Shown here piece after piece: positions 1-64,000 of a stretch of 64,000 bases of DNA (within the stretch, counting starts at the first letter, position 1; the number at the start of each line of letters is the position of its first letter). The notes beneath the pieces were generated by a model, which saw only the letters and a list, made by a program, of their open reading frames with translations, had not been told where the DNA came from and searched no databases. The stretch covers positions 96,001-160,000 of the IMG/VR virus record IMGVR_UViG_3300020471_000006, one strand, 5' to 3'. This stretch comes from a virus (Duplodnaviria; Caudoviricetes). Made by a program: the position numbers and the translations under genes.

Positions 1-1
1 T

Positions 2-223
2 GACCCAGTTGTTCAGGCAGCAATGAAATCAATCCTCGCTCGCATGACTGAAGAGCATGACAGAGCATCCGCAGGAATCGCACCTCACACAGTTGAGGTT
101 TCACCAGTCAACTTTTTACAGGATGTATTGGATGACTTAGGCGACCCTCAACTCAGAGACCGTGAGCGTGAGGAGTATTTTAGGAACGGTTGGGGCGACA
201 GTCGCAACGGTTGCTACTACTAA
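2..223 (+). CDS. Hypothetical phage protein, probably 5'-truncated by the window edge
   Basis: Frame is open from position 2 (DPVVQAAMKSIL...) to TAA at 221-223 and is followed by a terminator. Confidence 0.6.
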   Translation, partial: DPVVQAAMKSILARMTEEHDRASAGIAPHTVEVSPVNFLQDVLDDLGDPQLRDREREEYFRNGWGDSRNGCYY

Positions 224-234
224 CAGTCTAGCAC

Positions 235-261
235 ACCCTGTCCCTGAGACAGGGTTTTTTT
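235..261 (+). terminator. Rho-independent terminator
   Basis: ACCCTGTC-cctga-GACAGGGT perfect 8-bp stem followed by a T run. Confidence 0.85.
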
Positions 262-337
262 GTGATCCCCCGACCGATGGGGTCGCCGAGCGAAAAACGT
301 GGAACCTTTGTAACCTACAAACGTTTCCCAGAGCGTG

Positions 338-344
338 ATAAATA
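338..344 (+). promoter_or_regulatory. T4-like late promoter (ATAAATA variant)
   Basis: gATAAATA downstream of the terminator and upstream of the ATG at 422. Confidence 0.55.
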
Positions 345-421
345 TAATTACGAAATTCATATTTCAAAACCTTGATTTTGAAAAAAATTTTCCAGCAAAA
401 AATTCGCCGAAAAAGTTTATC

Positions 422-607
422 ATGGCATATAGAGAGTTAAGTAAAGCAGAAAAGGTTGCGAGGTGGTTTAACCAACGAAGAATCGGAACTGCTATGCTGC
501 ATAAGAAAAGTATCCGATGGTTCCAAAAGAAAACTGGGTTATCGAATTACCAAATACAGTGGTTAAGTTTCGCTGAGGGTGTTATACTAGCAATAATCAT
601 ACTTTAA
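422..607 (+). CDS. Small hypothetical protein with hydrophobic C-terminus (possible membrane anchor)
   Basis: MAYRELSK...WLSFAEGVILAIIIL. ATG 422 preferred over GTG 335 because the late promoter lies inside the longer version. Confidence 0.65.
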   Translation: MAYRELSKAEKVARWFNQRRIGTAMLHKKSIRWFQKKTGLSNYQIQWLSFAEGVILAIIIL

Positions 608-610
608 AAA

Positions 611-844
611 ATGGCAGAAGTTACTACAAGTGAGATTCTAATGCAGATGATGCAACTGCAAAATAGAGTCAATGATGTCGAAAGACAACTAGATCGCCGT
701 TTGACACTTTTAGAGAAACGATTCGAACAATTCGAATTAGACTCAAGGTTCAAACAGGATCCTATAAATGACCCCCTTGCAGACTTGCCAGGTATGTCAG
801 GTGGTAAACCAGTGTCAAGTTTCGGCAAAGGAATGGGATTATGA
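611..844 (+). CDS. Hypothetical coiled-coil protein
   Basis: Heptad-like QLQNRVNDVERQLDRRLTLLEKRF; 3 nt after the previous stop; ATGA overlap with the next gene. Confidence 0.7.
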   Translation: MAEVTTSEILMQMMQLQNRVNDVERQLDRRLTLLEKRFEQFELDSRFKQDPINDPLADLPGMSGGKPVSSFGKGMGL

Positions 845-1113
845 CCAAAGAACAATTAAACTACTATGAAAAGGCGTTAGCAGATTTCGACCACTTTTGT
901 GATGAATTTGAAAACGCAGCAAACCGAAGATTTCAGGGGATAGATGATGACAGCAGACAACCACTCACTAACGAACAGATACAACGAGCAACTCCAGACG
1001 CTGTACAAGAGATTGAACAGCTTGGAGGAGAGGGTGAAGAATTTAGAACACCCTCAATTGATGTACAAGCCACCGCACTCGGAGGAATACTTGACGTTAG
1101 CGAAGACTCTTGA
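841..1113 (+). CDS. Hypothetical acidic protein
   Basis: ATGA translational coupling to the upstream ORF; protein-like composition. Confidence 0.65.
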   Translation: MTKEQLNYYEKALADFDHFCDEFENAANRRFQGIDDDSRQPLTNEQIQRATPDAVQEIEQLGGEGEEFRTPSIDVQATALGGILDVSEDS

Positions 1114-1162
1114 TGACATATATGAGAAGATTGATATTTTAGGACGCTATACAGGTGGATGA
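944..1162 (+). CDS. Hypothetical protein overlapping 841-1113 in the +1 frame
   Basis: SD-like CAGGGGA upstream; coiled-coil-like QLQTLYKRLNSLEERVKNLE; 3' end overlaps the next small ORF start. Confidence 0.55.
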   Translation: MMTADNHSLTNRYNEQLQTLYKRLNSLEERVKNLEHPQLMYKPPHSEEYLTLAKTLDDIYEKIDILGRYTGG

Positions 1163-1292
1163 AGAAACTTATAAAGAGATCATGTTAATTCATGACATTA
1201 TATCGATAAACACTCTACATCTTTCTATGGGTAAGTTTATCGATAGTGTACAGATAGCATTGGAGAATAAAGATGCCAGCAGCAGCGACTAA
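1155..1292 (+). CDS. Small hypothetical protein (45 aa, not in ORF track)
   Basis: GTG-DEETYKEIMLIHDIISINTLHLSMGKFIDSVQIALENKDASSSD-TAA fills the gap between 1162 and the PAAR gene. Confidence 0.45.
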   Translation: MDEETYKEIMLIHDIISINTLHLSMGKFIDSVQIALENKDASSSD

Positions 1293-1578
1293 AGGAAGTG
1301 AAGTAACTACTGGACATGGGTGTGATGCAACCACCACTATCGATGGTGGTGAGTCTTCTGTGCAGATTGGTGGTCAGGACGCTGCTGTCGTAGGTTCGAA
1401 CCTGACTACACATAATGCACCAGCAGGTGATAAGTGTTTGCCACATGCTACGAAAGTAACAGAAGGATCCTCAAGTGTCGAGGTGAATGGGAAAGCACTA
1501 GCAAGAGTTGGTGATGGTATATCATGCAGTGATGGTGGCGAGATCAGTTCAGGTAATACCAGTGTTATTGCAGGATAG
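1273..1578 (+). CDS. gp5.4: PAAR-repeat baseplate spike tip protein (T4 gp5.4-like)
   Basis: MPAAA...GHGC...HNAP...CLPH...EGSSSVEVNGKALARVGD..SC pattern with metal-binding His/Cys typical of PAAR proteins. Confidence 0.85.
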   Translation: MPAAATKGSEVTTGHGCDATTTIDGGESSVQIGGQDAAVVGSNLTTHNAPAGDKCLPHATKVTEGSSSVEVNGKALARVGDGISCSDGGEISSGNTSVIAG

Positions 1579-1596
1579 AGAATCTTGTGATATAAT
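1568..1596 (+). promoter_or_regulatory. Sigma70-type (early-like) promoter
   Basis: TTGCAG (1568-1573), 17-nt spacer, extended -10 TGa-TATAAT (1591-1596), 21 nt upstream of ATG 1618. Confidence 0.6.
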
Positions 1597-1617
1597 GGTG
1601 ATAGTTTATTTCAGTTT

Positions 1618-1767
1618 ATGGCAATCCGTAAATCAATTAGTGGGAACCTCGTTACGATTGAGGCAAAACCTAAAAAGACTCGTCAAGGGTCTGGTCAGCA
1701 TACTAAGTATTCTGCTTCTAGTAGAAACAGGGCTAAGAAACGTTATAGAGGACAGGGTAGAATATAA
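1618..1767 (+). CDS. Small very basic protein (49 aa, not in ORF track)
   Basis: MAIRKSISGNLVTIEAKPKKTRQGSGQHTKYSASSRNRAKKRYRGQGRI; directly behind the promoter; TAATG coupling to the next ORF. Confidence 0.7.
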   Translation: MAIRKSISGNLVTIEAKPKKTRQGSGQHTKYSASSRNRAKKRYRGQGRI

Positions 1768-1916
1768 TGAGTGAAGAATTTACTCGCATTGCTAATTCGC
1801 TTGAACGAATTGCGACTGCATTAGAGCATCTACATATCGAGAAAATCGATCATGCACATATAGATGACATTGGTGAGATACATGGAGATGTAATAACTCA
1901 TCCAAAACAGTTCTGA
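1767..1916 (+). CDS. Small His/Asp-rich protein (49 aa, not in ORF track)
   Basis: MSEEFTRIANSLERIATALEHLHIEKIDHAHIDDIGEIHGDVITHPKQF; start overlaps the upstream stop (TAATG). Confidence 0.65.
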   Translation: MSEEFTRIANSLERIATALEHLHIEKIDHAHIDDIGEIHGDVITHPKQF

Positions 1917-1961
1917 CCCGAACGCCGACCCCCCTATCGCCGAATCTCCGAGTGAGACATT

Positions 1962-2258
1962 ATGACATATAAAGCATTACCGAAATTCCTACATGTAAAA
2001 GATAGTCCTATAGCAGGTCAAGGTCTTTTTGCATTGGAAGATATTCCAGATGATGTTTATCTGGGTATATCCCACGTAGTAGTGGATGATACGATTATGA
2101 GGACACCTTTGGGTGGATTTGTAAATCATTCATATGAACCTAATTGTGCTAAAGACTTCGAGACTGAGGAGTGGGGGCAAATATATCATATGAGGACTAT
2201 TAGAGCTATTAAGAAGGGAGAAGAGTTATTTTTGAATTATACGTTTTATAGCGTCTAA
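1962..2258 (+). CDS. SET-domain protein (putative protein lysine methyltransferase)
   Basis: SET motifs IAGQGLFA (GxG), FVNHSYEPN (NHSxxPN) and GEELFLNY (EELxxxY). Confidence 0.85.
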   Translation: MTYKALPKFLHVKDSPIAGQGLFALEDIPDDVYLGISHVVVDDTIMRTPLGGFVNHSYEPNCAKDFETEEWGQIYHMRTIRAIKKGEELFLNYTFYSV

Positions 2259-2261
2259 ATA
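2255..2261 (+). promoter_or_regulatory. T4-like late promoter variant (CTAAATA)
   Basis: TAAATA core 24 nt upstream of the gp25 start. Confidence 0.5.
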
Positions 2262-2285
2262 AGTAGGAATATTCTTTCTACTTGT

Positions 2286-2681
2286 GTGGCGAAGTTAACG
2301 CAGTCCTTCAAGGATATATCTTTAGCTTTTAAAAAGCACCCTGTAACTGACGATGTAGTAGTTACAAAGGATAGTGCTGCGATTAAGCAGTCTATAACGA
2401 CATTATTATTAACCGACAGAGGCGAAAGACTGTTTCAACCCGATTTGGGTAGCAGTCTTCGCCGTTTTTTGTTTGAACCGCTAGATTATGCTACAGCAGG
2501 ACTGATAACAACATCAATTAGGCAATGTCTTGGTAGATTTGAACCAAGAATTAGGGTCAGTGCTTGTAGAGCAATACCTAATGATGTCGAAAATGGATTT
2601 GATGTTGAATTAACTTATAAAATTATTGGAACTACAATTCCACCAGTCACAGTAGACTTCTTTCTAGCTAGAACGAGATAA
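2286..2681 (+). CDS. gp25: Baseplate wedge subunit gp25
   Basis: SFKDISLAF...AIKQSI..LLLT..GERLFQPDLGS...LFEP...RFEPRI motif; position before gp6. Confidence 0.93.
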   Translation: MAKLTQSFKDISLAFKKHPVTDDVVVTKDSAAIKQSITTLLLTDRGERLFQPDLGSSLRRFLFEPLDYATAGLITTSIRQCLGRFEPRIRVSACRAIPNDVENGFDVELTYKIIGTTIPPVTVDFFLARTR

Positions 2682-4486
2682 TGCCATACACCCAGTTAAA
2701 CAATTTAGACTTTGTTGATATAAAAACTGCACTCAAAGATTACATGAGGGCAGAGACAGATTTTACTGATTATGATTTTGAAGGATCTGCACTAAGTCAA
2801 CTACTAGACGTACTTGCCTATAATACGTACTATACAGCGTTCAATACCAATATGGTAGTGAATGAACTGTTCTTGGATTCTGCGTCTCTGAGGGACAATG
2901 TGGTGTCTCTGGCGAAACAGTTAGGTTATACTCCCAAGTCAATTACTGCTGCAAAGTCTAATCTTAGTTTTAATGTCAACATTCCTAATAATGCACCTGA
3001 TTCTGTTACTTTGAAAAAGGGTAGTGGATTTTTAACAAATTTAGATGAGACTAGTTATCAATTTGTTGCTACAAAGGACTATAGAGCAGAGGTAGCAAAT
3101 AACGTTGCTGTGTTTGAAGATGTTGAATTAGTAGAGGGTACTCTTCTTAATACTATAACAACATATAATAGTGCTGTTAAGGGTCAGAGATTTTTAATTG
3201 AAAACTCTAATGTAGATATCAATACACTCACTATTAGAATATTTGATAATAGTAATAGCAGTGTTTCTACTGAGTTTAAGAAAGCAGACAATATTTTAGA
3301 TCCAACTATCGATAGTAATTCTAAAATTTACTTTGTGAATGAGATTGAAGATGAGAACTATGAAGTAATATTTGGTGACGGTATTCTAGGTCATAAACTT
3401 GAGAATGGTAATATCATTGAAATGTCTTATGTGATCACTCATGGCAAAGATGTCAATGGTGCTAAGGCATTTACATTTGGTGGTGTATTGACAGACGGTA
3501 CTATCAACATCAATGTTCCGTATAGTGTAAAGAACATAACTACATTACAAAAAGCATATGGTGGTGAAGATATAGAGAGTATCTCTAAAATCAAGTATCT
3601 TGCTCCTAAATTCTTCTCTTCTCAGAACAGAGCAGTGACTAGTTCTGACTATGAGGTTATTGCACGTAATGTATACCCTGCTATCAGTGATATTATTGTG
3701 TTTGGTGGTGAAGATCAAGTACCACCTGACTTTGGTAAGGTGTTTCTCTCAATTAAACCATCTGATGCTTCATTCCTATCTGCTTACACAAAGAAACAGA
3801 TACAGGATGACTTGAAGAAGTATTCTGTGGGATCTGTGAGACCTGTATTGGTGGATCCATCTATTCTATATGTCGAAATGGATTCGAAAATCAATTTCGA
3901 TGGTACGCTAACAGAATTACTTCCGCAACAAATAGCATCTAATGCTGCTAAGGCGATACTTGAATATTTGAAGACTTCTCAGACTGAAAAGTTCAATGGT
4001 AAGTTCAGATATTCGAAATTTATTAGTGTCATTGACGAATCAGATAGAGCAATCAAATCTAACCTAACCTCAATCACACTAAGGAAAGATTTCTATGCAC
4101 AGTTGAATTCATCTTCCTTCTATGAGATATGTTATCAGAATGCATTCGAGATTGAATGTGATGAACCAGTTGTATCATCTACAGGTTTCATAACACTAGA
4201 ATACCCAAACTATACCACGTATCTAGAGGATAGATCTGGCAAAATAGTCCTATATAGACTAGATTCAGTAACAGGCGAAAAAATTGTCTTAAATGACTCT
4301 TTGGGTGACATTAATTATGATCATGGTGAGATTGTATTGTATGATTTGACAATCATTCAAGGAAGTTTTTCAGATAATCGTATTGAACTGCGTGTAAAAC
4401 CTGCATCTAATGATGTCACTGTACTTAGAGAAGTATATCTTGACGTAGATGTAGCAAATAGTAAATTTACAGCGATTAAAGAGTAG
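2681..4486 (+). CDS. gp6: Baseplate wedge subunit gp6
   Basis: LDFVDIK..L...FTDYDFEGSALSQLLDVLAYNTYY...LDSASLRDNVVSLAKQLGYTP; FGDGILG; QNRAVTSSDY. Confidence 0.95.
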   Translation: MPYTQLNNLDFVDIKTALKDYMRAETDFTDYDFEGSALSQLLDVLAYNTYYTAFNTNMVVNELFLDSASLRDNVVSLAKQLGYTPKSITAAKSNLSFNVNIPNNAPDSVTLKKGSGFLTNLDETSYQFVATKDYRAEVANNVAVFEDVELVEGTLLNTITTYNSAVKGQRFLIENSNVDINTLTIRIFDNSNSSVSTEFKKADNILDPTIDSNSKIYFVNEIEDENYEVIFGDGILGHKLENGNIIEMSYVITHGKDVNGAKAFTFGGVLTDGTININVPYSVKNITTLQKAYGGEDIESISKIKYLAPKFFSSQNRAVTSSDYEVIARNVYPAISDIIVFGGEDQVPPDFGKVFLSIKPSDASFLSAYTKKQIQDDLKKYSVGSVRPVLVDPSILYVEMDSKINFDGTLTELLPQQIASNAAKAILEYLKTSQTEKFNGKFRYSKFISVIDESDRAIKSNLTSITLRKDFYAQLNSSSFYEICYQNAFEIECDEPVVSSTGFITLEYPNYTTYLEDRSGKIVLYRLDSVTGEKIVLNDSLGDINYDHGEIVLYDLTIIQGSFSDNRIELRVKPASNDVTVLREVYLDVDVANSKFTAIKE

Positions 4487-7400
4487 TGCAACAGACTGCG
4501 AAGAAAACCTCACTATTAATAGAAAATCAACTCGCTGGTTTTATCGGTGAGGAGTATGAGCTGTTTGGTAAGTTCATACAAAAGTACTATGAACAGTTAG
4601 AGTTACAAGGACAACCATTAGATATTGCGAATCATCTCGCAACATATCGTGATATCGATTTTTATGAGAAGAGTATCCTTAAACAGAGTGTACCATTAAC
4701 CCAGTTCGCACAAGCAACGGATGTGTCACTAACTGTGGGGGACACCAGTGCATTCCCTGATAGTGGTTATTTGCACGTTGATGATGAGATATGTTTCTAT
4801 AAGTCTAAATCAGCTACACAGTTCCTAGAGGTCAGTAGAGGAGTCTCAGGGAACACTGAGTTGGGAGATCTCTATAAGGAGTCTACATTCGTCACTACTA
4901 ATGCAGCAGATCATCAAATTTCTGCAAAAGTACATAATATAAGCAATCTTTTTCTCTTTGCTCTAGTAAAGAGTTTTGAATCTCAGTATTTGCCTGATTT
5001 TCCAACTGCGTTTCTTAATGATACTGTTGATCAACGTAATTTGATCAAAAATATTGCAGATTTTTACAAATCTAAGGGTACTGCTCAATCAATCAAGTTT
5101 CTCTTCAAATGCTTGGTTAAAAATGATCCAGAACCTGAAGTAAAATATCCTAGAGAACAGACTCTTAAGTCATCTGAGTCTACTTGGATAAAAAATTATT
5201 CTCTTAAGGCAAAACTCCTTTCTGGTACTCCAGAGTCATTTATTGGAAAACGCATCGTCCAAAACGTAGACGGGGCCTACGCTTCGGCGGTTATAGATAA
5301 TGTACTTTTCAATGGAACGTTTGATGGTGAGGATTTGTATGAATTGATCCTTGCTGAGGAAACAGTTAACGGAACGTTCTCATTATCATCAAAGACTACT
5401 CTTACTACTGATATAGATTATCAGAGCACTTCCGTTGATGTATTCTCTACATTGGGGTGGAGTGACAAAGGAAAGTTCACTATTGGCAATGAAACCTTCA
5501 CTTTTGATGAAAAGACTATAGATCAGTTCGTAATTAAGACTAGATCCGCATCTTCCTCACATTATGTTGGTGACTTAGTATATGACGCTGCGGAAGTTAC
5601 TGTTGGTACGGACTCTGTATTGATTCTTGGAGTATTATACAATGCTTCTCCTACACACCCAAGTCCATATGCTAATGTTGGAGAGAAACTTGAGATATCT
5701 GATCCTGGTTTTGTTAATACTGACGTAAAGATTTTTGATTCATCTAATAATATCAGATGGGATCTAACTTCTATAAAAGCAATCTTTGAAGATGGTGATG
5801 ATTACTACATTGCGTCACCAAACAATCAGTTGCGTATTCTTCCTAAAGAACCTACGTTAACTACTGAAATCTATAAAACCAACAATAAAGATATTGGTAT
5901 CTTCCTTGATGGTAGTATTGTTATGGGTGCAAGGCACACTGATAGTATACTCAATGGTGCAATTCAAAAAGTTGATGTTGTTACTAGAGGTAGCGGATAC
6001 GCTAAAGAACCATTTGTTCTTATAAACGACTCTCCTACCCTTGCAAGGGCAAAGTTAGCAGGTCAGGTAGTCGAATCAGTTATTATTGATACACCAATGC
6101 TGTACACCTCTACACCCACTGTAGAGATCACTTCTGGTAGAGGTGCAGTAGTTACTCCAATTATAACCAATGGTGCTATCACCAGTATTGTGGTAACGGA
6201 TCCAGGTGAATATTACTCATCTCCACCTGTGGTTAGAATTTTAGATTTAGCAGGTAAGGGAAGATTTGCGGAATACACAACTGAAGTGTCTAATGATGGT
6301 GAATTAACCGCATGTAACATAGTAACTGCTGGTAGTGGTTATAGTGCTGGTAATATACGTGTTGATATTATTGCTGTCGGATCTGGTGCTACTGGAACTG
6401 CTTCTATACGTTCTTGGACTAAAGACAGATATAATTTAACTGGTACGGATCCTGTACCTGCTGCATACAGAGCAAATGATACTGGAGCGTCCCATTCGCC
6501 TCTCTTAGGGTACGCATATGATGGCAACCCCATTTATGGTGCTTATGGATACGGTGATCCTCTAGACGCTTCTAGTGCTGTTACACTGATGACTAGTAGT
6601 TACTCTTTACGCTCTGCTAGAAGTCAAGGTCCATCAAAATCAACATATCCTCTAGGTACATTCTTCGAAGATTATGAATATACTCATAAGAGAGGAACTC
6701 TAGATCAAAATAATGGTAGGTTCTGTTTGACACCTGAGTATCCTAATGGTGTGTATGCGTATTTTGTTACTGTTGATGGTTCTACTCCAGTATTCCCATA
6801 TATCTTAGGTGAGAATTATTATGGAGTACCTAGAGATTCAAATTACAATCAATCATTAACTCATAATGATGTACCAAAGTCATCAACTAGGTTGAGAACT
6901 ACTGGTATTGCTAAGAATGGAGATAAAACAACTTTAATAGTTGATGAGATCAATACTGGTAGTATCTCTAGTGTAGAGGTTGTATCTAGTACCTCAACAT
7001 TCTCAGTTGGGTCTACAGTTGAGATTAATAATGAAGGTACAGGTGGTCATGGTGTTACTGCTGAGGTTTCTTCTGTAAAAGGAAAGGCAGTAGAATCTAT
7101 TGAGTCACAAGAGACTCAAGGATTATTGATCAATCTATCCAATACAGCATATCTCTTTGATGGAGATACTATAACACAAACAAATACTGGTTCTACTGGT
7201 AAGATTGTTGGTAATGTCTTTAGTGGTAGTACATTTACTCTTAGAGATGTAAATGGTGTATTTACATCTACAGATCAATTATATTCTAATACTCAAGTTA
7301 TAACTTTAATACTTGATGAAAATTCATCTTATACCAAAGGAGCAAATCTAGCATACACAGATGGTGTTGCTACTACTATTGCTATTGGAGAAGTATTAGA

Positions 7401-10400
7401 GAGTACTGCAAGTAAGAATACAGTTAAGGTTAAAGTAACAACTGGTGATTTTGTTGTTACTGATGACTATTTCATTAGAAGTAGTAATTTGATTGATAGT
7501 GTTGGTTCTAAACTTCTTAGTACCAATTCATTGAGTGCTGGACTTAACATATTCACTATTAATGACCATATAGCATTATTGAAAACTAATGGTAGTCATG
7601 GTGTTGGTATTGGTGATGATATTGAAATTGATATTAACCCTGATGATAGTGTCACCACAACTACACAGTATGTTAGAAGTAGAATATATCAGGAAGTCAC
7701 TTTTGTATCACCAGCAGTATCTACAACATTAAATGATTCTGGTATAGGAAGAATAACCATTCTTAATGGTGGTGAGGATTATACAGATAACTTTGCTACT
7801 CCTGACAACTATCGCAATATTGCTTTGAAAGGTGGTTCTGGTAGTGGAGCAACAGCAGACTTTCAGGTTGATCCTTCAGGTAGTGTTGTTTCAGTTATTG
7901 TTAAGAATAAAGGAACTGGATATAAGAAATCTGATATATTAACTGTTGGTGATGCTGATCTAGCAAAAACTGATCTGACTACACCTGCACTACAGGTTGA
8001 AGTTGATCATATTGGATTAGGAGTAACTAACACTATTGTTAATTTTGCTAGTAACATTGGATTTACAAAAGGTGATTACATTAAAATCGATGATGAGATT
8101 CTACTCTTACAAGAGAAGAATGTTGCAAATCAAGAATTCACTGTACAGAGAGGACAAAAAGGAACCAAAGCAGTAGACCACTATAATGGTGCTACAATCA
8201 CTTTAGATGTTCCAGGATATACTCTCAACAAAGGTTATAAGATTGGTGAAGCAGCTGGAGATCCAGTTATACAGTCATATGATCCTGTTACACAGAAAGC
8301 ACAAGTTGTTTGGGATTATGATGACACATTATCCACAATTATTCCTGTTTCGTTGAGTACTGTATTCTATGATACAAGTGAAGATAAGAGACTTGTGCGT
8401 GTAAGTACAAAGGGTGATCCAATTGAAGTATTTGAGTTTTCCACAGACCAAATAAATTTCTCCAGAAATCCTATACTAAACATTAAGAAATTCTATAGTT
8501 ACAAGTTTGATGTATCTCACTCTTCAATGAGTGACAGAGAATTTGATATATCTCCTAGTATCAATTATAACATTAATACTCCAGAGAAACTTGATTCTAA
8601 CAATATAGTCGATCTTAAATTAGGATTTGGTGCTAGAGTCGCTACAAACACCTATAGTACAAAAGTACCATTAAGTTATTCCAAGTATTATTATTTTGAT
8701 AGAAATGGTGGTACATCTAGTGAGACTGGTTATTTGAATGTGGTTGACGATCCACTTCAAGGTATCAAGAAAGCATTATATGTAACAAATGATACAGTTG
8801 TATATGACACTGGTGTGACAGCACCACATGACGGTTCTGGAACTGTCACATATACATCTATGTCTAAGTTCTCTGTTGGTGCTATTGACAAGATCAATGT
8901 TATCAACGTTGGTGGAGAATATAAGAAATTACCTTTAGTAGTTGGTGTTACTCCAACTGAAACGCTGAGATCCACTGCTATCACTGAGGTTTACAATGGT
9001 TCTATTAGTGGTGTAACTATAGTCAATGCTGGATCAAATTATTCTAAACCAAAAGTAATTGTTGAAGGTAATGCAGTTCTTACTCCAGTAGTGAACAATG
9101 GATCACTTACTGGTATTATTATAACAGATGCTGGATCTGATTATACTGTTGCACCAGAAGTAACTATTGTAGAATCTGACATTAGAGTATATCTTTCTAG
9201 TGTTGATATTGGTATTCCTAGAAATATACGCATCATTAACAATGGTGGTGCTTATCATAATGATACTACATTAGATTCTACTATTAGATCAAATTATATA
9301 CTTAAGGTATCTGATTTTACTACATTTAGAATTGGTGAAACTATAGTTCAAGGAGATACTGCTAGAGCAACAGTTACTGCATGGAGAGATGGATCAAATA
9401 TACTTTCTGTTAAAGATGTAACTGGTCTCTTTAGAGAAGGTTTAGAGATTAAAGGTCTTGCTAAAGGGAATACTGCAAAACTAGAAAGTATTTCATATAC
9501 TGAGTTTACACCAAATATCAAAACGTATTTTGATAATCTTGGATCATATAGTGATGATCAGGGTATTGTTAGTTCATCTAATCAAAAGATCACTGACACA
9601 TATTATTATCAGGACTATTCATACGTTGTTAAATCAAGGACTTCAATTGATATCTGGAGAGATTTAATAAAGAAAACTACTCACCCTGCTGGATTCCAGT
9701 TATTTGGTGAAGTACTTATTGAATCTGATGCACAGGCTAGCATGTCACCTATCACATCTAGTGATAGATCAAGTAGGATTCAATTATGGGATCCAAATAA
9801 AAATAAGATTACTGTTGTTAGCACTAAGAAGCAAATAACCGTTAATATTATTAAGACAGAACAACTTAAGGTTGAGCAGGGATTAGGTTCTGTATCACGT
9901 GATACATTCTCTACTGAAGAGATCAGAGCTAAGCAACTATTCCTTAATGCAGACTTTACTGGTGGATTTACTGATAAGGGTAATCTTGAAGGTCAGACAA
10001 CATTCGTTCTAGTAGACGTAAATGGTAATTCTGTATCTCCATATAATGCACAAGCATTGACTATAACTCTTGATGGTGTTATGCAAGAACCTGGTTCAGC
10101 ATATGCTGTCAATGGTAGTAACATTACATTCTCTTCACCTCCATTAGGTCCAAGAAACCAACTTGGTCAGGATATACCACAGGTTAAATTCTATTGTAGA
10201 TGGTTTGAATTTAAGACTGATGCATTGAATGCTAGGTATCTTAAGAAACTAAGAAATATCTATCAGAGATCTGGTACTTGGATTGATGCTGCTAACCAGT
10301 TATCAATGAATAGAGCATATATTCAGTCAGAGACATTAGGTTTCATTAAGGCAGAATATCCAGATCTATCATGGGGTACATTAGGTCCAACATGCCATAG

Positions 10401-13047
10401 AGATATTGGTCTCATAGTAGACTCATTTGAGCATGATTTGAGATTCGGTGGTAACTCTAAAACAATTGGTGGTGGTGAAGCATACTACAATAATGATCTT
10501 TTAGATTTTATTACAGGTGAGATTGAACCTACTATCAAAGCATTTGAGAAAGCAAAAGACCTTGCTGTTAAAGCAATGAGGAATACTTTGACTGCTGGCG
10601 AATATACATCATTAGATCCATATATAAATCTCAATATTCGTACAGGTAGTCCTTTTACTCCTAAGTGTGCAGATGTAGAGTCTGCTTTAGATTCTTTATA
10701 TGAGAATCTTAAACAAACTATCGTAACAGGTCCAGGAACTGCTACAAAGTCTCTTCCTGACTATGTTAACAACGAGAACAAGATATTTGATTTGTATTAT
10801 GATGATGGTGAAGAAGTAGTTACTGATGTCAATGAGAATTTAATAGTTTCAATAGGTGGTATTGTACAACATGACAGTAACTATTCTATCGATAGAACTA
10901 CTACACCAAATAAGATTGTATTTACTGGAGCACCTGTTTGGCAACAGCAAGAGAATACTAAGACTGTCCAAGAACCATTAGCAGTAGATAATATTGCTTT
11001 ACATGGTATTGGTAACTATATCAGATGTGAAATAGAAACTTCTGGTATATTGGATGGATCTGCTGGTCCTTTCTTAATACTTGATAGTGTTACTAAAGAG
11101 GTTAAGAAGATTGATGATGCAGATTATGCATATGTTTTTGTAGATGGTGTATTACAAAGAGACACTGATTCATATAGTATCAATGGTCCTGCTATCAGGT
11201 TTACTAGAAAGATAAATCGAGATCGTAAGGTGGAGATTATAGTTCTTTATGGTAGAGATGCACAACAGACAGTTACATTACATGATTTTGAACCAGGTAC
11301 TTATTTTAATAGATTGTCATTAAGAATCAATGATTCTAATAGTTTGAATGATTTCAGAGATCTAAGGAGTTGGTTTAATACCAAATATGATTTCAATAGA
11401 TTTGCATATCAAAAGGTTGGTACTGTCAAACATATGATTGGTGAAATCAAGAAGATAGAGATTGATACTGTTACATCATGTATATTAACTATTGCTGGTA
11501 ACAATCCTGTATTTAATGGCAATGAACCAATATATTTCTCTAGTGATTATATCAATTTCTCTGATGAGTTCTCTATATCTCTCTATGGTATTTTAGAATA
11601 TCAGAAAGATGAGTATGGTAGTCATAGAATGCAAAGAAATGCATCTCAGTGGTTATATGATAGTACAAAAGCAGATGATACATTCTACAAATCTCATAAT
11701 TTGATATCTCGTCTTAATAAGGGTGATGTCATAAAGATAGATGGAGAAGATTCTTGGAGAGATATTCAAGGATTACCAAGATATGTAAATCCAAAGAATT
11801 ACAATCCTGGTGCTGAAATATCTTCTAAGTTCTTTGGTTCTGTAACAACTACTAATTACAGTGGTGATACTAGAGGTGTAGGTTTAAGTGTTACTTGCAC
11901 TATTGATAATGGTAAAGTTGTAAGTTTGGAATGGAATAAGAAGAATCTCAAATTATATTATGATGAAGGTATATTAGAACCAACTACTGCGTATGGTTAT
12001 GATAGTACACCTGTACTACACTTCATTCCTGAAGATGGTAATGGTGGTGGAGCACATGCTGAGGTAATAGTCAGCAAAGGTCAGATTATTGATATCAAAC
12101 TTATACATTCTGGATCTGGATATACTAATGCACCAAAGGTTAGTGTTGCCAGAAAGTATAAGATCATCAAGAGACCTGATAGAAAGATCGACAGTATGGT
12201 TGATCTTATCTTCTCTACTGCGGTATTAAAATCATCACCTGTTACAGTTACTACTTCGATAGACACATTTAAGGGTGTTGAGATCATTGGTGATACTGGT
12301 ATTATCGGTGGTGGATCTGGTAGTATTGGTCTTGTTACCAATAAACCTGTTGTAGTTTCTACAATACAGAAAGTTGCTGATCTCAGTGGTAATGTATTAA
12401 CTAAGGAACTCATTATATCATGGCCTACTTCAGTCACATCTGCCCTTATGGGAACATCAATTGAGATTGAAATAGAAAGAAGTAGAGTAATACGTTCAAG
12501 CATCACTCTTGATATTGACGTTAAAAAAGAAATCGTGAAATATATCGAAACTGGTGCAGTCGATACATATAAATCATACTTTAACACTTATGGTTCCGCA
12601 ATTTTAGGACCAACACCTGAGACATTTAATCGTGTTACTTATAACACAGGAGATGTACTTTCAACAGGTGGTAGACCAGTTTCCGAGTATACTGTGGAAG
12701 AGGTTTCTATGTGGGGAATCACTATTGAAGAGATTGAAAACTCAAAAGATACTTTATGGGTAGGTAATGTCAAATGGAATTTTGTTAATCCATCCATTAA
12801 CTACTATATAAGTCAGTTGAACACTGCTGACTTACCAGATGAAGCAGGTGCAGGTTATCTTGCATCTGGTGCTATTGTTTACGCAAATACTTCTAATTTT
12901 GCAGCAACAGGAACTATCCTAGTTGGACGTGAGCAGATAACATATACAGGTAAGTTGAGTGATCGTTTTACAGGATGTACTAGAGGCGTAAATGGTACTC
13001 CTATCGAGGAACATCTCGTGGGACAGTACATCAGGAATGCCCTATAA
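4486..13047 (+). CDS. gp7: Baseplate wedge initiator gp7-like (2853 aa, many inserted modules)
   Basis: Between gp6 and gp8; N-terminal FIQKYYEQLE and LIKNIADFYKSKGT; SSNQKITDTYYYQDYSYVVKS...HPAG; YHYH-type module. Confidence 0.85.
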   Translation: MQQTAKKTSLLIENQLAGFIGEEYELFGKFIQKYYEQLELQGQPLDIANHLATYRDIDFYEKSILKQSVPLTQFAQATDVSLTVGDTSAFPDSGYLHVDDEICFYKSKSATQFLEVSRGVSGNTELGDLYKESTFVTTNAADHQISAKVHNISNLFLFALVKSFESQYLPDFPTAFLNDTVDQRNLIKNIADFYKSKGTAQSIKFLFKCLVKNDPEPEVKYPREQTLKSSESTWIKNYSLKAKLLSGTPESFIGKRIVQNVDGAYASAVIDNVLFNGTFDGEDLYELILAEETVNGTFSLSSKTTLTTDIDYQSTSVDVFSTLGWSDKGKFTIGNETFTFDEKTIDQFVIKTRSASSSHYVGDLVYDAAEVTVGTDSVLILGVLYNASPTHPSPYANVGEKLEISDPGFVNTDVKIFDSSNNIRWDLTSIKAIFEDGDDYYIASPNNQLRILPKEPTLTTEIYKTNNKDIGIFLDGSIVMGARHTDSILNGAIQKVDVVTRGSGYAKEPFVLINDSPTLARAKLAGQVVESVIIDTPMLYTSTPTVEITSGRGAVVTPIITNGAITSIVVTDPGEYYSSPPVVRILDLAGKGRFAEYTTEVSNDGELTACNIVTAGSGYSAGNIRVDIIAVGSGATGTASIRSWTKDRYNLTGTDPVPAAYRANDTGASHSPLLGYAYDGNPIYGAYGYGDPLDASSAVTLMTSSYSLRSARSQGPSKSTYPLGTFFEDYEYTHKRGTLDQNNGRFCLTPEYPNGVYAYFVTVDGSTPVFPYILGENYYGVPRDSNYNQSLTHNDVPKSSTRLRTTGIAKNGDKTTLIVDEINTGSISSVEVVSSTSTFSVGSTVEINNEGTGGHGVTAEVSSVKGKAVESIESQETQGLLINLSNTAYLFDGDTITQTNTGSTGKIVGNVFSGSTFTLRDVNGVFTSTDQLYSNTQVITLILDENSSYTKGANLAYTDGVATTIAIGEVLESTASKNTVKVKVTTGDFVVTDDYFIRSSNLIDSVGSKLLSTNSLSAGLNIFTINDHIALLKTNGSHGVGIGDDIEIDINPDDSVTTTTQYVRSRIYQEVTFVSPAVSTTLNDSGIGRITILNGGEDYTDNFATPDNYRNIALKGGSGSGATADFQVDPSGSVVSVIVKNKGTGYKKSDILTVGDADLAKTDLTTPALQVEVDHIGLGVTNTIVNFASNIGFTKGDYIKIDDEILLLQEKNVANQEFTVQRGQKGTKAVDHYNGATITLDVPGYTLNKGYKIGEAAGDPVIQSYDPVTQKAQVVWDYDDTLSTIIPVSLSTVFYDTSEDKRLVRVSTKGDPIEVFEFSTDQINFSRNPILNIKKFYSYKFDVSHSSMSDREFDISPSINYNINTPEKLDSNNIVDLKLGFGARVATNTYSTKVPLSYSKYYYFDRNGGTSSETGYLNVVDDPLQGIKKALYVTNDTVVYDTGVTAPHDGSGTVTYTSMSKFSVGAIDKINVINVGGEYKKLPLVVGVTPTETLRSTAITEVYNGSISGVTIVNAGSNYSKPKVIVEGNAVLTPVVNNGSLTGIIITDAGSDYTVAPEVTIVESDIRVYLSSVDIGIPRNIRIINNGGAYHNDTTLDSTIRSNYILKVSDFTTFRIGETIVQGDTARATVTAWRDGSNILSVKDVTGLFREGLEIKGLAKGNTAKLESISYTEFTPNIKTYFDNLGSYSDDQGIVSSSNQKITDTYYYQDYSYVVKSRTSIDIWRDLIKKTTHPAGFQLFGEVLIESDAQASMSPITSSDRSSRIQLWDPNKNKITVVSTKKQITVNIIKTEQLKVEQGLGSVSRDTFSTEEIRAKQLFLNADFTGGFTDKGNLEGQTTFVLVDVNGNSVSPYNAQALTITLDGVMQEPGSAYAVNGSNITFSSPPLGPRNQLGQDIPQVKFYCRWFEFKTDALNARYLKKLRNIYQRSGTWIDAANQLSMNRAYIQSETLGFIKAEYPDLSWGTLGPTCHRDIGLIVDSFEHDLRFGGNSKTIGGGEAYYNNDLLDFITGEIEPTIKAFEKAKDLAVKAMRNTLTAGEYTSLDPYINLNIRTGSPFTPKCADVESALDSLYENLKQTIVTGPGTATKSLPDYVNNENKIFDLYYDDGEEVVTDVNENLIVSIGGIVQHDSNYSIDRTTTPNKIVFTGAPVWQQQENTKTVQEPLAVDNIALHGIGNYIRCEIETSGILDGSAGPFLILDSVTKEVKKIDDADYAYVFVDGVLQRDTDSYSINGPAIRFTRKINRDRKVEIIVLYGRDAQQTVTLHDFEPGTYFNRLSLRINDSNSLNDFRDLRSWFNTKYDFNRFAYQKVGTVKHMIGEIKKIEIDTVTSCILTIAGNNPVFNGNEPIYFSSDYINFSDEFSISLYGILEYQKDEYGSHRMQRNASQWLYDSTKADDTFYKSHNLISRLNKGDVIKIDGEDSWRDIQGLPRYVNPKNYNPGAEISSKFFGSVTTTNYSGDTRGVGLSVTCTIDNGKVVSLEWNKKNLKLYYDEGILEPTTAYGYDSTPVLHFIPEDGNGGGAHAEVIVSKGQIIDIKLIHSGSGYTNAPKVSVARKYKIIKRPDRKIDSMVDLIFSTAVLKSSPVTVTTSIDTFKGVEIIGDTGIIGGGSGSIGLVTNKPVVVSTIQKVADLSGNVLTKELIISWPTSVTSALMGTSIEIEIERSRVIRSSITLDIDVKKEIVKYIETGAVDTYKSYFNTYGSAILGPTPETFNRVTYNTGDVLSTGGRPVSEYTVEEVSMWGITIEEIENSKDTLWVGNVKWNFVNPSINYYISQLNTADLPDEAGAGYLASGAIVYANTSNFAATGTILVGREQITYTGKLSDRFTGCTRGVNGTPIEEHLVGQYIRNAL

Positions 13048-13060
13048 ATAAATATAAATA
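13043..13060 (+). promoter_or_regulatory. Two tandem consensus T4 late promoters
   Basis: TATAAATA at 13043-13050 and 13053-13060, upstream of gp8. Confidence 0.85.
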
Positions 13061-13101
13061 ACTCGGATTTAGTCTTAATTTAACATTTAGAGACCAGTGC
13101 T

Positions 13102-14862
13102 ATGGCAGCTATTATTTCAGAAAAATTTAGGATCTTCAATGCGAAGCAATTCCTAGAGTCATTGAGCGAAGGTGCAAACGATGCAGATGCAGCTCGAACT
13201 AGAATGTATTTCTTCGTTGGAAGATCTGCAAAATGGGATGCTTACGTTGAAGTATTCAATGTAGACGGTACATTCGCAGCAGGTGAAACTGTTTCGGGTG
13301 GTGGATGGTCAGCAACAGTTGCTGAGGTTAATGAGAATAGTATTCTGGTTAACAACGTTCTTCCTACTGCTACAACTACACCGTCATTTGGAACTACCAT
13401 CACTGGTGGTACTTCAAGTGCTACTGCTAAGTCTGGAGTTTATAGGTATGCTACTGAAGAAGCACCTCCTGCTCCAATTGATAACTATTCCGAGAAACTA
13501 GCAATTTATAATGAACTGATTGCTGCCAAGCGTATTACAGGACCATTTGCACGTCTAGTTGTTCCACGTTATAACTGGAACCTTTCACTAAATCCAAAGT
13601 TTGACATGTACCGTCCATCATACGCACCTACTCCAGGTGGCGGTGGTGCAGTTGGTAAGTCATCTGCTACTGGTCAAACTAGTCTCTCTGATGGTAAGTT
13701 CTATGTAATGAACTCTTCCTACGAAGTCTTTAAGTGTCTTTATAATGGCGAGAATCCTGCTAATCCAACAGGACAGAACGCTACTTATGAGCCTAAGTCA
13801 CAACCTGCTAGTGGACAAGGTGCATTTGCTTCTGGTATCTACACAGAACCTTCTGGTACTGCTGGATATGTTTGGAAGCATATGTTTACCCTTCCTACAG
13901 CAGATGTTTTATCATTCCTATCAACAGACTTCATGCCTATTGTTGAGGCAACTGAAGCAAGTAGGGTGACTGTAATTGGACAGGCAGTTGATGGTGGTGT
14001 ACACGTACCAGTTGTTCAAGATGCTGGTGCTGCTCTTCCTGCTACTGCAACACTTTATACTCCTGTATATGGTGATGGGTCAGGTGCTATTGTTAAGTTC
14101 GCTACAGACGGTTCTGGAACCATCACTACTGCTGAAATGGAAGCTGTAGGTAGTGGATATACTTATGGATCAACAATTCTAGAAACTGGTAAGGTATTTA
14201 CTGATGCAGGTCTTACATCTGCTGCTAGTGCATTCACTGGAGTTGCTTCCATAGAGGTTGTTATTTCTCCAACAGGAGGACATGGTTCTGACGCAGAGAA
14301 TGAGTTATTCTCTAAGCGTGTCATGACAAATGTACGTTTGACATATGATGAGGGTAGTGGAGACTTCCCTGTTGATAATGACTTCCGTAGAATTGGAATT
14401 ATTCAAGATCCATATGATTTCGGAACAACTAATTTTGCTTCTGCTTCAACATTACGTGGTACAGCTGTACTAAAGGTTAATGGAGCAACAGCAGATTATA
14501 CTGTAGATGAAGATATCTTCCAGTCAGTTACTGGTGGAACAGCATATGGTAAAGTTGTTTCTTGGGATGGTACTACAGGAGTACTTAAGTATTATCAATC
14601 ACCAGAGTTACATAGTGACACTGGAGTTGTTAGAGCATTCGAATCGAATGCAGCAAATGCCGTTGTAGGTCAATCATCCACAGCTAGTGGAAATATAGAT
14701 ACTGGTGCTAATGGAACCGTGTCTGACATTGGATTTACAGGCGGTCTTGCATCTCCCGAAATCGCTGCAAACTCTGGCGAAATCGTATACATAGAGAACA
14801 GAAGACAAATTACTAGAGCTGCTGACCAAATTGAGGACATCAAACTAGTAATCGAATTCTAA
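13102..14862 (+). CDS. gp8: Baseplate wedge subunit gp8
   Basis: MAAIISEKFRIFNA..., VPRYNW, DGKFYVMNSSYEVFKCLYN, GYVWKHMF, NSGEIVYIENRRQITRAADQIEDIKLVIEF. Confidence 0.92.
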   Translation: MAAIISEKFRIFNAKQFLESLSEGANDADAARTRMYFFVGRSAKWDAYVEVFNVDGTFAAGETVSGGGWSATVAEVNENSILVNNVLPTATTTPSFGTTITGGTSSATAKSGVYRYATEEAPPAPIDNYSEKLAIYNELIAAKRITGPFARLVVPRYNWNLSLNPKFDMYRPSYAPTPGGGGAVGKSSATGQTSLSDGKFYVMNSSYEVFKCLYNGENPANPTGQNATYEPKSQPASGQGAFASGIYTEPSGTAGYVWKHMFTLPTADVLSFLSTDFMPIVEATEASRVTVIGQAVDGGVHVPVVQDAGAALPATATLYTPVYGDGSGAIVKFATDGSGTITTAEMEAVGSGYTYGSTILETGKVFTDAGLTSAASAFTGVASIEVVISPTGGHGSDAENELFSKRVMTNVRLTYDEGSGDFPVDNDFRRIGIIQDPYDFGTTNFASASTLRGTAVLKVNGATADYTVDEDIFQSVTGGTAYGKVVSWDGTTGVLKYYQSPELHSDTGVVRAFESNAANAVVGQSSTASGNIDTGANGTVSDIGFTGGLASPEIAANSGEIVYIENRRQITRAADQIEDIKLVIEF

Positions 14863-14892
14863 TTTACCCACCGTTATTAGAGACTGGTTGCA

Positions 14893-17800
14893 ATGCCTCA
14901 AAAGACGAATCTTAATGTCGCACCATATTACGACGATTTTGACACTGACAAAAACTTTTACAAAGTACTCTTTCGCCCTGGATATTCTATCCAAGCGAGA
15001 GAGTTAACGCAGCTTCAGTCATTACTGCAAAATCAAATTGAGCAGTTCGGTAAGTATGCTTTTAAACAGGGTGAATTAGTCATTCCTGGTGAAATTGGTT
15101 TTAATAACAAATTACATTTTGTTAAACTATCTTCGGTATCTGAGATACCTACAAACCAAGATGGTCAGATAGTTTATAAGAAATATGATGTATCACAATT
15201 AATAAATCGTCAGGTTAAAGGATTAACTTCTGGAGTTATTGCAACTATCCTTCAATCTGCTACTGCAACAGAAACTGCTGCTGATGTATTATATGTTACA
15301 TATACTAACAGTGGTGATGCAGGTAATGAGGAAACATTCCGTCAAGGTGAGACCCTAGAGGTTGTAGACGGTGTTAATACACCACTTATGGTGGTTGGAA
15401 CCGATGGAAGCGTACTTCCTACTAGTATTTCTATTACTGATCCTGACACAGGTACATCGTCGTCATTAGAGAGTCCTGCAATGGGATATGCTTCTGCTGT
15501 TAAAGTAGAAGAAGGTATTTACTTTGTTAATGGTTATTTTGTAAGGAACGATGCACAGTTATTGGTCATCGACAAATATTATGATTCTCCATCTGCTAAA
15601 GTTGGATTTAAAATCAATGAGAGTATTGTAACTCCTGAAGAAGATGCAAGTCTATATGACAATTCAATAGGATCTTCAAATTATTCTGCGCCTGGAGCAC
15701 ATAGGTTAAGTATCAAGTTGAGTCTCGTTGTATACTCATTAGACGAGAAGACAGATAAGAATTTTATAAAACTACTCCAAATAAAGAATGGTGTAGTACA
15801 AACACAAGTAACACAAACTGATTATAACCTATTAGAACAGACTCTTGCACGTAGAACTTATGATGAGTCTGGTGATTATGTTGTTGACAACTTCTCTCTT
15901 GATGTAAGGGAGTATTATCAGAAGAATGGTAATCTTGGTATCTATGGAAAGGATGAAGAGGGTCTAGTAAATGGTTTATCTGAATCTGATGCTGGTAAGA
16001 AGTTAGTTGCTAGTGTTGGTCCAGGTAAGGCATATATTAAGGGTTATGAGATTGTCAATAAAGAGACCAAATATATTGACGTTGATAAAGCACGTGAAAC
16101 TCTAAACAGAGAAGATATACGTCTTAAAACTAAAGGTCTACCAACCTATAGAATTACTAATAACTACAGTTCGATACCAGTAAACTCAGAAGGATCTGAA
16201 CTTACATCATACCCTAATGTATATCTGTCTGCTGCATTTAATGACGGATCTATTGGTATGAATAATACTGAGATGGATACTGATCCTAAGCAGACTATTA
16301 ATAGGAGAGGTTCTTTCTTTGATATTAATCAAGGTATTAAGACTATCTACATTGAAGTTGATAATAACTATGCAACACGTGTAGCAGGTCTTACTGGTGC
16401 TAACTTTAGAACTACTGCTGATGGTATTCCAACTCTTTGGTATATTCAATCACGTGGAACTACTATTATAGCAAATAGTTTTGATGTTCTATCTTATTCT
16501 AAAGTTCCTAGAATAGAAGCAAACCCAGATGATACAGTTACATTCCTAGAGATAACTGTAACTGCACAGAAAGATCTTCTAGATGATTTCCTTATTGAAT
16601 ATGATGAGACTGATGCTAATAAGTACAGGTTTATCTACATCAATGAGAATGATGCTGAGACACCTGGTTCTGTTCCTTTTGGTAAGATTGTTGATTACAA
16701 CGACACAATTACTCCAGTCATAGGTATAGCAAAACCTAGTAACTATACTCTATTGGAGAGAGGTGCTGGATTCAATTCTGATACTGATATTGTTGTATCT
16801 AAAGGAAGACTATCAAATGGTGATGCAACATATAATAGTACATTTGGACTATCTTACTTTGATCCAAACTTCTTCACTAAGATACAATTAGATGATAAGA
16901 TTTCAATTGCTGGTAGTTTTAGTCCAGGACAATATGTTAGAGGTCTTACTAGTGGTGCTTATGGTGTCATAGAAGGAACATCTACAGGATCATATACTTC
17001 AAATAAAACCCTTATGGTTAAAGGTTTATTTGGTGTATTTAAGAGTGGTGAAGTTATTGCTGATGAAAGTGGTAACACATTGAGGATCGCTAAAGATAAT
17101 ACCATATCACATTTTGTTGTTAACAGTAGGGGAGCAAATCATTCACTTGATGCTACTATTAGAGTTGATGGTGTTGAGTATGATAACTCCAAAATAAAGG
17201 TTGATGTTAGTGGTGACCAGTTAGTATGGAGAGTTTCTATTGTTAATAGAGATGCTGCTTTAGTTGAATACTCACAACCACCATTAGTTGAAATTGTTGA
17301 TACTGGTGCTACCAGTCAAGCAGTTGTAACTCCAATATTGGTAAGGAATGCTGTTACAACATATACCCCACAGAATGTTAAGTCATTCTACTCTCAATTT
17401 GGATCTGGTAATAATAATACATTCACAGCAGATATTGAGATTAATAAAGAGAAGTATTCTGAGGTTGTTTCAGTAACTGATTTTACTTTCAGTGGAAACA
17501 AAGGAAGAAAGTATATTGAGTGTACAGGATTTGGTGGAGATGCAACAACATTTGTTATTCATGGAGATTTGGTTCAGTTTACAGATGATACTGGAAATCT
17601 TGTAAGAGGTGTTGTACAACAATCTACTAAACCTGCTGGTGTATATAAATCAAGGATCTACTTAGATAGATCATTACCTAATGGTGTTACTAATGCTAGT
17701 GTTGTTAGAGTAAGACCATCTATTGAGAACTTCAATCAAGGAACTTTACTTTATAAGACTGGTTCTAATCAGATAAGTTCTATTGTTGCATCTCCTGATG

Positions 17801-20800
17801 ATTCCAAGATTACCTACTATCTCAGAAGAGATTTTATATCTACTGGTTCTGGTGGTTCTGGTGCTATTACTTTTGCTGCTCAACTCCCATTTGGAACTCA
17901 AAGATTTGTATCATTTAGTGAAAGCAACTTCTTAATTACAATACTTGATCCAGGAGATGCTCCTGATGTTGCTGCTGGTGACATAGTTTATATTACTTCA
18001 GATCAAGTTGAGATAAAGGCATCTACTGATGCTGCTAGTGGTTTGACATCTGGTAGTGTTAAGTTGAATCTACCTGCAAACTATTTTGGATCTACATCAT
18101 ATACAACATATCCAACACTTAAGTTAACTGCTACTCTTGAAGTTACTAAAGCAAAACCAAGACTTAAGACAGCAAACTTAAACAAGAGAATCATTGTTGA
18201 AGCTCTTGGAGATAAAATTATACCTTTCAGAGGTAGAGACTATGATACAGAGTCTTTAGATGTATACAGTTATGCTGATGCATTTAACTTGAGGTATGTT
18301 TATGAAGGATCTACTTCAACACCTCCTGTAGTTGATAAAGCAGGTAACTTAGTTACTGGTACTGATGTTACTAATAGGTTTACATTTGACGATGGTCAAA
18401 GAGACACAATATATGATATCTCTAGACTTGTCATTAAACCAGGTTTTGAAGCACCAGTAGGTCAACTAGTAATTGCTTTTGATTACTTTGATCATACTTC
18501 TGGTGATTTCATTACTGTTGATTCATATTTACATGAAGCAGGTGTTGGTTCTGAAGAGATTCCATCATTTAACTCACCTGTACTTGGTAAGATATCACTT
18601 AAGGATGTTCTAGACTTTAGACCTAAAGTAGATAACAATGCAATCATAGGTGGATATCAGAATACATCATTGTTGTCTGCACCTAATGCTAGATCATTCA
18701 CTGGAACTGGTGGTATTGTTTCTAGTACTCCTGCTCCTGATGTTGGATTAGAATATACATTCTCATTTACACAGACACAATATCTTGATAGGATTGATGG
18801 ATTGTTCTTGAATAAGAAAGGTCAATTCATTATTAAACAAGGTAATTCATCACTTAATCCATCTAAACCAGATGTTATTAGTGATGCTATTGCATTATAT
18901 TATATGTACATCCCTGCTTTTACAGAGACAGGTAAGGATGTAAGGATTACTCCAGTCGATAACCGTCGTTACACAATGCGTGACATTGGTAAGTTGGAGA
19001 AACGTATCGAGAGACTAGAATATTACACAACGTTAAGCATTCTTGAGCAACAAGCACTGAATATGCAGATCACTGATTCTGCTGGTGTCAATCGCTTTAA
19101 GAGTGGTTTCATTGTGGACAATTTTGAGACTCATAGGATTGGATCCTTAAAGTCATTAGATTATAAGTGTTCTATTGATACACAACAATCTGTATTGCGT
19201 TCACAGGCAAAAGAAGATTCTATTGATCTAGTTGAAGTTAATACTAGAGATGATCAGAGATCTGTTTCTGGATATCAGAAGTCTAGTGATGTAGTTACTC
19301 TACCATATCACGAATTAGAATTACTAGGAAACAACTTTGCTACTAAGACAGTTAATCCTAACCCATTTGTTGTTCTTCAGTATGTTGGTGATTCCTTTAT
19401 TGGTCCTAATGTAGATTCTTGGTATGACAGTAGTGTTGAACCTTTGGTAACAGATAACAACACTAATCTATATTCTATTTTCCTTGCTAAGGAAAACTTA
19501 AAAGAAGCATTCTCAAGTCTTTATAATTCATATAAAGTTAATTGGTTAGGTGCTAACCAAGCATTCTATAATATTGGATCATTTGCTGAAGTTAACTCTA
19601 GTATTGCAGATTCTAATGTTGCTACTGCTAGTGTAGGTACATCTTCAAATATTAGTCCACAAAACAATGAAGTTGGTAAGGGACTAGTAACTAAGGGTGT
19701 AGGATCAAATGTTGTTGCTACATCATTATCATACTTTGCTAGAAGTATTCCTGTTAAATTTAAAATTAATAGACTAAAACCAAATACAAGGGTTTATGTC
19801 TTTATGGAAGGTAGAGATATTGCTAGATGGGTAAATCCTGACCTTAAGTATACTGGTATTGCTGGTAACTCATTATCAGCATTTAATGGTGCTATTACTA
19901 CAGATAATAATGGTAATGCTAGTGGTGTTATCCTTATTCCTGCTGGTAATCCACCTAGAGAGAATGCTGTATGGTCTGGTAGTGTTGATACTGTATCATA
20001 TGATACAGATGCTGATGAATTAAGGTTCAGCACAGGTGTTAAGACAATCAGATTTACATCTAGTTCAACTGATGCTGAAACAGAGTCTGTAGAGACATTC
20101 GCTGAAGTAAAATTCTATGCTACTGGTATAGTACCTGAGAATCCTTCTTCTATTATATCTACAAGACCTGCATTCTTTAAAGCAAATGAAGGTACACAGA
20201 TTGTAGGAAGCAATACACAGAATCCTATAAGACCAAATCCATTCGCTCAAACATTCTTGGTTGATGGGTTTGAAGGTGGTGTATTTGTAACAAGTCTAGA
20301 TCTATTCTTTAATAAGAAGAGTGATAATATTCCATTGAGAGTTTATCTAACTGATGTTGTTAGTGGAAAGCCAGGTAAGAACATTATTCCTGGTACTCAA
20401 AAGGTATTGACACCAGAGACATTCTTAAAAGTAGTCGCAAGTGATACACTTACGATCACTAAAGGTGAGAACGTAACTGGATCTAAATCAAATGCCTCTG
20501 GTCCTATCAGTAAGGTAATTGATAAGAATAATATTGAGATTGTTGCTAGTACAACAGGTTTATATACACTCACGAATGATCAGGTGTATACACTTGTCTT
20601 GGATAATAACAACGGTAAGAACTTTGTACAAGATGAACTATTAAACGTTACATCTATTACACAAAATAATAATGCTAACAATACAGAATTTACATTAACT
20701 ATTGCTAAGGATTCTGGTCGTGTAACTGAATTGAATGTTGTCAATACAGGTAGTGGATATGATTCTGCTATTATCACTATTGAAAGTCCACAACTTCCTG

Positions 20801-22998
20801 GTGGTGGTAATGCTACTGCTACAGTTAGAGTTTCACAGGGTCTTGTATATGATGCAGAGATGACACTTTCTGGTTCTGGTTATACTGAACCACCATCTAT
20901 TGTTCTTAGAGGAACAGGATCTGGTAATGCTGGTGCTGTAATCGAATCTCAAATTACTATTGATACACCAGCAGTTAGAATGGGTGTTGCTATTGATGTA
21001 GAAGGAGAAACACAATCTATAACTCCTACTAAGTTTGAATTTGATTTCCCTGTATATCTTGAGAACGATACTGAATATGCTCTTGCTATTGAGACAGACT
21101 CAGTTGATTATGAATTATGGTCTTCTCAATTAGGTGGAGTTGAAATTGCTACTAGTCAAATTGTTACAACTCAACCATCTTTGGGATCTCTATTCAGATC
21201 ACAGAACACAGGTGATTGGACTGAAGATATATTTGAAGATGTTAAGTTTGTATTGAATCGTGCAGAGTTTGATATTAGCAGAACTGCAAGTTTACTACTT
21301 TCCAATGCTGATCTAGGATTTGAACCACTTGATCATCATCCTATTGAAACTAATGCAGAAGCGAATACTACTGCTACATCAACACTATTCAAGAATAACA
21401 ATTATGTTGTTAAGGTTAATCATAGAGACAATGGTTTTGATGTTGATAAGTCATGGGTTTACTTCAAGAATGCAGTTGATGTTGGTGGTGTAACTGCTTC
21501 CTCACTAAACAGTAATCTTTATAAGGTTTCTAATACTGGTGTTGATTACTATAACATCACTGGAGCTAGTAGGGCATCTGGTAATTCCTTTGGTGGTGGT
21601 ACAAATGTACTAGCGACATACAATAGAAAGTTTGAAAAGGTATTTGCTTCTGTATCGAGTTTAACTTTCAGTCAAACTAAGATTGATAGTTTTGTTAAGA
21701 CTACAAATATTGCACCAATAGATGATAATGTTGGAACCTTTGTATCATACTCACAAACTGATTATGAGAAGACTTTCTTAAATGAAGACTTCTATTTCAT
21801 TAATCAGAAGATTGTTGCTTCTAAGATTAATGAAACTGCTAATGGTATTGACAATTCATTACTCTATAAACTTGATCTATCAAGTACTGTCACTCATCTT
21901 TCACCAGTTATTGATCTTTCAAGAGCATCTGTCAAGACTATTACTAATCGTATTGAATCTGCTACAGGTTCAGAGGATCGTTATGGTAGAAGGAATCAAA
22001 TTGTAACTTTCTTGCCTGTGTATTCATTCACTGCTTCTGGTCTACAAGGTGCTGAAATAATCAATGATAGTCAAACTATTGTTGGTGTTACATCTAAAGC
22101 AGAAGGAACTATTGTCAAGGTTGATGGTAGTACTGTGTTTGTTAAAATAACAACTGTTAATACATTTGTTGCTGGAGAAGTATTAACATTTAGTAGTGAT
22201 ACTTTTGCTGGTGATATTAAAGTTGGAACAGGTGGTCTTAATAAGTTTGAGTTTGATATACCAAATACTACTACACCTCCAACATATGTAACTGCAAGGA
22301 ACCCATCAGTTCCAGCTCAAACATATGACAATAAGATTTCTGGTAAGATAGTATTGTGGAATACTAAGTCTGGTGAATTAACTACTGTTAATGATAAGCA
22401 ACCAATTAATAATGATTATACTGGAAGACTTATTGATAGTAGTAGTTTTGATAGAAATGCTAATGTAGATGATCAGTTAAATGATATCTTTAGAGTTGGT
22501 GATTTGATTTCATATCCAAATCAACCAGTAGATGAAGCAAGTTTCATTGAAATCTCTCATGTATCATATTCTGATGGTATTGACTTTATTTCTGAGTTAC
22601 AGTCTAAGAATAGTTCTGGAATTTCTAAATATGTCACTAAAGAGATTTCTATTGAAAATCCAGCTACATCTATTGATGTAAAACTTACTGCTAATGTAAC
22701 TGATACTAAGAATTTACAGATACTTTATAAACTCAAGAAGTCTTCCTCACAGGAAAACTTTGAAGATATTGAATGGATTTATTTCAATACTTCAGGTGAA
22801 CCTGATGTTGATACTATTGCTTCTTCTGAAAATTCTATTAGTGGTATTACAGAGAAACAATCATCATATCAAGAACTATCTTACAGCATAGAAAATCTAC
22901 CTGAATTTTCTTCTTATGCAATTAAGATTGTTATGAAATCTAATAATCCTGCATTCGTTCCTAAGATTCAAGATATGAGGGCAGTAGCATCTTATTGA
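14893..22998 (+). CDS. Large virion structural protein (DUF4815/VrlC-like, 2701 aa)
   Basis: Characteristic start MPQKTNLNVAPYYDDFD..KNFYKVLFRPG..IQARELTQLQS; APGAHRL; RRTYDESGDY; FKSGFIVDNF. Confidence 0.85.
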   Translation: MPQKTNLNVAPYYDDFDTDKNFYKVLFRPGYSIQARELTQLQSLLQNQIEQFGKYAFKQGELVIPGEIGFNNKLHFVKLSSVSEIPTNQDGQIVYKKYDVSQLINRQVKGLTSGVIATILQSATATETAADVLYVTYTNSGDAGNEETFRQGETLEVVDGVNTPLMVVGTDGSVLPTSISITDPDTGTSSSLESPAMGYASAVKVEEGIYFVNGYFVRNDAQLLVIDKYYDSPSAKVGFKINESIVTPEEDASLYDNSIGSSNYSAPGAHRLSIKLSLVVYSLDEKTDKNFIKLLQIKNGVVQTQVTQTDYNLLEQTLARRTYDESGDYVVDNFSLDVREYYQKNGNLGIYGKDEEGLVNGLSESDAGKKLVASVGPGKAYIKGYEIVNKETKYIDVDKARETLNREDIRLKTKGLPTYRITNNYSSIPVNSEGSELTSYPNVYLSAAFNDGSIGMNNTEMDTDPKQTINRRGSFFDINQGIKTIYIEVDNNYATRVAGLTGANFRTTADGIPTLWYIQSRGTTIIANSFDVLSYSKVPRIEANPDDTVTFLEITVTAQKDLLDDFLIEYDETDANKYRFIYINENDAETPGSVPFGKIVDYNDTITPVIGIAKPSNYTLLERGAGFNSDTDIVVSKGRLSNGDATYNSTFGLSYFDPNFFTKIQLDDKISIAGSFSPGQYVRGLTSGAYGVIEGTSTGSYTSNKTLMVKGLFGVFKSGEVIADESGNTLRIAKDNTISHFVVNSRGANHSLDATIRVDGVEYDNSKIKVDVSGDQLVWRVSIVNRDAALVEYSQPPLVEIVDTGATSQAVVTPILVRNAVTTYTPQNVKSFYSQFGSGNNNTFTADIEINKEKYSEVVSVTDFTFSGNKGRKYIECTGFGGDATTFVIHGDLVQFTDDTGNLVRGVVQQSTKPAGVYKSRIYLDRSLPNGVTNASVVRVRPSIENFNQGTLLYKTGSNQISSIVASPDDSKITYYLRRDFISTGSGGSGAITFAAQLPFGTQRFVSFSESNFLITILDPGDAPDVAAGDIVYITSDQVEIKASTDAASGLTSGSVKLNLPANYFGSTSYTTYPTLKLTATLEVTKAKPRLKTANLNKRIIVEALGDKIIPFRGRDYDTESLDVYSYADAFNLRYVYEGSTSTPPVVDKAGNLVTGTDVTNRFTFDDGQRDTIYDISRLVIKPGFEAPVGQLVIAFDYFDHTSGDFITVDSYLHEAGVGSEEIPSFNSPVLGKISLKDVLDFRPKVDNNAIIGGYQNTSLLSAPNARSFTGTGGIVSSTPAPDVGLEYTFSFTQTQYLDRIDGLFLNKKGQFIIKQGNSSLNPSKPDVISDAIALYYMYIPAFTETGKDVRITPVDNRRYTMRDIGKLEKRIERLEYYTTLSILEQQALNMQITDSAGVNRFKSGFIVDNFETHRIGSLKSLDYKCSIDTQQSVLRSQAKEDSIDLVEVNTRDDQRSVSGYQKSSDVVTLPYHELELLGNNFATKTVNPNPFVVLQYVGDSFIGPNVDSWYDSSVEPLVTDNNTNLYSIFLAKENLKEAFSSLYNSYKVNWLGANQAFYNIGSFAEVNSSIADSNVATASVGTSSNISPQNNEVGKGLVTKGVGSNVVATSLSYFARSIPVKFKINRLKPNTRVYVFMEGRDIARWVNPDLKYTGIAGNSLSAFNGAITTDNNGNASGVILIPAGNPPRENAVWSGSVDTVSYDTDADELRFSTGVKTIRFTSSSTDAETESVETFAEVKFYATGIVPENPSSIISTRPAFFKANEGTQIVGSNTQNPIRPNPFAQTFLVDGFEGGVFVTSLDLFFNKKSDNIPLRVYLTDVVSGKPGKNIIPGTQKVLTPETFLKVVASDTLTITKGENVTGSKSNASGPISKVIDKNNIEIVASTTGLYTLTNDQVYTLVLDNNNGKNFVQDELLNVTSITQNNNANNTEFTLTIAKDSGRVTELNVVNTGSGYDSAIITIESPQLPGGGNATATVRVSQGLVYDAEMTLSGSGYTEPPSIVLRGTGSGNAGAVIESQITIDTPAVRMGVAIDVEGETQSITPTKFEFDFPVYLENDTEYALAIETDSVDYELWSSQLGGVEIATSQIVTTQPSLGSLFRSQNTGDWTEDIFEDVKFVLNRAEFDISRTASLLLSNADLGFEPLDHHPIETNAEANTTATSTLFKNNNYVVKVNHRDNGFDVDKSWVYFKNAVDVGGVTASSLNSNLYKVSNTGVDYYNITGASRASGNSFGGGTNVLATYNRKFEKVFASVSSLTFSQTKIDSFVKTTNIAPIDDNVGTFVSYSQTDYEKTFLNEDFYFINQKIVASKINETANGIDNSLLYKLDLSSTVTHLSPVIDLSRASVKTITNRIESATGSEDRYGRRNQIVTFLPVYSFTASGLQGAEIINDSQTIVGVTSKAEGTIVKVDGSTVFVKITTVNTFVAGEVLTFSSDTFAGDIKVGTGGLNKFEFDIPNTTTPPTYVTARNPSVPAQTYDNKISGKIVLWNTKSGELTTVNDKQPINNDYTGRLIDSSSFDRNANVDDQLNDIFRVGDLISYPNQPVDEASFIEISHVSYSDGIDFISELQSKNSSGISKYVTKEISIENPATSIDVKLTANVTDTKNLQILYKLKKSSSQENFEDIEWIYFNTSGEPDVDTIASSENSISGITEKQSSYQELSYSIENLPEFSSYAIKIVMKSNNPAFVPKIQDMRAVASY

Positions 22999-22999
22999 T

Positions 23000-23218
23000 A
23001 TGAATCATTTGAAAGTTGAGAATGAAGACCATCTATATCGTGATGTAAATACAGGTGCAATAATAAATACTGACAGGTCTTCCTTCGCCAAATATAAAGC
23101 ATCCAGAAACAAGTACCGTAATATGGAGCATGAATTGGACTATGTTAAAAGTGAACTACATGAACTCAAGACCCTCTTAAAACAATTGATAAAGTCCGAT
23201 GGCAGCCATAGTAGTTAA
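23000..23218 (+). CDS. Small hypothetical protein typical of this position in T4-like marine phages
   Basis: LKVENEDHLYRDVNTGAIINTD followed by a coiled-coil; contains ATAAATA at 23063-23069 that could drive the downstream fibre gene. Confidence 0.8.
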   Translation: MNHLKVENEDHLYRDVNTGAIINTDRSSFAKYKASRNKYRNMEHELDYVKSELHELKTLLKQLIKSDGSHSS

Positions 23219-26200
23219 TAAGACTGATACCTTTGAAGTTCAAAGGCAGAAGATAAACCAGATAGGGTCTGAGTTTGATACGTTTGTGACGAATCAGACG
23301 ACTCTGAACTCTACCTTCATCGAACTGACTGATATATCAGTTACCAAACTGAATGCAGGTACTGCTAACTTAACTTATGATAATACTACTGGTGTACTGA
23401 CATATACTCCACCAGATTTATCAAACTTTATAACATCAATTGGTGATGCTATTCAGGATGCAGACTTCACTACTGCTGGTCTGATGAAGACTGATGGTGC
23501 TGGAAATTATAGTGTAGTAACAGATAACTCTTCTAATTGGATTGCTTTAACAGATCTTTCTGTTACTCAACTTGCAGCAGGTAACAACGGACTTTCATAT
23601 GATAATACAACTGGTGTATTAACATTCACACCACAAGATGTATCTGGATTCTTGTCATTAACAGGTATTTCTGTCAATACTCTTACTGCTGCTTCTGGTG
23701 GAGCATTATCTTATAGCAATACCACTGGTGTATTCTCATATACTCCACCAGATCTATCTGGTTATCTAACATCATTACCAACTCATAGTATTGATGATCA
23801 TGATGATGTTGACACAACTGGAGTAGCAGACGGCAAAATTCTTAAATATGATGCTTCAGCATCTTCATTTGTCATTGCTGATGATGGTGGTGGTACTATC
23901 CCAGATCTTCAAGATGTTTGTGATCAAGATCCAGTAACTACGACAGATATAACAGCAAAAGATTTAATATGTGCTGATGCTGGACTGTTCCAAATTGGAA
24001 CATCACAATATGCAACAATTGGATATAGTAATCTCGGAAAGATTATATATCAAGGTAACAACAGTGGTTTTGATGTAATATCAACCAGTCTTAATTGGAT
24101 TTCTGGATCTACTACAGTAGCTGAATTGTCATCTACTGGATTGAATATTATTGGTACTGTCACTTCTGATGGATCAACTACTGATGGTGATGCTACATTT
24201 AAGGGTGGTACTGCTGATCTTGTTTGGGATAAATCAGATAATTGTCTGTACTTCTATGGTGGTACTACCATAAAAGATGCTAGTGGTGATAAAGGAACAT
24301 TAGGACAGGTATTAGGTGCTAATGGAGCTGCTGGTCTTGATTGGTTAGATTTTGACTTAGATAATCTTGCCAATGTTAATATTACATCTCTACAAGATAC
24401 ACAAACTATTAAATGGGATGCTGCTACTAATAAGTGGGTAAATGCTTCTAGTGCAGGTGGTTCAGGAGGGGAAGGTATTTCATTATCAGATATTTCTGTA
24501 GGTGCTAATGGTGCTGCTACTGGTGGTGGATCACTTTCATATAATGATATAACTGGTGTATTTACATTTAGTCCAGCAGTTGTAGGTAACTTTATTCAAT
24601 TGACAGATATTTCTGTTGGTGCAGAAGGTGCTGCGGCTGGAGATGGTGGTATATCCTATGATGATAGTACAGGTGTACTAACATACTCACCTCCAGATCT
24701 ATCTGGTTATCTAACTGGATATACTGAGACAGCAGATCTTCAGGATGTTACATCCAATGGAGCAACAACGAATGTTGCAACAACTATCTTTACTGGTGGT
24801 ACTGGTGCTGCTCGTTTAGATGTACAAAATGCTGGAGGTTATGCTATCAGTTTAAATGCTGCTTCTGGTGTTGGAATTAATACTGCTGATGGTGTTGGAC
24901 TTTATATTGGTAATATTTCCACTAATGTATGGAGAGCAAAGATTGAAGGATCTACTGGTGATATAACTGGTAACAAATTTGTTAAGACAAGCGGAACATC
25001 ATCACAATTCTTAAAGGCAGATGGTTCTGTTGATAGTAGTACATATCTAACTTCAATAGACATTAGTTCTGAGAACCTCAACGATCTTGCTGACGTTAAT
25101 GCTGGAACCCCTACTGATGGACACGTATTGAAATGGGATGCTGGTACATCTAAATGGATTGCTGCTGCTGACCAAACAGCAACAGGTGGTTCTGGTATAT
25201 CATTAACAGATCTTTCTGTAACCACTAACACAGCAGGTACAGCAGCGTTATCTTACAACACTTCAAATGGTGTGTTCTCATACACTCCTCCTGATCTTTC
25301 TGCTGTAAGTACAGACCTAACAGCATTCTCTGTTGGTTCTAATGCTACTGCTTCAGGTGGTGGTGGACTTGCATACAACAACACAAATGGTGTATTCACA
25401 TATACTCCTCCAGATCTTAGTAGTTACGTAACTGGTCTCTCTATGGGAGAACTTGATGATGTAACTATAACAGGATCACCAGCACTGAATTCAGTATTGA
25501 AATGGAGTGGTACAGCTTGGGTAAATGGAACTGTTGCATCAGGTGGTCTTGATCATGTTGTAGAAGATACTTCTCCACAGTTAGGTGGTAATTTAGATTG
25601 TCAAAGTGCAAATGTAGATTTCTATACTGGTGGTGCTTGTTTCGGTGGAGACAGTGGATCATATGCACCTAGATTGTATATTAGTCATACTACAACATCT
25701 GGTGGTACATCATTTATAGATGATGCTAGTGCTAATGGTTTAAACATCCTATATGGAAGTGGTTCTTTTGGTAAGATCGTATTTAAAAATAGAACAGGAA
25801 GTACTCAATTAACCATTAATGATGCTAATGGTGTCAAAGTTGCATCAAAACTAGACTTGTCTAGTTCTACTATCCATGATGGTACTAACACAGGTACATC
25901 TGGTCAGGTTCTAACTTCTACAGCAACAGGGGTAGCATGGTCAACTGGTCTAACATTAAGTTCACTTTCTGTAGGTAGTGAAGGAACAGCATCTGGTGAT
26001 GGTTCTATTTCATATAATAATACAAACGGTGTATTCACATATACTCCACCAGATTTAAGTGATTTCTTAGATAGTACTTCTGCTCTTGCAGATCTATCTG
26101 ATGTTGTTATTACTGGTTCCCCTCAGTCTGGTCAGGTAATCAAATGGGATAATGCTACTAGTAAGTGGACTAACCAAGCAGATGCAGCAGGTGGAGCAGT

Positions 26201-27644
26201 AGCTGCTGGTTTGGATACACAGGTACAATTTAATGATGGTGGGAATCTTGCAGGTGATTCTGCACTTACGTGGAGTAAATCAAGTGATATATTAACACTT
26301 GATGGTCAACTCAATATTCCATTTGATAGTACCACTACTGGTACTAACCCTGCTATTAAGATTGGAGCTGGTGGTGACTGGGAGGCATTCCATAATGGAT
26401 CTTCTACTTGTCTAAGGAACCAATTTGGAACCTATGCTGTACAGAACGCTGCTGATGGAGGAGAATTACATCTTCAAGCATATGGCAACATAAAGATGTC
26501 ACACATGGCTGGAGTAAATTATGTCTTCTGTAATGAACTTGCTGGTGTTGATTTATTCCATAATGGAACGTGGAAATTAAAAACACATGCCGATGGCATA
26601 GAGATTAATGGTGTAATATTAGATGCTCAAGGTGATAAGGGTAGTTCTGGTCAGGTACTTTCTAGTACTGGTACTTCATTAAATTGGGTTACTCCATCTA
26701 CTAATTTAAGTAATTCTGTTCTTGGAGATCTTCAAGATGTAACTATTGCAGGATCACCTTCATCTAATCAATTCTTAAGATACAATGGTTCTACTTGGAC
26801 TAATGAAACAGTTACTATTGGTACTGGTACTGTTACTCAGGTTACAGGTGGCACAGGATTGAGTGGTACTGTAACAACTACAGGATCATTAAGTCTATCT
26901 TCCAGTGGAGTTTCGTCAGGAACATATGCAACACCATCGTCAATAACTGTTGATACCTATGGTAGAATCACCAGTATTACAGGTGGATCTGGTGGTAGTG
27001 GTTCAGCAGGTGTATACAGAGTCCATCAATCTTCATCATCTGGTACACTGGCTATTAACAGTAATGCTAATGGTTGGTTAGTTATTGTTGTTGGAGGAGG
27101 TGGAGGAGCAGGTGTTGCTCTAGGAACTTCAACTCAAGGTGTTGCTACTGGTGGTGGCGGTGGTGGCGGTGCAGTCATGTGGTTCTATAGTAAAGCAGAA
27201 ATGGGTACTGGATCAATGAGTTGGACTATCGGTTCTGCTGGATCTAGTCCTGCATCTGGTATAAGTAATGGTGGTAATGGAGGTGGTAGCACCTTCAGTA
27301 CAGGGTCAGGAGGAACTGGTCCTTCCCTATCTGCTCAAGGTGGTAATGGTAGTATCTTCCATGGAATAAGCACTGTCTGTGGTGATGGTGGTGGTCCAGG
27401 TAATGGTACTTGGGTTACATATGATGGTGACACTACTTGTGTTATGCGTGGTATGGATGGATCCAATGGTCACGCTGTAGAGGGCAGCAGCACTTGTAAA
27501 GGTGGAAGACCTGGATTCCCAGTATCTCCTGCATCAGGTGGTTCTAACTGGGGTCGTGGTGCTGCTGGTGCTGCTAGTAACAATACTAACTGGGCTCAGG
27601 GTGGCACTGCCATAGAAGGTATATGTACAATTTACGAATTCTAA
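23199..27644 (+). CDS. Tail fibre protein (1481 aa) with modular repeats and Gly-rich C-terminal tip
   Basis: DTFEVQRQKIN anchor-like N-terminus; repeated SYDNTTGVLTYTPPDLS and DL.DV...GQVLKWD units; followed by a chaperone gene. Confidence 0.85.
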   Translation: MAAIVVNKTDTFEVQRQKINQIGSEFDTFVTNQTTLNSTFIELTDISVTKLNAGTANLTYDNTTGVLTYTPPDLSNFITSIGDAIQDADFTTAGLMKTDGAGNYSVVTDNSSNWIALTDLSVTQLAAGNNGLSYDNTTGVLTFTPQDVSGFLSLTGISVNTLTAASGGALSYSNTTGVFSYTPPDLSGYLTSLPTHSIDDHDDVDTTGVADGKILKYDASASSFVIADDGGGTIPDLQDVCDQDPVTTTDITAKDLICADAGLFQIGTSQYATIGYSNLGKIIYQGNNSGFDVISTSLNWISGSTTVAELSSTGLNIIGTVTSDGSTTDGDATFKGGTADLVWDKSDNCLYFYGGTTIKDASGDKGTLGQVLGANGAAGLDWLDFDLDNLANVNITSLQDTQTIKWDAATNKWVNASSAGGSGGEGISLSDISVGANGAATGGGSLSYNDITGVFTFSPAVVGNFIQLTDISVGAEGAAAGDGGISYDDSTGVLTYSPPDLSGYLTGYTETADLQDVTSNGATTNVATTIFTGGTGAARLDVQNAGGYAISLNAASGVGINTADGVGLYIGNISTNVWRAKIEGSTGDITGNKFVKTSGTSSQFLKADGSVDSSTYLTSIDISSENLNDLADVNAGTPTDGHVLKWDAGTSKWIAAADQTATGGSGISLTDLSVTTNTAGTAALSYNTSNGVFSYTPPDLSAVSTDLTAFSVGSNATASGGGGLAYNNTNGVFTYTPPDLSSYVTGLSMGELDDVTITGSPALNSVLKWSGTAWVNGTVASGGLDHVVEDTSPQLGGNLDCQSANVDFYTGGACFGGDSGSYAPRLYISHTTTSGGTSFIDDASANGLNILYGSGSFGKIVFKNRTGSTQLTINDANGVKVASKLDLSSSTIHDGTNTGTSGQVLTSTATGVAWSTGLTLSSLSVGSEGTASGDGSISYNNTNGVFTYTPPDLSDFLDSTSALADLSDVVITGSPQSGQVIKWDNATSKWTNQADAAGGAVAAGLDTQVQFNDGGNLAGDSALTWSKSSDILTLDGQLNIPFDSTTTGTNPAIKIGAGGDWEAFHNGSSTCLRNQFGTYAVQNAADGGELHLQAYGNIKMSHMAGVNYVFCNELAGVDLFHNGTWKLKTHADGIEINGVILDAQGDKGSSGQVLSSTGTSLNWVTPSTNLSNSVLGDLQDVTIAGSPSSNQFLRYNGSTWTNETVTIGTGTVTQVTGGTGLSGTVTTTGSLSLSSSGVSSGTYATPSSITVDTYGRITSITGGSGGSGSAGVYRVHQSSSSGTLAINSNANGWLVIVVGGGGGAGVALGTSTQGVATGGGGGGGAVMWFYSKAEMGTGSMSWTIGSAGSSPASGISNGGNGGGSTFSTGSGGTGPSLSAQGGNGSIFHGISTVCGDGGGPGNGTWVTYDGDTTCVMRGMDGSNGHAVEGSSTCKGGRPGFPVSPASGGSNWGRGAAGAASNNTNWAQGGTAIEGICTIYEF
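23319..26066 (+). repeat. Eight dispersed copies of a ~38-aa fibre repeat, with DNA-level direct repeats
   Basis: LTD(I/L)SV...LSY.NT.GV(L/F)TYTPPDLS x8; exact 23-nt repeat CCAGATCTATCTGGTTATCTAAC at 23748 and 24693; exact 20-nt repeat GGTGTATTCACATATACTCC at 25389 and 26028. Confidence 0.85.
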
Positions 27645-27645
27645 A

Positions 27646-28059
27646 ATGATTAACGATTTAACAGATCCTAATGCAAAACGATATGCATTAATTGAAGGTG
27701 GGAAGGTAGTCAATATTGTCAAAGCACCTGTTGACTGGCCTGCTCCTGCTGGTCAAACTAAAGTAGAGGTGGAACAACATGCCCTTGTCGATATTGGTGA
27801 TGAGCATGATGGTACTAGTTTCACAACTCAAAAATTAGTTAGAGTTCTAACTGATGAAGAAAAGTTTGAAAATCTAAGAGCAGAAAGAAATGCATTGTTG
27901 AACACAACTGATTGGACACAACAAGGTGATGTGCCAGATGCAATTAAAACTAAGTGGCAAACATATAGACAGGAATTGAGAGATCTTCCTGCCAATACTG
28001 ATATATCAACTACTACTACTGGACTTACTGACGTTGCATGGCCCACAAAGCCAACATAA
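27646..28059 (+). CDS. Tail fibre assembly chaperone
   Basis: LRAERNALLNTTDWTQ..DVP....KWQTYRQELRDLP...WPTKP signature, directly after the fibre gene. Confidence 0.85.
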   Translation: MINDLTDPNAKRYALIEGGKVVNIVKAPVDWPAPAGQTKVEVEQHALVDIGDEHDGTSFTTQKLVRVLTDEEKFENLRAERNALLNTTDWTQQGDVPDAIKTKWQTYRQELRDLPANTDISTTTTGLTDVAWPTKPT

Positions 28060-28062
28060 ATA
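28056..28062 (+). promoter_or_regulatory. Late promoter variant (ATAAATA)
   Basis: Overlaps the chaperone stop, 18 nt upstream of ATG 28081. Confidence 0.6.
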
Positions 28063-28080
28063 ATATTTTAATGATTTGTT

Positions 28081-28296
28081 ATGGAAGCAAGTAAAATAAG
28101 ATCTGAACTCACAAGACAATTAGGTGAGACAGAGACTAAAATCACCACACAGGAAAAGAGTCTTACTGAACTGAAAGAATATAGAATCAAAATTATTGGT
28201 GGGTTGGAAACACTAGATCTTCTGGAATCTCCTGATCCAGATGAACTTGCGGCTAATGGTGGAAAACTACCACCACCAGCAAAGAAGACTAAATAA
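28081..28296 (+). CDS. Hypothetical coiled-coil protein
   Basis: 71-aa ORF flanked by late-promoter motifs (second CTAAATA at 28289-28295). Confidence 0.75.
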   Translation: MEASKIRSELTRQLGETETKITTQEKSLTELKEYRIKIIGGLETLDLLESPDPDELAANGGKLPPPAKKTK

Positions 28297-28314
28297 AAGA
28301 AATTCTAGAGTCTA

Positions 28315-28650
28315 ATGGCAGCGATACCTGTAAATATAGTCGTTGACCGTCATGCTAACTATGACGTGACTTTCTTTATTACTAATAAAGATGGTACGCC
28401 ACTCAACATGACAGGATATACTGGTGAAGCAGCTTTTAAAACAAGCTACACTAGTTCTACTAGCGTGTCTGTACCTTTGGTATTTGTCAATCGAACTGCT
28501 GGTGAGATTGGCATATCTATGAATAGTACAGAAACAGGTGCTTTAGACCGTAGAAGATATGTTTATGATATTCTCTTGACTGCTCCAACAGGATACAAGA
28601 CAAGAGTTATTGAAGGATTAGTAGAAGTTAATCCTGGAGTATCATCCTGA
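28315..28650 (+). CDS. Virion structural protein (BppU-N-like beta-sandwich)
   Basis: PLNMTGYTGEA...GEIGISMNSTETGAL..RRYVYDILLT.P.G.KTRVIEGLVEVNPGVS pattern. Confidence 0.7.
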   Translation: MAAIPVNIVVDRHANYDVTFFITNKDGTPLNMTGYTGEAAFKTSYTSSTSVSVPLVFVNRTAGEIGISMNSTETGALDRRRYVYDILLTAPTGYKTRVIEGLVEVNPGVSS

Positions 28651-29369
28651 TGGCAGAGTATACCGTTAGAGTTGGATCTCAGCAACATAGTGTTGCTCTG
28701 AGAGAGAACCCTGCGTACAACTTGGATGTTAATTATCAAATTCCAACCAAGTCTACACAGTATACAAACCTAATACTTGATGATATATCTGGTGGATTTG
28801 ATGGTGTAGAAGATCAATTCAGTCTTTCTGTTAATGGATCTCCTTATACACCAATAGATGAACAACAATTGTTGATCTCTATTAATGATGTAGTTCTTAA
28901 ACCAAATACAGACTACATTGTTTCTAATGATCAGATTGTTTTTACTACTCCACCTACTGCTGGTCAAAAATTTTCTGGTGTTGCCTTAGTTACTACGGCA
29001 GATTTAACCAGAACTTTGAATTTTGTTATTGATGCTGGATCATTCCCAATGGCAATTGGACCAAAGGGTGATATGGCAATAGATGTTACTGGTACTATCG
29101 AGTCTTGGATTCTAGTAGCAGACATCGCAGGTAATATTGAAATAGATATATTGAAGTGTGCTTATGATGATTATCCTAACTTCACTTCGATAACAGGAAC
29201 AGAAACACCAAAATTAGGTATTCTAAATACCAGTACAGAAATAAAGGCGAAGGATGATAATCTTTCGACTTGGAACACCACAGTTAATGCTGGAGACATT
29301 TTTAGATTCAATGTAAACCATGTCCTGAACATAAGTAAGGCTAGTGTTGCATTGAGGATAAAATTATAA
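28650..29369 (+). CDS. Virion structural protein
   Basis: LDDISGGFDG...QLLISINDVVLKPNTDY.....IVFTTPP module also present in gp7; coupled by TGATG. Confidence 0.75.
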   Translation: MAEYTVRVGSQQHSVALRENPAYNLDVNYQIPTKSTQYTNLILDDISGGFDGVEDQFSLSVNGSPYTPIDEQQLLISINDVVLKPNTDYIVSNDQIVFTTPPTAGQKFSGVALVTTADLTRTLNFVIDAGSFPMAIGPKGDMAIDVTGTIESWILVADIAGNIEIDILKCAYDDYPNFTSITGTETPKLGILNTSTEIKAKDDNLSTWNTTVNAGDIFRFNVNHVLNISKASVALRIKL

Positions 29370-29389
29370 ATAATTGGTGGTTATAAATA
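29365..29389 (+). promoter_or_regulatory. Two consensus T4 late promoters
   Basis: TATAAATA at 29365-29372 and 29382-29389. Confidence 0.85.
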
Positions 29390-29426
29390 ATCATACATAG
29401 CAACGTAATTAGGACAGAGGAAAACA

Positions 29427-30815
29427 ATGGCACTCTTAGTCACCGACAACGGCGAAATTGATTCTCTAAGGAATCTGCTGAATTATTCACAGAATATCCC
29501 TAGGAACCTTATTCTTAAGTTGTTCACTACAGATACATATCCTGCTGAGAGTGATACTCCCTCTCAAACAAGATATTTCGAACCATATACCGATAACAAT
29601 ACTAACGGTTACGGTTCAGGACCTACTACAGGTTATCCTGGAATCATTAACAATAGAACTGATCAGGATTATGCACAGCAATATGGTATCTTACTGAACG
29701 GTAACCGTTGGGGAATCGAGACTGAACCAACTGCTGTTACAACAACTAATGGTGATGGTACATCTGGAACATACCTAGTTACGGTTGCTTCTAACACAGG
29801 TATTAAAAAGGGTGACTATGTTACTGGTGGATCTGTCGGCACTGGTGCATATGTTGTTGACATTGATGGTACTACACTTAACCTAAGTGTTAAGAACACT
29901 GGTAACTTCACTGCACAACCATTGAGTTTTGGTAGAGGTAGAACAACTGCTTCTTATCCTGAGCAAACATTCACCTTTGATGGTCCTGCTGGTAACGTAT
30001 ACGGTTATTTCCTCTCACGTGCTAACAACATGCCTACAACCATTCATGGTGTGGCTGATGCTGGTACTGCTGCTGCTGGAACACAGATTTCTAAGTCTGG
30101 TGTAAGGGGAACTATCGGTAACAACTATATTACTCTTGCTGCTGTTGCTGCAACTACTGCTTCTACTGGTACTGCTGGTGAGTTCGAAGTTGTTGTTACA
30201 TCTACAACTGGAATTGCTGTTAATCAGCGTGTTACAGGAACTAACGTTGCTCAGGGAGCACGTGTTACTGGAATCGTTGGTACTACAGTTTATCTAAGTA
30301 AGGCAAACGGTGGTGCTGTTAGTGGCGACTTGGTATTCCAAGCAAACGTTGCTGAGGATCTTGCTCTTGGAATGAGAGTTTCTCAGACAACTACACCTAA
30401 CGGTATCGATGCTGCTACAGTTATTACTGGTATCGACTACGAAACAGACGATGCAGATGGAACAGTAACTGTATTCCTCAATAACGTTCTTATTGAGAAC
30501 ATTCAGACTTCTAACGGTAATGACGTTGTTAAGTTTGACTTCAGTAAAGTAACTGCTACAGGTCATGGTCTAGAACCAGGCGACGCAGTTTATATCGATC
30601 AGGGAACAGGTAACACCACAACTACTGCTGGTACTTACATTGTATTTGAGACACCTGATGCAAACACCTTCACGACTACTAAAGCACTTGATGGTACAGG
30701 TTCTGTGACACTCTATGATGCGATATTCTTCGCTGAAAGGTTCACAAATGGTCCTTACGCTATTCAAAACGCTGGTGACCAGATCAAAGTAACTCTGAAC
30801 GTCAGCCTAGACTGA
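29427..30815 (+). CDS. Virion structural protein (probably highly expressed)
   Basis: Own double late promoter, SD GAGG and downstream terminator; Thr/Gly-rich; YPEQTFTF...VYGYF and AERFTNGPYAIQNAGDQIKVT motifs. Confidence 0.8.
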   Translation: MALLVTDNGEIDSLRNLLNYSQNIPRNLILKLFTTDTYPAESDTPSQTRYFEPYTDNNTNGYGSGPTTGYPGIINNRTDQDYAQQYGILLNGNRWGIETEPTAVTTTNGDGTSGTYLVTVASNTGIKKGDYVTGGSVGTGAYVVDIDGTTLNLSVKNTGNFTAQPLSFGRGRTTASYPEQTFTFDGPAGNVYGYFLSRANNMPTTIHGVADAGTAAAGTQISKSGVRGTIGNNYITLAAVAATTASTGTAGEFEVVVTSTTGIAVNQRVTGTNVAQGARVTGIVGTTVYLSKANGGAVSGDLVFQANVAEDLALGMRVSQTTTPNGIDAATVITGIDYETDDADGTVTVFLNNVLIENIQTSNGNDVVKFDFSKVTATGHGLEPGDAVYIDQGTGNTTTTAGTYIVFETPDANTFTTTKALDGTGSVTLYDAIFFAERFTNGPYAIQNAGDQIKVTLNVSLD

Positions 30816-30845
30816 TTAATTCAATTGATTTCATTATTATGTGTG

Positions 30846-30873
30846 AGGGGATTCAGTACTGGATCCCCTTTTT
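30846..30873 (+). terminator. Rho-independent terminator
   Basis: AGGGGATTCA-gtac-TGGATCCCCT stem (one G-U pair) followed by a T run. Confidence 0.8.
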
Positions 30874-30890
30874 ATTTTAGTGGAGGGTAA

Positions 30891-33800
30891 ATGGCAACGC
30901 ACATCTATACAACTGGTATAGACGGACCTTATGGGTCTAGTTTTGCGTTGCGTATTTTTAGTGGCGAGAGACATTCATATTCATGGAATCCTTCATGTGT
31001 TGAGGAGTTTATACAACTCGACTACGGTTTAAATTCATTAGCATTAACACCCACAACCATCATAGATGGTGGATCTATCAACGACGTAGAAGCTGTCGAA
31101 GTAGATGATTGGGGTAGAATAATTTACACAGATACTGTCCGACCTTACGGTTTTGTTAGACCGAAGACTGCTACAACGTGGACAGTTCTACATGCATGGG
31201 TTGGTACAGGTACTGTCTTTGAGATGGTCGGTAGTTACTATCGTCTGTCTGCTCCTTGGATCGTTCAAGGTACGGTACGAGTATCAGGTAGTGCGGTTAC
31301 ACACTGGGTTCCAGACCTCGAATTCGACGGGCTGTTTGGGATCCAGTCCCTCACAACGGAAGCTTTCTCTAAGAAAGAATCTGGTGAAGGTGAACTGTAC
31401 AAGCTTGGTGCTGGTGCAGTTACTAGAAGTATTTCAATTGAGTCCAAAGGACTATTCAGATTCAAGAGTAACGCAGGGGTTTCCTTTAGACCTAACTGGG
31501 TGGGATCAGGTACAGCCCAGATTTCTGGAGAAGTCTCAGGTATTAAGCGTACATTTGGATTTGAGGGTTCAGGTACTCTACCTAATATTAGTAGCGAAGA
31601 TAACAGAAGAACATACGCATATAATAATTCTGCTGTTGTTCCATTCGAATATGAGGACTACGGAACGATTCCGATACAGTCCTATCAAATCATTACTACA
31701 AACCAAGTACTGTCAGGTGTAAGTACTGGTTCTGTAGTACAAATTAATCCTACAATAACTGCAACTGTAGATCCTAGTGGATATCAGATTGCACCTCATT
31801 CGGGTACGTTTACAAACTCGATTGAACATGCTCCAGTGTCTGTTGGTAAGACAACCAACCTTGACTGGGGTCTTCTTAGTATCACTGGTACTCTATATCC
31901 ATACGGTCTCGGTCAAGTCAAGGGTACTGCTAAAGTTAACTTTGTACCTAATTGGATTGGTACTGGTGAAGTTAAAGTATTTGGTAAAGGTAGAGGAAGA
32001 ACCAAACCGAAATGGATTGGATTCGTCAGGAATCTTGTTACTGGTACTCTTGCAGAGAGAACTACTGTCACTGAGATTGGATCTGGTGTACTATTCAACT
32101 TCTCTAGAGCAGACGAGGCATTTACCTTTACCTATGAAGGTTCTGGTAATCTATACAAAATTGGTGGTGGTGAAGAAAGTGTCACTACAGACTACGTTGG
32201 TACTGGTACTCTCGCTCAACTTCAATCTAACGTTAAGGTCAACTTCGTACCTAACTGGAGAGGTTCTGGTGTTGTTGATGTCACAGGTGAAGTCTCCAAC
32301 GTTAAGAGATCATTTGGTGAGCAACCATTTGGTGTCATTCCAGTCTTCACTGGAGATGCATATGCTGAGAGAGTTACTTGGGATTACAACGATAGTTCTA
32401 TCTTACCATTTGGTTATGAAGACTTCGGTCCATTACCAGGAACTGCTACTGTCGAGGAGATCAATACAAATACGATCCTCTCAGGTACATCTACAGGATC
32501 TGTTGTAAGAATCAATGTTGGTGTTGTTGCGGTAGTAGATCCAGACTACACAATCTCACTTGTATCTAACTTCACACCAGGTGCAACCTTTGATTATGGT
32601 CTGGTTTCTGAAGGGTTCAATGGACCTATTGATTGGGGATATATTGCCCAGACAATCTGGAATTATCCTTTTGGTGGTTTCCAATATACCAGCAATACAC
32701 ATACATCACAAACCAAAGGATTTGTTGCAGAGAAGACATTCGATGCATCGATCAAGATTCGTTCTGCAACGTGGGTACGTATTAACCCACAGTGGGAAGG
32801 ATTTATTCCGATTGATGTTACTGGTGCTGCTACTTACAGTGTTACTAGACCATACACAGGTGAAGGTCGTGCATTCAGTATTGTATACGCTGAAGCTTCA
32901 CGTGTATTTGATTACGTTGGTGAAGGTCAGATCTACAAGATTGGTGGTGCAGTTGAATCTGTATCCTTCAACCCAGATGAGAAACAGGCTCTATTCCCAA
33001 TCAGGGGTGTTGCTGACGTTAGATTCGCACCTAACTGGAATGCCTTTGGTACTCTATGGGCATCTTATGGAACAGCAGAACCTGTACTTAGATCCTTTGC
33101 TTATGAAGGCACAGGTGTTCTACCTACTCTTGTTGGTACAGAGAATAGAAGAACTTACTCTTACAATGATTCTTCTGAGAATCTATATCAGTACAGAGAT
33201 TATGCAAGTCTACCTGGTGTCGGTACTATCACCGAGATCACACCAAGTCAGAGTATCTCTGGTACATCACCAACTTCTATTATCAGAATTGGTCTCAATG
33301 GTGTTGTTGCAAACATACCTCTTGGTCAGACATACGAGATCGATCCTTGGCTCACCACTGGAGCAACAACAGTCCACGACTGTGGATTTATCACCGATCC
33401 TGGTGCAACGGTAAGAGAGGATTATGGATTCACATCCACAATCAGTTCTATCAGAACAAAAGTTTCCGAATACCCATTTGGAAAACTTGTCAGTTTTGTT
33501 TCTCTATCAGCACCTTCACAGACCAAGATCTTCATATCGGATCCGATTCCTTGGGAACATGCGATCAAGATTCGTTCCGATGCAGCAGTTCGTGTACCAC
33601 CTCAGTGGGTTACCAACGATCCAACACTTTGGACTTGGAGTGGTGCAGCAGAATGTACAGTATCTGTTCCTCCAACAACACCACCATTATTCAAGTTTGC
33701 TGGTGGTTACACAGATCTCAAGTTCATCACAGCAGAAGAAGGTTCTGCTCATATGGAACTATCTGGTACTTGTCAAGAGGCAGTTGTATCAGACAACTAC

Positions 33801-36344
33801 AGATTCGTTACTATCGACGTTTCTGGAAACGCAGCAGAGAACTTCAGTCTCCACTTCCATGGATCTGGAAATCTATATTCTATTGGTCGCAGTGCAGAAG
33901 CGATTACAATCGACATACCTGCATTCCAAGCAGATCTTACATTTGGTGGATTCGGAAGTCAGAGATTTACTGTTGCAGAACAGTTTACTGTCGATATCGA
34001 TCTTTCTGGTACTGCAATCGAAAGACAGACAGACGATTGGGTTGGTCAATCTCATACAGAGATATTCAACGTTTCTGTTGTACCACTTATTACGAAGCAT
34101 TGGACTGGCGAAGGTCGGATCTTCAACTTCAGTGGTGCAGTCGAAGCGGTTACATTCAACCCACTCGAACTTGGAGCACTATTCGACTTTACAGGTCGTC
34201 TCGACGAGAGTCGTGCAATTGCTATTGCTGGTCTGGTTCACACAGAAGTACGTGGAACAGCAAGTCCTGCAAAACTTACATTCGCAGAGCAACTATTTGG
34301 TCGTACAGAAGTATACGGTCAAGCAGATCTTCTCAGGACACACGCTTACACAGGCGATGGTCAGGTCTTCTCTGTTGGTGGTGCAGCAGAATCTATTACT
34401 CTCAAACTTCCAGAGTTTACAGCAGACGCAGTTCTCAAGGGTGCTGTCAAACAGAGCTTCACCTTTGGTGGTATTATTGGATCTGGTGTCTTCACAGTCT
34501 TTGGAGAGATTGCAGATCCACTACTTACATTCGCAGAACAACCACTCGGAGACATCTACGTCAGTGGTATTGCAGATGTTGTCAACGTCGATATTCACTT
34601 TGGTGTTGGTGGACTGTTCTCTATTGGTGCAGCAGACGAAGCAATCACAGTCAAGATACCTGCATTCACAGCAGATATCCAGTTTGGTACAGAGTTTGCA
34701 GATATTCGTGCCACATACAGAGAGATTGGTCAAGCAGAAATTCTCTTCAGTGGAGAAGTTTCAGAACCAATCCTCACATTTGCAGAGCAACCAAGAATCG
34801 AAGTCGATATATTTGGTGCTTCTACATCTTCCAGATCCCACGTATGGGTTGGCGAAGGTCGTATATTTGCTATCAGTGGTGCAGCAGAGAGTGTCACATT
34901 TGTCTTGCCAGAATTCCAGGCAGACATGGTGTTCAAAGGGTTTGGTTCATTCAAACAAACCTTCAGCGAAAGATTCACAATCGAATCCAAACTGTCTGGT
35001 GCAGCAAGTATCAAGTACATTCCAAACTGGATTGGTTCTGGTACTGCAACAGTCGATGTTACATCTACATTCTCTCGTACCAAAATCTTTATTGGAGAAG
35101 GACGCATCTTCAATATCAGTGGTGCATCCGAAAGTGTTACCTTCAATCCAGAAGAGAGACAGTTACTATTCTCTATTGGTGGCACAAGGGCAACAGAAAA
35201 TGTTGTATGGAGTCCAGACGAAGTACCAGTATTCGTCGATATTACTGGAAAGGCATTCGAGAGATTCACACCAAACAATATTGGTTCTGGTACTATCTAC
35301 GTCGATGTCGATACATCCGAACGTATTACAAAGGACTTTGTTGGAGAAGGACGTATCTTCAACATCAGTGGTGCTTCAGAGAGTTTCACTGTCAACCCAG
35401 ACGAGACTACTGCACTATTCTCTATTGGTGGTGTTTCAAGTCAGGTTGTTGTCAGAAGAGAGATTGTATTTGGTACACTCTTTGCATTCTCTGGTGCTTC
35501 AGAAAGTGTTGGAGTCGCACCACTTGCAGACGGTCTCTTTACATTCAAGGGTCGTGCAGAGGAAGCAACAACATACGCAGAAGTTGGATTCGGAGATCTA
35601 TTCAACTTTGTTAGCAGTATTGAGCGTCGCACATTTGACTGGACTTCTCAAATCGATCTTGGTGTTTCTGGTATTGCAGACGAGAAACATACAGAAGCAT
35701 ACTCAGGATTTGGAAATCTATACAACTTCTCTGGTGCAGCAGAGACAATTACATTCTCTCCAGAACTTTATGGAGTTGTACATGTATTTGGTGTTGCCGA
35801 TACTCCAAGAACAAGAGTTACAGTTGGAACTGGATCATTCTTCACATGGAACAATGCATCCGAATCCAGAACAATTGCAGTCGAGAATGTTGCAATCTTC
35901 GACTTCTTGGGTGTTGCAAGACAGGCAGTTGTCAGAAACATTGTTACAGATGTCACTGTCGAGGTCAGAGGATCAGGTGCAGAATCCTTTACAAGGAAAG
36001 GATATGTTGGAGAAGGTTCCGCACAATTCTCTGGAGAATCTACTTCCAGTATCACAAGGATCGAAGAGGGTACAGGAAGAATCGATGTCTTCGAAGAGGA
36101 CAATATTCCTCTTATCGTCAAGACATTTACTGGTTCAGGTCGCATACCTTCTGTCTCAAATGCAGGAGTCCTCCGTACCTTCAGTTACGATGGACATTGC
36201 CCAATTGAGATTGATATTACAACCAAGGTTATTGCACCTTATCAGAGATTTGTATCTGAAGGTGGAGTTATTCTACATGTTGGTGATGCTGAGACAAGAC
36301 GCATACAAGTTGCACCACCAAGATCTTATGGATGGATCATATAA
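30891..36344 (+). CDS. Large repeat-rich virion structural protein (1817 aa)
   Basis: SD GGAGG; many W.G.G...V.G and GEGRIFNISGASES.TFNP / FAEQP repeats; late gene context. Confidence 0.85.
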   Translation: MATHIYTTGIDGPYGSSFALRIFSGERHSYSWNPSCVEEFIQLDYGLNSLALTPTTIIDGGSINDVEAVEVDDWGRIIYTDTVRPYGFVRPKTATTWTVLHAWVGTGTVFEMVGSYYRLSAPWIVQGTVRVSGSAVTHWVPDLEFDGLFGIQSLTTEAFSKKESGEGELYKLGAGAVTRSISIESKGLFRFKSNAGVSFRPNWVGSGTAQISGEVSGIKRTFGFEGSGTLPNISSEDNRRTYAYNNSAVVPFEYEDYGTIPIQSYQIITTNQVLSGVSTGSVVQINPTITATVDPSGYQIAPHSGTFTNSIEHAPVSVGKTTNLDWGLLSITGTLYPYGLGQVKGTAKVNFVPNWIGTGEVKVFGKGRGRTKPKWIGFVRNLVTGTLAERTTVTEIGSGVLFNFSRADEAFTFTYEGSGNLYKIGGGEESVTTDYVGTGTLAQLQSNVKVNFVPNWRGSGVVDVTGEVSNVKRSFGEQPFGVIPVFTGDAYAERVTWDYNDSSILPFGYEDFGPLPGTATVEEINTNTILSGTSTGSVVRINVGVVAVVDPDYTISLVSNFTPGATFDYGLVSEGFNGPIDWGYIAQTIWNYPFGGFQYTSNTHTSQTKGFVAEKTFDASIKIRSATWVRINPQWEGFIPIDVTGAATYSVTRPYTGEGRAFSIVYAEASRVFDYVGEGQIYKIGGAVESVSFNPDEKQALFPIRGVADVRFAPNWNAFGTLWASYGTAEPVLRSFAYEGTGVLPTLVGTENRRTYSYNDSSENLYQYRDYASLPGVGTITEITPSQSISGTSPTSIIRIGLNGVVANIPLGQTYEIDPWLTTGATTVHDCGFITDPGATVREDYGFTSTISSIRTKVSEYPFGKLVSFVSLSAPSQTKIFISDPIPWEHAIKIRSDAAVRVPPQWVTNDPTLWTWSGAAECTVSVPPTTPPLFKFAGGYTDLKFITAEEGSAHMELSGTCQEAVVSDNYRFVTIDVSGNAAENFSLHFHGSGNLYSIGRSAEAITIDIPAFQADLTFGGFGSQRFTVAEQFTVDIDLSGTAIERQTDDWVGQSHTEIFNVSVVPLITKHWTGEGRIFNFSGAVEAVTFNPLELGALFDFTGRLDESRAIAIAGLVHTEVRGTASPAKLTFAEQLFGRTEVYGQADLLRTHAYTGDGQVFSVGGAAESITLKLPEFTADAVLKGAVKQSFTFGGIIGSGVFTVFGEIADPLLTFAEQPLGDIYVSGIADVVNVDIHFGVGGLFSIGAADEAITVKIPAFTADIQFGTEFADIRATYREIGQAEILFSGEVSEPILTFAEQPRIEVDIFGASTSSRSHVWVGEGRIFAISGAAESVTFVLPEFQADMVFKGFGSFKQTFSERFTIESKLSGAASIKYIPNWIGSGTATVDVTSTFSRTKIFIGEGRIFNISGASESVTFNPEERQLLFSIGGTRATENVVWSPDEVPVFVDITGKAFERFTPNNIGSGTIYVDVDTSERITKDFVGEGRIFNISGASESFTVNPDETTALFSIGGVSSQVVVRREIVFGTLFAFSGASESVGVAPLADGLFTFKGRAEEATTYAEVGFGDLFNFVSSIERRTFDWTSQIDLGVSGIADEKHTEAYSGFGNLYNFSGAAETITFSPELYGVVHVFGVADTPRTRVTVGTGSFFTWNNASESRTIAVENVAIFDFLGVARQAVVRNIVTDVTVEVRGSGAESFTRKGYVGEGSAQFSGESTSSITRIEEGTGRIDVFEEDNIPLIVKTFTGSGRIPSVSNAGVLRTFSYDGHCPIEIDITTKVIAPYQRFVSEGGVILHVGDAETRRIQVAPPRSYGWII
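33415..35611 (+). other. Region with all three + strand reading frames open (stop-triplet desert)
   Basis: Main frame plus ORFs 33347-35614 (+2) and 33424-36360 (+1) overlap; no TAA/TAG/TGA between 33415 and 35611. Confidence 0.9.
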
Positions 36345-36345
36345 G

Positions 36346-36363
36346 ATAAATATAACATAAATA
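36346..36363 (+). promoter_or_regulatory. Two late promoter variants (ATAAATA x2)
   Basis: ATAAATA at 36346-36352 and 36357-36363, upstream of ATG 36387. Confidence 0.65.
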
Positions 36364-36386
36364 TACTTGGTATCGAATAATCACTG

Positions 36387-36848
36387 ATGACAACTCAGGT
36401 TCAATTCCGAAGAGGTACTACAGCTGAGCATGCTCTCTTCACTGGGGCGCAGGGTGAACTGACGATTGATACTGACAAGAACATGGCCGTCATTCATGAC
36501 GGAACCACTACTGGTGGATTTGACGTTTTTAGGGCTAGATGGGAATATATCAATTCAAATCAAACTCTTGGAACAAGCCTTCGTTATTTGGTGGACTCTT
36601 CAAATGGTCCAATATCGTTAACCCTTCCGCTTTACAATAATCAATTAGTTCCCAAATCTGGGGATGTAATAGAGTTTATTGACGTAAAGTTTAGTTGGGA
36701 TATAAATAATGTTACTCTGACGGACCCTATCGGACGACAATTCCAGAATACATTTGGAGTTATATCATCACCTCTGGTGTTTGATGTCAAAGGAGCAAGT
36801 GTCCAACTTATTTGGGAAGGAGTTTACTGGAGGGTAATAGTCCAATGA
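36387..36848 (+). CDS. Virion/tail protein with Mtd-N-like N-terminus and gp9/10-like beta domain
   Basis: QVQFRRGTTAEH..FTGAQGELTIDTDK...IHDG.T.GG, then YLVDSSNGPISLTLP...GDVIEFID. Confidence 0.75.
   Translation: MTTQVQFRRGTTAEHALFTGAQGELTIDTDKNMAVIHDGTTTGGFDVFRARWEYINSNQTLGTSLRYLVDSSNGPISLTLPLYNNQLVPKSGDVIEFIDVKFSWDINNVTLTDPIGRQFQNTFGVISSPLVFDVKGASVQLIWEGVYWRVIVQ
36701..36708 (+). promoter_or_regulatory. Gene-internal consensus late promoter
   Basis: TATAAATA inside 36387-36848, about 140 nt upstream of the next gene. Confidence 0.5.
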
Positions 36849-37252
36849 CGATGTACATCAGCGATAGTTTTAGAGGCGGTGGCACTAGCTCAGGCGGTGG
36901 CGGCGGTACAGGCTTTGCTAGTAACAACTACGATCTTGGTAACGATTTTACTATCCACGCCTTAAGCAGAGATGCAGATGGCATGCTCAACTATACCAAA
37001 ATAAGAAGTATTGATGATGATGTAGTAACTTTCCATCGTAAAGATGGAACTCCATACCTAGATATTGCAACTGGTATGACTGATTATGTAGAAGAGACTA
37101 CAGAAGAAAAGTCATATACTAATCATCCACAAGATGAATATCAGCAGTATAGATTTGATAGTAGAAAAGTAACCTACTTTATAGATGATGACGGATATTT
37201 CAATGTTCGTTTTAATGAATCTTACGATTATACAACCGAGGGACCTAAGTAA
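36845..37252 (+). CDS. Hypothetical virion-region protein with Gly linker
   Basis: ATGA overlap gives start 36845 (MTMYISDSFRGGGTSSGGGGG...) rather than 36812. Confidence 0.75.
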   Translation: MTMYISDSFRGGGTSSGGGGGTGFASNNYDLGNDFTIHALSRDADGMLNYTKIRSIDDDVVTFHRKDGTPYLDIATGMTDYVEETTEEKSYTNHPQDEYQQYRFDSRKVTYFIDDDGYFNVRFNESYDYTTEGPK

Positions 37253-37263
37253 AGGAAAAACAA

Positions 37264-40200
37264 ATGGCAGATTTTAGACTTGGCAGACTAAAATTTAACT
37301 GGAGAGGTGACTGGGCGGCTGGAACCGCTTATGTCATTGATGACATTGTTAAATTTGGTGCTAACACTTACGTAGCTATCGCTAACCACACATCGGTTTC
37401 GAGTGCTGCACAATGGTATGCAACTGATGCAGGTAGTTGGCAACTTCATACAGAGGGTATCTACAATACAGGTGATTGGGCTGCAGCTACTTTCTATAAG
37501 TTAAACGATATCGCAAAATACGGTAACGTACTTTATAGAACTACTACACCACACTTATCTACTAGTACTTTTGACAGTGCTAAGTTTGCTGCCTACTTAG
37601 ACGGTCTTAAGTTCGAAGATACTTGGGATTCAGCAACTGAATATCAAAAAGGTGATATCGTAACATATGGTGGTTATTCATATGTTGCTTTAACAACTAG
37701 TATTGCTATTCAACCAAATAACGGTATTGGTAACCAGTGGGATATCCTAACAACTGGTTTCAAAGTTGTTGGTAACTGGGATTCTACTACAACATACAAA
37801 CCAGGCGACGTTGTACTCTTAGGTGGTAACTCATACGTTTCTAAGACAACAAACATTAATAAGTCTCCTGATACAAACACTTCTGATTGGGACTTCGTTG
37901 TTGGTGGATTTACATGGAAGGGAACTTGGGATGTAGGTACTGTCTACTATCCAGGTGATGCTGTTAACAGAAATAGTAACTCCTATATTTGTGTAGCTCA
38001 GTCAACAGGTAATGCACCTGAAACAGATACTCTTGGTACATATTGGAATTCACTTGCTGAAGGAGCGTCTGCCAACGTTCTAACAACATCTGGTGATATT
38101 CTTTATCAAGCTGGAGCTGGTCCTGCTAGATTAGCAATTGGAACTGAGAATAAAGTTCTTACTGTTGATGCTTCTGGTTATCCATCATGGAAAGAGAGTC
38201 ACGTTACACACAAAGTTTACTACGTTACTCCAGAAGGTAAAGATACCAATCCAGGTAACAGTATTACAACAGCATGGAGAACAGTTCGTCACGCTGTAGA
38301 TAATGTAACTGGTCCTGCAACAATTTACGTTAAAGCAGGTACATATAACGAAATCCTTCCAATGAGGGTTCCTGAAGGTGTAGGTATCGTTGGTGATAAC
38401 CTAAGAACCTCAAGGATTCAAGCAAGAGCTGGTGAACCTTCAAGTGTTGTTAAACTTTCACTTGCACAAGTACCTGATGCTCAGTATAGAGTTCTTGGTT
38501 CTACTATCACATCTGGTGATGGAGCAAAGACTGGTGAAGTTATTGATGTTAGAGGAGGAGGTGGAGAGATCTATGTCCAAACTGATGGATTTGAAAATAA
38601 CAAAACTGCTGACGCATACAACCTATTAACATCTAACACACAGTTCCTTGTTAAGGAAACTCTTGCACAAGCTGCTAACGGTGGTGTTGCTATTACTAGC
38701 CCTCCAGGAGGAGATGCTTCTGTATTCGAAAGTAAACTTGCTGGTTTGGTTCAGGATATCACTGCTAACTTAGGTTATGGTGGTAACGACCGTGTTTATG
38801 ACACAGTTGATGATTGGATTACTACTAACTATTGGAATGGTAACGAAGCAGAAGTTGTTTCTATCTTAGCATACTTGATTCCTCTTGCAAAAGATGTTAT
38901 CAATAACACAACAATTACTGTTATTGGTACTCATGGATTAGGTCAGGTTAAGAACGATACTATTACAGACATTAGTACTGTAAGTGGAAACGCAACTTGT
39001 GTTGTTCAGGATGCTGCTATTACAACATTAGTTGGAGTTGCAACAACTGGATTGGGTTCAGGACTTGGAAGTGTTACTAGAGATGCTAACCAAAACCTCT
39101 GGACAGTTTCAGACACATATGAAGCAGGTGCTACAGATATCGGTATTACTAGTGTAACACCTATCAACAACGAAAACTTAACTATGTGGATGCTAGGAAG
39201 CACCACTATGCTTAAGGACATGGTTATGGACGGAATGGTTGGATTCGTTCCTTCAAATTCTGATCCTAAAGATCTTAACACTGCTACAATCCAAGGTGTT
39301 TATGTACGTCTAGATCCTAACTCACCAATTAAGAGATCACCTTATGTCTCTAACTGTTCTTGCTTCGGTGCAACAGGTATTGGTGCTGTTATTGACGGTG
39401 ATGTTCACGCTAAGTGGGATAATACTGCAAACTTTACACCAACTGATGCTACATACAATCCTTCTACTGGAGATTTAGATCTTGAACTTGGTGCTGGTCA
39501 TGGATTGACTTCTGGATCAAGTATTACATTAGCACAAGCATCTATTACATTTACTTGTACTAAGAACGGTAATGCATCTAACCATGCATATCCTCGTGTT
39601 ACTGACCCTGCGTTTGGTAAGGAACTTGTAATTACAAGTCATAGTGATACAAACATTGTAGTTAATGTTGGTGTTGCTGCTCCTGCTGATCAGTATGGAC
39701 ATACATTTGTAAGTGCTGCTACTAACGCTGTTGTATTTGATAACAGATCAAACAAAACAATGGTGTTTGACTCTTGGACACAAATCCACGAAGATGGTGG
39801 AGTTGGTTTCTGGTGTACAAACAAGGCTGGTGCTGAGATTGTATCTTGCTTTACTTACTACTGTCACATCTCATACTCTTCTACTAGAGGTGGAAGAATC
39901 AGATCTCTTGCTGGTAACTCATCATGGGGAACATACGGTATTGTATCTTCTGGATTCGATACTAATGAAACAACTCTTGATGGTACTATCGATGGTCTAT
40001 CTCTTGAATATGATGAAGCAACAATCGTTGCTGGAGCACAGGATTCAATTTGGTTGAATGAAGAAAGAGTTGTTGGATTAACATCTGGTGCTGTTGGAGA
40101 AATTATCTCTGTACAGGCTGGTGTATCTAAGATACTCTTCAGACCATTTAAAGGAAACTTTGTACAAGGTGAAACTATAGATGGTCAAACTTCTGGAGTA

Positions 40201-41358
40201 CAAGGTTCTCTACTTAGCAACGCTGACTACTTGGGTGGACAAAACGGATTCGTTCTTGCCTTAACTGGTAGAACATCTGCTCCTGTTCCAGGTGGTTCAG
40301 TTGAATTTGTTACTGGTGCTGGTGGTGCTGGAGAAGAACCATTCACATTTGTTATCGCTAACTCATCATACACTGCTCCTACTGGAAGAGGTAACTTAAC
40401 TGTTACTAGAGGACTGCTAGGTAGTTCTGCTGCTATACATCAAGGTTTGGAATTAATTACCAGATACCAGTATGGTGGTGCTAGTAACTTGAGTTCTGCT
40501 GTTAACAATACAACAGAAACTACAATTTATGTTAACTCCATTTCAGGATTCTCAATTGGAGCATACTGTATTGTAGACGATGAAATGATGGCAATTACTT
40601 CATTCCCAACAGCAACATCTCTTGAAGTTACTCGTGGACAAGAAGGTACAAATGCTGCTACTCACACATCAGGTACTTCAGTACGTGCTATCGAAATTAA
40701 GTCTGTTGATCAAACAGATACTTTAAGAGATCTCACTGCTGCCAGTACTGTTATTCGCATTACTGATGCTTCTGGATTCAACAATAATGATTACATAAAA
40801 ATCAATAGTGAATTCATGCAGATTACAAATGCACAAACAGATACAACTGGTACTGCATTAGTTGTTCTTGCTGCTGAGAAACCCACAAGAACATTTGACG
40901 GACAAAACTACAAGATCAGATATGGTTATAGTCAAGTTCGTCTAACTGGTCATGACTTCCTAGACTTAGGTACAGGAAACAAACTTCAAACTAACTGGCC
41001 TGGAGATCCATTAGTGGATCCAGCACCAGGTAATGAAGTTACTGAGGACTTCCCAGGACGTGTATTCTTTGTATCAACAGACCAAGATGGTAACTTCACT
41101 GTTGGACGTTACTTCAAGGTCAACCAGGCAACTGGTTCAACTACATTGAACGCATCATCCTTTGACCTATCTGGTCTATCATCCTTGAGATTGGGTTCTA
41201 TTGGTGCTCAGTTGGGTGAAAGTATCACAGAATTCTCTTCTGATGTTACACTTTCTGCTAACTCAAACCAAAAAGTTCCTACACAACGTGCTGTTAAGAC
41301 ATACATTGACGACAACCGCACAACTAAAGGATACGTCTTCTGGGCAGGGTCAGTTTGA
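37264..41358 (+). CDS. Tail fibre/spike-like protein with carbohydrate-binding-type repeats and a probable beta-helix region
   Basis: MADFRLGRLKFNWRGDW...Y..DDIV.(F/Y)GG..Y repeats; YYVTPEGKDTNPG....AWRT and IYVKAGTYNE.LP..VP....IVGDNLR pattern seen at pectin-lyase-fold starts. Confidence 0.8.
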   Translation: MADFRLGRLKFNWRGDWAAGTAYVIDDIVKFGANTYVAIANHTSVSSAAQWYATDAGSWQLHTEGIYNTGDWAAATFYKLNDIAKYGNVLYRTTTPHLSTSTFDSAKFAAYLDGLKFEDTWDSATEYQKGDIVTYGGYSYVALTTSIAIQPNNGIGNQWDILTTGFKVVGNWDSTTTYKPGDVVLLGGNSYVSKTTNINKSPDTNTSDWDFVVGGFTWKGTWDVGTVYYPGDAVNRNSNSYICVAQSTGNAPETDTLGTYWNSLAEGASANVLTTSGDILYQAGAGPARLAIGTENKVLTVDASGYPSWKESHVTHKVYYVTPEGKDTNPGNSITTAWRTVRHAVDNVTGPATIYVKAGTYNEILPMRVPEGVGIVGDNLRTSRIQARAGEPSSVVKLSLAQVPDAQYRVLGSTITSGDGAKTGEVIDVRGGGGEIYVQTDGFENNKTADAYNLLTSNTQFLVKETLAQAANGGVAITSPPGGDASVFESKLAGLVQDITANLGYGGNDRVYDTVDDWITTNYWNGNEAEVVSILAYLIPLAKDVINNTTITVIGTHGLGQVKNDTITDISTVSGNATCVVQDAAITTLVGVATTGLGSGLGSVTRDANQNLWTVSDTYEAGATDIGITSVTPINNENLTMWMLGSTTMLKDMVMDGMVGFVPSNSDPKDLNTATIQGVYVRLDPNSPIKRSPYVSNCSCFGATGIGAVIDGDVHAKWDNTANFTPTDATYNPSTGDLDLELGAGHGLTSGSSITLAQASITFTCTKNGNASNHAYPRVTDPAFGKELVITSHSDTNIVVNVGVAAPADQYGHTFVSAATNAVVFDNRSNKTMVFDSWTQIHEDGGVGFWCTNKAGAEIVSCFTYYCHISYSSTRGGRIRSLAGNSSWGTYGIVSSGFDTNETTLDGTIDGLSLEYDEATIVAGAQDSIWLNEERVVGLTSGAVGEIISVQAGVSKILFRPFKGNFVQGETIDGQTSGVQGSLLSNADYLGGQNGFVLALTGRTSAPVPGGSVEFVTGAGGAGEEPFTFVIANSSYTAPTGRGNLTVTRGLLGSSAAIHQGLELITRYQYGGASNLSSAVNNTTETTIYVNSISGFSIGAYCIVDDEMMAITSFPTATSLEVTRGQEGTNAATHTSGTSVRAIEIKSVDQTDTLRDLTAASTVIRITDASGFNNNDYIKINSEFMQITNAQTDTTGTALVVLAAEKPTRTFDGQNYKIRYGYSQVRLTGHDFLDLGTGNKLQTNWPGDPLVDPAPGNEVTEDFPGRVFFVSTDQDGNFTVGRYFKVNQATGSTTLNASSFDLSGLSSLRLGSIGAQLGESITEFSSDVTLSANSNQKVPTQRAVKTYIDDNRTTKGYVFWAGSV

Positions 41359-41368
41359 TCCCCCACTT

Positions 41369-41376
41369 TATAAATA
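41369..41376 (+). promoter_or_regulatory. Consensus T4 late promoter
   Basis: TATAAATA 38 nt upstream of ATG 41415. Confidence 0.85.
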
Positions 41377-41414
41377 TCAAATAAACCACTATCGTCTACA
41401 CGGAGAATAGGTAA

Positions 41415-41738
41415 ATGGCATCTGGAATATTGGGGACTCAACAATCCCTAGCCGCAAATACATTAACAACAGTATATACAGTACCTGCGAGTACAGTAGC
41501 ATACTGTAACTTCAACATTGTCAACACTAATGCAACCCCAGTTGATGTAAGAGTAGCTATTGCAGCTGCTGATACACCATCTGCTGCTGAGTATGTTGAG
41601 TACAATGCTGAGATCGGAGGATACGGAGTTCTAGAAAGAACTGGATTCGCTATGCAAACAGGTAAGAAACTTGTTGCCTTCTCAGACACAACTGGCGTGA
41701 GTATCTCTGCCTATGGTGTTGAAGAATCAACTTCCTAA
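41415..41738 (+). CDS. Small virion structural protein
   Basis: TVYTVPA...NIVN...VRVAI...YVEYN...LERTG...SISAYGVEE; SD GGAG; late promoter. Confidence 0.8.
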   Translation: MASGILGTQQSLAANTLTTVYTVPASTVAYCNFNIVNTNATPVDVRVAIAAADTPSAAEYVEYNAEIGGYGVLERTGFAMQTGKKLVAFSDTTGVSISAYGVEESTS

Positions 41739-41741
41739 TTA

Positions 41742-41748
41742 ATAAATA
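41742..41748 (+). promoter_or_regulatory. Late promoter variant (ATAAATA)
   Basis: Intergenic, 24 nt upstream of ATG 41773. Confidence 0.65.
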
Positions 41749-41772
41749 GATTTACAAGGAGATTTTAGAACA

Positions 41773-42096
41773 ATGGGACGCAACCTCACACCTGCATCTG
41801 ACACAAGAGAAACCGTAGCAGTTACTTCAGCACATTCTATATTGGCTGGACAAATTTTGCTACTTGATACTACTAGTGCTGCATTCACAGTAACTTTACC
41901 TGCTAATGGTAAATTAGGAGACAGAATCAATTTAATTGATGCTGCTGGTAACTGTGATGTTAACAAAGTAACAGTATCCAGAAATGGACACAAGATCGCT
42001 AACTTGGCTGAAGATCTTGATTTCGATTTGAAGAACGCTTCACTTGAGCTCATTTATACAGGTTCAGCCTACGGATGGTCAATTCTATCCAACTAA
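41773..42096 (+). CDS. Small virion protein (gp9/10-like beta domain)
   Basis: LLDTTSAAFTVTLPA...GDRINLIDAAG....KVTVSRNGHKI....EDL...LIYTGSAYGW. Confidence 0.75.
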   Translation: MGRNLTPASDTRETVAVTSAHSILAGQILLLDTTSAAFTVTLPANGKLGDRINLIDAAGNCDVNKVTVSRNGHKIANLAEDLDFDLKNASLELIYTGSAYGWSILSN

Positions 42097-42114
42097 TTCA
42101 ACTAAGGTAGTAAA

Positions 42115-43041
42115 ATGTCGAGTTTACGAGATCTATTAGATGTACCTGAAGCAGATGTAGTCCCTATACAAACGTATATGGGCGGTGGTCAGCATCAGAT
42201 ATATTATAGAGGAAATATGTGTTGGCAGTTTGAGAGTTCGTATAACTACGACTGGCAACGTATAAGATGGTGCGTCCCTAACAGCTGCATCTGTAGGGTT
42301 AAGTTTGAAATCTGGGGTGGCGGTGGAGGCGGCTCTGGTACATGTTGCTGCTCTATTGCTTGGCCTGGTCACTCTGGTCAGTACAGTGCTTGTACTGTTT
42401 GTGCTGCTGTACAAAGTGTCTCCCAGTTAGACGGTTGTTGTTATGATATATGTGTCGCCAATGGTACGTGTAGATACCCTTCTGGCGGTGGTTTTGATGG
42501 TTGCAAATCCTATATTAGTGGTCCAGGATTAAGCGACTTCTGTGCATGTGGTGGTTGTCATGGTCATCAGTGTTGTCACTGGATTGATTCCTACTTTGCT
42601 TGTAGAACCAGAATAACAGATACTGGTAAATCTTGTTCTAGAAGTCAAAGCGAACACTATACAATTAATAGTAGTGATTGCATGGATCAGTGTGAAAAGT
42701 ATGGTAAGTGGTATTGGAACGGTCTTACTCCTTATATTCATTATGATTGCAACCCTGGTTGTGGTAACTATTGCATGAAGAAAGACTACCATCCATATCC
42801 TGCTATGTACGGTGCTCGTTATGGAGTTGTTAATGGTTACAGAAAGCATACTATGGCAACTTGTGGTAGAACTGAAACACTATGGTTGACAGGTAACAAC
42901 GGTGGACTCTCAGGAGACTGCTGGAGAAACGGTCCTCCTGGTTCTGGTGGTGTATCTGCTCAGGTGTTTGGTGGTGGTTGCTGCTGTTCTTCTGAGGGTG
43001 CTCATGGACTCGTAAGAATCACTCTATACTGTAAAACATAA
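42115..43041 (+). CDS. Cys/Gly-rich putative receptor-binding or tail-tip protein 1
   Basis: FEIWGGGGGGSGTCCC; 32 Cys in 308 aa; C-terminal GGGCCC...GLVRIT. Confidence 0.75.
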   Translation: MSSLRDLLDVPEADVVPIQTYMGGGQHQIYYRGNMCWQFESSYNYDWQRIRWCVPNSCICRVKFEIWGGGGGGSGTCCCSIAWPGHSGQYSACTVCAAVQSVSQLDGCCYDICVANGTCRYPSGGGFDGCKSYISGPGLSDFCACGGCHGHQCCHWIDSYFACRTRITDTGKSCSRSQSEHYTINSSDCMDQCEKYGKWYWNGLTPYIHYDCNPGCGNYCMKKDYHPYPAMYGARYGVVNGYRKHTMATCGRTETLWLTGNNGGLSGDCWRNGPPGSGGVSAQVFGGGCCCSSEGAHGLVRITLYCKT

Positions 43042-43051
43042 GGAAAGGCAA

Positions 43052-43990
43052 ATGAATTTACGAGAACTATTAGGAAGAGAATTTGCTTCGACAATACAAG
43101 AAACAGTTGCAGCAAATACTGCACTAGAAAGGAACCACGAAGGTAGAGTATTCTTATTCCATCCTTATTGTAACGAAGGTAACTGTGAAAGTAGTTACAG
43201 AGGTTACTGTCTTCAGTATTGGTGTGTTCCTTGTGGTACTACTCAAGCAACTTTCGAGTTGTGGGGTGGAGGCGGTTCAGGCGGTGGTGCTTGCTGCTGT
43301 CAACAAGGTATGCCTGGTGGTGCTGGAGGATACGTAAGAAAGACTCTTGAGTATCCACAGATACAAGGTGGTTGGTGTTATTCACTCTGTGTTGCATCAC
43401 CTAACTGCTGCTCAAGATGCTGCTGTGGTATTAGAGGATGTAAAACATGGGTTAGTGGTTGTAACTTAAACAACCTCTGTGCTGATGGTGGACTTCCTGG
43501 TAAGACATGTTGCTGGGCTTTCTGGAACTCAACATATAGATGCCAAGATAAAGTTTCTTGGGGTGGATGTGGAGGATGGAGACTTCACGAAGATGGAGCA
43601 TGCTCCTACGGTGGAGATGAGATGATTAAGGGAAGACCTGGTGCTTTCATCACTCACTGTAATGATAATAACTGTTGGACAAAAGGATTGATGCCTTATC
43701 CTGCTGGTCTTATCAATCAAAAAGGTGGATGGTTAACACAAAACTATCAAGGTAATGCATGTATACATCAATACATGTATTGCTCAGGTACGACTCCTTG
43801 GGCGTACAACATTAACTGTAACGGTGGTCCAGGACTTCCTGGAACTGGTGCTCCTTCTGCTACTGCGTGTGGTGGTGGATGCTGTTACGGATGGCGTGGT
43901 GGCGGTGGATTCATTAGAATCACATACTGCTCATGCTGGTTACAGACAAGTTCACAGAACGAAGACTGTGCTTGGTACTACTTTAACTAA
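43052..43990 (+). CDS. Cys/Gly-rich putative receptor-binding or tail-tip protein 2
   Basis: FELWGGGGSGGGACCC; 34 Cys in 312 aa; PYPAG; GGGCC...GFIRIT. Confidence 0.75.
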   Translation: MNLRELLGREFASTIQETVAANTALERNHEGRVFLFHPYCNEGNCESSYRGYCLQYWCVPCGTTQATFELWGGGGSGGGACCCQQGMPGGAGGYVRKTLEYPQIQGGWCYSLCVASPNCCSRCCCGIRGCKTWVSGCNLNNLCADGGLPGKTCCWAFWNSTYRCQDKVSWGGCGGWRLHEDGACSYGGDEMIKGRPGAFITHCNDNNCWTKGLMPYPAGLINQKGGWLTQNYQGNACIHQYMYCSGTTPWAYNINCNGGPGLPGTGAPSATACGGGCCYGWRGGGGFIRITYCSCWLQTSSQNEDCAWYYFN

Positions 43991-43993
43991 ATA
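43987..43993 (+). promoter_or_regulatory. Late promoter variant (CTAAATA)
   Basis: Overlaps the stop of 43052-43990, 20 nt upstream of ATG 44014. Confidence 0.5.
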
Positions 43994-44013
43994 AGAGGAC
44001 AGAGGCACTATAG

Positions 44014-44919
44014 ATGGCTAATACAAATTTACGAGATCTATTAGGATTCGTTACATCAGATTCATTGGAGGGACTATCAGCACCCGATGCTACCACAAAA
44101 CTAGCAAGACTACCGTCTGCTGGTTATTGTGTACAGTATATTCACGGTGCTTGTGGTTCAACTTGTAGTGAACATTCCACCAATTACAACTACTATAGGT
44201 ATCCACTCTGGTGTATTCCTACTGGAGTCTGTGATGTTATCTTCGAAATCTGGGGTGCTGGAGGCGGTGGAGGATCATCCTGCTGCTGTTCTAGGGGCAT
44301 GCCTTCTGGTTCTGGTGCATATGCGTGGAAACGTATTACAGGTGCTGCGTCATCTCTTCAAGGATGTTCATATGATATTCATGTAGGTAGACCTGGTTGT
44401 GGTAGAACTGGATCACAGTGTGGTAATCAAGGTGGTACTAGTTACATCACTGGTTATGGTTTGAGTAACTTCTGTGCTAGAGGTGGACATGGAGGATGCT
44501 CATGCTGCTTCCTATGCTGCTGCACATGGAATGCTCAATCAATGGGTAGTTGCCCTTATGGTTGCTGTGCAACTTATCACGGTGCAGACGGTGGAGCATA
44601 CGGTGTTCCTGGTGCTGCTTACGTATTCTGTTACAATAACCATTGCTGGAACAAACAACACGTTCCTTATCCTGCTGGATTAGTTAATGGTAAAGGTGGT
44701 TGGATGACTGCTGTTACTTGTGAAAACAGTGGATGTGGACATTGCATGCTACATTGGGCATCTGCTCAGTTAGGATGGGGTGGATCATTCTCTGATCACA
44801 ACTATGTACCTGGTGTTGGTGGACCTTCTGGTTGGACTTGCAGTGGTGGTTGTTGTCGTGGAGAGAACGGTACTGCTGGTATGATCCGTATCAACTTCAA
44901 GTACGACGAAAACTTGTAA
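44014..44919 (+). CDS. Cys/Gly-rich putative receptor-binding or tail-tip protein 3
   Basis: FEIWGAGGGGGSSCCC; 29 Cys in 301 aa; PYPAG; SGGCC...GMIRIN. Confidence 0.75.
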   Translation: MANTNLRDLLGFVTSDSLEGLSAPDATTKLARLPSAGYCVQYIHGACGSTCSEHSTNYNYYRYPLWCIPTGVCDVIFEIWGAGGGGGSSCCCSRGMPSGSGAYAWKRITGAASSLQGCSYDIHVGRPGCGRTGSQCGNQGGTSYITGYGLSNFCARGGHGGCSCCFLCCCTWNAQSMGSCPYGCCATYHGADGGAYGVPGAAYVFCYNNHCWNKQHVPYPAGLVNGKGGWMTAVTCENSGCGHCMLHWASAQLGWGGSFSDHNYVPGVGGPSGWTCSGGCCRGENGTAGMIRINFKYDENL

Positions 44920-44923
44920 ATAA

Positions 44924-44931
44924 TATAAATA
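44924..44931 (+). promoter_or_regulatory. Consensus T4 late promoter
   Basis: TATAAATA 24 nt upstream of ATG 44956. Confidence 0.85.
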
Positions 44932-44955
44932 GGAAAGTATAGGTAATCAAAGGTT

Positions 44956-45810
44956 ATGGCTTTTACAAAAACATTCACATATAAAGTACCAGATGATTAT
45001 TTGGCACAAACTGATTCTTTAGGAAAGACTGCTGAATGGACATATGATGGTCCAAGATGGTTGTTCGTTTTCGTTGATAAGGAAACTAACAAATGGATTC
45101 CTTCACAGTCATGTATCGGATTGAATAGAGAGCCAACATCTGGTGACATCGAGCATGCAAATGTACGTGCTGGTATAGATGAAATCGCAGTCCAGATTGA
45201 CATGGCTTCTCCTACTGACGAAGAAGCAATCATTGGTTCTATCCTCTTCCCTAAAGATACTGGTAAAGCATCTGGTTATCCACAAAAGGATTACAAGATT
45301 TCTGGAGACGATACAGTATATTACTCACGTCCAGAACCAATCTCTCCTGACCATGCCTATGCAGCTGATGAGATCGAGTATGATCCAGCAGCAGGTGCTT
45401 GGAAGTCTCCTCTTCCTTGGTTCAAGCCTTGGATTTCAATGGAACAGCATAAAGCAGCAAGAGATACTCTAGTTGCAGATGCTCAAGCAAACCTAGACGC
45501 AGAAGCAACTGAGAATGGTGGTCAGGGTAACCTTACTGACCAGCAAAGAGCTGCTCTTACAGCATTTATTGGCGAATTAAACGGTATCTATACAAAGTTC
45601 CCTGCTGCTGATGGTTGGGGACCACACATGATTCCATTCCCTGATGATCCTCGTACTCCTTGGATTGATGGATATGACTATCGTGTTACAGACTACGAAG
45701 AGTTGATTGATGCTGCAACAGGATTAACTAAGTCTTCTGATGTTCCTGCTGCTGATGTTGTTGAAGATGTACAACAACAAACACTTAGAGACGGCACAAA
45801 AGCTGATTAA
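44956..45810 (+). CDS. Hypothetical tail-associated protein (possible assembly chaperone)
   Basis: Follows the three Cys-rich paralogues; acidic; ends in a ...ELNGIYTKFP...IPFP.DP segment reminiscent of fibre chaperone termini. Confidence 0.6.
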   Translation: MAFTKTFTYKVPDDYLAQTDSLGKTAEWTYDGPRWLFVFVDKETNKWIPSQSCIGLNREPTSGDIEHANVRAGIDEIAVQIDMASPTDEEAIIGSILFPKDTGKASGYPQKDYKISGDDTVYYSRPEPISPDHAYAADEIEYDPAAGAWKSPLPWFKPWISMEQHKAARDTLVADAQANLDAEATENGGQGNLTDQQRAALTAFIGELNGIYTKFPAADGWGPHMIPFPDDPRTPWIDGYDYRVTDYEELIDAATGLTKSSDVPAADVVEDVQQQTLRDGTKAD

Positions 45811-45829
45811 AAAGTTCGAGATGGATCGG

Positions 45830-45857
45830 AAGGACGGAGTAAAATCCGTCCTTTTTT
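45830..45857 (+). terminator. Rho-independent terminator
   Basis: AAGGACGGA-gtaaaa-TCCGTCCTT perfect 9-bp stem followed by TTTT. Confidence 0.9.
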
Positions 45858-45862
45858 ATGCG

Positions 45863-45870
45863 TATAAATA
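45863..45870 (+). promoter_or_regulatory. Consensus T4 late promoter heading the enzyme cluster
   Basis: TATAAATA right after the terminator and 48 nt upstream of the GT9 start. Confidence 0.85.
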
Positions 45871-45918
45871 GTAGCGAAGTTGAATAAATCCTTCTATATC
45901 ATTCTATATTAAAATATT

Positions 45919-47100
45919 ATGAGACCCAAATCGTTTTTTATTAACGGTGGAGCTGGACGTGTACTATGCTCTATCCCTGCATTTGAAAAATATGCGGAAG
46001 ACCATCCAGACGAAGACTTTGTAATAGTCTGCGAAGGTGGTACAGATTTCTATAAAGGTCATCCTATTCTACACAGGAAATGCTACGATCACTGGCATAA
46101 AGATCTTTTCGAAGACAAGATTAAACACACAGATATAGTTACACCAGAACCATATAGAATCTGGCATTACTATAATCAAAAATGCAATCTCTCTCAAGCA
46201 TTTGACATTGAGATTAATGGTTTAAAAGAACCAAGAGAACTTCCTGCACCAACAATCAAACTTTCCAGAGAAGAAGAAACAACTGGAATATTTGTTGTAG
46301 AAGAGGTTCGTCAAAGAACTAAGAAAAAGAAAACCGTAGTCTTCCAACCTTTTGGTAGAGGAGTTCAGACTGCTGGTAATATTATTATGGATACTTCTGG
46401 TAGAAGTTTCGAGTTTAATAATGTTGTTAGTATCATTAAGAAGTTGCAGAAAAAATATTCTGTTATTCTTCTATCAGAATTAACAATTGATTTTGAGAAA
46501 GAAGGGATGACTGATACTGTATCTCATCCTGTCAACAGACCATTGAGAGAACTTGCTGGTGCTATTAAAGCAGCAGATTTATTCATTGGATGTGATTCTG
46601 TTGGGCAACATATTGCTAAAGCATTTGGTAAACCAGCAGTTGTAGTTGTTGGGTCTACATTCAAAGAAAATATCAGTTACCCAGATGACAAGAAGTTTAG
46701 TGTTCTTGATATGGGTGAAGGTATGAGAGTATACGATCCTATTCGTATTACTATTGATGAGTATACTAACAGAGTCAATGATCGTATTATGGCGATGAAT
46801 GATAAGGTTGAAGCTGTTATCATGCAAGAGGTTGATAAACTGATGAAGAAGTATTATAAAGCTTCTGATAAAGTTATCAGACTTCCTGATGAGATGCAGC
46901 AGCAAGTAGATTATACTTTACAGATGGAAGAGGACATGAAGAAGCAAATGGCTTCTGGAAAACAACCAACTGTTCCAACAGGTATGATGAAACAATCCAA
47001 CAATCCAAATTTGATTCCAGCATTGATGGCAGATACTAAAGACATTAAACCACTAAGCAAAGTTCCTTCTGGATTTGCTGACTTAGCGAAAGGTAAATAA
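45919..47100 (+). CDS. GT9-like glycosyltransferase (ADP-heptose heptosyltransferase-like)
   Basis: GGAGRV at N-terminus; VVFQPFG; LRELAGAIKAADLFIGCDSVGQHIAKAFGKPAVVVVGST matches the GT9 C-terminal signature. Confidence 0.8.
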   Translation: MRPKSFFINGGAGRVLCSIPAFEKYAEDHPDEDFVIVCEGGTDFYKGHPILHRKCYDHWHKDLFEDKIKHTDIVTPEPYRIWHYYNQKCNLSQAFDIEINGLKEPRELPAPTIKLSREEETTGIFVVEEVRQRTKKKKTVVFQPFGRGVQTAGNIIMDTSGRSFEFNNVVSIIKKLQKKYSVILLSELTIDFEKEGMTDTVSHPVNRPLRELAGAIKAADLFIGCDSVGQHIAKAFGKPAVVVVGSTFKENISYPDDKKFSVLDMGEGMRVYDPIRITIDEYTNRVNDRIMAMNDKVEAVIMQEVDKLMKKYYKASDKVIRLPDEMQQQVDYTLQMEEDMKKQMASGKQPTVPTGMMKQSNNPNLIPALMADTKDIKPLSKVPSGFADLAKGK

Positions 47101-47101
47101 T

Positions 47102-48802
47102 ATGATTATTTTATGTGTTGCACGTGGTCACAACGGTAGTACCACACTAATGGTAGACGGTGAGATAGTCTTCTATCTCGAAGAAGAGAGGCTTAGTAGA
47201 TTTAAGTATGATGGATCTCCTATGCTAGGTATACTTAAAGCATTTGAGTATGTTGATCATATTGATCATCTAGTTGTATGTCATACACATAGATCTGGTC
47301 CTAATTTAGATTGGACTGGTGAGCATATGTATGAGGGATTTGTAAGAAAGATTGCTAGAAAGAAATGGGAATTTGAAACAACTTATATTGATTTGAATCA
47401 CCATGAGATGCATGCTGCATGCGGTTTCTATAATTCTGGATTTGAATCTGCTGCATGTGTTATTGCAGATGGTGCTGGAAGTTTCTTAAATATGCAAGAA
47501 GTTCCAGATACTTTGTATGAATTTGAAACCATCTTCCATGCAGAGTATCCAGAAGAGTTTGAATCTGTATGGAAACATATCGGAACTAAAGCTGCTATTG
47601 GTTTCCATGAACCAGAACCTAATACATTCATTACTGAGTATCCTGGTCATACTAAAATGTATGAAGCAGTAACACAGTACTGTGGATTCCCTGCTATTGA
47701 AGCAGGTAAACTTATGGGTCTTGCACCATATGGTAAACCTAATGATGAACTACCATCATTCTTTAATGGAGAATGGGGTAATAGAGATTTGATTGTTCCA
47801 ACATATCCTAATGCTGCTACTATTAATGAAAGTAGATTCCAAATACTTAAAGATGATCGTAAACAGCATCAACAAGGTGAAGGTGAAAGAATAGATCATA
47901 CAGATGTACAGAAGGATATGGCATATAAGATTCAGGAAGAAACTTCTGAACGTATGTGTCAATTGATTGAGAAAGCAGTTGAGTTAACTGGTGAAAAGAA
48001 CATTGTAGTCTGTGGTGGTTATGGTCTCAACTGTGTAGCAAACTATAAGTACTGGGATCGTTTCCCTGATCTAAACATCTATTGTGAACCTATCTCACAT
48101 GATGGTGGTACATCTATCGGTGGAGCACTTTATAAGTTACATCAACTTACTGATAATGAAGAACCTAGAAAGCAAGCATCTGTTTATTATGGTCCTCAGT
48201 ATGATCCTACTACTTATGAAGATGCTATTGCTGGACGTGATGTAACAGATACTGATTATGATTCAGTTGCTGCACTCATTCGTGGAGGTAATATTGTTAC
48301 TATCTTCCAAGGAAGATCAGAAGGTGGTCCTCGTGCTTTAGGTAATAGATCTATTCTCTTTGATCCTACTGTTAAAGATGGTAAGGATATTGTTAATGGT
48401 GTTAAGCACAGAGAATGGTTCAGACCATTTGCATGTTCTATTAAGAAGGAACACGTTCATGAGTGGTTTGATTTGAAAGGAAGAGATGAAACACCACACA
48501 TGATGTATGCTGTAGAGTGTCTTGAAGGTGTTGAGGAGAAGATTCCGTCAGTAATTCATGTTGATGGAACTTGTCGTATACAAACTGTAACTGAGGAACA
48601 AAATGAACATTACTATAAACTCATTAATGCTTTCCATAAAATTACAGATGTACCTATACTCTTTAACACTAGTTTCAATCTTGGAGGCGAACCTCTTGTT
48701 GAAACTATCCATGATGCGTTAGAGACATTAGATAATAGTGAGATCGAGTACATGTATCTCCCAGAAATTCAAAAGCTAGTTAAGGTTCCTAACCGTGACT
48801 GA
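47102..48802 (+). CDS. O-carbamoyltransferase (NodU/CmcH/TobZ family) 1
   Basis: EEERLSR.K, HHEMHA, DGAG, GKLMGLAPYG, GGYGLNC, GRSEGGPRALGNRSIL, KHREWFRPFA, HVDGTCRIQTV, NTSFN. Confidence 0.93.
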   Translation: MIILCVARGHNGSTTLMVDGEIVFYLEEERLSRFKYDGSPMLGILKAFEYVDHIDHLVVCHTHRSGPNLDWTGEHMYEGFVRKIARKKWEFETTYIDLNHHEMHAACGFYNSGFESAACVIADGAGSFLNMQEVPDTLYEFETIFHAEYPEEFESVWKHIGTKAAIGFHEPEPNTFITEYPGHTKMYEAVTQYCGFPAIEAGKLMGLAPYGKPNDELPSFFNGEWGNRDLIVPTYPNAATINESRFQILKDDRKQHQQGEGERIDHTDVQKDMAYKIQEETSERMCQLIEKAVELTGEKNIVVCGGYGLNCVANYKYWDRFPDLNIYCEPISHDGGTSIGGALYKLHQLTDNEEPRKQASVYYGPQYDPTTYEDAIAGRDVTDTDYDSVAALIRGGNIVTIFQGRSEGGPRALGNRSILFDPTVKDGKDIVNGVKHREWFRPFACSIKKEHVHEWFDLKGRDETPHMMYAVECLEGVEEKIPSVIHVDGTCRIQTVTEEQNEHYYKLINAFHKITDVPILFNTSFNLGGEPLVETIHDALETLDNSEIEYMYLPEIQKLVKVPNRD

Positions 48803-49436
48803 TCATTTTGAAGATATCTTAGTTATTGATGATGTAATCAGTCCAAGATATCAGGAGCATCTTAGACAATCCGTTATGGATTCTAAGTTCCCATGGTACT
48901 TCAATCGTGATATAACAGCACCTTTGTGGTATTGGGAACAGAATAAACTTAATGATTCTAAATTAGAAGTTGAGGATGCTCTATTTACTGGGTTTATGCA
49001 CATCCTTTGGGGGAGAGAGGGTAAGGAATCTGAGTCGTATGATATCTTCGTTCCTCTCTTGTACTCGATGGAAGAAAAGATCAATATGACTATCAAGGAT
49101 CTTGTTCAATTAAGATTGGGTCTCTTTACATTGAACAAGAACAAACACCCTCATCATGTTCCACATGTTGATTATCAGGGTGATGGGTTGAAGTACACAG
49201 CAATCTATTACCTGAATGATAGTGATGGAGATACACATTTCTTTAATGAATTTTTAGATCCTAGTATCAAAAGGTTCATTAATGGGTATGACCCCAGTCT
49301 CTTTACCGTTGCTAAAACTGTTAAACCTAAATCAGGTAGATTAGTTTTATTTGATGGTCGAAGATATCATGCCTCTCGCTATCCAGAGAGCACAACAGAA
49401 CGTATTGTATTGAATATAAATTTTAACCCTGTTTAA
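48795..49436 (+). CDS. 2OG-Fe(II) oxygenase superfamily protein
   Basis: PHVD (HxD), AIYYLNDSDGDT.FF, KSGRLVLFDGRRYHAS (distal His), RIVLNINF. Confidence 0.8.
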   Translation: MTDHFEDILVIDDVISPRYQEHLRQSVMDSKFPWYFNRDITAPLWYWEQNKLNDSKLEVEDALFTGFMHILWGREGKESESYDIFVPLLYSMEEKINMTIKDLVQLRLGLFTLNKNKHPHHVPHVDYQGDGLKYTAIYYLNDSDGDTHFFNEFLDPSIKRFINGYDPSLFTVAKTVKPKSGRLVLFDGRRYHASRYPESTTERIVLNINFNPV

Positions 49437-49438
49437 TT

Positions 49439-51148
49439 ATGTGGATACTTGGTGTTAATAGATCTCATGATGCTGCTATTTGTCTCATGAAAGACAATGA
49501 TGTAGTGCTGTCCATACAGGAAGAGAGATTAACACATGTCAAATATGACAGAGAAGTATTCAATGCTCTGGATAAAGTAGCTGAAATTACTAAAGAAATT
49601 GACTTATGTGCTTATACACATTTGTACAATACTAAATGTGATTTTGGACCTTACTTTAAATACATTAAACGTATAGGGATTAAAGTCAAGAGGTATGTAG
49701 AAGCAAAGGATTATCACCATTCTCTACATGCCTCTTGTGCGTACTATAATTCAGGATTTGATAAAGCAGGTATACTTGTAATAGATGGTGCTGGTGCTGA
49801 CCATGAGTGGGGTAAGGAGAATGAAAGTATATTCTATTTTGATCAAAATCCCAATGCAGTAACATGCCTAAGTCAAAAGATTATTGGGTATTCAAATCAA
49901 AAGGTTGAAGGAGCACCACCATTTGTACATCCTACAAAAAATATTGGTGCTGGATTTGTTTACTCTGGTATCACAGAATATCTGGGATGGGATAGTTTAG
50001 AGTGTGGTAAAACTATGGGTCTTTCATCATATGGAGAACCCAATGATAGAATAAAACAAATGATATCTGAGGATGGTGGAAATGAAAATATATTTACCTT
50101 AACAGATTTCAATGAACATAAGAATGTGAATACTGTTGTTCGTCCTTATGATTACATAGCATATTCTAAGGATGAAGATGATAAGTTCCAAAGACATGCA
50201 GATCTAGCATATAGATTACAAAAAGATTTTGAAGAGTATGTGTATCAAAGAATTATGGATACACATAGATTAAGTGGATGTAATGATATCATCTTTACTG
50301 GTGGATGTGCTTTGAATTGTGTTGGTAACTATAGAATACTACAAAGATTACCAGAACATATTAATCTATATGTTGAACCTATGTCTAGTGACTGTGGTAC
50401 TGCTATGGGAGCAGCATATATTACTTACGCAAGGGAATGCCCTAAGCAGTATAGACGTAAAAGAATAAGACCATTATCACATCTTTATTTTGGTCAACCT
50501 ATTAAGTATGATTATGAATTAAAAGATAATGAATTTAAGGTATGTGAGGTTACACCTCAGAGGGTTGCTGAACTTATTAGTGACGGTAATGTAGTTGCTA
50601 TCTGTCAAGGTAGATCTGAGAATGGTCCTCGTGCTTTAGGTAATCGTTCTATACTATATGATCCCCGTGCTGTAGACGGGAAAGATATTGTTAATAAAGT
50701 AAAGAAGAGAGAACATTGGAGACCGTTTGCTGGCACAGTACTTGCTGATCATGCACATGAATGGTTTGATATGGATAGGTTGCATGAATCACCACATATG
50801 ATGTATGCTGTAAATGTACTAAAATCAATGATAGAGAAGATACCATGTATCACTCATGTCGATGGTACATGTAGAATTCAAACTCTAACAAAAGATCAGA
50901 ATCCAAACTACTATAAATTAATAGAGGCATTCTATGAATTAACAGGTGTGCCGATATTATTCAACACATCTTTTAATTTGGCTGGTGATACTATAGTGGA
51001 AACTATAGATGATGCTTTACTTACTATGAGAGAAAGTGAAATCTGTTATCTTTACTTACCTGAGAAAGCAGAACTACTATTCATACCTGATGCATCAGAA
51101 CCATCTATCAAAAGATTATCATACAAAGATTGTAATTCACTACTATGA
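49439..51148 (+). CDS. O-carbamoyltransferase (NodU/CmcH/TobZ family) 2
   Basis: SHDAAI, QEERL, HHSLHA, DGAG, GKTMGLSSYG, GGCALNC, GRSENGPRALGNRSIL, KKREHWRPFA, HVDGTCRIQT, NTSFN. Confidence 0.93.
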   Translation: MWILGVNRSHDAAICLMKDNDVVLSIQEERLTHVKYDREVFNALDKVAEITKEIDLCAYTHLYNTKCDFGPYFKYIKRIGIKVKRYVEAKDYHHSLHASCAYYNSGFDKAGILVIDGAGADHEWGKENESIFYFDQNPNAVTCLSQKIIGYSNQKVEGAPPFVHPTKNIGAGFVYSGITEYLGWDSLECGKTMGLSSYGEPNDRIKQMISEDGGNENIFTLTDFNEHKNVNTVVRPYDYIAYSKDEDDKFQRHADLAYRLQKDFEEYVYQRIMDTHRLSGCNDIIFTGGCALNCVGNYRILQRLPEHINLYVEPMSSDCGTAMGAAYITYARECPKQYRRKRIRPLSHLYFGQPIKYDYELKDNEFKVCEVTPQRVAELISDGNVVAICQGRSENGPRALGNRSILYDPRAVDGKDIVNKVKKREHWRPFAGTVLADHAHEWFDMDRLHESPHMMYAVNVLKSMIEKIPCITHVDGTCRIQTLTKDQNPNYYKLIEAFYELTGVPILFNTSFNLAGDTIVETIDDALLTMRESEICYLYLPEKAELLFIPDASEPSIKRLSYKDCNSLL

Positions 51149-51783
51149 ACTTAACAGATTTAATATTCGAGAAAAAAGACTTCCTTCCTAAAGATGATTG
51201 TGAGTCATGGATTGATTGGTTTTGGTTGAACCAACAATATCATGATAAGGGGGATTCTGGAAATGAACAAAAACATAAGAAAGCTATACAAGTAGATCCT
51301 ATTGTTGGTGGAGATTTCTGGTGTCAAATTGCTATAGAAACTGATAGAGCTATCAATGCAATGTATGAATGGGGTGCAAAAGATAAACTTCTTTGGAGAG
51401 CACCTTTAGTTTCTTATGATCATTCTATGAGATGCTACCCAAAAAAAGATGGGTGGTTTAAAGATCATATTGATCTATCTCCAACAGATCCATTACTATT
51501 GTCAAGAGTATATGCTATGATAATATATCTTGATGATGTTGAAGAAGGTGGTGAAACAGAGTTTTCATTTTTAGATTATAAAGTTAAACCAGAACAAGGA
51601 AAACTTTTAATGTTCCCTTGTAATCAGATGTATCCATATAGAGAAAACAAACCAATGAGTGGTCCAAAGCATATTGTCACTGCTTTCTTTTGTTCTGATC
51701 TACCTGCTCCACATTATGTAAATAGTCAGCATCCTAATCAACAACATCATAACTTATATTCAAAACACATGGGAATCAAATGA
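51145..51783 (+). CDS. Prolyl-4-hydroxylase-like 2OG-Fe(II) oxygenase with atypical distal ligand
   Basis: FKDHID, IIYLDDVEEGGETEF, KPEQGKLLMFP; expected distal His reads Tyr (YPYRE). Confidence 0.75.
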   Translation: MNLTDLIFEKKDFLPKDDCESWIDWFWLNQQYHDKGDSGNEQKHKKAIQVDPIVGGDFWCQIAIETDRAINAMYEWGAKDKLLWRAPLVSYDHSMRCYPKKDGWFKDHIDLSPTDPLLLSRVYAMIIYLDDVEEGGETEFSFLDYKVKPEQGKLLMFPCNQMYPYRENKPMSGPKHIVTAFFCSDLPAPHYVNSQHPNQQHHNLYSKHMGIK

Positions 51784-52175
51784 TTATTTGGGTTAATGGT
51801 TGCTTTGATGTTCTCCATAGAGGACATTTCGAATTGCTAAATTATGCTAGGTCTTTAGGATCTATGCTTATAGTGGGTATCGATACTGACCGAAAGGTCA
51901 GAGCAGACAAAGGACCAGATAGACCCATCTATCCATTAGAGGATAGGAAGTATCAATTAAGTTCTTTGAAAGCAGTGGACGTAATCCATACGTTTGATTC
52001 AAGACAAGAGCTTGAAGAATTGATAAAAATCATAAACCCTGATATACTAGTGGTAGGTTCTGATTGGAAAAACGGAGACGTAGTAGGACGTGAGTATGCA
52101 AAGAGAGTTGAGTTCTTCGATAGGATCGGAGAATATTCCACAACAAAAACAATACAAGGTCATCGTTATAGGTGA
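51780..52175 (+). CDS. rfaE2: Heptose-1-phosphate adenylyltransferase (HldE/RfaE domain II, cytidyltransferase-like)
   Basis: NGCFDVLHRGH (HxGH), LIVGIDTD..V...KG..RPI, KGSDW-like VGSDW, YSTT. Confidence 0.85.
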   Translation: MIIWVNGCFDVLHRGHFELLNYARSLGSMLIVGIDTDRKVRADKGPDRPIYPLEDRKYQLSSLKAVDVIHTFDSRQELEELIKIINPDILVVGSDWKNGDVVGREYAKRVEFFDRIGEYSTTKTIQGHRYR

Positions 52176-52929
52176 GACTTGTATAGACAAATACGTTTAT
52201 GGCAGGTGTACAAGGTTAAGTCCTGAAGCACCTGTACCAGTAATGGAATACATTCGTACTGAAACAGCAGACGGAATGGCAAGTAATGTAAGACAAAACC
52301 TCTTGTCATTTGGTGTGGATGTATATTTGATGACCAATGAATTAAAACCAGTCAAGACTAGATTTGTAGATGAAAGATCTAATCAACAACTGATGAGATT
52401 GGATGAGAATGATGAGGTTGCTGACTATGGATGGGAGTTACCAACTGGTGATACTTATCCTACTGGTACACCACATACAGAACCTATTGGTGAACCATTT
52501 GATGCCATGATCATATCTGATTATGACAAAGGATTTTTATCAGAAGAAAAGATCTTTGAATTGGTAGAAGCATTCAATGGTCCTGTATTCATAGACAGTA
52601 AGAAAAGTAAACTACCTAAGAAAGGATGCTTCATCAAGATCAATGATTTAGAAAACTCTAAGTTAAAAGGTATATACAGAAATAAGATTGTTACTAAAGG
52701 TTCTGCTGGTGCTGAGTATAAAGGAAAGATATATCCAGGTGAAGCAGTTCCTTGTTTTGATGTAGCAGGTGCAGGAGATACATTCCTTTGTGCTTTGGTT
52801 TACTTTTACTTAGAGTATGGTAAAATAGAAAAAGCAATTCCTTATGCTAATAAGGCTGCTGCTATAGCAGTTCAAAATCATGGTACATACGTTCTTTCTG
52901 GAGATGATATAGATGATATACGTAGTTGA
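52090..52929 (+). CDS. rfaE1: Heptose-7-phosphate kinase (HldE/RfaE domain I, PfkB family); start uncertain
   Basis: VIGETCIDKYVYG...RLSPEAPVPV, ISDYDKG, FIDSK, DVAGAGDTF anion-hole motif. Confidence 0.85.
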   Translation: MSMQRELSSSIGSENIPQQKQYKVIVIGETCIDKYVYGRCTRLSPEAPVPVMEYIRTETADGMASNVRQNLLSFGVDVYLMTNELKPVKTRFVDERSNQQLMRLDENDEVADYGWELPTGDTYPTGTPHTEPIGEPFDAMIISDYDKGFLSEEKIFELVEAFNGPVFIDSKKSKLPKKGCFIKINDLENSKLKGIYRNKIVTKGSAGAEYKGKIYPGEAVPCFDVAGAGDTFLCALVYFYLEYGKIEKAIPYANKAAAIAVQNHGTYVLSGDDIDDIRS

Positions 52930-53233
52930 TATAGATGGTACTATAAGTAATTGTCCTACAGGACAATACGAAAAATCCGAACCAATGATGGATCGGATAG
53001 AGAAGTTAAATAAAATATACGACGAAGGTAACAGTATTATTTTTTATACTGCCAGAGGTATGGGTAGATTTGAAGGTGATGGGATTAAAGCACATGAAGC
53101 ATTCTATGATCTAACCTTCAATCAACTCAAGTCATGGGGGTGTAAGTTTGATGAGTTACACATGGGTAAATTTCATGCACATTATTTCATAGATGATAAA
53201 GGAGTGAATTCAGATGATTTCTTCAATACTTGA
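52913..53233 (+). CDS. HAD-superfamily phosphatase (capsule-biosynthesis phosphatase-like)
   Basis: VVDIDGTI (DxDGT), FYTARG, GK....YFIDDK. Confidence 0.8.
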   Translation: MIYVVDIDGTISNCPTGQYEKSEPMMDRIEKLNKIYDEGNSIIFYTARGMGRFEGDGIKAHEAFYDLTFNQLKSWGCKFDELHMGKFHAHYFIDDKGVNSDDFFNT

Positions 53234-53762
53234 ACCCGAAGATCTTCTTGATCCGTTTACTGTTGATTGGATCAATAAAGAACTTTATGAATATCCTGTA
53301 TCATATGGACACAGAGCTTGTGATGATGGAGATGATTTTTTCGGAAGAATATTCTTTTGGGGTGAATGGCGTGAACAGTTCCATCAGAAGAACCTACCAG
53401 CCAGTGTAGATTACTTAACTAATTTTGTAGCCACATGGTTACCATCTGCAACTAATAAAGAATTTGTAGATCTAAGAAGAATTGTATTGAATGCTGCATG
53501 TCCTAATCAACGTGGAGGTGTGCATTGGGATTCTAATGACCCATCAGTCTGGACTGTGCTATACTATATTACTGATAGTTCTGGTGATACCAACATATAC
53601 GATGGAGATTTTGAAGAAGGTGTTGAGGCAAGAAACCTTGTCCACACATGTAAATACAAGCAAGGAAAGTTTGTTGCTTTTCCTTCTACCTATATTCATA
53701 ATGCGGAGGCCCCAGAATCAGGATGGAGAATGAGTTTAGCGTGGGGTATTCAACTCCGATGA
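53214..53762 (+). CDS. 2OG-Fe(II) oxygenase superfamily protein
   Basis: GVHWD (HxD), TVLYYI, GKFVAFPSTYIHNA, WRMSLA. Confidence 0.8.
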   Translation: MISSILEPEDLLDPFTVDWINKELYEYPVSYGHRACDDGDDFFGRIFFWGEWREQFHQKNLPASVDYLTNFVATWLPSATNKEFVDLRRIVLNAACPNQRGGVHWDSNDPSVWTVLYYITDSSGDTNIYDGDFEEGVEARNLVHTCKYKQGKFVAFPSTYIHNAEAPESGWRMSLAWGIQLR

Positions 53763-54100
53763 AGATTGTACAGAAAGGTTGGGGATATGAGAAGTGGATC
53801 TGCAATTCTGAAAAGTATTGTGGGAAGCTTCTATTCTTTAATGCAGGTAAGAAGTGTTCATACCATTATCACAAGATTAAAGATGAAACATTCTATGTTC
53901 AGAGTGGTGAACTAAAGATGACCTATGGTTATAGAGATGATTTTATTGATGCAGACACAATCATATTAAAACCAGGAGATAAGTTTTACATACCTCCTGG
54001 TCTTAGACATATGATGGAAGGCATCACAGACGTAGAACTATTCGAATTTTCTACAGAGCATTTTGAGGAGGACTCGTACCGTGTTCTAAGGGGTGATTAA
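53759..54100 (+). CDS. Cupin-fold sugar isomerase-like protein
   Basis: ATGA-coupled start at 53759; KGWGYEKW, CSYHYHKIKDETFYVQSG, IPPGLRH cupin motifs. Confidence 0.8.
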   Translation: MKIVQKGWGYEKWICNSEKYCGKLLFFNAGKKCSYHYHKIKDETFYVQSGELKMTYGYRDDFIDADTIILKPGDKFYIPPGLRHMMEGITDVELFEFSTEHFEEDSYRVLRGD

Positions 54101-54875
54101 TATAGTCCTCTACATTTGTAAATTCATACTTATTAGCCCAGAACATATCTGCACAGGTATAGAATTGATATTTTCCTTGTAAGTGTACAGGGAAATCTAT
54201 CTCTTCTATCTGTGCATTATATTTGTCTGCAATTATTTCAGCAATATCTCTGAAGGAATGTGGGTGTCCTGTACCAAGATCATATACTCCTGATTCCAAT
54301 TGGTTGTTCAGAACTAAGTCAACAACATCACCAACGTATATAAAGTCTCTAACCATCTTCTCAGAGTTCTTAAAGATTTTAATTTTACCTGTCATCTTTG
54401 CTTCCTCAGTAAATTTACTGATAGGACTGCGTTGGTTTCCTTTATGCTCTTCACCTTCTCCATATACATTGAAGAATCTGAATCCTTGAATATTTTCAAA
54501 TAGATCTATATTGTCTTGTACCCAGTAGTCTACTTGAACTTTTGATATAGCATAGTAATTCAAAGGATTGATATTACCTGCTGAGTTTCCATAGACAGAT
54601 GCAGACGAGGCATACTTAACTGGTATACCTAGTTCTATTGCTTTCTTAAATAGTCTTATTGAAAACTCAGTATTGTAAATTGTGATCTTTCCAATATCAG
54701 TTTCTGTTGTACTTGATATTGCTCCCATGTGAATGATTTCATCGATATCATCCCAGACAGGTAGGTTGTCTAGTAACTGAAAAGCGTTTCCCATTTCAAA
54801 CCCGATGAATTTTCCATCAAGTTGATCGGCAAACTTCTTTCCGATGAACCCATTGCATCCTGTAAGAATTTTCAT
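54051..54875 (-). CDS. hldD: ADP-L-glycero-D-manno-heptose 6-epimerase (extended SDR)
   Basis: TGCNGFIG, HMGAISSTTE, YASSASVYG, PLNYYAISK (YxxxK), RFFNVYG..E.HKG, RDFIYV.DV, GKYQFYTCAD. Confidence 0.9.
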   Translation of the reverse strand: MKILTGCNGFIGKKFADQLDGKFIGFEMGNAFQLLDNLPVWDDIDEIIHMGAISSTTETDIGKITIYNTEFSIRLFKKAIELGIPVKYASSASVYGNSAGNINPLNYYAISKVQVDYWVQDNIDLFENIQGFRFFNVYGEGEEHKGNQRSPISKFTEEAKMTGKIKIFKNSEKMVRDFIYVGDVVDLVLNNQLESGVYDLGTGHPHSFRDIAEIIADKYNAQIEEIDFPVHLQGKYQFYTCADMFWANKYEFTNVEDYINHPLEHGTSPPQNAL

Positions 54876-54882
54876 ATAAATA
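54875..54882 (+). promoter_or_regulatory. Consensus T4 late promoter overlapping the hldD start codon
   Basis: TATAAATA 31 nt upstream of ATG 54914; its first T is the complement of the A of the minus-strand ATG. Confidence 0.8.
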
Positions 54883-54913
54883 ACTAACGATTGTAATATA
54901 AACCCCCAAAGTT

Positions 54914-56044
54914 ATGGCTACTTATGGTGCTCTAGCAGCTATAGTCCCACCAGTCAAGACTAGGACAGTTCTTCATGAGGCTCCAGCAGCAAAGCTGGTA
55001 GAGGCAAAAATTTCAATATCTCACCAAAGTCCATACCCAGTAAGAGTAAGGATCGGAGTTTCAAGTGGTGCGTTGTTGGCTTTCGCTCCATCGAACTACA
55101 TCCTATATGACATGGAGATTCAGTCTGGAGAGACTTATGAAACTCAAACTATGTACTATGCCAATGGGCAAAGTCTGATTGTATATAGTGATTACGAAAC
55201 TACCTCTTTCTTGGTACATGGAGAAGTTGTTGATAACCCAGTTGGTTCTGGATTCTTAAATTCTGCTCTTGTAACTACTGCTAGAACTAATACTAGTATC
55301 TACACAGTACCTACTGGTGAAGACGTAGAACTTTCGATCTTCGTTTCTAACCAGAGTCACACTCCTTCTAGATTCAGAATAGGAATCTTAGAGGATGGAC
55401 AAACAGAATTACAGACTTCAAACTACTTAAATTATAACACGAAACTATTTCCTAGAACATTCTATCAGAGAACTGACATTAAAGCAACAGGAGATCAACA
55501 GATTATTGTGTGGGCTGAGGATGCCAACATAATGAGTTTTGCTGTATATGGTAAGTTTAAGTATAACATTATTGCAACTGACTTCAGTGTTAATGGGAAC
55601 TTTACTGTTGTTGGAGACTCTGATTTACAACAAAATGTTGGTGTTGGTGGAACTCTTGACGTTACAGGAGCTGCAACTTTTCTTGATGCTGTCACTGTAG
55701 ACGGTGAACTAGGAGCCAAAAGTGGTATCAAAGGTGGTGCTGATTTAACTACTCCTACCTTTAGTGTTTCTGCTGCTGGTGCTATTGCTGGTGCTAGTGC
55801 TTCTGTTACATCTGCTCTTGCTTGTGGTACTACCTTCGGGGTTGGTGGTACTAAGTTCACAGTAGATGCAGATGGTAACACAGTTGTAGATGGAACCTTA
55901 GATGTACACAGTGGTGTTACTGCTGATCTAAGTCTTCTAAATAATAAAATAACGAATCTAGGTAGAGCTACTGCGCCAGGGGATGCAATGTCCAAGACTG
56001 CTGTAGACTCCCAAGTAACTGCATTAGCAATTGCACTTTCATAA
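54914..56044 (+). CDS. Virion structural protein with two 41415-type domains and a short-repeat stalk
   Basis: Two modules like SIYTVP...IFVSNQS...RIGI...YLNYN; then repetitive V.G.L.V.G; C-terminal ITNLG......DA. Confidence 0.7.
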   Translation: MATYGALAAIVPPVKTRTVLHEAPAAKLVEAKISISHQSPYPVRVRIGVSSGALLAFAPSNYILYDMEIQSGETYETQTMYYANGQSLIVYSDYETTSFLVHGEVVDNPVGSGFLNSALVTTARTNTSIYTVPTGEDVELSIFVSNQSHTPSRFRIGILEDGQTELQTSNYLNYNTKLFPRTFYQRTDIKATGDQQIIVWAEDANIMSFAVYGKFKYNIIATDFSVNGNFTVVGDSDLQQNVGVGGTLDVTGAATFLDAVTVDGELGAKSGIKGGADLTTPTFSVSAAGAIAGASASVTSALACGTTFGVGGTKFTVDADGNTVVDGTLDVHSGVTADLSLLNNKITNLGRATAPGDAMSKTAVDSQVTALAIALS

Positions 56045-56067
56045 AAAAGATCGAGGGAAATTAAAAA

Positions 56068-59000
56068 ATGGCTAAAAGGCAAATAAGAGACTACGTTTTC
56101 TCACCTGGTCTTTCTGGTGCTGGAACATTGAAGGTTTTGGATAAAGTCAGTCCTGACCAGATTCTGCTGATCACAAACGTTACAGCAAACGTTGTACTTT
56201 ATAACTTTGCTGATAACTCTCAACAGATAGCAGCAGCGTTCACGGAAACATCTGATGGATCTGATCCAGACTTCCCTTTCGCTAGTACGTTATCAAACGG
56301 TGTAACTACCATTACATTCCTGTTTGATACTTCAACATATTCTAATACTGATAACTTAATCATCTTTATTGAAGGTGATGAAGTTAAGATGAGACCATAC
56401 GACTTCGGTACAGACGCTATTGAACGTATGCGTTTTGCTGAGCCTCTTAGTATGCTTGATGCTGACTTTGAGTATGGTATTCAGCCAACTAAATGGCAGA
56501 CAATTGACCTAGTACGTGGATATCCATCTTCCTTCGAGTTTCCAGGTGCTGATGTTGCTGTTAGTTCAATTACAACCGATGCTTCTACAAACAGTGGTGG
56601 TATAGGTCCATCTCTTATTACAGTAGATACTGAATTGGAACATGGATTCTCTGTTGGTGATCCTGTTACACTTAAGGGTGTTAATGATGGTGTAGAGGGA
56701 TTCGCTAAGGCAGAAGGTTCATTCATTATTAGTGATGTTCCAAGTACATCTCAGTTTACTTTCTATGCAAAGGGTAAGGTAGGTCTATCACCTGCTACTA
56801 GTCTATTATCTGGATTTGTTCAGTTAAGGAAAGCAGGTTTCTATACTGGTGCTTCATTAGGAAGCCCTACTCTAGCAGTAGAATCTAATGGTGCTTCTGG
56901 TCAAATATCAACTAGAGGTAATACTGCTGCTGGTGAAAATAGAATTGGTATCAATGCTCCAGGATCACCTCCTCCAATTGGTGCTCCTCTTTCTGCAGCT
57001 GGATTACAAGCTGGTACACAGATAACTGGTTATGTGGGTTCTGATACCGCTATTAATATTACAACATCATTCACAGCACCTGTTTCTACAATCGTTCTTA
57101 ACGATACAACAGGAATTGATATTGGTGCTGCTCTAGATAACGGTTCTGGAACTACAATTTTTGTTACAAACATCGAAACAAATACTATATCTCTATCTGC
57201 ACCATATACAGCAGACAGAACTGGTAACAGTTTCATCTCTACACCAACATCACCAACTACACTTAACTTTGGTAATGGTACTGGAGCATCATTTGATATA
57301 CAAAGAACTTCTGGTGCATACACTGGTGTTGATATTAAACAGACAGTAATGTATGATAATGTTCCAGTAGATACGTATAGTGGACAAGGAACCAATGCTA
57401 CCTTTAACGTTGAAAGGGATGGTACTGCTGGTTCAGCATCTTATGCGAATGTGTTTGTATCTAACAGTGGTAGTACATACTCTGCTACAGAAACAATTGT
57501 TATCTTAGGTACTAACTTAGGTGGTGCTACACCAACTAACGACTTGACTATTACAATTGATTCTGTTGATGTTAACGGTCAAATTCAAAGTATTACTCCT
57601 AGTGGTACAGCAGCAGAAGGAACTCCTTACGCTGGAACTGGATATGCTGTTGGGGAACAAATTGTTATCTATGGTAATGTTCTTGGTGGACAGTCACCAG
57701 CTCATGACTTAAACATCTTCATTAAAACAGTTGGTGCTGCTGGTGAAATTCTTACCTTTACTCCTATTGGTCAAGGTATCTTCTCTACTCAGGAATATAA
57801 TAACGTAACTGGTGCTGCTGGATCTGGTGTTGGTATCAACTCATCATTCAGAGTTACTAGAACAGGTTCTGGTAGTAAGATAGCACAGATTGATGATGTC
57901 GAAGTTGGTGGAATAATAGAATTTGAAGATTTCTTCTCAATTCAAATAACTGATACTGCAACAAGTACAGTTGAAACATTTACTTATGATGCTGCTACTA
58001 ATGATGGTATAACAGAAGTAAGGAACGGACTTATTAATGCTATCAATGATCTTTCTACTGGTTCTGCTTTCGTAAGAGCAAGTGCTGGATCTCCTTCTCA
58101 GACTGGTCTTGCAAAAGTACAATTGACTGCTATAGTTGCTGGTCAAGCATACTCTGTAGTTGCAACTACTACTGAAGGTGGAGGTGGTACTGCTGATGAT
58201 CAAACCATTTCTCATGCAAACTTTATTCCCAATGAGAATACAACAACCACACCAACATATAGTGCTGTTATAATCAACCCTGGTTCTAGTTACCAACCTA
58301 ATGATACTGTTATCATTGATGGTGGAGTCTTAGGTGGTGAAACTGCTACTAATGACTTAACTGTTACTGTAACCAGTGTTGGTGCATCTGGTGAGATCAC
58401 TGCATTCAGTATTGGTGGTACAGCAGCAGACGGTAATGCAACATTCGAGTCACTTACTGCAAACAATATAGCATTTAATGCAACATTCCTACCTAAAATT
58501 TCTGGTGGTAACTATGCTCCTGAAATTGCTAATGGTGGTAGTGGATATCAAATTGGTTATCAATTCTTAATCGGTGGTCAAGAACTTGGTGGTGATCCAA
58601 CCATTAACGATATGACTATCACTGTCACAGACATTGATTATCTAACTGGAGAGATTACTGCTATCACTGCATCTGGTACTCCAGTATCAGGAGAGAGTAT
58701 TGCATTCTATCCATCTGTTTCTTTATCTGCTACAACTAGTGGTATTATTAATAATGGTACTAATATAACTTACTCTGCTATTGCAAGAATAAGTGCAACA
58801 TTCGCTAACAATCATGGATTGGTTCCAGGAAATACAATCCTTGCTGCTATTGATTCTACTGGTAATAACCATGATCTTGCTTCAGGACCATTCTTTATTG
58901 AAGAAGTTCCTAACTTAAACAAGTTTGTTTATACTACAAGAACTACTGGTACTATTGATACTAATACTGCTCTTACTGGTGAACTCTATACTAGACCAGA

Positions 59001-61128
59001 TTGTTTCTATACACACAGACCATTTGACGGTGGTGTGCAACTAGGAACAGGTTCACCATCACACGGTGCTCAGGCGATTCGTCAATCTAAGAAATATATC
59101 AGATACCAGTCAGGTAAAGGTATTCAGTATACTACTGGTGCTTTGTTCGCTCCTTCATATGACTTAAGATCAGTTAGTGCTGATGGTACTACTCTTGGTA
59201 GTGTTATAACTGTAGTTACTGATGACGTTGATCATGGTCTACAGGTTGGTGCTGAGATTGCTCTTAATGGTATAACAACTGCTGGATATAATGGTCATTA
59301 TATTGTTGCAAGTATCGTTAATGAAATTACATTGACTGTCTTAGCTACAGGAACACTTGCTGATACTAATGCTGAGTTTGGTCAACAACCAAGTATATCT
59401 CTGTATAAGTGGAAAGGTTCTACTGTAAGATCTGGTGCGTTCGATGATCAGAATGGTATCTTCTTCCAGTATGATGGAACAAACTTATCTGTTGGTCTAA
59501 GATCTTCTACATTCCAGATTGCTGGTACTGTAAGTGCTCAACCAGATAACAACCTTATATCAGGAACTAATACTAAGTTCACTGAACAGTTAACTACTGG
59601 TGATAGATTAGTTATTCGTGGAATGAGTCATGTTGTTACTTCTATTATAGACGATACAAATATGACAGTTAACCCTGACTACAGGGGTGCGGTTGGTGCA
59701 GTTAATACAAAGGCTGCATTGACTAAGGATATTATTATTCCACAAGCACAATGGAACATTGACAAATGTGATGGTACTGGTAAGTCAGGATACGAACTTC
59801 AGATCAATACCATGCAGATGATTGGATTCCAGTATACATGGTATGGTGCTGGATTTATTGACTGGATGTTCAGAGGTCCATCAGGTAACTTTGTGTTCGC
59901 ACACAGACTTAAGAACAACAACAGGAACAGAGAAGCATTCATGCGTTCAGGTAACTTACCTGTTAGGTATGAGGTTCTAAACGAAGGACCAAGAACTAAA
60001 TTGACAACCTCTGTTACTGATAGTTTTACTGATTATCTTCCAGTTGAAGATGTAACTCTATTCCCAGAAACAGGTGTTGTATATGTTGGTAACGAATTGA
60101 TTCGTTATTCTTCTAGGAATACAACACTTAACAGATTGGTTGGTCTTACAAGAACAGCAAACTTGAACAACTATACTGCTGGAGCAAACAGAACATACAC
60201 TGCTGGTGTAGCAGATTCTTATACTAAGAACGAGGGTGTTATCCTACTCACCACTACTGCAACACCACAGATTAACCACTGGGGTTCTGCATATCTAACA
60301 GATGGTGGCTTCGATGAAGATAGAGGATACCTCTTCAACTATCAGGAATCTGAGATTGAGATCTCAGTCACACCGTATACGGTCTTCCTAATCCGTCTAT
60401 CACCTAGTGTGTCTAACGCACTGACTGGTGACTTGGGTGAGAGAGAACTAATCAACAGAGCACAGTTGCTACTGAAGAGTGTAGAAATCACTACACAGGG
60501 TGGTAGTTCTTCTCAGGGAGTTATCGTTGAAGGAATTCTAAACCCGATTAACTATCCATCAAACCCTGTTGACATTACTTGGGGTGGTTTGAATACATCT
60601 GGTGAAGGTGGACAACCATCATTTGCTCAGATTGCATCTGGATCTAGTGCTAACTGGAGTGCTGGTGGTGCTAACATTACTGCTGTTAACCGAAATAGTA
60701 GGAACTACTGGGGTAGGTGGGTTCTTTTCAACAAGACTGACGTTCAGGGAGTTCAGGTAGGTATGCAGGCGACTGGTGGACAACTACCTGGTGGTTCTAG
60801 TGTATCAAGAATACAGAATGCTAATAGTACTCAAGTATGGATAATCTTCTCTCAGAGCACAATTCCAGGAAATGCAGGTAGTACAACATATACATTCATT
60901 GTTCCTCCATATGCTCAGCCAGGCGAACGAATCTTCTCCTTCGTGGCATCACCAGGACAAAGGGATGGTATTGACTTGACCGAACTTAAAGAGTTAACTA
61001 ATACTCCTATTGGTGGTCGAGGTACATTCCCTAATGGTCCTGACGTTCTAGCAATCAACGTTTATTGTACATCAGGTAACGCATTCAACAGCACGATCAA
61101 CCTCAGATGGGGTGAAGCACAAGCATAG
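56068..61128 (+). CDS. Large virion structural/fibre protein (1686 aa)
   Basis: SD GAGG; Thr/Gly-rich repeats (GGVLGG.T.TNDLT.TV); lectin-like RQSKKYIRYQSGKG and WYGAG...MRSGNLPVRYE segments; immediately before gp13. Confidence 0.8.
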   Translation: MAKRQIRDYVFSPGLSGAGTLKVLDKVSPDQILLITNVTANVVLYNFADNSQQIAAAFTETSDGSDPDFPFASTLSNGVTTITFLFDTSTYSNTDNLIIFIEGDEVKMRPYDFGTDAIERMRFAEPLSMLDADFEYGIQPTKWQTIDLVRGYPSSFEFPGADVAVSSITTDASTNSGGIGPSLITVDTELEHGFSVGDPVTLKGVNDGVEGFAKAEGSFIISDVPSTSQFTFYAKGKVGLSPATSLLSGFVQLRKAGFYTGASLGSPTLAVESNGASGQISTRGNTAAGENRIGINAPGSPPPIGAPLSAAGLQAGTQITGYVGSDTAINITTSFTAPVSTIVLNDTTGIDIGAALDNGSGTTIFVTNIETNTISLSAPYTADRTGNSFISTPTSPTTLNFGNGTGASFDIQRTSGAYTGVDIKQTVMYDNVPVDTYSGQGTNATFNVERDGTAGSASYANVFVSNSGSTYSATETIVILGTNLGGATPTNDLTITIDSVDVNGQIQSITPSGTAAEGTPYAGTGYAVGEQIVIYGNVLGGQSPAHDLNIFIKTVGAAGEILTFTPIGQGIFSTQEYNNVTGAAGSGVGINSSFRVTRTGSGSKIAQIDDVEVGGIIEFEDFFSIQITDTATSTVETFTYDAATNDGITEVRNGLINAINDLSTGSAFVRASAGSPSQTGLAKVQLTAIVAGQAYSVVATTTEGGGGTADDQTISHANFIPNENTTTTPTYSAVIINPGSSYQPNDTVIIDGGVLGGETATNDLTVTVTSVGASGEITAFSIGGTAADGNATFESLTANNIAFNATFLPKISGGNYAPEIANGGSGYQIGYQFLIGGQELGGDPTINDMTITVTDIDYLTGEITAITASGTPVSGESIAFYPSVSLSATTSGIINNGTNITYSAIARISATFANNHGLVPGNTILAAIDSTGNNHDLASGPFFIEEVPNLNKFVYTTRTTGTIDTNTALTGELYTRPDCFYTHRPFDGGVQLGTGSPSHGAQAIRQSKKYIRYQSGKGIQYTTGALFAPSYDLRSVSADGTTLGSVITVVTDDVDHGLQVGAEIALNGITTAGYNGHYIVASIVNEITLTVLATGTLADTNAEFGQQPSISLYKWKGSTVRSGAFDDQNGIFFQYDGTNLSVGLRSSTFQIAGTVSAQPDNNLISGTNTKFTEQLTTGDRLVIRGMSHVVTSIIDDTNMTVNPDYRGAVGAVNTKAALTKDIIIPQAQWNIDKCDGTGKSGYELQINTMQMIGFQYTWYGAGFIDWMFRGPSGNFVFAHRLKNNNRNREAFMRSGNLPVRYEVLNEGPRTKLTTSVTDSFTDYLPVEDVTLFPETGVVYVGNELIRYSSRNTTLNRLVGLTRTANLNNYTAGANRTYTAGVADSYTKNEGVILLTTTATPQINHWGSAYLTDGGFDEDRGYLFNYQESEIEISVTPYTVFLIRLSPSVSNALTGDLGERELINRAQLLLKSVEITTQGGSSSQGVIVEGILNPINYPSNPVDITWGGLNTSGEGGQPSFAQIASGSSANWSAGGANITAVNRNSRNYWGRWVLFNKTDVQGVQVGMQATGGQLPGGSSVSRIQNANSTQVWIIFSQSTIPGNAGSTTYTFIVPPYAQPGERIFSFVASPGQRDGIDLTELKELTNTPIGGRGTFPNGPDVLAINVYCTSGNAFNSTINLRWGEAQA

Positions 61129-61136
61129 GAGGTCAT

Positions 61137-61946
61137 ATGGCACAACCAGCTAGTAGAACACAATTAGCAGATTACTGCAAAAGACAATTAGGTGCTCCTG
61201 TACTTGAAATCAATGTTGATGATGATCAAGTAAGTGATGCTATCGATGACGCTCTCCAATATTACAGGGAGCGTCATTATGATGGTATGGAGTTGATGTA
61301 CCTAAAACATAAGATCACCGCAGCAGACAAAGCTAGATTTGATCTTAAATCTGAGACTATCATGACAGATGCTGATAGTACTAAGTGGGAACGATCAGAT
61401 AATTATATCAATATCCCTGAGCATGTAATGGGGATATCTAAAGTATTTGGATTAGCAAGTAATGCTATCCGTAACAACCTATTTGGTATCGAGTATCAGA
61501 TCTTCTTGAATGACCTGTATGCTTTTGGTTCTCTTGATATGCTTAACTACTTTATGGTTAAGCAGTGGTTAGAAACTATTGACATGGTTTTAAACAATGG
61601 AGCATTTGTTGAGTATAGGTTTAACCAGAGACAAGATAGATTGTATCTTGACATTGATGAATCAATGCTGACAGAAGAATTGTATCTTGTCATACAATGC
61701 TATAGAGCATTAGAACCAGATACTTTCACACAAGTTTATAATGATCCTTTCGTAAAACAATATTCTACTGCTAAGATAAAGAGGCAGTGGGGTCAGAATC
61801 TAATCAAGTTTCAAGGTGTTAACCTACCAGGTGGTGTTCAACTTAATGGTAGAGAATTGTTCAATGATGCTAACGATGAAATTGCAAGACTAATGGAAAT
61901 GTCTTCAAGCACCTATGAACTACCACCTATGGACATGATAGGATGA
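61137..61946 (+). CDS. gp13: Neck protein gp13
   Basis: RQLGAPVLEINVDDDQ, RERHYDG, QWGQNLIKFQGVNLPGGVQLNG, YELPPMDMIG. Confidence 0.95.
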   Translation: MAQPASRTQLADYCKRQLGAPVLEINVDDDQVSDAIDDALQYYRERHYDGMELMYLKHKITAADKARFDLKSETIMTDADSTKWERSDNYINIPEHVMGISKVFGLASNAIRNNLFGIEYQIFLNDLYAFGSLDMLNYFMVKQWLETIDMVLNNGAFVEYRFNQRQDRLYLDIDESMLTEELYLVIQCYRALEPDTFTQVYNDPFVKQYSTAKIKRQWGQNLIKFQGVNLPGGVQLNGRELFNDANDEIARLMEMSSSTYELPPMDMIG

Positions 61947-62824
61947 AGAGTATATATTTTCCTCAGCATGGTGGTGTTGGTAGTGAGCAGTCACTTATAC
62001 AATCACTTGTTGATGAACAAATAAAACTATTTGGAACTGACTGCTATTATCTTCCACGTAAGATGATCAAGGACACAACCCTTGATGATGTTTTGTATTC
62101 TGAGTTCAAGACTCAGTATATGATTGAGATGTTCCTCATTAATGTAGAGGGATTTGGATCACCATCAGAATTCATTAGTAAGTTTGGTCTCACAATCACA
62201 GACGAGATTAGTTTTGTTGTATCAAAGAATAGATGGAGTCAGGTATTCCAAGAGTTTGCAGATATTACAACTGTAGATGGTAGACCTAATGAAGGAGATT
62301 TGATCTACTATCCATTAACAAAAGCATTATATGAAATTAAGTATGTAGAAAGAGAAGCTCCTTTCTATCAGTTAGGTCAGACATACCTATATCAGATGAC
62401 TGCTGAAATCTATCAGATCGGTGATGATAAGTTTGATACTGGTATTCCAGATGTAGATGTAGTAGAAGAAATATATTCTACTTCTATCTCTATACAAATG
62501 GATACTGGTGGCACAGGAGAATACTCATTAAGTGAAACTGTAACTGGTTCTACATCTGGTGTTACAGGTGAGGTGGCATACTGGGATCGTTCAACCGATA
62601 TACTAACCATCATAAATAGAACAGGAAACTTCCTAACTGGTGAGACTCTTACTGGAGGTACTAGTACCACAGCAAGAGAAATCACTACCATTGACAATTT
62701 GACAATGGGTGATAGGGCAGCAGCAGATAATAGAGAAATCGAAGATGCTGCTGATGATTTAATTGATTGGGGTGAGGTAAACCCATTCGGAGAATTTGGT
62801 AATTTTACAACAGGTGACTTTTAA
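61943..62824 (+). CDS. gp14: Neck protein gp14
   Basis: EQSLIQSLVDEQIKLFG.DCYYLPR, SKFGL, RPNEGDLIY.P, FYQLG, NPFGE. Confidence 0.95.
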   Translation: MKSIYFPQHGGVGSEQSLIQSLVDEQIKLFGTDCYYLPRKMIKDTTLDDVLYSEFKTQYMIEMFLINVEGFGSPSEFISKFGLTITDEISFVVSKNRWSQVFQEFADITTVDGRPNEGDLIYYPLTKALYEIKYVEREAPFYQLGQTYLYQMTAEIYQIGDDKFDTGIPDVDVVEEIYSTSISIQMDTGGTGEYSLSETVTGSTSGVTGEVAYWDRSTDILTIINRTGNFLTGETLTGGTSTTAREITTIDNLTMGDRAAADNREIEDAADDLIDWGEVNPFGEFGNFTTGDF

Positions 62825-63639
62825 TGTTAGGACCACATTTTTATAATGAAGCAATACGGAAAACGGTTATTGGTTTCGGTACGCTTTTTAATAACATAGA
62901 AATCAGAAAGAAGGATAATGCTGGAACTGTCATAGAGTCAGAGAAAGTTCCTTTAGCATACGGTCCTAAAAATAAATTCCTTTACAGGTTAGAACAAAGT
63001 CCAGACGTAACAAAGAAGGTCGCAATTAAACTTCCACGTTTGTATTTTGAATTAACTAATGTAACATATGATAGTACTAGAAAGACTAGTGCAATCAAAA
63101 AGATTAAAGCTGCTATACCTGCTGCTGGTAGTGCAGATAATGCAAAGCAGATACAAACACAATTTGTTCCAGTACCTTATGATATGTCATTTGAACTTGG
63201 TATCATTGCCAAGTCATCTGATGATGCTTTACAAATATTAGAACAGATTCTCCCTTACTTCCAACCATCATTTAACATAAGTCTTAAGTTCATTCCTGAT
63301 ATGAATGAAACAAGAGACGTTGCATGTATTTTGAATGGTGTTGATTATGCAGATGATTGGGATGACAGCTTCCTAGAGAGAAGGAGTATAGTTTGGACTC
63401 TACAGTTTACTGTTAAGTCTTACATCTACGGTCCTTACAGCAAGGCAGATGTCATTCGTAAGGCACGTGTCATTGAAACTGTTGGTGACAAGAACGTCAG
63501 TAAGAGGAATGTTGAGAGATCTTACTCACCTAAGGCTCTAGAAGATAAGAATGCAGATGGAGTTATTGATACAGCAGATGATAATCTGGTAGTTTCCACA
63601 GACGACTTTGGATTCAATGAAGGATTTGAAATACTATGA
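62824..63639 (+). CDS. gp15: Tail sheath stabiliser / tail terminator gp15
   Basis: HFYNEAIRKTVIGFGTLFNNI, VPLAYGPK, PVPY, QILEQILPYFQP, WTLQFTVKSYIYGP. Confidence 0.95.
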   Translation: MLGPHFYNEAIRKTVIGFGTLFNNIEIRKKDNAGTVIESEKVPLAYGPKNKFLYRLEQSPDVTKKVAIKLPRLYFELTNVTYDSTRKTSAIKKIKAAIPAAGSADNAKQIQTQFVPVPYDMSFELGIIAKSSDDALQILEQILPYFQPSFNISLKFIPDMNETRDVACILNGVDYADDWDDSFLERRSIVWTLQFTVKSYIYGPYSKADVIRKARVIETVGDKNVSKRNVERSYSPKALEDKNADGVIDTADDNLVVSTDDFGFNEGFEIL

Positions 63640-64000
63640 GTAAGTTAGATAAAAATATGGAGGAGATGTTAGACATTGATGTCTCTACTACACCCGAAGG
63701 AGGTTGCACTACTAGAAAGGCAAACCTTAAAGATGTCACAGAAGATAGAGAGAAAGACTATGAGTATACTAGAGGTGAACTCTACAGTCTTATTTCTAAG
63801 GGTCAGGAGGCAGTACAAGGTGCTTTAGAGGTTGCACAGGAGTCAGGGCATCCAAGAGCATTTGAAGTTGCTACAAACGCTATGAAGCAGGTAGCAGACA
63901 TGACTGATAAACTTATGGATCTACAGAAGAAAGTTCATGACTTAGATACAGAGAAGAAAGGTCCGAAGACTGTTACAAACAATGCTATGTTTGTAGGTAG
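63636..64000 (+). CDS. gp16: Terminase small subunit gp16 (3'-truncated by the window edge)
   Basis: ATGA-coupled to gp15; DYEYTRGELYSLI.KGQEA...ALEVAQESGHPRAFEV...TNNAMFVG. Confidence 0.92.
   Translation, partial: MSKLDKNMEEMLDIDVSTTPEGGCTTRKANLKDVTEDREKDYEYTRGELYSLISKGQEAVQGALEVAQESGHPRAFEVATNAMKQVADMTDKLMDLQKKVHDLDTEKKGPKTVTNNAMFVG

What the first reader, a model, noticed from the sequence alone, without database searches (positions are those of the whole stretch)
33415..35611. 2.2-kb stop-codon desert: all three + strand frames of a virion gene are kept open
Seen in sequence: no TAA, TAG or TGA occurs on the + strand from 33415 to 35611, so the 1817-aa main ORF coexists with 755-aa (+2) and 978-aa (+1) ORFs. 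Neighbouring genes carry several such triplets per 60 nt (five in 9301-9360), so over 100 would be expected. Other T-purine triplets (TGG, TGC, TGT, TAC, TAT) stay common, and minus-strand stops (TTA/CTA/TCA) are not depleted. The signal is therefore specific to stop codons and to the mRNA strand, unlike restriction-site avoidance. It is achieved synonymously: Gly-Glu/Asp is spelled GGC-GAA/GGC-GAT (34107, 34353, 34851) or GGA-GAA, whereas the 5' part of the same gene uses GGT-GAA (31383). Inference: selection keeps alternative frames translatable. Options are programmed frameshifting giving trans-frame isoforms, true overprinted proteins (+2 is Arg/Cys/Trp-rich, +1 is Ser/Leu/Gln-rich), or a frameshift-tolerant cassette in which paired compensating indels swap segments into other frames to diversify a virion surface protein without truncation. 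I do not recognise this as a described system.
Basis: partly seen in the sequence, partly recalled or inferred. Interest (0 to 1): 0.93.

Follow-up and report, generated by a model that had tools for sequence, protein, structure and literature searches.

The report
Stop-free fibre gene, all frames open
The rear half of a fast-evolving cyanophage tail-module gene has been purged, by ongoing natural selection, of every stop triplet in all three forward reading frames although the two extra frames encode no conserved protein, a kind of constraint on a coding sequence that I could not find described anywhere.

Summary
No TAA, TAG or TGA occurs on the + strand between 33412 and 35612. Only three follow, all +2 within 27 nt, before a further 570 nt without any. 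Shuffling synonymous codons gives 75 ± 5 off-frame stops (minimum 59) against 0 observed. Neighbouring genes match expectation, and nothing else in the 202-kb genome or in 1.4 Mb of related loci resembles this.

Selection is still acting. Fourteen relatives carry 547 variable sites in the desert and one new stop, where 25-40 per sequence are expected. A third-position T never precedes AA, AG or GA codons (0/164), but precedes other codons 47-79% of the time.

The trait spans the gene family. All 12 lineages at <60% identity keep the +1 frame open. Eight also keep +2 open, and the lineages in the most AT-rich genomes have lost +2.

The alternative frames show no amino-acid constraint and no conserved start. 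I found no slippery sites, no frameshifted alleles in nature and no reverse transcriptase. Classic overlapping genes and indel-swapping cassettes are therefore not supported.

The few stops that occur are clustered, so uninterrupted reading length is what is selected. My best guess, held weakly, is proofing against frameshift errors, so that off-frame ribosomes do not release truncated fibre chains. The mechanism remains open. The scan had noted this same stretch from another window.

The parts
30891..36344 (+). Host gene: 1817-aa virion or tail-module protein (P0001) of family phrog_11522, function unknown. It has conserved N- and C-termini, a hypervariable middle and internal repeats.
   Evidence: ORF; translation; PHROG hit E 4e-276; no Pfam or PDB hit; family alignment A1; hypervariable relative to neighbours.
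30845..30887 (+). Strong intrinsic terminator (30845-30870, 11-bp stem plus T run), followed by a GGAGGG Shine-Dalgarno sequence (30882-30887) just before the ATG. No TATAAATA late promoter lies in between.
   Evidence: The nearest late promoters are at 29365 and 29382, upstream of the preceding gene.
30891..33414 (+). N-terminal part: about 80 conserved residues plus three paralogous modules of about 260 aa. The +2 frame carries the expected number of stops (70 vs 73). The +1 frame is threefold depleted (7 vs 22), and its stops sit in tight clusters at homologous module-boundary positions (aa 277-293, 539-549, 841).
33415..35611 (+). Main stop desert: 2197 nt with no TAA, TAG or TGA in any forward frame. 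It covers main-frame aa 842-1573, a tandem array of motif repeats of about 82 aa (243-249 nt).
35612..35638 (+). Island of three +2-frame stops (TAG 35612, TGA 35621, TGA 35636) inside the conserved motif NFVSSIERRTFD. It closes the +2 frame only.
   Evidence: Clustering of +2 stops is significant in five other lineages.
35639..36205 (+). Second block that is open in all frames (567 nt).
33415..36360 (+). +1 frame open for 982 codons from stop to stop, ending 16 nt past the main stop. Its product would be rich in Leu, Ser, Gln and Val, shows no constraint and has no homologue.
33179..35614 (+). +2 frame open for 812 codons from stop to stop. Its product would be rich in Arg, Ser, Cys, Tyr and Trp, shows no constraint and has no homologue.
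36387..41358 (+). Conserved downstream context: a 153-aa protein with an Mtd_N domain, a 135-aa protein, and a 1364-aa tail fibre with CBM_5_12. Off-frame stop counts are normal here.

Best explanation
The C-terminal repeat array of this fibre-like virion gene is under selection for uninterrupted translatability of both alternative sense frames. It is, in effect, a frameshift-proofed coding sequence.

Shown:
- Stop triplets, and only those, are purged by context-dependent synonymous codon choice.
- The purge is maintained today by purifying selection.
- It is conserved across lineages whose synonymous sites are saturated.
- The peptides the alternative frames would encode are unconstrained.
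- The rare stops that do exist are clustered, so the selected property is reading length rather than absence of a motif.
- The constraint fades in the most AT-biased genomes, which suggests many small per-site effects.

Inferred:
- The agent that reads these triplets is the ribosome with its release factors.
- The ribosomes concerned are main-frame ribosomes that slipped by error. At published error rates of about 1e-5 to 1e-4 per codon, roughly 1-10% of chains would slip somewhere in about 1000 codons.
- The benefit is that such ribosomes do not release tidy truncated chains. A truncated chain of a modular, probably trimeric fibre with a conserved N-terminal docking end could still assemble and spoil the virion. 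A chain dragging a long nonsense tail would be excluded or degraded.
For: - Specific to stops and to the sense strand.
- Far beyond chance, with clean controls.
- Ongoing selection. There are 547 variable sites and 25-40 new stops expected per sequence, yet 0 are seen (1 in L011). Two-fold C/T sites before AA/AG/GA codons are 0/18 polymorphic and all C, against 31/95 polymorphic in safe contexts and 12/30 in the 5' half. Changes that would make a stop on the consensus background occur only together with a neighbouring change.
- Family-wide. All 12 lineages at <60% identity show +1 depletion and eight show strong +2 depletion.
- No protein-level constraint in the alternative frames.
- Clustered residual stops: P = 0.0002 to 0.015 in five lineages.
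- Loss of the +2 desert tracks low GC3 and low flank GC, as expected if weak per-site selection is balanced against AT mutation pressure.
- The sharp 5' boundary lies at a conserved module boundary, the (E)DYGF motif.
- Both termini are conserved while the middle is hypervariable, which fits a protein docked at both ends.
Against: - No direct evidence shows that off-frame ribosomes exist here or that truncated chains are harmful.
- Other very long structural genes of the same genome (6618, 2701, 2374 and 1364 codons) show no depletion. The special cost for this gene is therefore assumed, not shown.
- The fold and oligomeric state are unknown. AlphaFold2 failed with pLDDT 26.
- A nonsense-tailed chain still carries the N-terminal part, so why it should be harmless is speculative.
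- The N-terminal modules tolerate +2 stops, which needs the extra assumption that fragments shorter than about 840 aa cannot assemble.
- Homopolymer runs are already scarce, so slippage should be rare.
Confidence: 0.33

Rival explanations
1. Deliberate multi-frame decoding. Ribosomes are shifted, stochastically or at an unrecognised signal, into the +1 and +2 frames within the array. This would yield trans-frame isoforms or a heterogeneous population of fibre chains whose exact sequence does not matter.
For: Both alternative frames are open over the same region, with a sharp and conserved 5' boundary. Selection is on reading length. The +1 frame runs to just past the main stop in most lineages. 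The gene is the hypervariable, probably host-interacting member of a conserved module.
Against: The desert has no slippery heptamer, fewer homopolymers than elsewhere and no Rfam frameshift element. No block of suppressed synonymous variation marks a signal. The alternative-frame sequences are unconstrained and look like nonsense. The trait is lost or partial in four of 12 lineages with the same architecture, for example L020 at 46% identity and collinear, which is unexpected for an essential isoform.
Confidence: 0.15
2. Evolvability. Open frames let a frameshift mutation survive until a compensating indel arises. Segments would thus swap into another frame, diversifying a host-range protein, as proposed for the off-frame-stop-poor PE_PGRS genes.
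For: The gene evolves far faster than its neighbours: 27-41% identity against 55-88%. Within-clade nonsynonymous diversity is high. Clustered stops fit a model in which local openness matters. The concept has been published for PE_PGRS genes (PMC13328622).
Against: No trace of such events was found. There are no non-3n indels among 14 relatives. Apparent paired gaps in lenient blastn alignments vanish under stricter gap costs, and the few left are short and poorly matched. No cross-frame similarity exists between or within lineages. No protein among 5.8 billion matches either alternative frame, while 286 or more clusters match the main frame. Contigs of four runs show no indels in the desert. 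Mutation-prone runs are depleted, not enriched. Second-order selection would have to hold about 160 sites against mutation.
Confidence: 0.12
3. One or two real overlapping genes, for example the 978-codon +1 ORF, whose products are so weakly constrained or so fast-evolving that standard tests miss them, or whose translation acts only in cis.
For: A +1 ORF of about 650-1260 codons is kept in most lineages, with a conserved 5' limit and an end just past the main stop. An SD-like AAGAGAGGA precedes the ATG at 33424.
Against: The ATG is not conserved. Start-like codons are so frequent in the +1 frame (about 13% of codons) that one near any stop is expected. Synonymous rates are not reduced and the alternative-frame NN/NS ratio equals the control. 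Deep codon identity is near expectation. The products have no homologues and no Pfam hit. Two simultaneous kilobase-long overprinted genes would be unprecedented.
Confidence: 0.05
4. Avoidance of the three triplets as RNA or DNA motifs, unrelated to reading frames, for instance as targets of a nuclease or a binding protein.
For: The triplets are absent in every phase, including phases that would need a frameshift to be read.
Against: The set TAA/TAG/TGA, with TGG, TAC and TAT kept or even enriched, matches only release-factor specificity. The residual stops are clustered and frame-specific, and the +1 and +2 frames behave differently along the gene and across lineages. A motif with an independent cost per copy would not behave this way. 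The effect is confined to one gene.
Confidence: 0.04
5. A by-product of amino-acid composition, codon bias or repeat ancestry, or an assembly artefact.
For: The region is an array of diverged repeats with somewhat shifted codon usage.
Against: Permutations that keep the protein and its codon counts never give fewer than 59 stops. The paralogous N-terminal modules with the same motifs carry normal +2 stop numbers. The feature is present in cultured isolates S-CAM1 and S-CAM3, in 70 IMG/VR loci and in runs from 14 studies.
Confidence: 0.01

Closest known systems
Overlapping (overprinted) genes and trans-frame ORFs of viruses, e.g. phiX174 nested genes, influenza PA-X X-ORF, potyvirus PIPO
   Same: An alternative sense frame is kept free of stops over a defined, conserved stretch inside a longer gene.
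   Different: Known cases involve one frame, tens to a few hundred codons, and measurable suppression of synonymous change plus constraint on the second protein. Here two frames are open over 730-1260 codons with no such constraint and no conserved start or shift site.
'Frameshift tolerance' of PE_PGRS genes of Mycobacterium tuberculosis, which are poor in off-frame stops (PMC13328622)
   Same: Scarcity of out-of-frame stops in a variable, repetitive surface-protein gene is interpreted as letting translation continue after a frameshift.
   Different: The paper describes mutation-prone CGGC motifs and real frameshifted alleles in strains. PE_PGRS genes lie in a very GC-rich genome (my own knowledge), where open off-frames come largely from composition. 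Here the genome is 38% GC, the purge is achieved purely by context-dependent synonymous choice (z about -14), slippery runs are depleted and no frameshifted allele was found.
Ambush hypothesis (Seligmann and Pollock 2004, as cited in PMC13328622 and PMC8410138)
   Same: It concerns selection on off-frame stop codons as a response to ribosomal frameshift errors.
   Different: It predicts the opposite sign: an enrichment of hidden stops to abort frameshifted translation early. The other genes of this genome are neutral (observed/expected 0.94 and 1.06). This gene is the extreme opposite.
Programmed -1 frameshifting in phage tail assembly chaperones (lambda G/GT type)
   Same: A tail-module gene in which a second frame must stay open downstream of a shift.
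   Different: That system has a defined slippery heptamer, a single frame, and a short, conserved and functional trans-frame domain (my own knowledge). None of these is found here.
Immunoglobulin D segments that are readable in all three frames
   Same: A coding segment kept open in all three frames because its reading phase is not fixed.
   Different: D segments are tens of bases long and owe their variable phase to imprecise V(D)J joining (my own knowledge; the only related paper turned up by search was PMC2118795). No joining or rearrangement is detectable here.

Membership tests
phrog_11522 (cyanomyovirus large virion or tail-module protein, function unknown) | Significant full-length profile match | tested here: met
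   E 4.4e-276, 920 bits; the best stretch matches aa 892-1817 to profile positions 1205-2130. Collinear homologues exist in S-CAM1, S-CAM3 and 70 IMG/VR loci in conserved synteny.
Overlapping (dual- or triple-coding) gene | Long alternative-frame ORF conserved among relatives | tested here: met
   The +1 frame is open for 650-1260 codons in most lineages and the +2 frame in blocks of 250-810 codons.
Overlapping (dual- or triple-coding) gene | Suppressed synonymous variation of the main frame across the overlap | tested here: not met
   Third-position diversity is 0.139 in the desert against 0.160 in the 5' half, which matches the roughly 15% of changes forbidden by stop avoidance alone. Four-fold-site divergence is similar in both halves.
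Overlapping (dual- or triple-coding) gene | Purifying selection on the alternative-frame protein | tested here: not met
   NN/NS is 0.82 (+1) and 1.34 (+2) in the desert, against 0.71 and 1.83 in the control region. Deep synonymous codon identity is near expectation. The products have no homologues.
Overlapping (dual- or triple-coding) gene | Conserved start codon or entry signal | tested here: not met
   The ATG at 33424 is ACG in 4 of 14 close relatives, and no common start exists in distant lineages.
Programmed ribosomal frameshift cassette | Slippery site (X_XXY_YYZ or a known +1 site) at the head of the trans-frame ORF | tested here: not met
   The only in-frame heptamer in the gene is at 31028, far upstream. 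Runs of four or more identical bases occur at 2.7/kb in the desert against 7.4/kb window-wide.
Programmed ribosomal frameshift cassette | Conserved stimulatory RNA structure | tested here: inconclusive
   There is no Rfam match and no window of suppressed synonymous diversity. No dedicated covariation search was run.
Frameshift-tolerant hypervariable gene (PE_PGRS-like, or contingency locus) | Depletion of off-frame stops | tested here: met
   0 observed against 75 expected.
Frameshift-tolerant hypervariable gene (PE_PGRS-like, or contingency locus) | Natural alleles that differ by frameshifts or compensated frameshifts | tested here: not met
   all found none.
Frameshift-tolerant hypervariable gene (PE_PGRS-like, or contingency locus) | Mutation-prone tracts (homopolymers, short tandem repeats, structure-forming motifs) | tested here: not met
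   Homopolymers and TTT/AAA junction runs are depleted. The repeats are 243-249 nt long, diverged and in phase.
Diversity-generating retroelement target | Reverse transcriptase in the genome (a template repeat is also required) | tested here: not met
   No RVT_1 match in the complete 202.5-kb genome. The downstream neighbour merely carries an Mtd_N domain. I did not look for a template repeat.

The most novel reading that the evidence does not exclude
The fibre gene's C-terminal array is meant to be decoded in more than one frame. Ribosomes wander between the three open frames, so each infected cell makes a cloud of fibre chains with different stretches of sequence. This would be phenotypic diversification of a host-contact protein without mutation. 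Alternatively, defined trans-frame isoforms are made from an unrecognised kind of shift signal.
Probability: 0.15. Interest if true: 0.95.

Novelty: categorically new. Interest (0 to 1): 0.86.

Why it matters
This would be a new type of selective constraint on coding DNA. Kilobases of sequence are shaped only so that the wrong reading frames never hit a stop, which is the opposite of the 'hidden stop' (ambush) idea.

It gives a clean natural system for an old question: how often ribosomes lose frame in vivo, and what that costs. The cultured phages S-CAM1 and S-CAM3 on Synechococcus WH7803 carry the trait and could be used for experiments.

It concerns the fastest-evolving gene of a conserved cyanophage tail module, so it may bear on how marine phages manage host recognition.

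It also matters practically. Gene finders and overlapping-gene detectors will call spurious 750-1260-codon ORFs here, and codon-optimisation or recoding rules would destroy the feature.

Tried and rejected
- Composition or codon-bias artefact: rejected by synonymous permutations and by controls on neighbouring genes and the whole genome.
- Overlapping protein genes: rejected by four independent tests and by the non-conserved start.
- Frame-swapped homologues or paralogues: none by blastp or tblastn across frames.
- Natural frameshifted alleles: none in 5.8 billion proteins, with a positive control of 286 or more main-frame clusters.
- Compensated indels. A lenient blastn run gave about 1800 HSPs with gaps not divisible by three. 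With stricter gap costs almost all disappeared, and the few left are 7-12 nt long with 5-8 matches, so they are alignment artefacts.
- Indels in public runs: none in the desert. All runs were contigs, so rare variants are not excluded.
- DGR: no reverse transcriptase.
- Slippery sites and Rfam elements: none.
- Suppressor tRNA: the only tRNA is Thr(TGT).
- Trans-acting factor among adjacent genes: synteny is identical in lineages with and without the +2 desert.
- Structure: the AlphaFold2 model of the last 428 aa was unusable at pLDDT 26.5, so no fold search was run. The ESM Atlas feature search returned only unnamed viral clusters. Profile search against PDB found nothing.
- Host assignment of the low-GC lineages failed because no isolate matched.
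- Literature: five searches found no description of the phenomenon.
Full report
**What is there**

The window is bases 96001-160000 of a complete 202,519-bp virus genome of 38.3% GC. Gene content and relatives identify it as a T4-like cyanomyovirus.

The finding lies in the gene 30891..36344 (+). It encodes 1817 aa and belongs to family phrog_11522, of unknown function. It has no Pfam domain and no relative of solved structure.

The gene sits in a strictly syntenic tail module:
- a 239-aa virion protein;
- a 462-aa protein;
- this gene;
- a 153-aa protein with an Mtd_N domain;
- a 135-aa protein;
- a 1364-aa tail fibre with CBM_5_12.

It follows a strong terminator (30845-30870) and has its own GGAGGG ribosome-binding site. 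The nearest TATAAATA late promoters lie upstream of the preceding gene.

The protein has a conserved N-terminus, three paralogous modules of about 260 aa, a C-terminal array of repeats of about 82 aa that share the motif GxGxhF..SGAxE, and an invariant C-terminal tail ...R.YGWII.

Between phages whose neighbouring genes are 55-88% identical, this protein is only 27-41% identical. It is therefore the hypervariable member of the module.

**The observation**

No TAA, TAG or TGA occurs on the + strand between the triplets at 33412 and 35612, a gap of 2200 nt. Three +2 stops within 27 nt follow, and then another 570 nt without any.

The mean gap in the genome is 16 nt. The longest gap outside this gene is 161 nt.

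Permuting synonymous codons within the desert gives 74.6 ± 5.3 off-frame stops, never fewer than 59. Codon usage taken from the gene's own 5' half gives 97. The same test gives observed ≈ expected for the neighbouring genes and for all 126 ORFs of at least 120 codons in the genome. There this gene is the only outlier, at z = -6.8 and -9.8.

In 1.43 Mb of related phage loci, both strands, every stop-free stretch of 330 nt or more lies in this gene family.

**Specificity**

I tested all 64 triplets in both off-frames against the permutations.
- The six frame-by-stop combinations are the signal unique to the desert.
- The other depleted triplets (TTT and AAA across codon junctions, CGG, CCC) are equally depleted in the 5' half.
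- The enriched ones (+2 TGG, CGA, CAA) are the direct substitutes for the missing stops.

A third-position T precedes AA, AG or GA codons 0 times in 164. It precedes AC, AT, GG, GC and GT codons 47-79% of the time. In the 5' half the corresponding figure for AA, AG and GA is 40-46%. Codons ending in TA are followed only by T or C.

Minus-strand stops are not depleted. Only release factors have this triplet specificity, so I take translation termination to be what is avoided.

**Selection is ongoing**

Fourteen relatives from IMG/VR, at 83-99% amino-acid identity, have the desert at the same coordinates.
- They differ at 547 sites inside the desert.
- About 15% of random substitutions would create an off-frame stop, so 25-40 new stops are expected per diverged sequence.
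- None is present, except one in L011 at the 5' edge.

Two-fold C/T sites give the cleanest contrast.

| Context | Sites | Polymorphic |
|---|---|---|
| Desert, before AA/AG/GA codons | 18 | 0 (always C) |
| Desert, safe contexts | 95 | 31 |
| 5' half, before AA/AG/GA codons | 30 | 12 |

Substitutions that would create a stop on the consensus background occur only together with a change in the neighbouring codon.

**Conservation across the family**

S-CAM1 and S-CAM3 are cultured Synechococcus phages of two other genera. Their proteins are 24-30% identical to this one, and both have C-terminal deserts of 1.2-1.7 kb.

I collected 71 complete genes, which fall into 12 lineages at <60% identity.
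- All 12 have the +1 frame nearly closed to stops over the last 1000 codons: 0-9 observed against 13-30 expected.
- Eight also have a strong +2 depletion: 3-27 observed against about 70 expected.
- Two are partial and two show none.

Mapped on one alignment, a core block open in all frames (window aa ~875-1275) is shared by almost all lineages. The +1 stops of the N-terminal part sit at homologous module-boundary positions.

Loss of the +2 desert goes with low GC3 (≤0.25) and low flank GC. L020 is collinear with the window protein at 46% identity, yet has normal +2 stop density over its last 400 codons. The desert is therefore not a requirement of the protein itself.

**What it is not**

Overlapping protein genes:
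- Third-position diversity is reduced only by the amount that stop avoidance explains.
- An OLGenie-type NN/NS ratio matches the control region.
- Synonymous codon identity between deep lineages is near expectation.
- The +1 ATG at 33424 is not conserved.
- The translations look like nonsense and have no homologue.

Frame-swapping evolution:
- There are no indels among close relatives.
- No cross-frame similarity was found.
- No protein in 5.8 billion carries an alternative-frame stretch, while the main frame finds 286 or more clusters.
- Contigs of four public runs show no indels in the desert.
- Paired gaps seen with lenient blastn settings are alignment artefacts.

Classical programmed frameshifting: no slippery heptamer, few homopolymers, no Rfam element and no block of conserved synonymous sites.

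DGR: the genome has no reverse transcriptase.

**What the pattern says about the mechanism**

The residual +2 stops are significantly clustered: three within 9 codons here, and six to eight within about 50 codons in other lineages (P = 0.0002-0.015 in five lineages). The +1 stops of the N-terminal part are likewise packed into tight clusters.

Extra stops next to an existing stop are evidently free. The selected quantity is therefore uninterrupted reading length in the alternative frames, not absence of a motif.

A +2 island upstream of the gene's end does not relax the 800 codons before it. 'Reaching the 3' end' (coupling to the next gene, protection of the mRNA) is therefore an unlikely benefit, and the effect is local.

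The graded loss in AT-biased genomes suggests many small per-site effects balanced against mutation pressure, rather than an all-or-none function.

**Best explanation (inference, confidence about one third)**

The array is proofed against frameshift errors. Over about 1000 codons a few per cent of ribosomes may slip. With the normal stop density they would release tidy truncated chains. Such chains of a modular, probably oligomeric fibre with a conserved N-terminal docking part could still assemble and spoil virions. Without stops the chains acquire a long nonsense tail and are excluded or degraded.

This explains three things:
- the local, length-based selection;
- the boundary at a module junction;
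- the dispensability of the trait in some lineages.

It does not explain why other giant structural genes of the same genome lack the feature.

The rivals are deliberate multi-frame decoding, evolvability, weakly constrained overlapping ORFs and motif avoidance. They are weighed in their own sections.

**Comparison with what is known**

- The ambush hypothesis predicts the opposite sign.
- PE_PGRS 'frameshift tolerance' (PMC13328622) is the nearest published idea. It comes with mutation-prone motifs and real frameshift alleles, and in a very GC-rich genome (my own knowledge) open off-frames are largely compositional.
- Viral overprinted ORFs and trans-frame ORFs are far shorter, involve a single frame and are constrained.

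Five literature searches found no description of a kilobase-scale, selection-maintained purge of stops from all frames without a second protein.

The scan's own notes hold two first-reader notes on this same stretch and none on other DNA.

**Verdict**

The feature is real, statistically overwhelming, actively selected and conserved across the family. It is unexplained by any known system, and its mechanism is open.

Noticed in passing
window 30891-36344: In-frame start-type codons are very scarce. There are 3 internal ATG, 3 GTG and 3 TTG in 1817 codons (0.50%), the lowest of all real genes of at least 300 codons in the genome; other genes run at 1.2-6.5%. Family members have 0-8 internal Met in about 2000 aa. 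This may reflect selection against internal initiation, or simply a Met-poor fibre protein.
   Followed up: partly
window 31720-31770, 32506-32540, 33412: The +1-frame stops of the N-terminal part are packed into small clusters at the same position in each paralogous module of about 260 aa, and at homologous positions in distant lineages. All arise from avoidable GTA or ATA codons followed by a purine.
   Followed up: partly
window 30845-30887 and 29365-29389: The gene starts 20 nt after a strong intrinsic terminator and has no late promoter of its own. Two TATAAATA boxes lie upstream of the preceding gene. The gene is therefore probably expressed by terminator read-through, at a lower level than the 462-aa gene before it.
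   Followed up: no
window 36387-36848: The conserved 153-aa downstream protein carries an Mtd_N domain (PF18454, E 6e-15), the N-terminal domain of the Bordetella phage DGR target, in a genome without any reverse transcriptase.
   Followed up: partly
window 28000-46000 compared with L042, L054, L067, L081, L082, L086, L089: Synteny of the whole tail module is conserved and the neighbours are 55-88% identical, while this gene is 27-41% identical. It is the hypervariable gene of the module, with only its two termini conserved.
   Followed up: yes
window 30891-35611: T before TT codons, and TTT/AAA runs across codon junctions generally, are strongly avoided in both halves of the gene (NNT before TT.. 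in 3% and 9% of cases). This is a separate, slippage-averse codon-context bias.
   Followed up: partly
genome C1:9657-10019 (outside the window): A 120-codon ORF has no +2-frame stop where 6.2 are expected (z -3.2). It is the only other, much weaker outlier in the genome-wide test.
   Followed up: no
genome C1:54071-73927 (outside the window): A 6618-codon ORF, plus further ORFs of 2701 and 2374 codons inside the window (window 14893-22998 and 5923-13047), all have normal off-frame stop numbers.
   Followed up: partly
window 30971-30974: One metatranscriptome contig of a relative (run X15, depth 4) shows a +G insertion and a 1-nt deletion 3 nt apart, near the gene's 5' end. It is a one-codon compensated shift, an alignment equivalent of substitutions, or an error.
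   Followed up: no
genome C1:52551-52943 (outside the window): ARAGORN finds a single tRNA, Thr(TGT), matching the Thr codon ACA that the desert prefers (44 of 65). It also reports an overlapping permuted 'tmRNA' that is probably spurious.
   Followed up: no

Follow-up and report, generated by a model that had tools for sequence, protein, structure and literature searches.

The closest described counterparts of the locus analyzed here are the ambigrammatic narnaviruses, in which a kilobase-scale companion frame stays stop-free across divergent relatives through synonymous codon choice, with openness alone being selected. Their reverse ORFs are reported to be open without protein-level constraint, and a role in ribosome association has been suggested (PMC8155312; PMC6884476; PMC8316113). 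The open frame lies on the reverse-complement strand, is codon-aligned (-0), and spans the whole gene, in a 3-kb eukaryote RNA virus. In overlapping viral and phage genes, alternative ORFs are likewise far longer than codon-permutation nulls allow. Out-of-frame ribosomes are the subject of the ambush hypothesis, in which off-frame 'hidden' stops are favored, through synonymous codon choice, so that frameshifted ribosomes terminate early. Programmed frameshifting, described in phage tail genes of the lambda G/GT type and in T7 gene 10A/10B (PMC5009743), also involves a long open downstream frame in a gene of a structural module, and stop-free frames would permit the long swapped segments that compensatory frameshift pairs produce (PMC8935012). 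In the literature we searched, no phage gene is described as having a forward-frame stop desert.

Here we analyze such a gene, which lies in a 64,000-nt stretch of viral DNA (the window). In contrast to the narnaviruses, this gene of a 200-kb dsDNA phage has both forward frames (+1 and +2) open, over part of its length and broken by islands of stops, and its minus strand has normal stops. Unlike overlapping genes, its alternative frames show no amino-acid constraint, conserved start or homologues; two frames are open together, and their extent depends on the lineage. Compared with the ambush hypothesis the sign is reversed, since the gene's family, phrog_11522, is almost without off-frame stops. 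Unlike phage genes with programmed frameshifting, it has no slippery site or stimulator that we could find, both frames and multiple blocks are open, and the trans-frame sequence is unconstrained; and no pairs of the compensatory kind (PMC8935012) were detected in the family. No known mechanism explains this signature of selection.

The main ORF (Table 1) is assigned to phrog_11522, a family of unknown function, by a full-length profile match (E=4.4e-276), and has more than 300 homologues. Its product is a large repetitive protein of a tail-fiber/baseplate module: the neighboring genes are tail, tail-fiber and virion structural PHROGs, and in S-CAM1 and S-CAM3 the homologue stands in the order 239-aa virion protein, ~465-aa protein, main-gene homologue, tail protein, tail-fiber protein. 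Relatives of the module are Kyanoviridae, and the labels 'virion gene' and 'cyanophage' given in the initial annotation fit this setting. Searches with the main ORF returned no Pfam match and, with its protein, no relative among PDB profiles; ESM Atlas matches were unnamed viral clusters only, with scores below 0.9, and an AlphaFold2 model of residues 1240-1817 (17-row alignment) had a mean pLDDT of 26.5 and was unusable. Inserts in some relatives' proteins resemble Reelin subrepeat B or the carbohydrate-binding module CBM35. From its gene context, the product is a putative virion fiber, and it is probably oligomeric. Evolution of the protein is fast (dN/dS about 0.3-0.5) and mosaic, and the region is repetitive and somewhat richer in GC (44% vs 38%). 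A megablast search against the phage collection gave no match, the window's own lineage apparently being absent there.

Table 1 Features of the main gene and its surroundings (window positions).
Feature	Position	Strand	Details
Intrinsic-terminator-like hairpin and T run	30845..30870	+	just upstream of main gene
Main ORF	30891..36344	+	1817 aa; from the ORF list and the phrog_11522 profile match
Three +1 stop-free blocks, 5' half	31123..33411	+	31123-31719, 31771-32505, 32539-33411
Frame +2 open run	33179..35611	+	811 codons; from last 5' +2 stop (33176-33178, codon 762) to mid island
Single +1 stop heading main desert	33412..33414	+	TAA in GTA|AGA, codon 841
Main all-frame desert (no TAA/TAG/TGA)	33415..35611	+	2197 nt, codons 842-1573
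Frame +1 open run	33415..36357	+	981 codons; past main stop, ends at +1 stop 36358-36360, ahead of next gene (start 36387)
Frame +2 stop island	35612..35638	+	three +2 stops: 35612 TAG, 35621 TGA, 35636 TGA; separates the two deserts
Second all-frame desert	35639..36205	+	567 nt, codons about 1583-1771; gap 35636 to 36206
Terminal +2 stop cluster	36206..36292	+	five +2 stops, codons 1772-1800, near gene 3' end
Two late-promoter-like motifs (GATAAATA, CATAAATA)	36345..36364	+	from sequence reading; between main gene and next

The stop triplets flanking the main desert start at 33412 and 35612, leaving a gap of 2200 nt. Stop triplets average 60 per kb in the window, where the largest gap outside the main gene is 143 nt, and elsewhere in the 202.5-kb genome gaps do not exceed 161 nt. 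The initial annotation had reported this stop-free interval and, coexisting with the main ORF, an ORF of 978 aa in frame +1 (33424..36360) and one of 755 aa in frame +2 (33347..35614); we find all of these as described, but the depletion extends further. Beyond the mid-gene +2 island lies a second desert, with no stop in frame +2 against 13.4±2.4 expected; frame +1 stays open for 16 nt beyond the main stop; and each of the three 5' blocks has no +1 stop, against 3.9, 5.3 and 7.3 expected. The +1 islands between these blocks (codons 277-293 and 539-549) match the positions of the ~260-aa N-terminal repeats, while frame +2 has a normal stop density in the 5' half up to codon 762. The remaining off-frame stops are confined to tight islands, the first ~77 codons and the region near the 3' end; homologues likewise carry +2 stops 40-250 nt ahead of the gene end.

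Neither chance nor codon usage yields such a gap. When the region's own synonymous codons are permuted, 74.5±5.3 off-frame stops result, and this shuffle, which had been proposed as a check, never reached the observed value of zero (minimum 56 in 5000). The codon usage of the gene's 5' part predicts 96±7 off-frame stops, and trinucleotide frequencies elsewhere in the window predict about 141 stop triplets, in line with the first estimate of over 100. By phase, the main desert has no stop in +1 or in +2, against 16.4±2.5 and 58.6±4.9 expected. Across the genome, the main gene has z=-9.5 (+1) and -8.8 (+2), while the other 101 genes average -0.6 and +0.85, the latter being the usual slight +2 stop excess; in the 6618-aa gene this excess reaches a z of up to +8.8. 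A pseudo-ambigram arising from codon bias alone is rejected, since all 5000 own-usage shuffles retain at least 56 stops.

The depletion is specific to stop codons and to the mRNA strand. Other T-purine triplets had been called common; in fact, the desert is enriched in the junctions T|GG, T|GC, T|GT, T|AC and T|AT, so stop triplets alone are missing. TCG and CGA are enriched 3.5-3.7 fold, and the GGC-GAA and GGC-GAT spellings cited at 34107, 34353 and 34851 are present in the sequence. Stop equivalents on the minus strand are not depleted, as claimed (TTA 26, CTA 25, TCA 66; 117 in 2197 nt), and the longest minus-strand ORF across the main desert is 182 aa. Avoidance of DNA motifs, such as restriction or primase sites (e.g. 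YTA/TCA on the template strand) or TAA/TGA promoter hexamers, is rejected because the 5' half loses only phase +1 stops and keeps phase +2 normal. Against a stop-free null, in which synonymous codons are swapped while the sequence stays stop-free, alternative-frame codon adaptation seemed elevated in the gene (z=3.0, 4.8), as did the number of +1 starts (z=4.6); z values in this range also come from ordinary genes, however, and the signal is therefore a general context bias.

Homologues tell the same story. Stop avoidance holds in 72 members of phrog_11522, S-CAM1 and S-CAM3 included, down to about 25% identity, and the median z over the last 1000 codons of 31 divergent members is -7.0 (+1) and -9.1 (+2). 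Open runs measure 0.8-3.4 kb in the family, those of 86 control genes reaching 459 nt (+1) and 264 nt (+2) at the longest, and no desert of 250 nt or more was found outside the family in 1.56 Mb of related phage DNA. The early worry about an assembly artefact can be dismissed, since the same feature recurs in two isolate genomes, S-CAM1 and S-CAM3, and across about 70 metagenomic contigs that are independent of one another. The extent of the desert differs between clades. In most homologues, S-CAM1 and L018/L019 among them, frame +1 is open to 5-29 nt beyond the main stop; in S-CAM3 and some others, one mid-gene +1 stop breaks the run.

Variation among relatives points the same way. Of 515 variant alleles, 34 would create a stop on the consensus background, and every one of these comes with a neighboring change, as in GGT-ATT to GGC-AAT or GGA-GAT. 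Over the first ~100 codons, off-frame stops have their normal density; near a previous stop, the chance of a stop per codon is about 0.05 (+1) or 0.10 (+2), falling to 0.001-0.005 beyond 80-300 codons. These results show that purifying selection removes stops from both alternative sense frames throughout the family, via synonymous and codon-pair choice, and this selection against off-frame stops is ongoing. To this extent the initial interpretation, of mRNA-strand-specific selection that keeps both alternative sense frames stop-free by synonymous means, is strongly supported; none of the three mechanisms proposed with it (overprinted proteins, programmed frameshifting, a cassette for compensating indels) gained support. 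Some single-stop islands look maintained and not merely tolerated. The +1 TAA at 33412 is present in 12/12 relatives, staying in L014 even though the codon there is ATA (Val to Ile); the mid-gene +2 island is kept, with turnover, in 12 relatives; and the S-CAM1 clade retains ATT|AGT at -1534, with a new +2 stop 24 nt upstream where it has been lost.

We looked for constraint on what the open frames would encode. At main-frame synonymous sites, changes that alter a residue in an alternative frame occur at 0.145-0.151 per possible change and those that do not at 0.12-0.19, with the 5' part behaving alike; alternative-frame dN/dS is about 1, with no purifying signal. Main-frame dS is near normal and differs little between the desert and the sequence outside it. 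Synonymous diversity falls from 0.128 in the 5' part to 0.098 in the desert, a drop of 23% that is about as predicted, because ~16% of synonymous changes are stop-creating and are lost. The ATG at 33424 is not conserved, being TAC in 4/12 close relatives (L005, L008, L009, L013). Alternative-frame translations had no matches in Pfam or PHROGs, and the window's alternative frames matched none of 121 homologous proteins; between clades, alternative frames score 24-171 bits vs 169-510 bits for the main frame. Codon usage in these frames gives no stronger a signal than in ordinary or control genes, and the would-be +2 product is 15% Arg, 9% Cys and 8% Trp. Together these comparisons show a gene in which openness alone is selected and the content of the alternative frames is unconstrained; the main gene encodes its large repetitive tail-fiber-module protein in frame 0 only.

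Signals that could direct ribosomes or sequence between frames were also sought. There is no slippery heptamer (X XXY YYZ) in the desert, and only one in the gene, at codon 46; homopolymers of 5 or more are likewise absent from the desert, which cannot hold a +1 shifty-stop site because by definition it has no stop. No extended patch of synonymous constraint was seen at the desert heads in 11 sequences, whose diversity of about 0.1 limits the power of this comparison. An Rfam scan of 30500-36800 gave a sub-threshold L20 leader in the upstream intergenic region as its sole match, and a genome tRNA scan found no suppressor or frameshift tRNAs, only a tRNA-Thr(TGT) and a doubtful tmRNA call overlapping it. 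Among 12 relatives, the desert has a single indel, of 3 nt, and beside about 515 variant alleles not one indel whose length is not a multiple of three. When 72 family genes were compared with one another across frames by BLAST, no alternative-vs-main match emerged at E<=0.01 except one 13-residue match that stems from the split gene of L065. The only frameshifts found are two G-run insertions in L065, which split its gene and resemble sequencing errors.

Two further properties bear on how the gene is read. In-frame ATG/GTG/TTG make up 0.50% of codons in the main gene, the lowest of 102 genes (median 3.4%), and the family median is 0.56% vs 1.87% in 54 control ORFs. NTG codons without a following A are depleted as well, and +1 stop avoidance accounts for part of the NTG depletion. 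The repeats are in phase, with a period of 243-249 nt (tandem units of 81-83 aa), and the N-terminal units of about 260 aa have one +1 island each.

We tentatively favor the reading, to which we assign a probability of about 35%, in which off-frame termination is kept out of the gene interior and in-frame starts are kept scarce there, so as to prevent the production of partial chains of a repetitive virion fiber. Out-of-frame ribosomes would arise by spontaneous +1/-1 slippage over 1800-2500 codons or, alternatively, from spurious internal starts, plentiful in phase +1; the 96 ATG/GTG/TTG triplets in phase +1 of the main desert offer a ready source. Such ribosomes would avoid stopping inside the gene body and continue to an island or the gene end, and an mRNA interior both termination-free and initiation-poor would then give essentially full-length chains only. 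Partial chains of a repetitive, multi-copy, probably oligomeric fiber may poison assembly, be they clean C-terminally truncated chains or N-terminally truncated fragments from internal initiation or from reinitiation after an off-frame stop; long aberrant tails would leave frameshifted chains unstable or unfit for assembly. The deserts probably arose by duplication of the stop-free repeat units, both the 81-83 aa tandem and the about 260-aa N-terminal ones, and are maintained by selection since a stop arising within a long open run would affect many ribosomes, and one beside an existing stop almost none.

In favor of this termination-free reading, selection is phase- and stop-specific, family-wide and without alternative-frame constraint, off-frame stops are clustered, and in-frame start-type codons are scarce. 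Against it, the bias is reversed or absent in other very long fiber or structural genes of this phage (6618, 2701, 2374 and 1364 aa), and a special sensitivity of the phrog_11522 family is therefore an assumption. A frameshifted chain with a junk tail keeps its correct N-terminal part, so its harmlessness is also assumed, and continued off-frame translation costs energy. Moreover, the maintained-looking islands (-1534, 33412) better fit alternative-frame ORFs with defined ends. A different possibility, which we regard as somewhat doubtful, is that the 3' 2-3 kb of the mRNA is built for reading in all three frames, as a forward-strand 'ambigram' in a dsDNA phage, with alternative-frame translation functional either in mRNA shielding or regulation or in making minority fiber subunits whose trans-frame tails end at maintained islands. 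In a reading of translation for its own sake, a forward-strand analogue of the ambigrammatic narnaviruses, ribosomes loaded in any frame would cover the 3' 2-3 kb, where nothing stops them, and would stabilize the mRNA or shield it from nucleases or defense systems, the products being irrelevant. Openness without protein constraint, as reported for narnavirus reverse ORFs, and the plentiful phase +1 start-type triplets agree with it, and the main-gene mRNA may be scarce, because a terminator-like hairpin precedes the gene, which lacks its own late-promoter motif. However, main-frame ribosomes cover the mRNA already, longer genes lack the feature, the +2 islands and terminal +2 stops would break the cover, no alternative-frame start is conserved, and depletion of in-frame start codons is not predicted; we consider it doubtful. 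A relay of ribosomes to downstream genes by translational coupling is weakened by the late-promoter-like motifs of the next gene and by the +2 islands, which stop -1-shifted ribosomes.

Programmed or high-level frameshifting, in which some ribosomes shift +1 or -1 and the trans-frame C-terminal parts matter for bulk or composition and not for sequence, would leave long open frames downstream of a shift site as its classical footprint; frame +1 ends just past the main stop in most homologues examined (S-CAM3 and some others excepted), and the maintained-looking islands would define product ends. We nonetheless judge it unlikely, given the missing heptamer, homopolymer, Rfam element and constraint patch, the two frames and successive blocks that a single shift site does not require, and an unconstrained trans-frame sequence whose +2 product is rich in Arg, Cys and Trp. 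Less plausible still is a frameshift-tolerant evolvability cassette, in which indel pairs or out-of-frame recombination swap segments and diversify a host-recognition protein without truncation. The fast, mosaic evolution of the protein and its place in a host-recognition module speak for it, as do the compensatory frameshift pairs known in protein evolution (PMC8935012), but it requires second-order selection, and there are no frame-disrupting indels in 12 relatives and no cross-frame homology in 72 genes or 121 proteins. True protein-coding genes overprinted in +1 and +2 are very improbable. The ORFs are far longer than chance allows, a criterion used by single-genome detectors of overlapping genes (PMC6188560), and the TAA-GAGAGGA-TT-ATG at 33412-33426 resembles a gene junction; yet its ATG is not conserved, alternative-frame dN/dS is about 1, between-clade similarity is weak, Pfam and PHROG matches are absent, composition is extreme, codon usage does not exceed what ordinary genes show in their off-frames, and the extent of the desert depends on the clade. 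Hardly credible is a by-product of composition, codon bias, repeats or DNA-motif avoidance, with no translational selection. The higher GC, the repeats and the presence of TAA and TGA in promoter hexamers would favor it, and a stop-free frame from extreme codon bias alone has been reported in another virus (PMC13262655), but own-usage permutations never fall below 56 stops, the 5' half is depleted in phase +1 only while other T-purine junctions are enriched, amino-acid changes come with compensating neighbor changes, and the feature survives at about 25-30% protein identity.

Off-frame stops are usually discussed as neutral or mildly beneficial; the phrog_11522 family shows the reverse over kilobases, and has held the stop-free state for very long at the cost of synonymous choice only. 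Either out-of-frame ribosomes on bacterial or phage mRNA occur often enough, and matter enough, to shape sequence, or translation of 'non-coding' frames is functional in itself, as suspected for ambigrammatic narnaviruses. If three-frame reading is true, it would add a new mode of gene expression, one whose selected trait is openness, not sequence. The feature is shared by relatives in culture (S-CAM1 and S-CAM3, on Synechococcus WH7803), and changes synonymous in the main frame can remove it. Phase-specific stop deserts combined with in-frame start depletion make an alignment-free signature that can be scanned across viromes. Gene callers should treat the 755-aa and 978-aa ORFs with caution, as shadow ORFs and not genes.

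At the 5' end of the gene, a Shine-Dalgarno GGAGGG and then the ATG at 30891 come after the hairpin, and further TATAAATA sites occur elsewhere in the window. The most conserved protein motif lies at the extreme C-terminus (...PPRTYGWII).

The plus strand of the window contains no TAA, TAG, or TGA from 33415 to 35611; the flanking stop triplets start at 33412 and 35612. As the initial annotation had claimed, three ORFs coexist here: the main gene at 30891..36344 (1817 aa), a +1 ORF at 33424..36360 (978 aa), and a +2 ORF at 33347..35614 (755 aa). Stop triplets occur at 60 per kb across the window, where the biggest gap outside this gene is 143 nt, and the biggest other gaps in the 202,519-bp genome are 161 nt on the plus strand and 158 nt on the minus strand. 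From the trinucleotide frequencies of the rest of the window, about 141 stops are expected in these 2197 nt, in line with the earlier estimate of over 100. We then exchanged synonymous codons among positions encoding the same amino acid within the region, preserving the protein and the regional codon usage exactly; 74.5±5.3 off-frame stops are expected (5000 trials, minimum 56) and none is observed, with 16.4±2.5 expected in phase +1 and 58.6±4.9 in phase +2. Under the codon usage of the 5' part of the gene, the expectation is 96±7. The desert is real and far beyond chance. It is also confined to stop triplets on the mRNA strand, as first proposed: minus-strand equivalents are still there (26 TTA, 25 CTA, and 66 TCA), and the junctions T|GG, T|GC, T|GT, T|AC, T|AT, TA|C, and TA|T are enriched in the same phases because codons ending in T or TA have been shifted to harmless contexts. 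TCG and CGA are enriched 3.5-3.7 fold in the desert, the footprint of NNT|GAN replaced by NNC|GAN.

The feature is larger and more structured than initially reported.

Features of the stop-depleted gene and its flanks (window coordinates, or codons of the main gene)
Feature	Position	Strand	Remark
Terminator-like hairpin	30845-30870		Strong hairpin immediately before the gene; the Shine-Dalgarno (ribosome-binding) sequence after it is also strong
5'-half +1 stop islands	codons 10-77, 277-293, 539-549, 841	+	Only +1 stops in the 5' half
Frame +2 stops	normal density to codon 762; none to codons 1574-1582; none to codons 1772-1800	+
Frame +1 open run	33415 to 36357	+	No stop; extends 16 nt beyond the main stop
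+2 stop island	35612, 35621, 35636	+	Three +2 stops ending the main desert; codons 1574-1582
Second all-frame desert	from after the +2 island up to 36206	+	Stop gap
Two NATAAATA late-promoter-like motifs	36345-36364		Belong to the next downstream gene

In all of the 5'-half islands the +1 stops are formed by GTA followed by a purine, and the islands occupy equivalent sites, SGxSTGSVV(Q/R)IN, in the first and second of the N-terminal repeats of about 260 aa. The +1 blocks between islands hold no stops, compared to 3.9, 5.3, and 7.3 expected. Given that the 5' half is depleted in phase +1 and not in phase +2, avoidance of a motif at the DNA level cannot be the cause; the selecting agent is sensitive to codon phase. 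The gene is the lone outlier of its genome: its permutation z scores are -9.5 in +1 and -8.8 in +2, against means of -0.6±1.5 and +0.85±1.7 for the remaining 101 ORFs. In the largest genes +2 stops are in excess. A 6618-aa gene upstream of the window (54071-73927 of the whole genome, G000:C1) has 1015 +2 stops where 884 are expected (z=+8.8), a significant, ambush-like excess opposite to the desert gene; other giant genes reach z=+2 to +3. Separately, the largest all-frame gaps outside the desert gene (89-143 nt) fall in four successive genes at 42115-45810 in the window (309, 313, 302, and 285 aa). Their +1 stop density is low, 0.026-0.032 per codon, and since their permutation z is not extreme this probably reflects composition.

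Twelve close relatives (86-99% protein identity) share the same desert with the same boundaries. One exception, the contig IMGVR_UViG_3300025102_000230, has two extra +2 stops, at codons 829 and 859, close to or at the start of the desert; the one that falls inside it leaves an all-frame gap of 2142 nt instead of 2200, so occasional stops are tolerated at the desert edge. We gathered 79 viral contigs through an alignment of the family (phrog_11522), among them 72 complete family genes. Their longest open runs span 0.8-3.4 kb in +1 and 0.19-2.7 kb in +2. In 86 other genes from the same contigs, each 800 codons or longer, such runs never exceed 459 nt in +1 or 264 nt in +2, and the all-frame maximum is 143 nt. 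Every all-frame gap of at least 250 nt in 1.56 Mb, both strands included, belongs to a copy of the family gene, whether full, partial, or split. In 31 divergent members, the last 1000 codons have a median permutation z of -7.0 (+1) and -9.1 (+2), and the rest of the gene -5.0 and -2.4; +1 depletion is universal among them, and +2 depletion depends on lineage, being weak in the contigs L064 and L087. In most homologues frame +1 is open to 5-29 nt beyond the main stop, with a lone mid-gene stop interrupting the run in the cultured isolate S-CAM3 and some other lineages. Frame +2 usually has an island in the middle and a few stops within the last 40-250 nt, and island positions do not match on the protein between clades. 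The all-frame gaps measure 1684 and 1473 nt in S-CAM1, with one +2 stop between them, and 1203 and 1303 nt in S-CAM3.

Substitutions indicate what is under selection. Among close relatives, dS in the desert is similar to dS in the 5' half, and dN/dS is about 0.3-0.5 in a mosaic pattern, high for a structural gene. Pairwise comparisons with the contigs L005, L008, L010, and L016 show dS differing 5-10 fold between adjacent 100-codon windows (e.g. 0.03 to 0.50), indicating a recombining mosaic. Synonymous diversity is 0.098 in the desert versus 0.128 in the 5' half, roughly what is predicted if changes that create stops are barred: of all the synonymous changes available to the desert, about 16% would make an off-frame stop. 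The desert has 515 variant alleles, of which 34 would introduce such a stop on the consensus background; in all 34 cases a neighboring change averts it (GGT-ATT to GGC-AAT, GGT-ATT to GGA-GAT, and GGT-GTT to GGA-GAA are examples). At main-frame synonymous sites, altering an alternative-frame residue makes no difference to the rate per possible change (0.145-0.151 for changes that do so, 0.12-0.19 for the others), and the 5' part behaves the same way. The ATG heading the +1 ORF is TAC in 4 of the 12 relatives. Between clades, the alternative frames score 24-171 bits, due to composition, compared to 169-510 bits for frame 0. Their codon usage is slightly better than that of a null in which synonymous codons are swapped while the sequence stays stop-free (z=3.0 and 4.8); ordinary genes score the same, so this is a general context bias. 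It is the absence of stops alone that is selected, not an alternative-frame protein. These data show that phase-specific purifying selection has acted over the long term against stop codons in the two alternative sense frames of a single gene family; the permutation deficit, the phase specificity, and the family-wide depletion bear out the original idea that selection keeps these frames stop-free.

The leftover off-frame stops are strongly clustered. Within 10 codons of a previous stop, the chance of another per codon is about 0.05 (+1) or 0.10 (+2), close to the genomic norm; beyond 80-300 codons it falls to 0.001-0.005. Stop density in frame +1 is near-normal over the first ~100 codons. Some single-stop islands look maintained: the S-CAM1 clade retains ATT|AGT at -1534, the contigs L053 and L058 lost it and gained a +2 stop 24 nt upstream, and the +1 TAA at 33412 outlasts a Val-to-Ile replacement (ATA in the contig L014). 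Depletion of start-type codons is a second unusual codon feature of the whole family. In-frame ATG, GTG, and TTG make up 0.50% of codons in the desert gene, which ranks last among 102 genes of the genome (the next has 1.19%, the median is 3.4%), and a median of 0.56% (0.24-1.11%) in family genes of the contigs L001 and L020-L097 versus 1.87% (1.07-3.74%) in 54 control ORFs. Met accounts for 0.25% versus 0.93%, and NTG codons with no A following, which cannot yield a +1 stop, are also halved. ATG, GTG, and TTG triplets in the desert number 96 in phase +1 and only 10 in phase +2, so spurious internal starts would mostly enter +1, the frame that is open in every lineage.

We infer that off-frame ribosomes traverse the alternative frames and that terminating inside the gene is harmful. 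The account we prefer, with a probability of roughly 0.35, joins this to the scarcity of in-frame starts: selection clears off-frame termination from the mRNA interior and keeps initiation there low, and the ribosomes then yield full-length chains only. Incomplete copies of a repetitive, multi-copy, putative virion fiber would disturb assembly, whether as clean C-terminal truncations following a frameshift or as N-terminal truncations from internal initiation or reinitiation past an off-frame stop; junk-tailed chains are assumed to be harmless. There is precedent in that isolated attachment domains of phage fibers and tailspikes can compete for their virion binding sites. Stops would cluster if the cost of each scales with the number of off-frame ribosomes reaching it, and duplication of repeat units without stops plausibly created the deserts, which are maintained today. 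However, other long fiber genes of the same genome lack the feature, and the seemingly maintained islands suit alternative-frame ORFs with defined ends better than error management.

An account with about a one-in-five claim on our belief is ribosome cover, or translation for its own sake, as PMC6884476, PMC8155312, and PMC8316113 propose for ambigrammatic narnaviruses. The three mechanisms offered by the initial annotation fared worse. Isoforms made by programmed frameshifting are doubtful: neither an X XXY YYZ heptamer nor a homopolymer of 5 or more occurs in the desert, Rfam yielded no element, no extended patch of synonymous constraint was found at the heads of deserts among 11 sequences with a diversity of about 0.1, and a single shift site would not need two frames and several blocks to be open. 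A frameshift-tolerant cassette promoting evolvability is more improbable still. The sole indel among the 12 relatives is 3 nt, and alternative-frame translations match none of the main-frame homologues (121 proteins; 72 family genes). The only frameshifts seen in the family, two single-G insertions in G runs 35 nt apart (L065:10560-10660, contig IMGVR_UViG_3300050343_000067), split the gene relative to the contigs L046 and L072 and are probably homopolymer sequencing errors. Overprinted genes rank lower again, given the substitution pattern and the poorly conserved +1 ATG; the hypothetical +1 product is rich in Leu, Ser, Gln, and Val, and the +2 product contains 15% Arg, 9% Cys, and 8% Trp. 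A by-product of composition or DNA motifs is barely credible, and the remaining probability belongs to some explanation not yet imagined.

The closest known concept is the narnavirus ambigram, which likewise has a conserved stop-free companion frame free of protein-level constraint. There the companion lies on the reverse strand, aligned codon by codon, and the virus is a small RNA virus; in contrast, minus-strand stops are normal in this dsDNA phage gene, and it is frames +1 and +2 that are open, over part of its length. Relative to the ambush hypothesis, the sign of the signature is reversed. DeRisi et al. noted on theory that synonymous changes can always remove +2-frame stops and mostly remove +1-frame stops, and the family appears to be a natural instance of this. 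A full-text literature search returned no account of forward-frame stop deserts in phage genes, and we therefore rate the phenomenon as categorically new, the mechanisms being proposals only. The signal is very strong and ancient, occurs in a single gene family, and can be tested directly in cultured phages.

The frame-0 protein matches phrog_11522, of unknown function (E=4e-276), and has no match in Pfam and no relative in the PDB; its AlphaFold model has a pLDDT of 26.5. Repeats of 243-249 nt (81-83 aa) that stay in phase and carry the motif ...GEGRIFxISGAAESVTFNP... make up its C-terminal half, and conservation across the family is highest in the motif at the very C-terminus, ...PPRTYGWII. 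More than 300 relatives, 1500-3000 aa long, are present in the protein database; some contain inserts similar to Reelin subrepeat B or to the carbohydrate-binding module CBM35. The gene sits in a tail-fiber and baseplate module, between a virion structural protein and phrog_10467 upstream and a tail protein (phrog_9648), phrog_8997, and a 1364-aa tail-fiber protein downstream. By tblastn against a phage collection, only two Synechococcus phages of the Kyanoviridae, S-CAM1 (30% identity) and S-CAM3 (24%), have homologues in the same neighborhood. The gene has no late-promoter motif of its own and, judging from its flanks, may be expressed only through terminator read-through. Elsewhere in the genome (G000:C1:52551-52943), ARAGORN called one tRNA-Thr(TGT), and a single tRNA is at the low end for a 200-kb cyanomyovirus. 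Its other call, a permuted tmRNA that overlaps the tRNA and has an odd tag peptide, is probably spurious.

Follow-up and report, generated by a model that had tools for sequence, protein, structure and literature searches.

Natural selection, not chance, keeps stop triplets out of all three sense frames over the last approximately 3 kb (2.9–3.2 kb) of a giant virion gene carried by a marine T4-like cyanomyovirus. The gene lies in the window, a 64,000-nucleotide stretch of a caudoviricete genome (positions 96,001 to 160,000 of the IMG/VR record IMGVR_UViG_3300020471_000006). The stop-free design characterises the gene family as a whole, and purifying selection against stops is ongoing. Sequence comparisons indicate that this selection targets the stop triplets themselves, not the products of the +1 and +2 frames.

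The main gene and its surroundings

The protein encoded by the main open reading frame (ORF; Table 1), which ends at TAA 36342–36344, belongs to PHROG family phrog_11522 (unknown function), and searches of Pfam, NCBIfam, and PDB with it returned no relative. Homologs in S-CAM1 and S-CAM3, both cultured on Synechococcus WH7803, are syntenic and flanked by tail-fibre genes. We regard the main gene as a giant, highly mosaic, fibre-like virion gene, its multimeric fibre being assumed from gene context only. Structure prediction for the C-terminal 976 amino acids (as a monomer, from a 45-sequence alignment) gave a pLDDT of 24. No Rfam family was found in 30500–37500, and no sigma-70-type promoter at the +2 stop island.

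Table 1. Features of the main gene and its flanks, in window coordinates.
Feature	Coordinates	Strand	Remarks
Terminator-like hairpin	30845–30870	+	strong, 11 pairs and T run; immediately 5′ of GGAGGG Shine-Dalgarno and ATG
Main ORF	30891–36344	+	1817 aa; T4-like cyanomyovirus giant virion/tail-region protein, uncharacterised
+2 desert segment A	33179–35611	+	811 stop-free codons; first start-type triplet TTG 33347
Last +1 stop (TAA) before 2.9-kb open +1 frame	33412–33414	+	kept in window and 13/13 close relatives
+1 frame	33415–36357	+	open for 981 codons; closes at TAA 36358–36360
+2 stop island	35612–35656	+	~45 nt; in the window TAG 35612, TGA 35621, TGA 35636
+2 desert segment B	35639–36205	+	189 codons; next +2 start-type triplet ATG 35846, 69 codons in
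Closing cluster	36206–36292	+	five +2 TGA, 136 to 52 nt 5′ of main stop
Two ATAAATA late-promoter-like motifs	36346–36363	+	in A+T-rich spacer; next gene ATG 36387

Within the window, the ATAAATA motif occurs on the + strand only, and the +1 frame closes at a TAA (36358) contained in its second copy behind the main gene. An earlier note on this DNA, made from the sequence alone, was correct that the +1 frame ends at 36360, 16 nt beyond the main stop, which is unremarkable given that the TAA sits inside a spacer motif. It was also right that a nearly full-length product would result if ribosomes shifted into +1 at any point in the 3′ half. Among homologs, the +1 frame likewise closes shortly past the main stop; the distance is not fixed and ranges from 4 to 61 nt.

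Extent and statistics of the stop-free zone

A full listing of + strand stops in 33300–36420 gives TAA 33412 (+1), TAG 35612, TGA 35621, and TGA 35636, and then TGA 36206. It bears out the observations that only three stops, all in the +2 frame, lie between 33415 and 36205 and that the desert resumes past the +2 cluster: the gaps free of stops in all three + frames measure 2200 nt and 570 nt, the second reaching up to TGA 36206. The next-longest such gap on either strand of the 202.5-kb genome is 161 nt, and stop triplets on the + strand of the window occur on average 60 times per kb.

When synonymous codons are shuffled, 93.1 ± 6.0 off-frame stops are expected in 33414–36203 (minimum of 73 in 2000 shuffles), whereas three are observed (Poisson P ~5e-36). 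The deficit depends on codon context. Of 85 long ORFs in the genome, only the main gene stands out in its deficit of off-frame stops (z = −9.2 in the +1 frame and −8.8 in the +2 frame); the medians for the other ORFs are −0.7 and +0.8, respectively. An excess of hidden stops of the ambush type was tested for as well, and the deviation has the opposite sign, with off-frame stops far below expectation. Two candidate causes were rejected. Suppressor or unusual tRNAs do not account for the desert, as the genome has only tRNA-Thr and one doubtful tmRNA call. Nor is avoidance of main-frame start codons the driver: the main protein has four internal Met residues per 1817 amino acids, and its N-terminal part is equally Met-poor, yet without a +2 desert.

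Conservation and ongoing selection

The desert is kept in all 13 close relatives, in S-CAM1 and S-CAM3 (at approximately 30 per cent amino-acid identity), and in most of about 60 distant metagenomic homologs. Across 34 lineages, the last 900 codons contain 84 stops in the +1 frame against 660 expected and 898 in the +2 frame against 2407 expected.

Variation in the desert shows how the zone is maintained. Of about 45 stop-creating synonymous variants expected, 15 were seen, and in 14 of these a substitution in the adjacent codon cancels the stop, as at 33452, where ATC AGA became ATT CGT. Third-position changes to T before GA, AA, or AG codons proceed in the desert at a rate of 0.059, compared with 0.288 in safe contexts; the same comparison in the N-terminal part of the main gene (0.419 versus 0.379) reveals no suppression. 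The compensated double synonymous changes show active selection.

The +2 stop island

The island corresponds to main-frame residues 1574–1583 (FVSSIERRTFD). Each sequence carries one to four island stops, relatives using positions 35615 and 35654 too. TGA 35621 is the only island stop common to the window and all 13 relatives; it is shared down to 88 per cent nucleotide identity and survives even in sequences where GTT has replaced the ATT codon it overlaps, while the remaining island stops have been gained and lost around it. TGA 36206 and TGA 36212 of the closing cluster are also common to all relatives. The earlier note had asked about conservation of the +2 cluster, and the position is indeed kept within the clade. 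Islands of this kind are common family-wide, but in most lineages they lie approximately 270 alignment columns upstream of that of the window clade, usually at a different segment boundary, and the exact position is therefore clade-specific.

At the shuffle rate of approximately 0.1 +2 stops per codon, an unconstrained 15-codon stretch would hold about one to four stops, and the clustering therefore needs no special explanation. The +2 cluster is a short (approximately 45 nt) tolerated gap in which the constraint lapses.

Alternative explanations

If the +1 and +2 frames were real overlapping genes, the cluster would terminate a +2 product of 755–811 codons, and a second +2 ORF would come after it. 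The length of the ORFs greatly exceeds what chance would produce, they stay open over deep divergence, the stops are clustered as they would be between two ORFs, and a GAGAGGA motif, a spacer, and an ATG at 33424 are present in the window. We nevertheless consider overprinting very unlikely. Main-frame synonymous rates are reduced in the stop-creating class only; outside it, the desert and the N-terminal part have equal rates, and dS in the desert is close to that of the N-terminal half. In the +1 frame, amino-acid replacements show no tendency to be more conservative than expected at random (z = −0.2), and the conservation signal of the +2 frame drops from z = 4.4 to a residual z = 3.0 with control for the next base, about two thirds of it (in mean-score terms) being due to sequence context. 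The ATG at 33424 was rejected as a conserved internal start, as it is ACG in 4 of the 13 relatives and unusable in S-CAM1, where a stop follows three codons downstream. The +2 desert has no ATG, GTG, or TTG over 56 codons at its 5′ end and 69 codons after the cluster, yet is stop-free there; with the next +2 start-type triplet lying 69 codons into segment B, the exclusion of stops is not tied to a conventional start. Cys, Trp, and Arg are abundant in the +2 translation, no alternative-frame translation matched a family in Pfam or PHROGs, and a comparison with 5.8 billion proteins produced one weak match only (40 per cent identity over 28 per cent of the query). Depletion of off-frame stops is, moreover, graded across lineages instead of all-or-none. 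The proposal that the cluster is a 'deliberate terminator' of a +2 gene product loses its footing, given the lack of convincing amino-acid constraint, the start-less stretches, and the absence of a family match. If selection acts on stop triplets and not on encoded products, as these data suggest, the +1 and +2 frames would not be conventional overlapping genes.

The absence of constraint on alternative-frame amino acids is also predicted if the desert is an evolvability device, which would let indels or out-of-register recombination switch the frame of a fast-evolving host-range gene without truncation. Such a concept has already been published for PE_PGRS genes (PMC13328622), and the main gene is extremely mosaic: recombination signals span its whole length (14 sequences give Rm = 255), and some patches are as much as 27 per cent diverged. 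Frame switching, however, has left no trace. A comparison of the alternative frames with all main frames of 70 homologs and of the whole genome revealed no genuine cross-frame homology, the sole matches involving a partial contig for which the wrong frame was chosen (L047) and a homolog with a frameshift in the N-terminal part (L053). No frameshift in the desert was found at any of 73 loci, and close relatives differ in main-gene length by at most one codon. A repeat domain read in a shifted frame would almost certainly not function, and second-order selection of this sort is weak. We think this device unlikely. The same mosaicism might suggest that the cluster is a recently recombined patch whose stops have not yet been purged, as the earlier note had offered, and five four-gamete intervals do fall within 21 nt inside 35609–35630. 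These intervals are consistent with stops having arisen and disappeared repeatedly at relaxed sites. The patch is barely credible in view of the sharing of TGA 35621 by all relatives, the family-wide occurrence of islands, and ordinary local divergence at the island (5–15 mismatches per 120 nt); the breakpoints sought at 35600–35640 are no denser than elsewhere at the 300-nt scale. Avoidance of the triplets for reasons unrelated to reading frame, for example through an RNA- or single-strand-specific nuclease, a binding factor, or promoter-like motifs, would agree with an exclusion that is strand-specific and frame-independent, and TAA is part of the plus-strand ATAAATA motif. Yet the triplets depleted more than 25-fold in the desert are exactly the three stops (the next most depleted is down 4-fold), TGG, TAC, and TAT are freely used, and approximately 12,900 such triplets per strand occur in the rest of the genome, where no other gene is affected. 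No factor is known that recognises just these three triplets. A desert arising passively from composition is excluded because GC is 43–45 per cent (given also as 0.42–0.46) and synonymous and codon-order shuffles both expect 93–99 off-frame stops; the minus strand within the desert has a normal 47–62 stop triplets per kb. Frame-unrelated avoidance and composition are, taken together, highly improbable.

A possible run-on mechanism

We tentatively propose instead that the island is a lapse in a stop-purged zone in which off-frame ribosomes run on, sparing the multimeric fibre, an account that we hold to be nearly as likely right as wrong. Ribosomes would slip from the main frame into +1 or +2 at arbitrary points and would be kept running until they reach one of the drop-off points, namely the islands, the +2 cluster that begins 136 nt ahead of the main stop, and the spacer beyond, so that out-of-frame termination inside a segment would be avoided. 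An early stop after a slip might release a subunit that is cleanly truncated yet remains able to assemble and to spoil the fibre, whereas a run-on ribosome might make a long nonsense tail that would be degraded or excluded; we assume here that a long nonsense tail is better than a short one. Each separate stop would then add one danger window, and stops adjoining an existing stop would be free of cost, which on the run-on model would be why the few stops are clustered and interchangeable. With greater reserve, since we expect it rather to fail than to hold, we put forward a joint reading in which, in one class of giant phage fibre genes, every sense frame is kept open so that off-frame ribosomes have only a few fixed places to drop off, the stop islands and the gene end, a design not described before, and in which this amounts to a cis-encoded translational quality control, opposite in direction to selection for hidden stops ('ambush').

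Several observations weigh on the run-on model. No slippery heptamer (X_XXY_YYZ) of the kind needed for programmed −1 frameshifting occurs in the zero frame of the 976 desert codons, and the N-terminal part has a single such site, which is not conserved; the desert has no excess of homopolymer runs. Any frameshifting would thus occur no more often than ordinary errors do, leaving each stop with a tiny selective effect, on which selection could plausibly act only if phage populations are very large. The model leaves unexplained why an island persists at the same alignment site in many lineages and why TGA 35621 survived a codon change. In addition, the conserved extreme C-terminus (YGWII) might be the assembly end, in which case N-terminal fragments would be harmless, contrary to the model.

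Comparison with known systems

Overprinted viral genes can be detected by comparing ORF lengths with nulls from codon permutation or synonymous mutation (Schlub et al. 2018, PMC6188560). Like them, the alternative ORFs described here are far above permutation nulls and conserved in relatives. Unlike them, both alternative frames are open together for 2–3 kb, a conserved start and constraint at the amino-acid level are lacking, synonymous rates do not drop, and the stop-free zone reaches past any possible ORF start. Alternative ORFs of 750–980 codons that pass length-based tests for overlapping genes may still be non-genes, which calls for caution.

In phage tail genes such as lambda G/GT and T7 10A/10B, programmed frameshifting uses one slippery site and yields a short extension in one frame. 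The main gene resembles these in having a downstream trans-frame ORF open in a structural gene of a tailed phage, but it has no slippery site there and both of its frames are open for kilobases. A search of the full-text literature found no description of such a stop-free design in phages. The PE_PGRS genes of Mycobacterium tuberculosis also have few out-of-frame stops, and frameshift tolerance was proposed for them; the paucity of stops was found to be largely passive, resulting from high GC (PMC13328622). In both cases the gene is repeat-rich and variable, encodes a surface protein and has few hidden stops, and translation goes on after a frameshift. The main gene differs in its GC of 43–45 per cent, in the 93 stops expected from its own codons, and in its compensated double substitutions.

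According to the ambush (hidden stop) hypothesis, selection favours out-of-frame stops, which bring frameshifted translation to an early end (PMC2996987, PMC5909447; bioRxiv 10.1101/2025.10.02.679949). The quantity concerned, the fate of ribosomes off the reading frame, is the same here, and the sign is reversed, as hidden stops are removed from this gene. Because they end mistaken translation early, hidden stops are generally regarded as neutral or beneficial, and the debate on their costs and benefits is old and mostly statistical. The present case is a natural gene family in A+T-rich phage genomes in which selection against hidden stops is strong and directly visible and the alternative frames are probably non-coding. 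If the run-on model is true, the products of frameshift errors matter enough to shape approximately 90 codon junctions in one gene, and the cost and benefit of hidden stops, the subject of the ambush hypothesis, would become testable in a single gene by synonymous editing.

Extent of the stop-free zone

The giant gene of the tail region contains a desert (approximately 33412–36206, + strand) that is almost without stop triplets in any sense frame. A full listing of the + strand TAA, TAG and TGA triplets from 33300 to 36420 confirmed this observation of the earlier note, whose figures for stops and frame ends were all correct. Stop density on the + strand averages 60 per kb over the window, but the bins spanning 33001–36000 hold 9, 0 and 3 stop triplets, whereas the minus strand of the same bins has a normal 47–62 per kb. 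GC content is 0.42–0.46, and composition therefore does not explain the gap.

Features of the giant gene and its neighbours (+1 and +2, sense frames offset by 1 and 2 from the main frame)
Feature	Position	Strand
Main ORF, 1817 aa	30891–36344	+
TAA, frame offset 1, last stop before the desert	33412	+
TAG, TGA, TGA, all offset 2, only stop triplets inside the desert	35612, 35621, 35636	+
Five +2 TGAs	36206 to 36290	+
Main TAA	36342	+
+1 TAA, closing the +1 frame	36358	+
Downstream neighbour, 153-aa Mtd_N tail protein		
Downstream neighbour, 1364-aa tail-fibre gene		

Neither chance nor codon usage accounts for the depletion. A shuffle that exchanged synonymous codons between sites encoding the same residue (33414–36203, 2000 shuffles) gave an expectation of 93.1 ± 6.0 off-frame stops (minimum 73), compared to 3 observed (Poisson P ~5e-36). 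Depletion of more than 25-fold is confined to the three stop triplets; GCT comes next, down 4-fold, and TGG, TAC and TAT are freely used throughout the desert, at intermediate frequencies. Elsewhere in the whole 202.5-kb genome, both strands considered, the longest stop-free gap is 161 nt. Among 85 ORFs with 200 codons or more, the giant gene is the sole outlier (z of −9.2 and −8.8); it is followed in the ranking by four alternative-frame ORFs that lie within it, and all other real genes lie within about ±3.5 z.

The giant gene and its product

The giant gene is a member of the tail module of a T4-like cyanomyovirus. Its product matches phrog_11522 (unknown function), has no relative in Pfam, NCBIfam or PDB, and has syntenic homologues of ~30 per cent amino-acid identity in Synechococcus phages S-CAM1 and S-CAM3. 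AlphaFold gave no confident monomer structure for the C-terminal 976 aa (pLDDT 24), so the designation "fibre-like multimer" is inferred from gene context and repeat content. The extreme C-terminus (36316–36341, PPR.YGWII) has invariant P968 and W974, with I975 and I976 at 90 per cent or more in a 45-sequence alignment (A3), and may be an assembly or docking motif. Methionine is scarce (4 internal in 1817 aa, 0.2 per cent; the N-terminal part, upstream of the desert, is equally poor), as are start-type codons in the main frame (5 per 900), which may reflect avoidance of internal initiation.

A strong terminator-like hairpin followed directly by GGAGGG and ATG occupies 30845–30890, and the ATAAATA motif nearest to the gene start is no closer than 29383; read-through may drive weak expression of the gene. 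The window has 17 ATAAATA motifs, all on the + strand and mostly at gene boundaries, which is the pattern expected of late promoters of the T4 type. Elsewhere in the genome, ARAGORN reported a permuted tmRNA (C1:52598–52943) that overlaps the sole tRNA (Thr-TGT) and is probably a false positive.

Conservation and ongoing selection

Both stop-free gaps are kept in all 13 close relatives from IMG/VR (88–99 per cent nucleotide identity), as are TAA 33412 and TGAs 35621, 36206 and 36212. In S-CAM1, a single +2 TAG separates gaps of 1684 and 1473 nt; the S-CAM3 gaps, 1203 and 1303 nt long, have six +2 stops and a single +1 stop between them. A profile search added ~60 more distant homologues (26–48 per cent identity). 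In most of these, one or a few +2 stops interrupt deserts of 1–2 kb, and the +1 frame stays open over 2.5–3.4 kb, closing 4–61 nt past the main stop. Over the last 900 codons of 34 lineages, there are 84 +1 stops versus 660 expected and 898 +2 stops versus 2407 expected. The +1 depletion is universal, whereas the +2 depletion is graded and nearly absent in a few lineages.

Selection on the stop triplets themselves is ongoing. Scored in the consensus background, ~45 stop-creating synonymous variants were expected in the close relatives and 15 were seen, 14 of them paired with an adjacent-codon change that abolishes the stop (for example, the doubly synonymous ATC AGA to ATT CGT at 33452). The only real new stop, in locus L011, is at 33467, 53 nt within the desert border. 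Third-position changes to T before codons beginning with GA, AA or AG occur in the desert at a rate of 0.059, whereas the rate in safe contexts is 0.288; the corresponding rates for the N-terminal part are 0.419 and 0.379.

The stop island

The island, a stretch of ~45 nt from 35612 in which +2 stops cluster, is a sub-feature of the broader stop-free phenomenon. Close relatives carry varying combinations of stops at 35612, 35615, 35621, 35636 and 35654. Only 35621 is common to all, persisting even where the codon ATT has become GTT. The usual rule is reversed inside the island (TTT before GAC, TTC before CAC), and five four-gamete violations within 21 nt fit repeated gain and loss of stops. 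The 1–4 stops per ~15 codons are close to the unconstrained rate, so the island is a short lapse of constraint around one persistent stop. The earlier note had proposed, as an alternative, a recently recombined patch. The island is no such patch: every relative has the core stop, local divergence is ordinary, and recombination signals are spread over the whole gene. The gene is an extreme recombination mosaic (Hudson–Kaplan minimum of 255 events in 14 sequences), with patches of 100–300 nt side by side that differ in divergence from 0 to 27 per cent.

In most lineages, the island lies within ~20 codons of one alignment site, past an LTFAEQP motif and ~510 aa from the C-terminus. S-CAM1-like lineages have a single ATT-AGY TAG at this site and S-CAM3-like lineages several stops; in locus L062, the island is shifted by 9 codons. 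The window's clade has no stop there and carries its own island ~270 alignment columns further on, at the point where the L032 group's desert terminates and L054 carries a single stop. Islands are thus a family trait and appear to mark boundaries between segments of 370–800 codons. TGA 35621 is conserved among the close relatives; the exact island position is specific to each clade.

In the N-terminal part (30891–33414), the +1 frame also has long open blocks (199, 245 and 291 codons), its stops being clustered at aa 10–77, 277–293, 539–549 and 841; the last three clusters lie 3–50 residues ahead of D[WY]G...YP[YF]G motifs that recur every ~260–280 aa. In locus L053 (2501–2537, upstream of the desert), the N-terminal part is in another frame than the rest, owing to either a frameshift or an assembly error.

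Alternative frames and proposed mechanism

Neither alternative frame is a gene. Synonymous divergence (dS) of the main frame in the desert (0.10–0.24) differs little from the N-terminal value, and synonymous classes other than stop-creating ones have equal rates in the desert and the N-terminal part. Read in the +1 frame, the synonymous variants found are not more conservative than randomly drawn, matched ones (z of −0.2); the +2 signal falls from z of 4.4 to 3.0 after controlling for the next base, and we tentatively attribute the residue to the exclusion of T ahead of codons with which it could form a stop. The +1 ATG at 33424, with a GAGAGGA motif upstream, is ACG in 4 relatives, and its S-CAM1 counterpart meets a stop three codons later. 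The earlier note's terminator of a +2 product finds no support: the +2 desert starts 56 codons ahead of that frame's first ATG/GTG/TTG and resumes directly past the island, 69 codons before the next. The translations look like frame-shifted junk (+2 is rich in Cys, Trp and Arg), with no match in Pfam or PHROGs and one weak match among 5.8 billion proteins. The desert has no slippery heptamer and the genome no suppressor tRNA.

These results show that selection acts against stop triplets in all sense frames, without coding constraint or dedicated starts. The alternative frames would most simply be entered from the main frame, by slipped ribosomes. Entry via indel mutants is an unlikely route for selection, as genomes of this kind would be inviable whether or not they carried hidden (off-frame) stops. 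We favor a run-on design, in which a slipped ribosome that soon met a stop would release a cleanly truncated subunit and one that ran on would add a long nonsense tail. The cost would grow with the number of separate stop sites; a stop beside an existing one would be neutral, and clustered, interchangeable island stops are therefore predicted. The run-on design would also predict no amino-acid constraint, depletion that varies in degree between lineages, and limitation of the +2 desert to the C-terminal half. Its weaknesses are that frameshifting would occur at error rates only, that the benefit of a long tail is an assumption, and that island persistence at one site is unaccounted for. Overall, the earlier interpretation is partly supported, and the broader phenomenon is real, strongly selected and conserved.

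Comparison with known systems

Length-based overlapping-gene tests, such as those reported by Schlub et al. 2018, would flag these alternative ORFs, but the tests for a conserved start and for purifying selection on an alternative-frame protein came out negative for them. Full-text literature searches found no description of such a stop-free zone in phages. Published work generally points to selection favoring hidden stops, or to neutrality (PMC2996987; PMC5909447; bioRxiv 10.1101/2025.10.02.679949). In the one case in which depletion was proposed to confer frameshift tolerance, that of PE_PGRS genes, the authors put it down mostly to GC content (PMC13328622).
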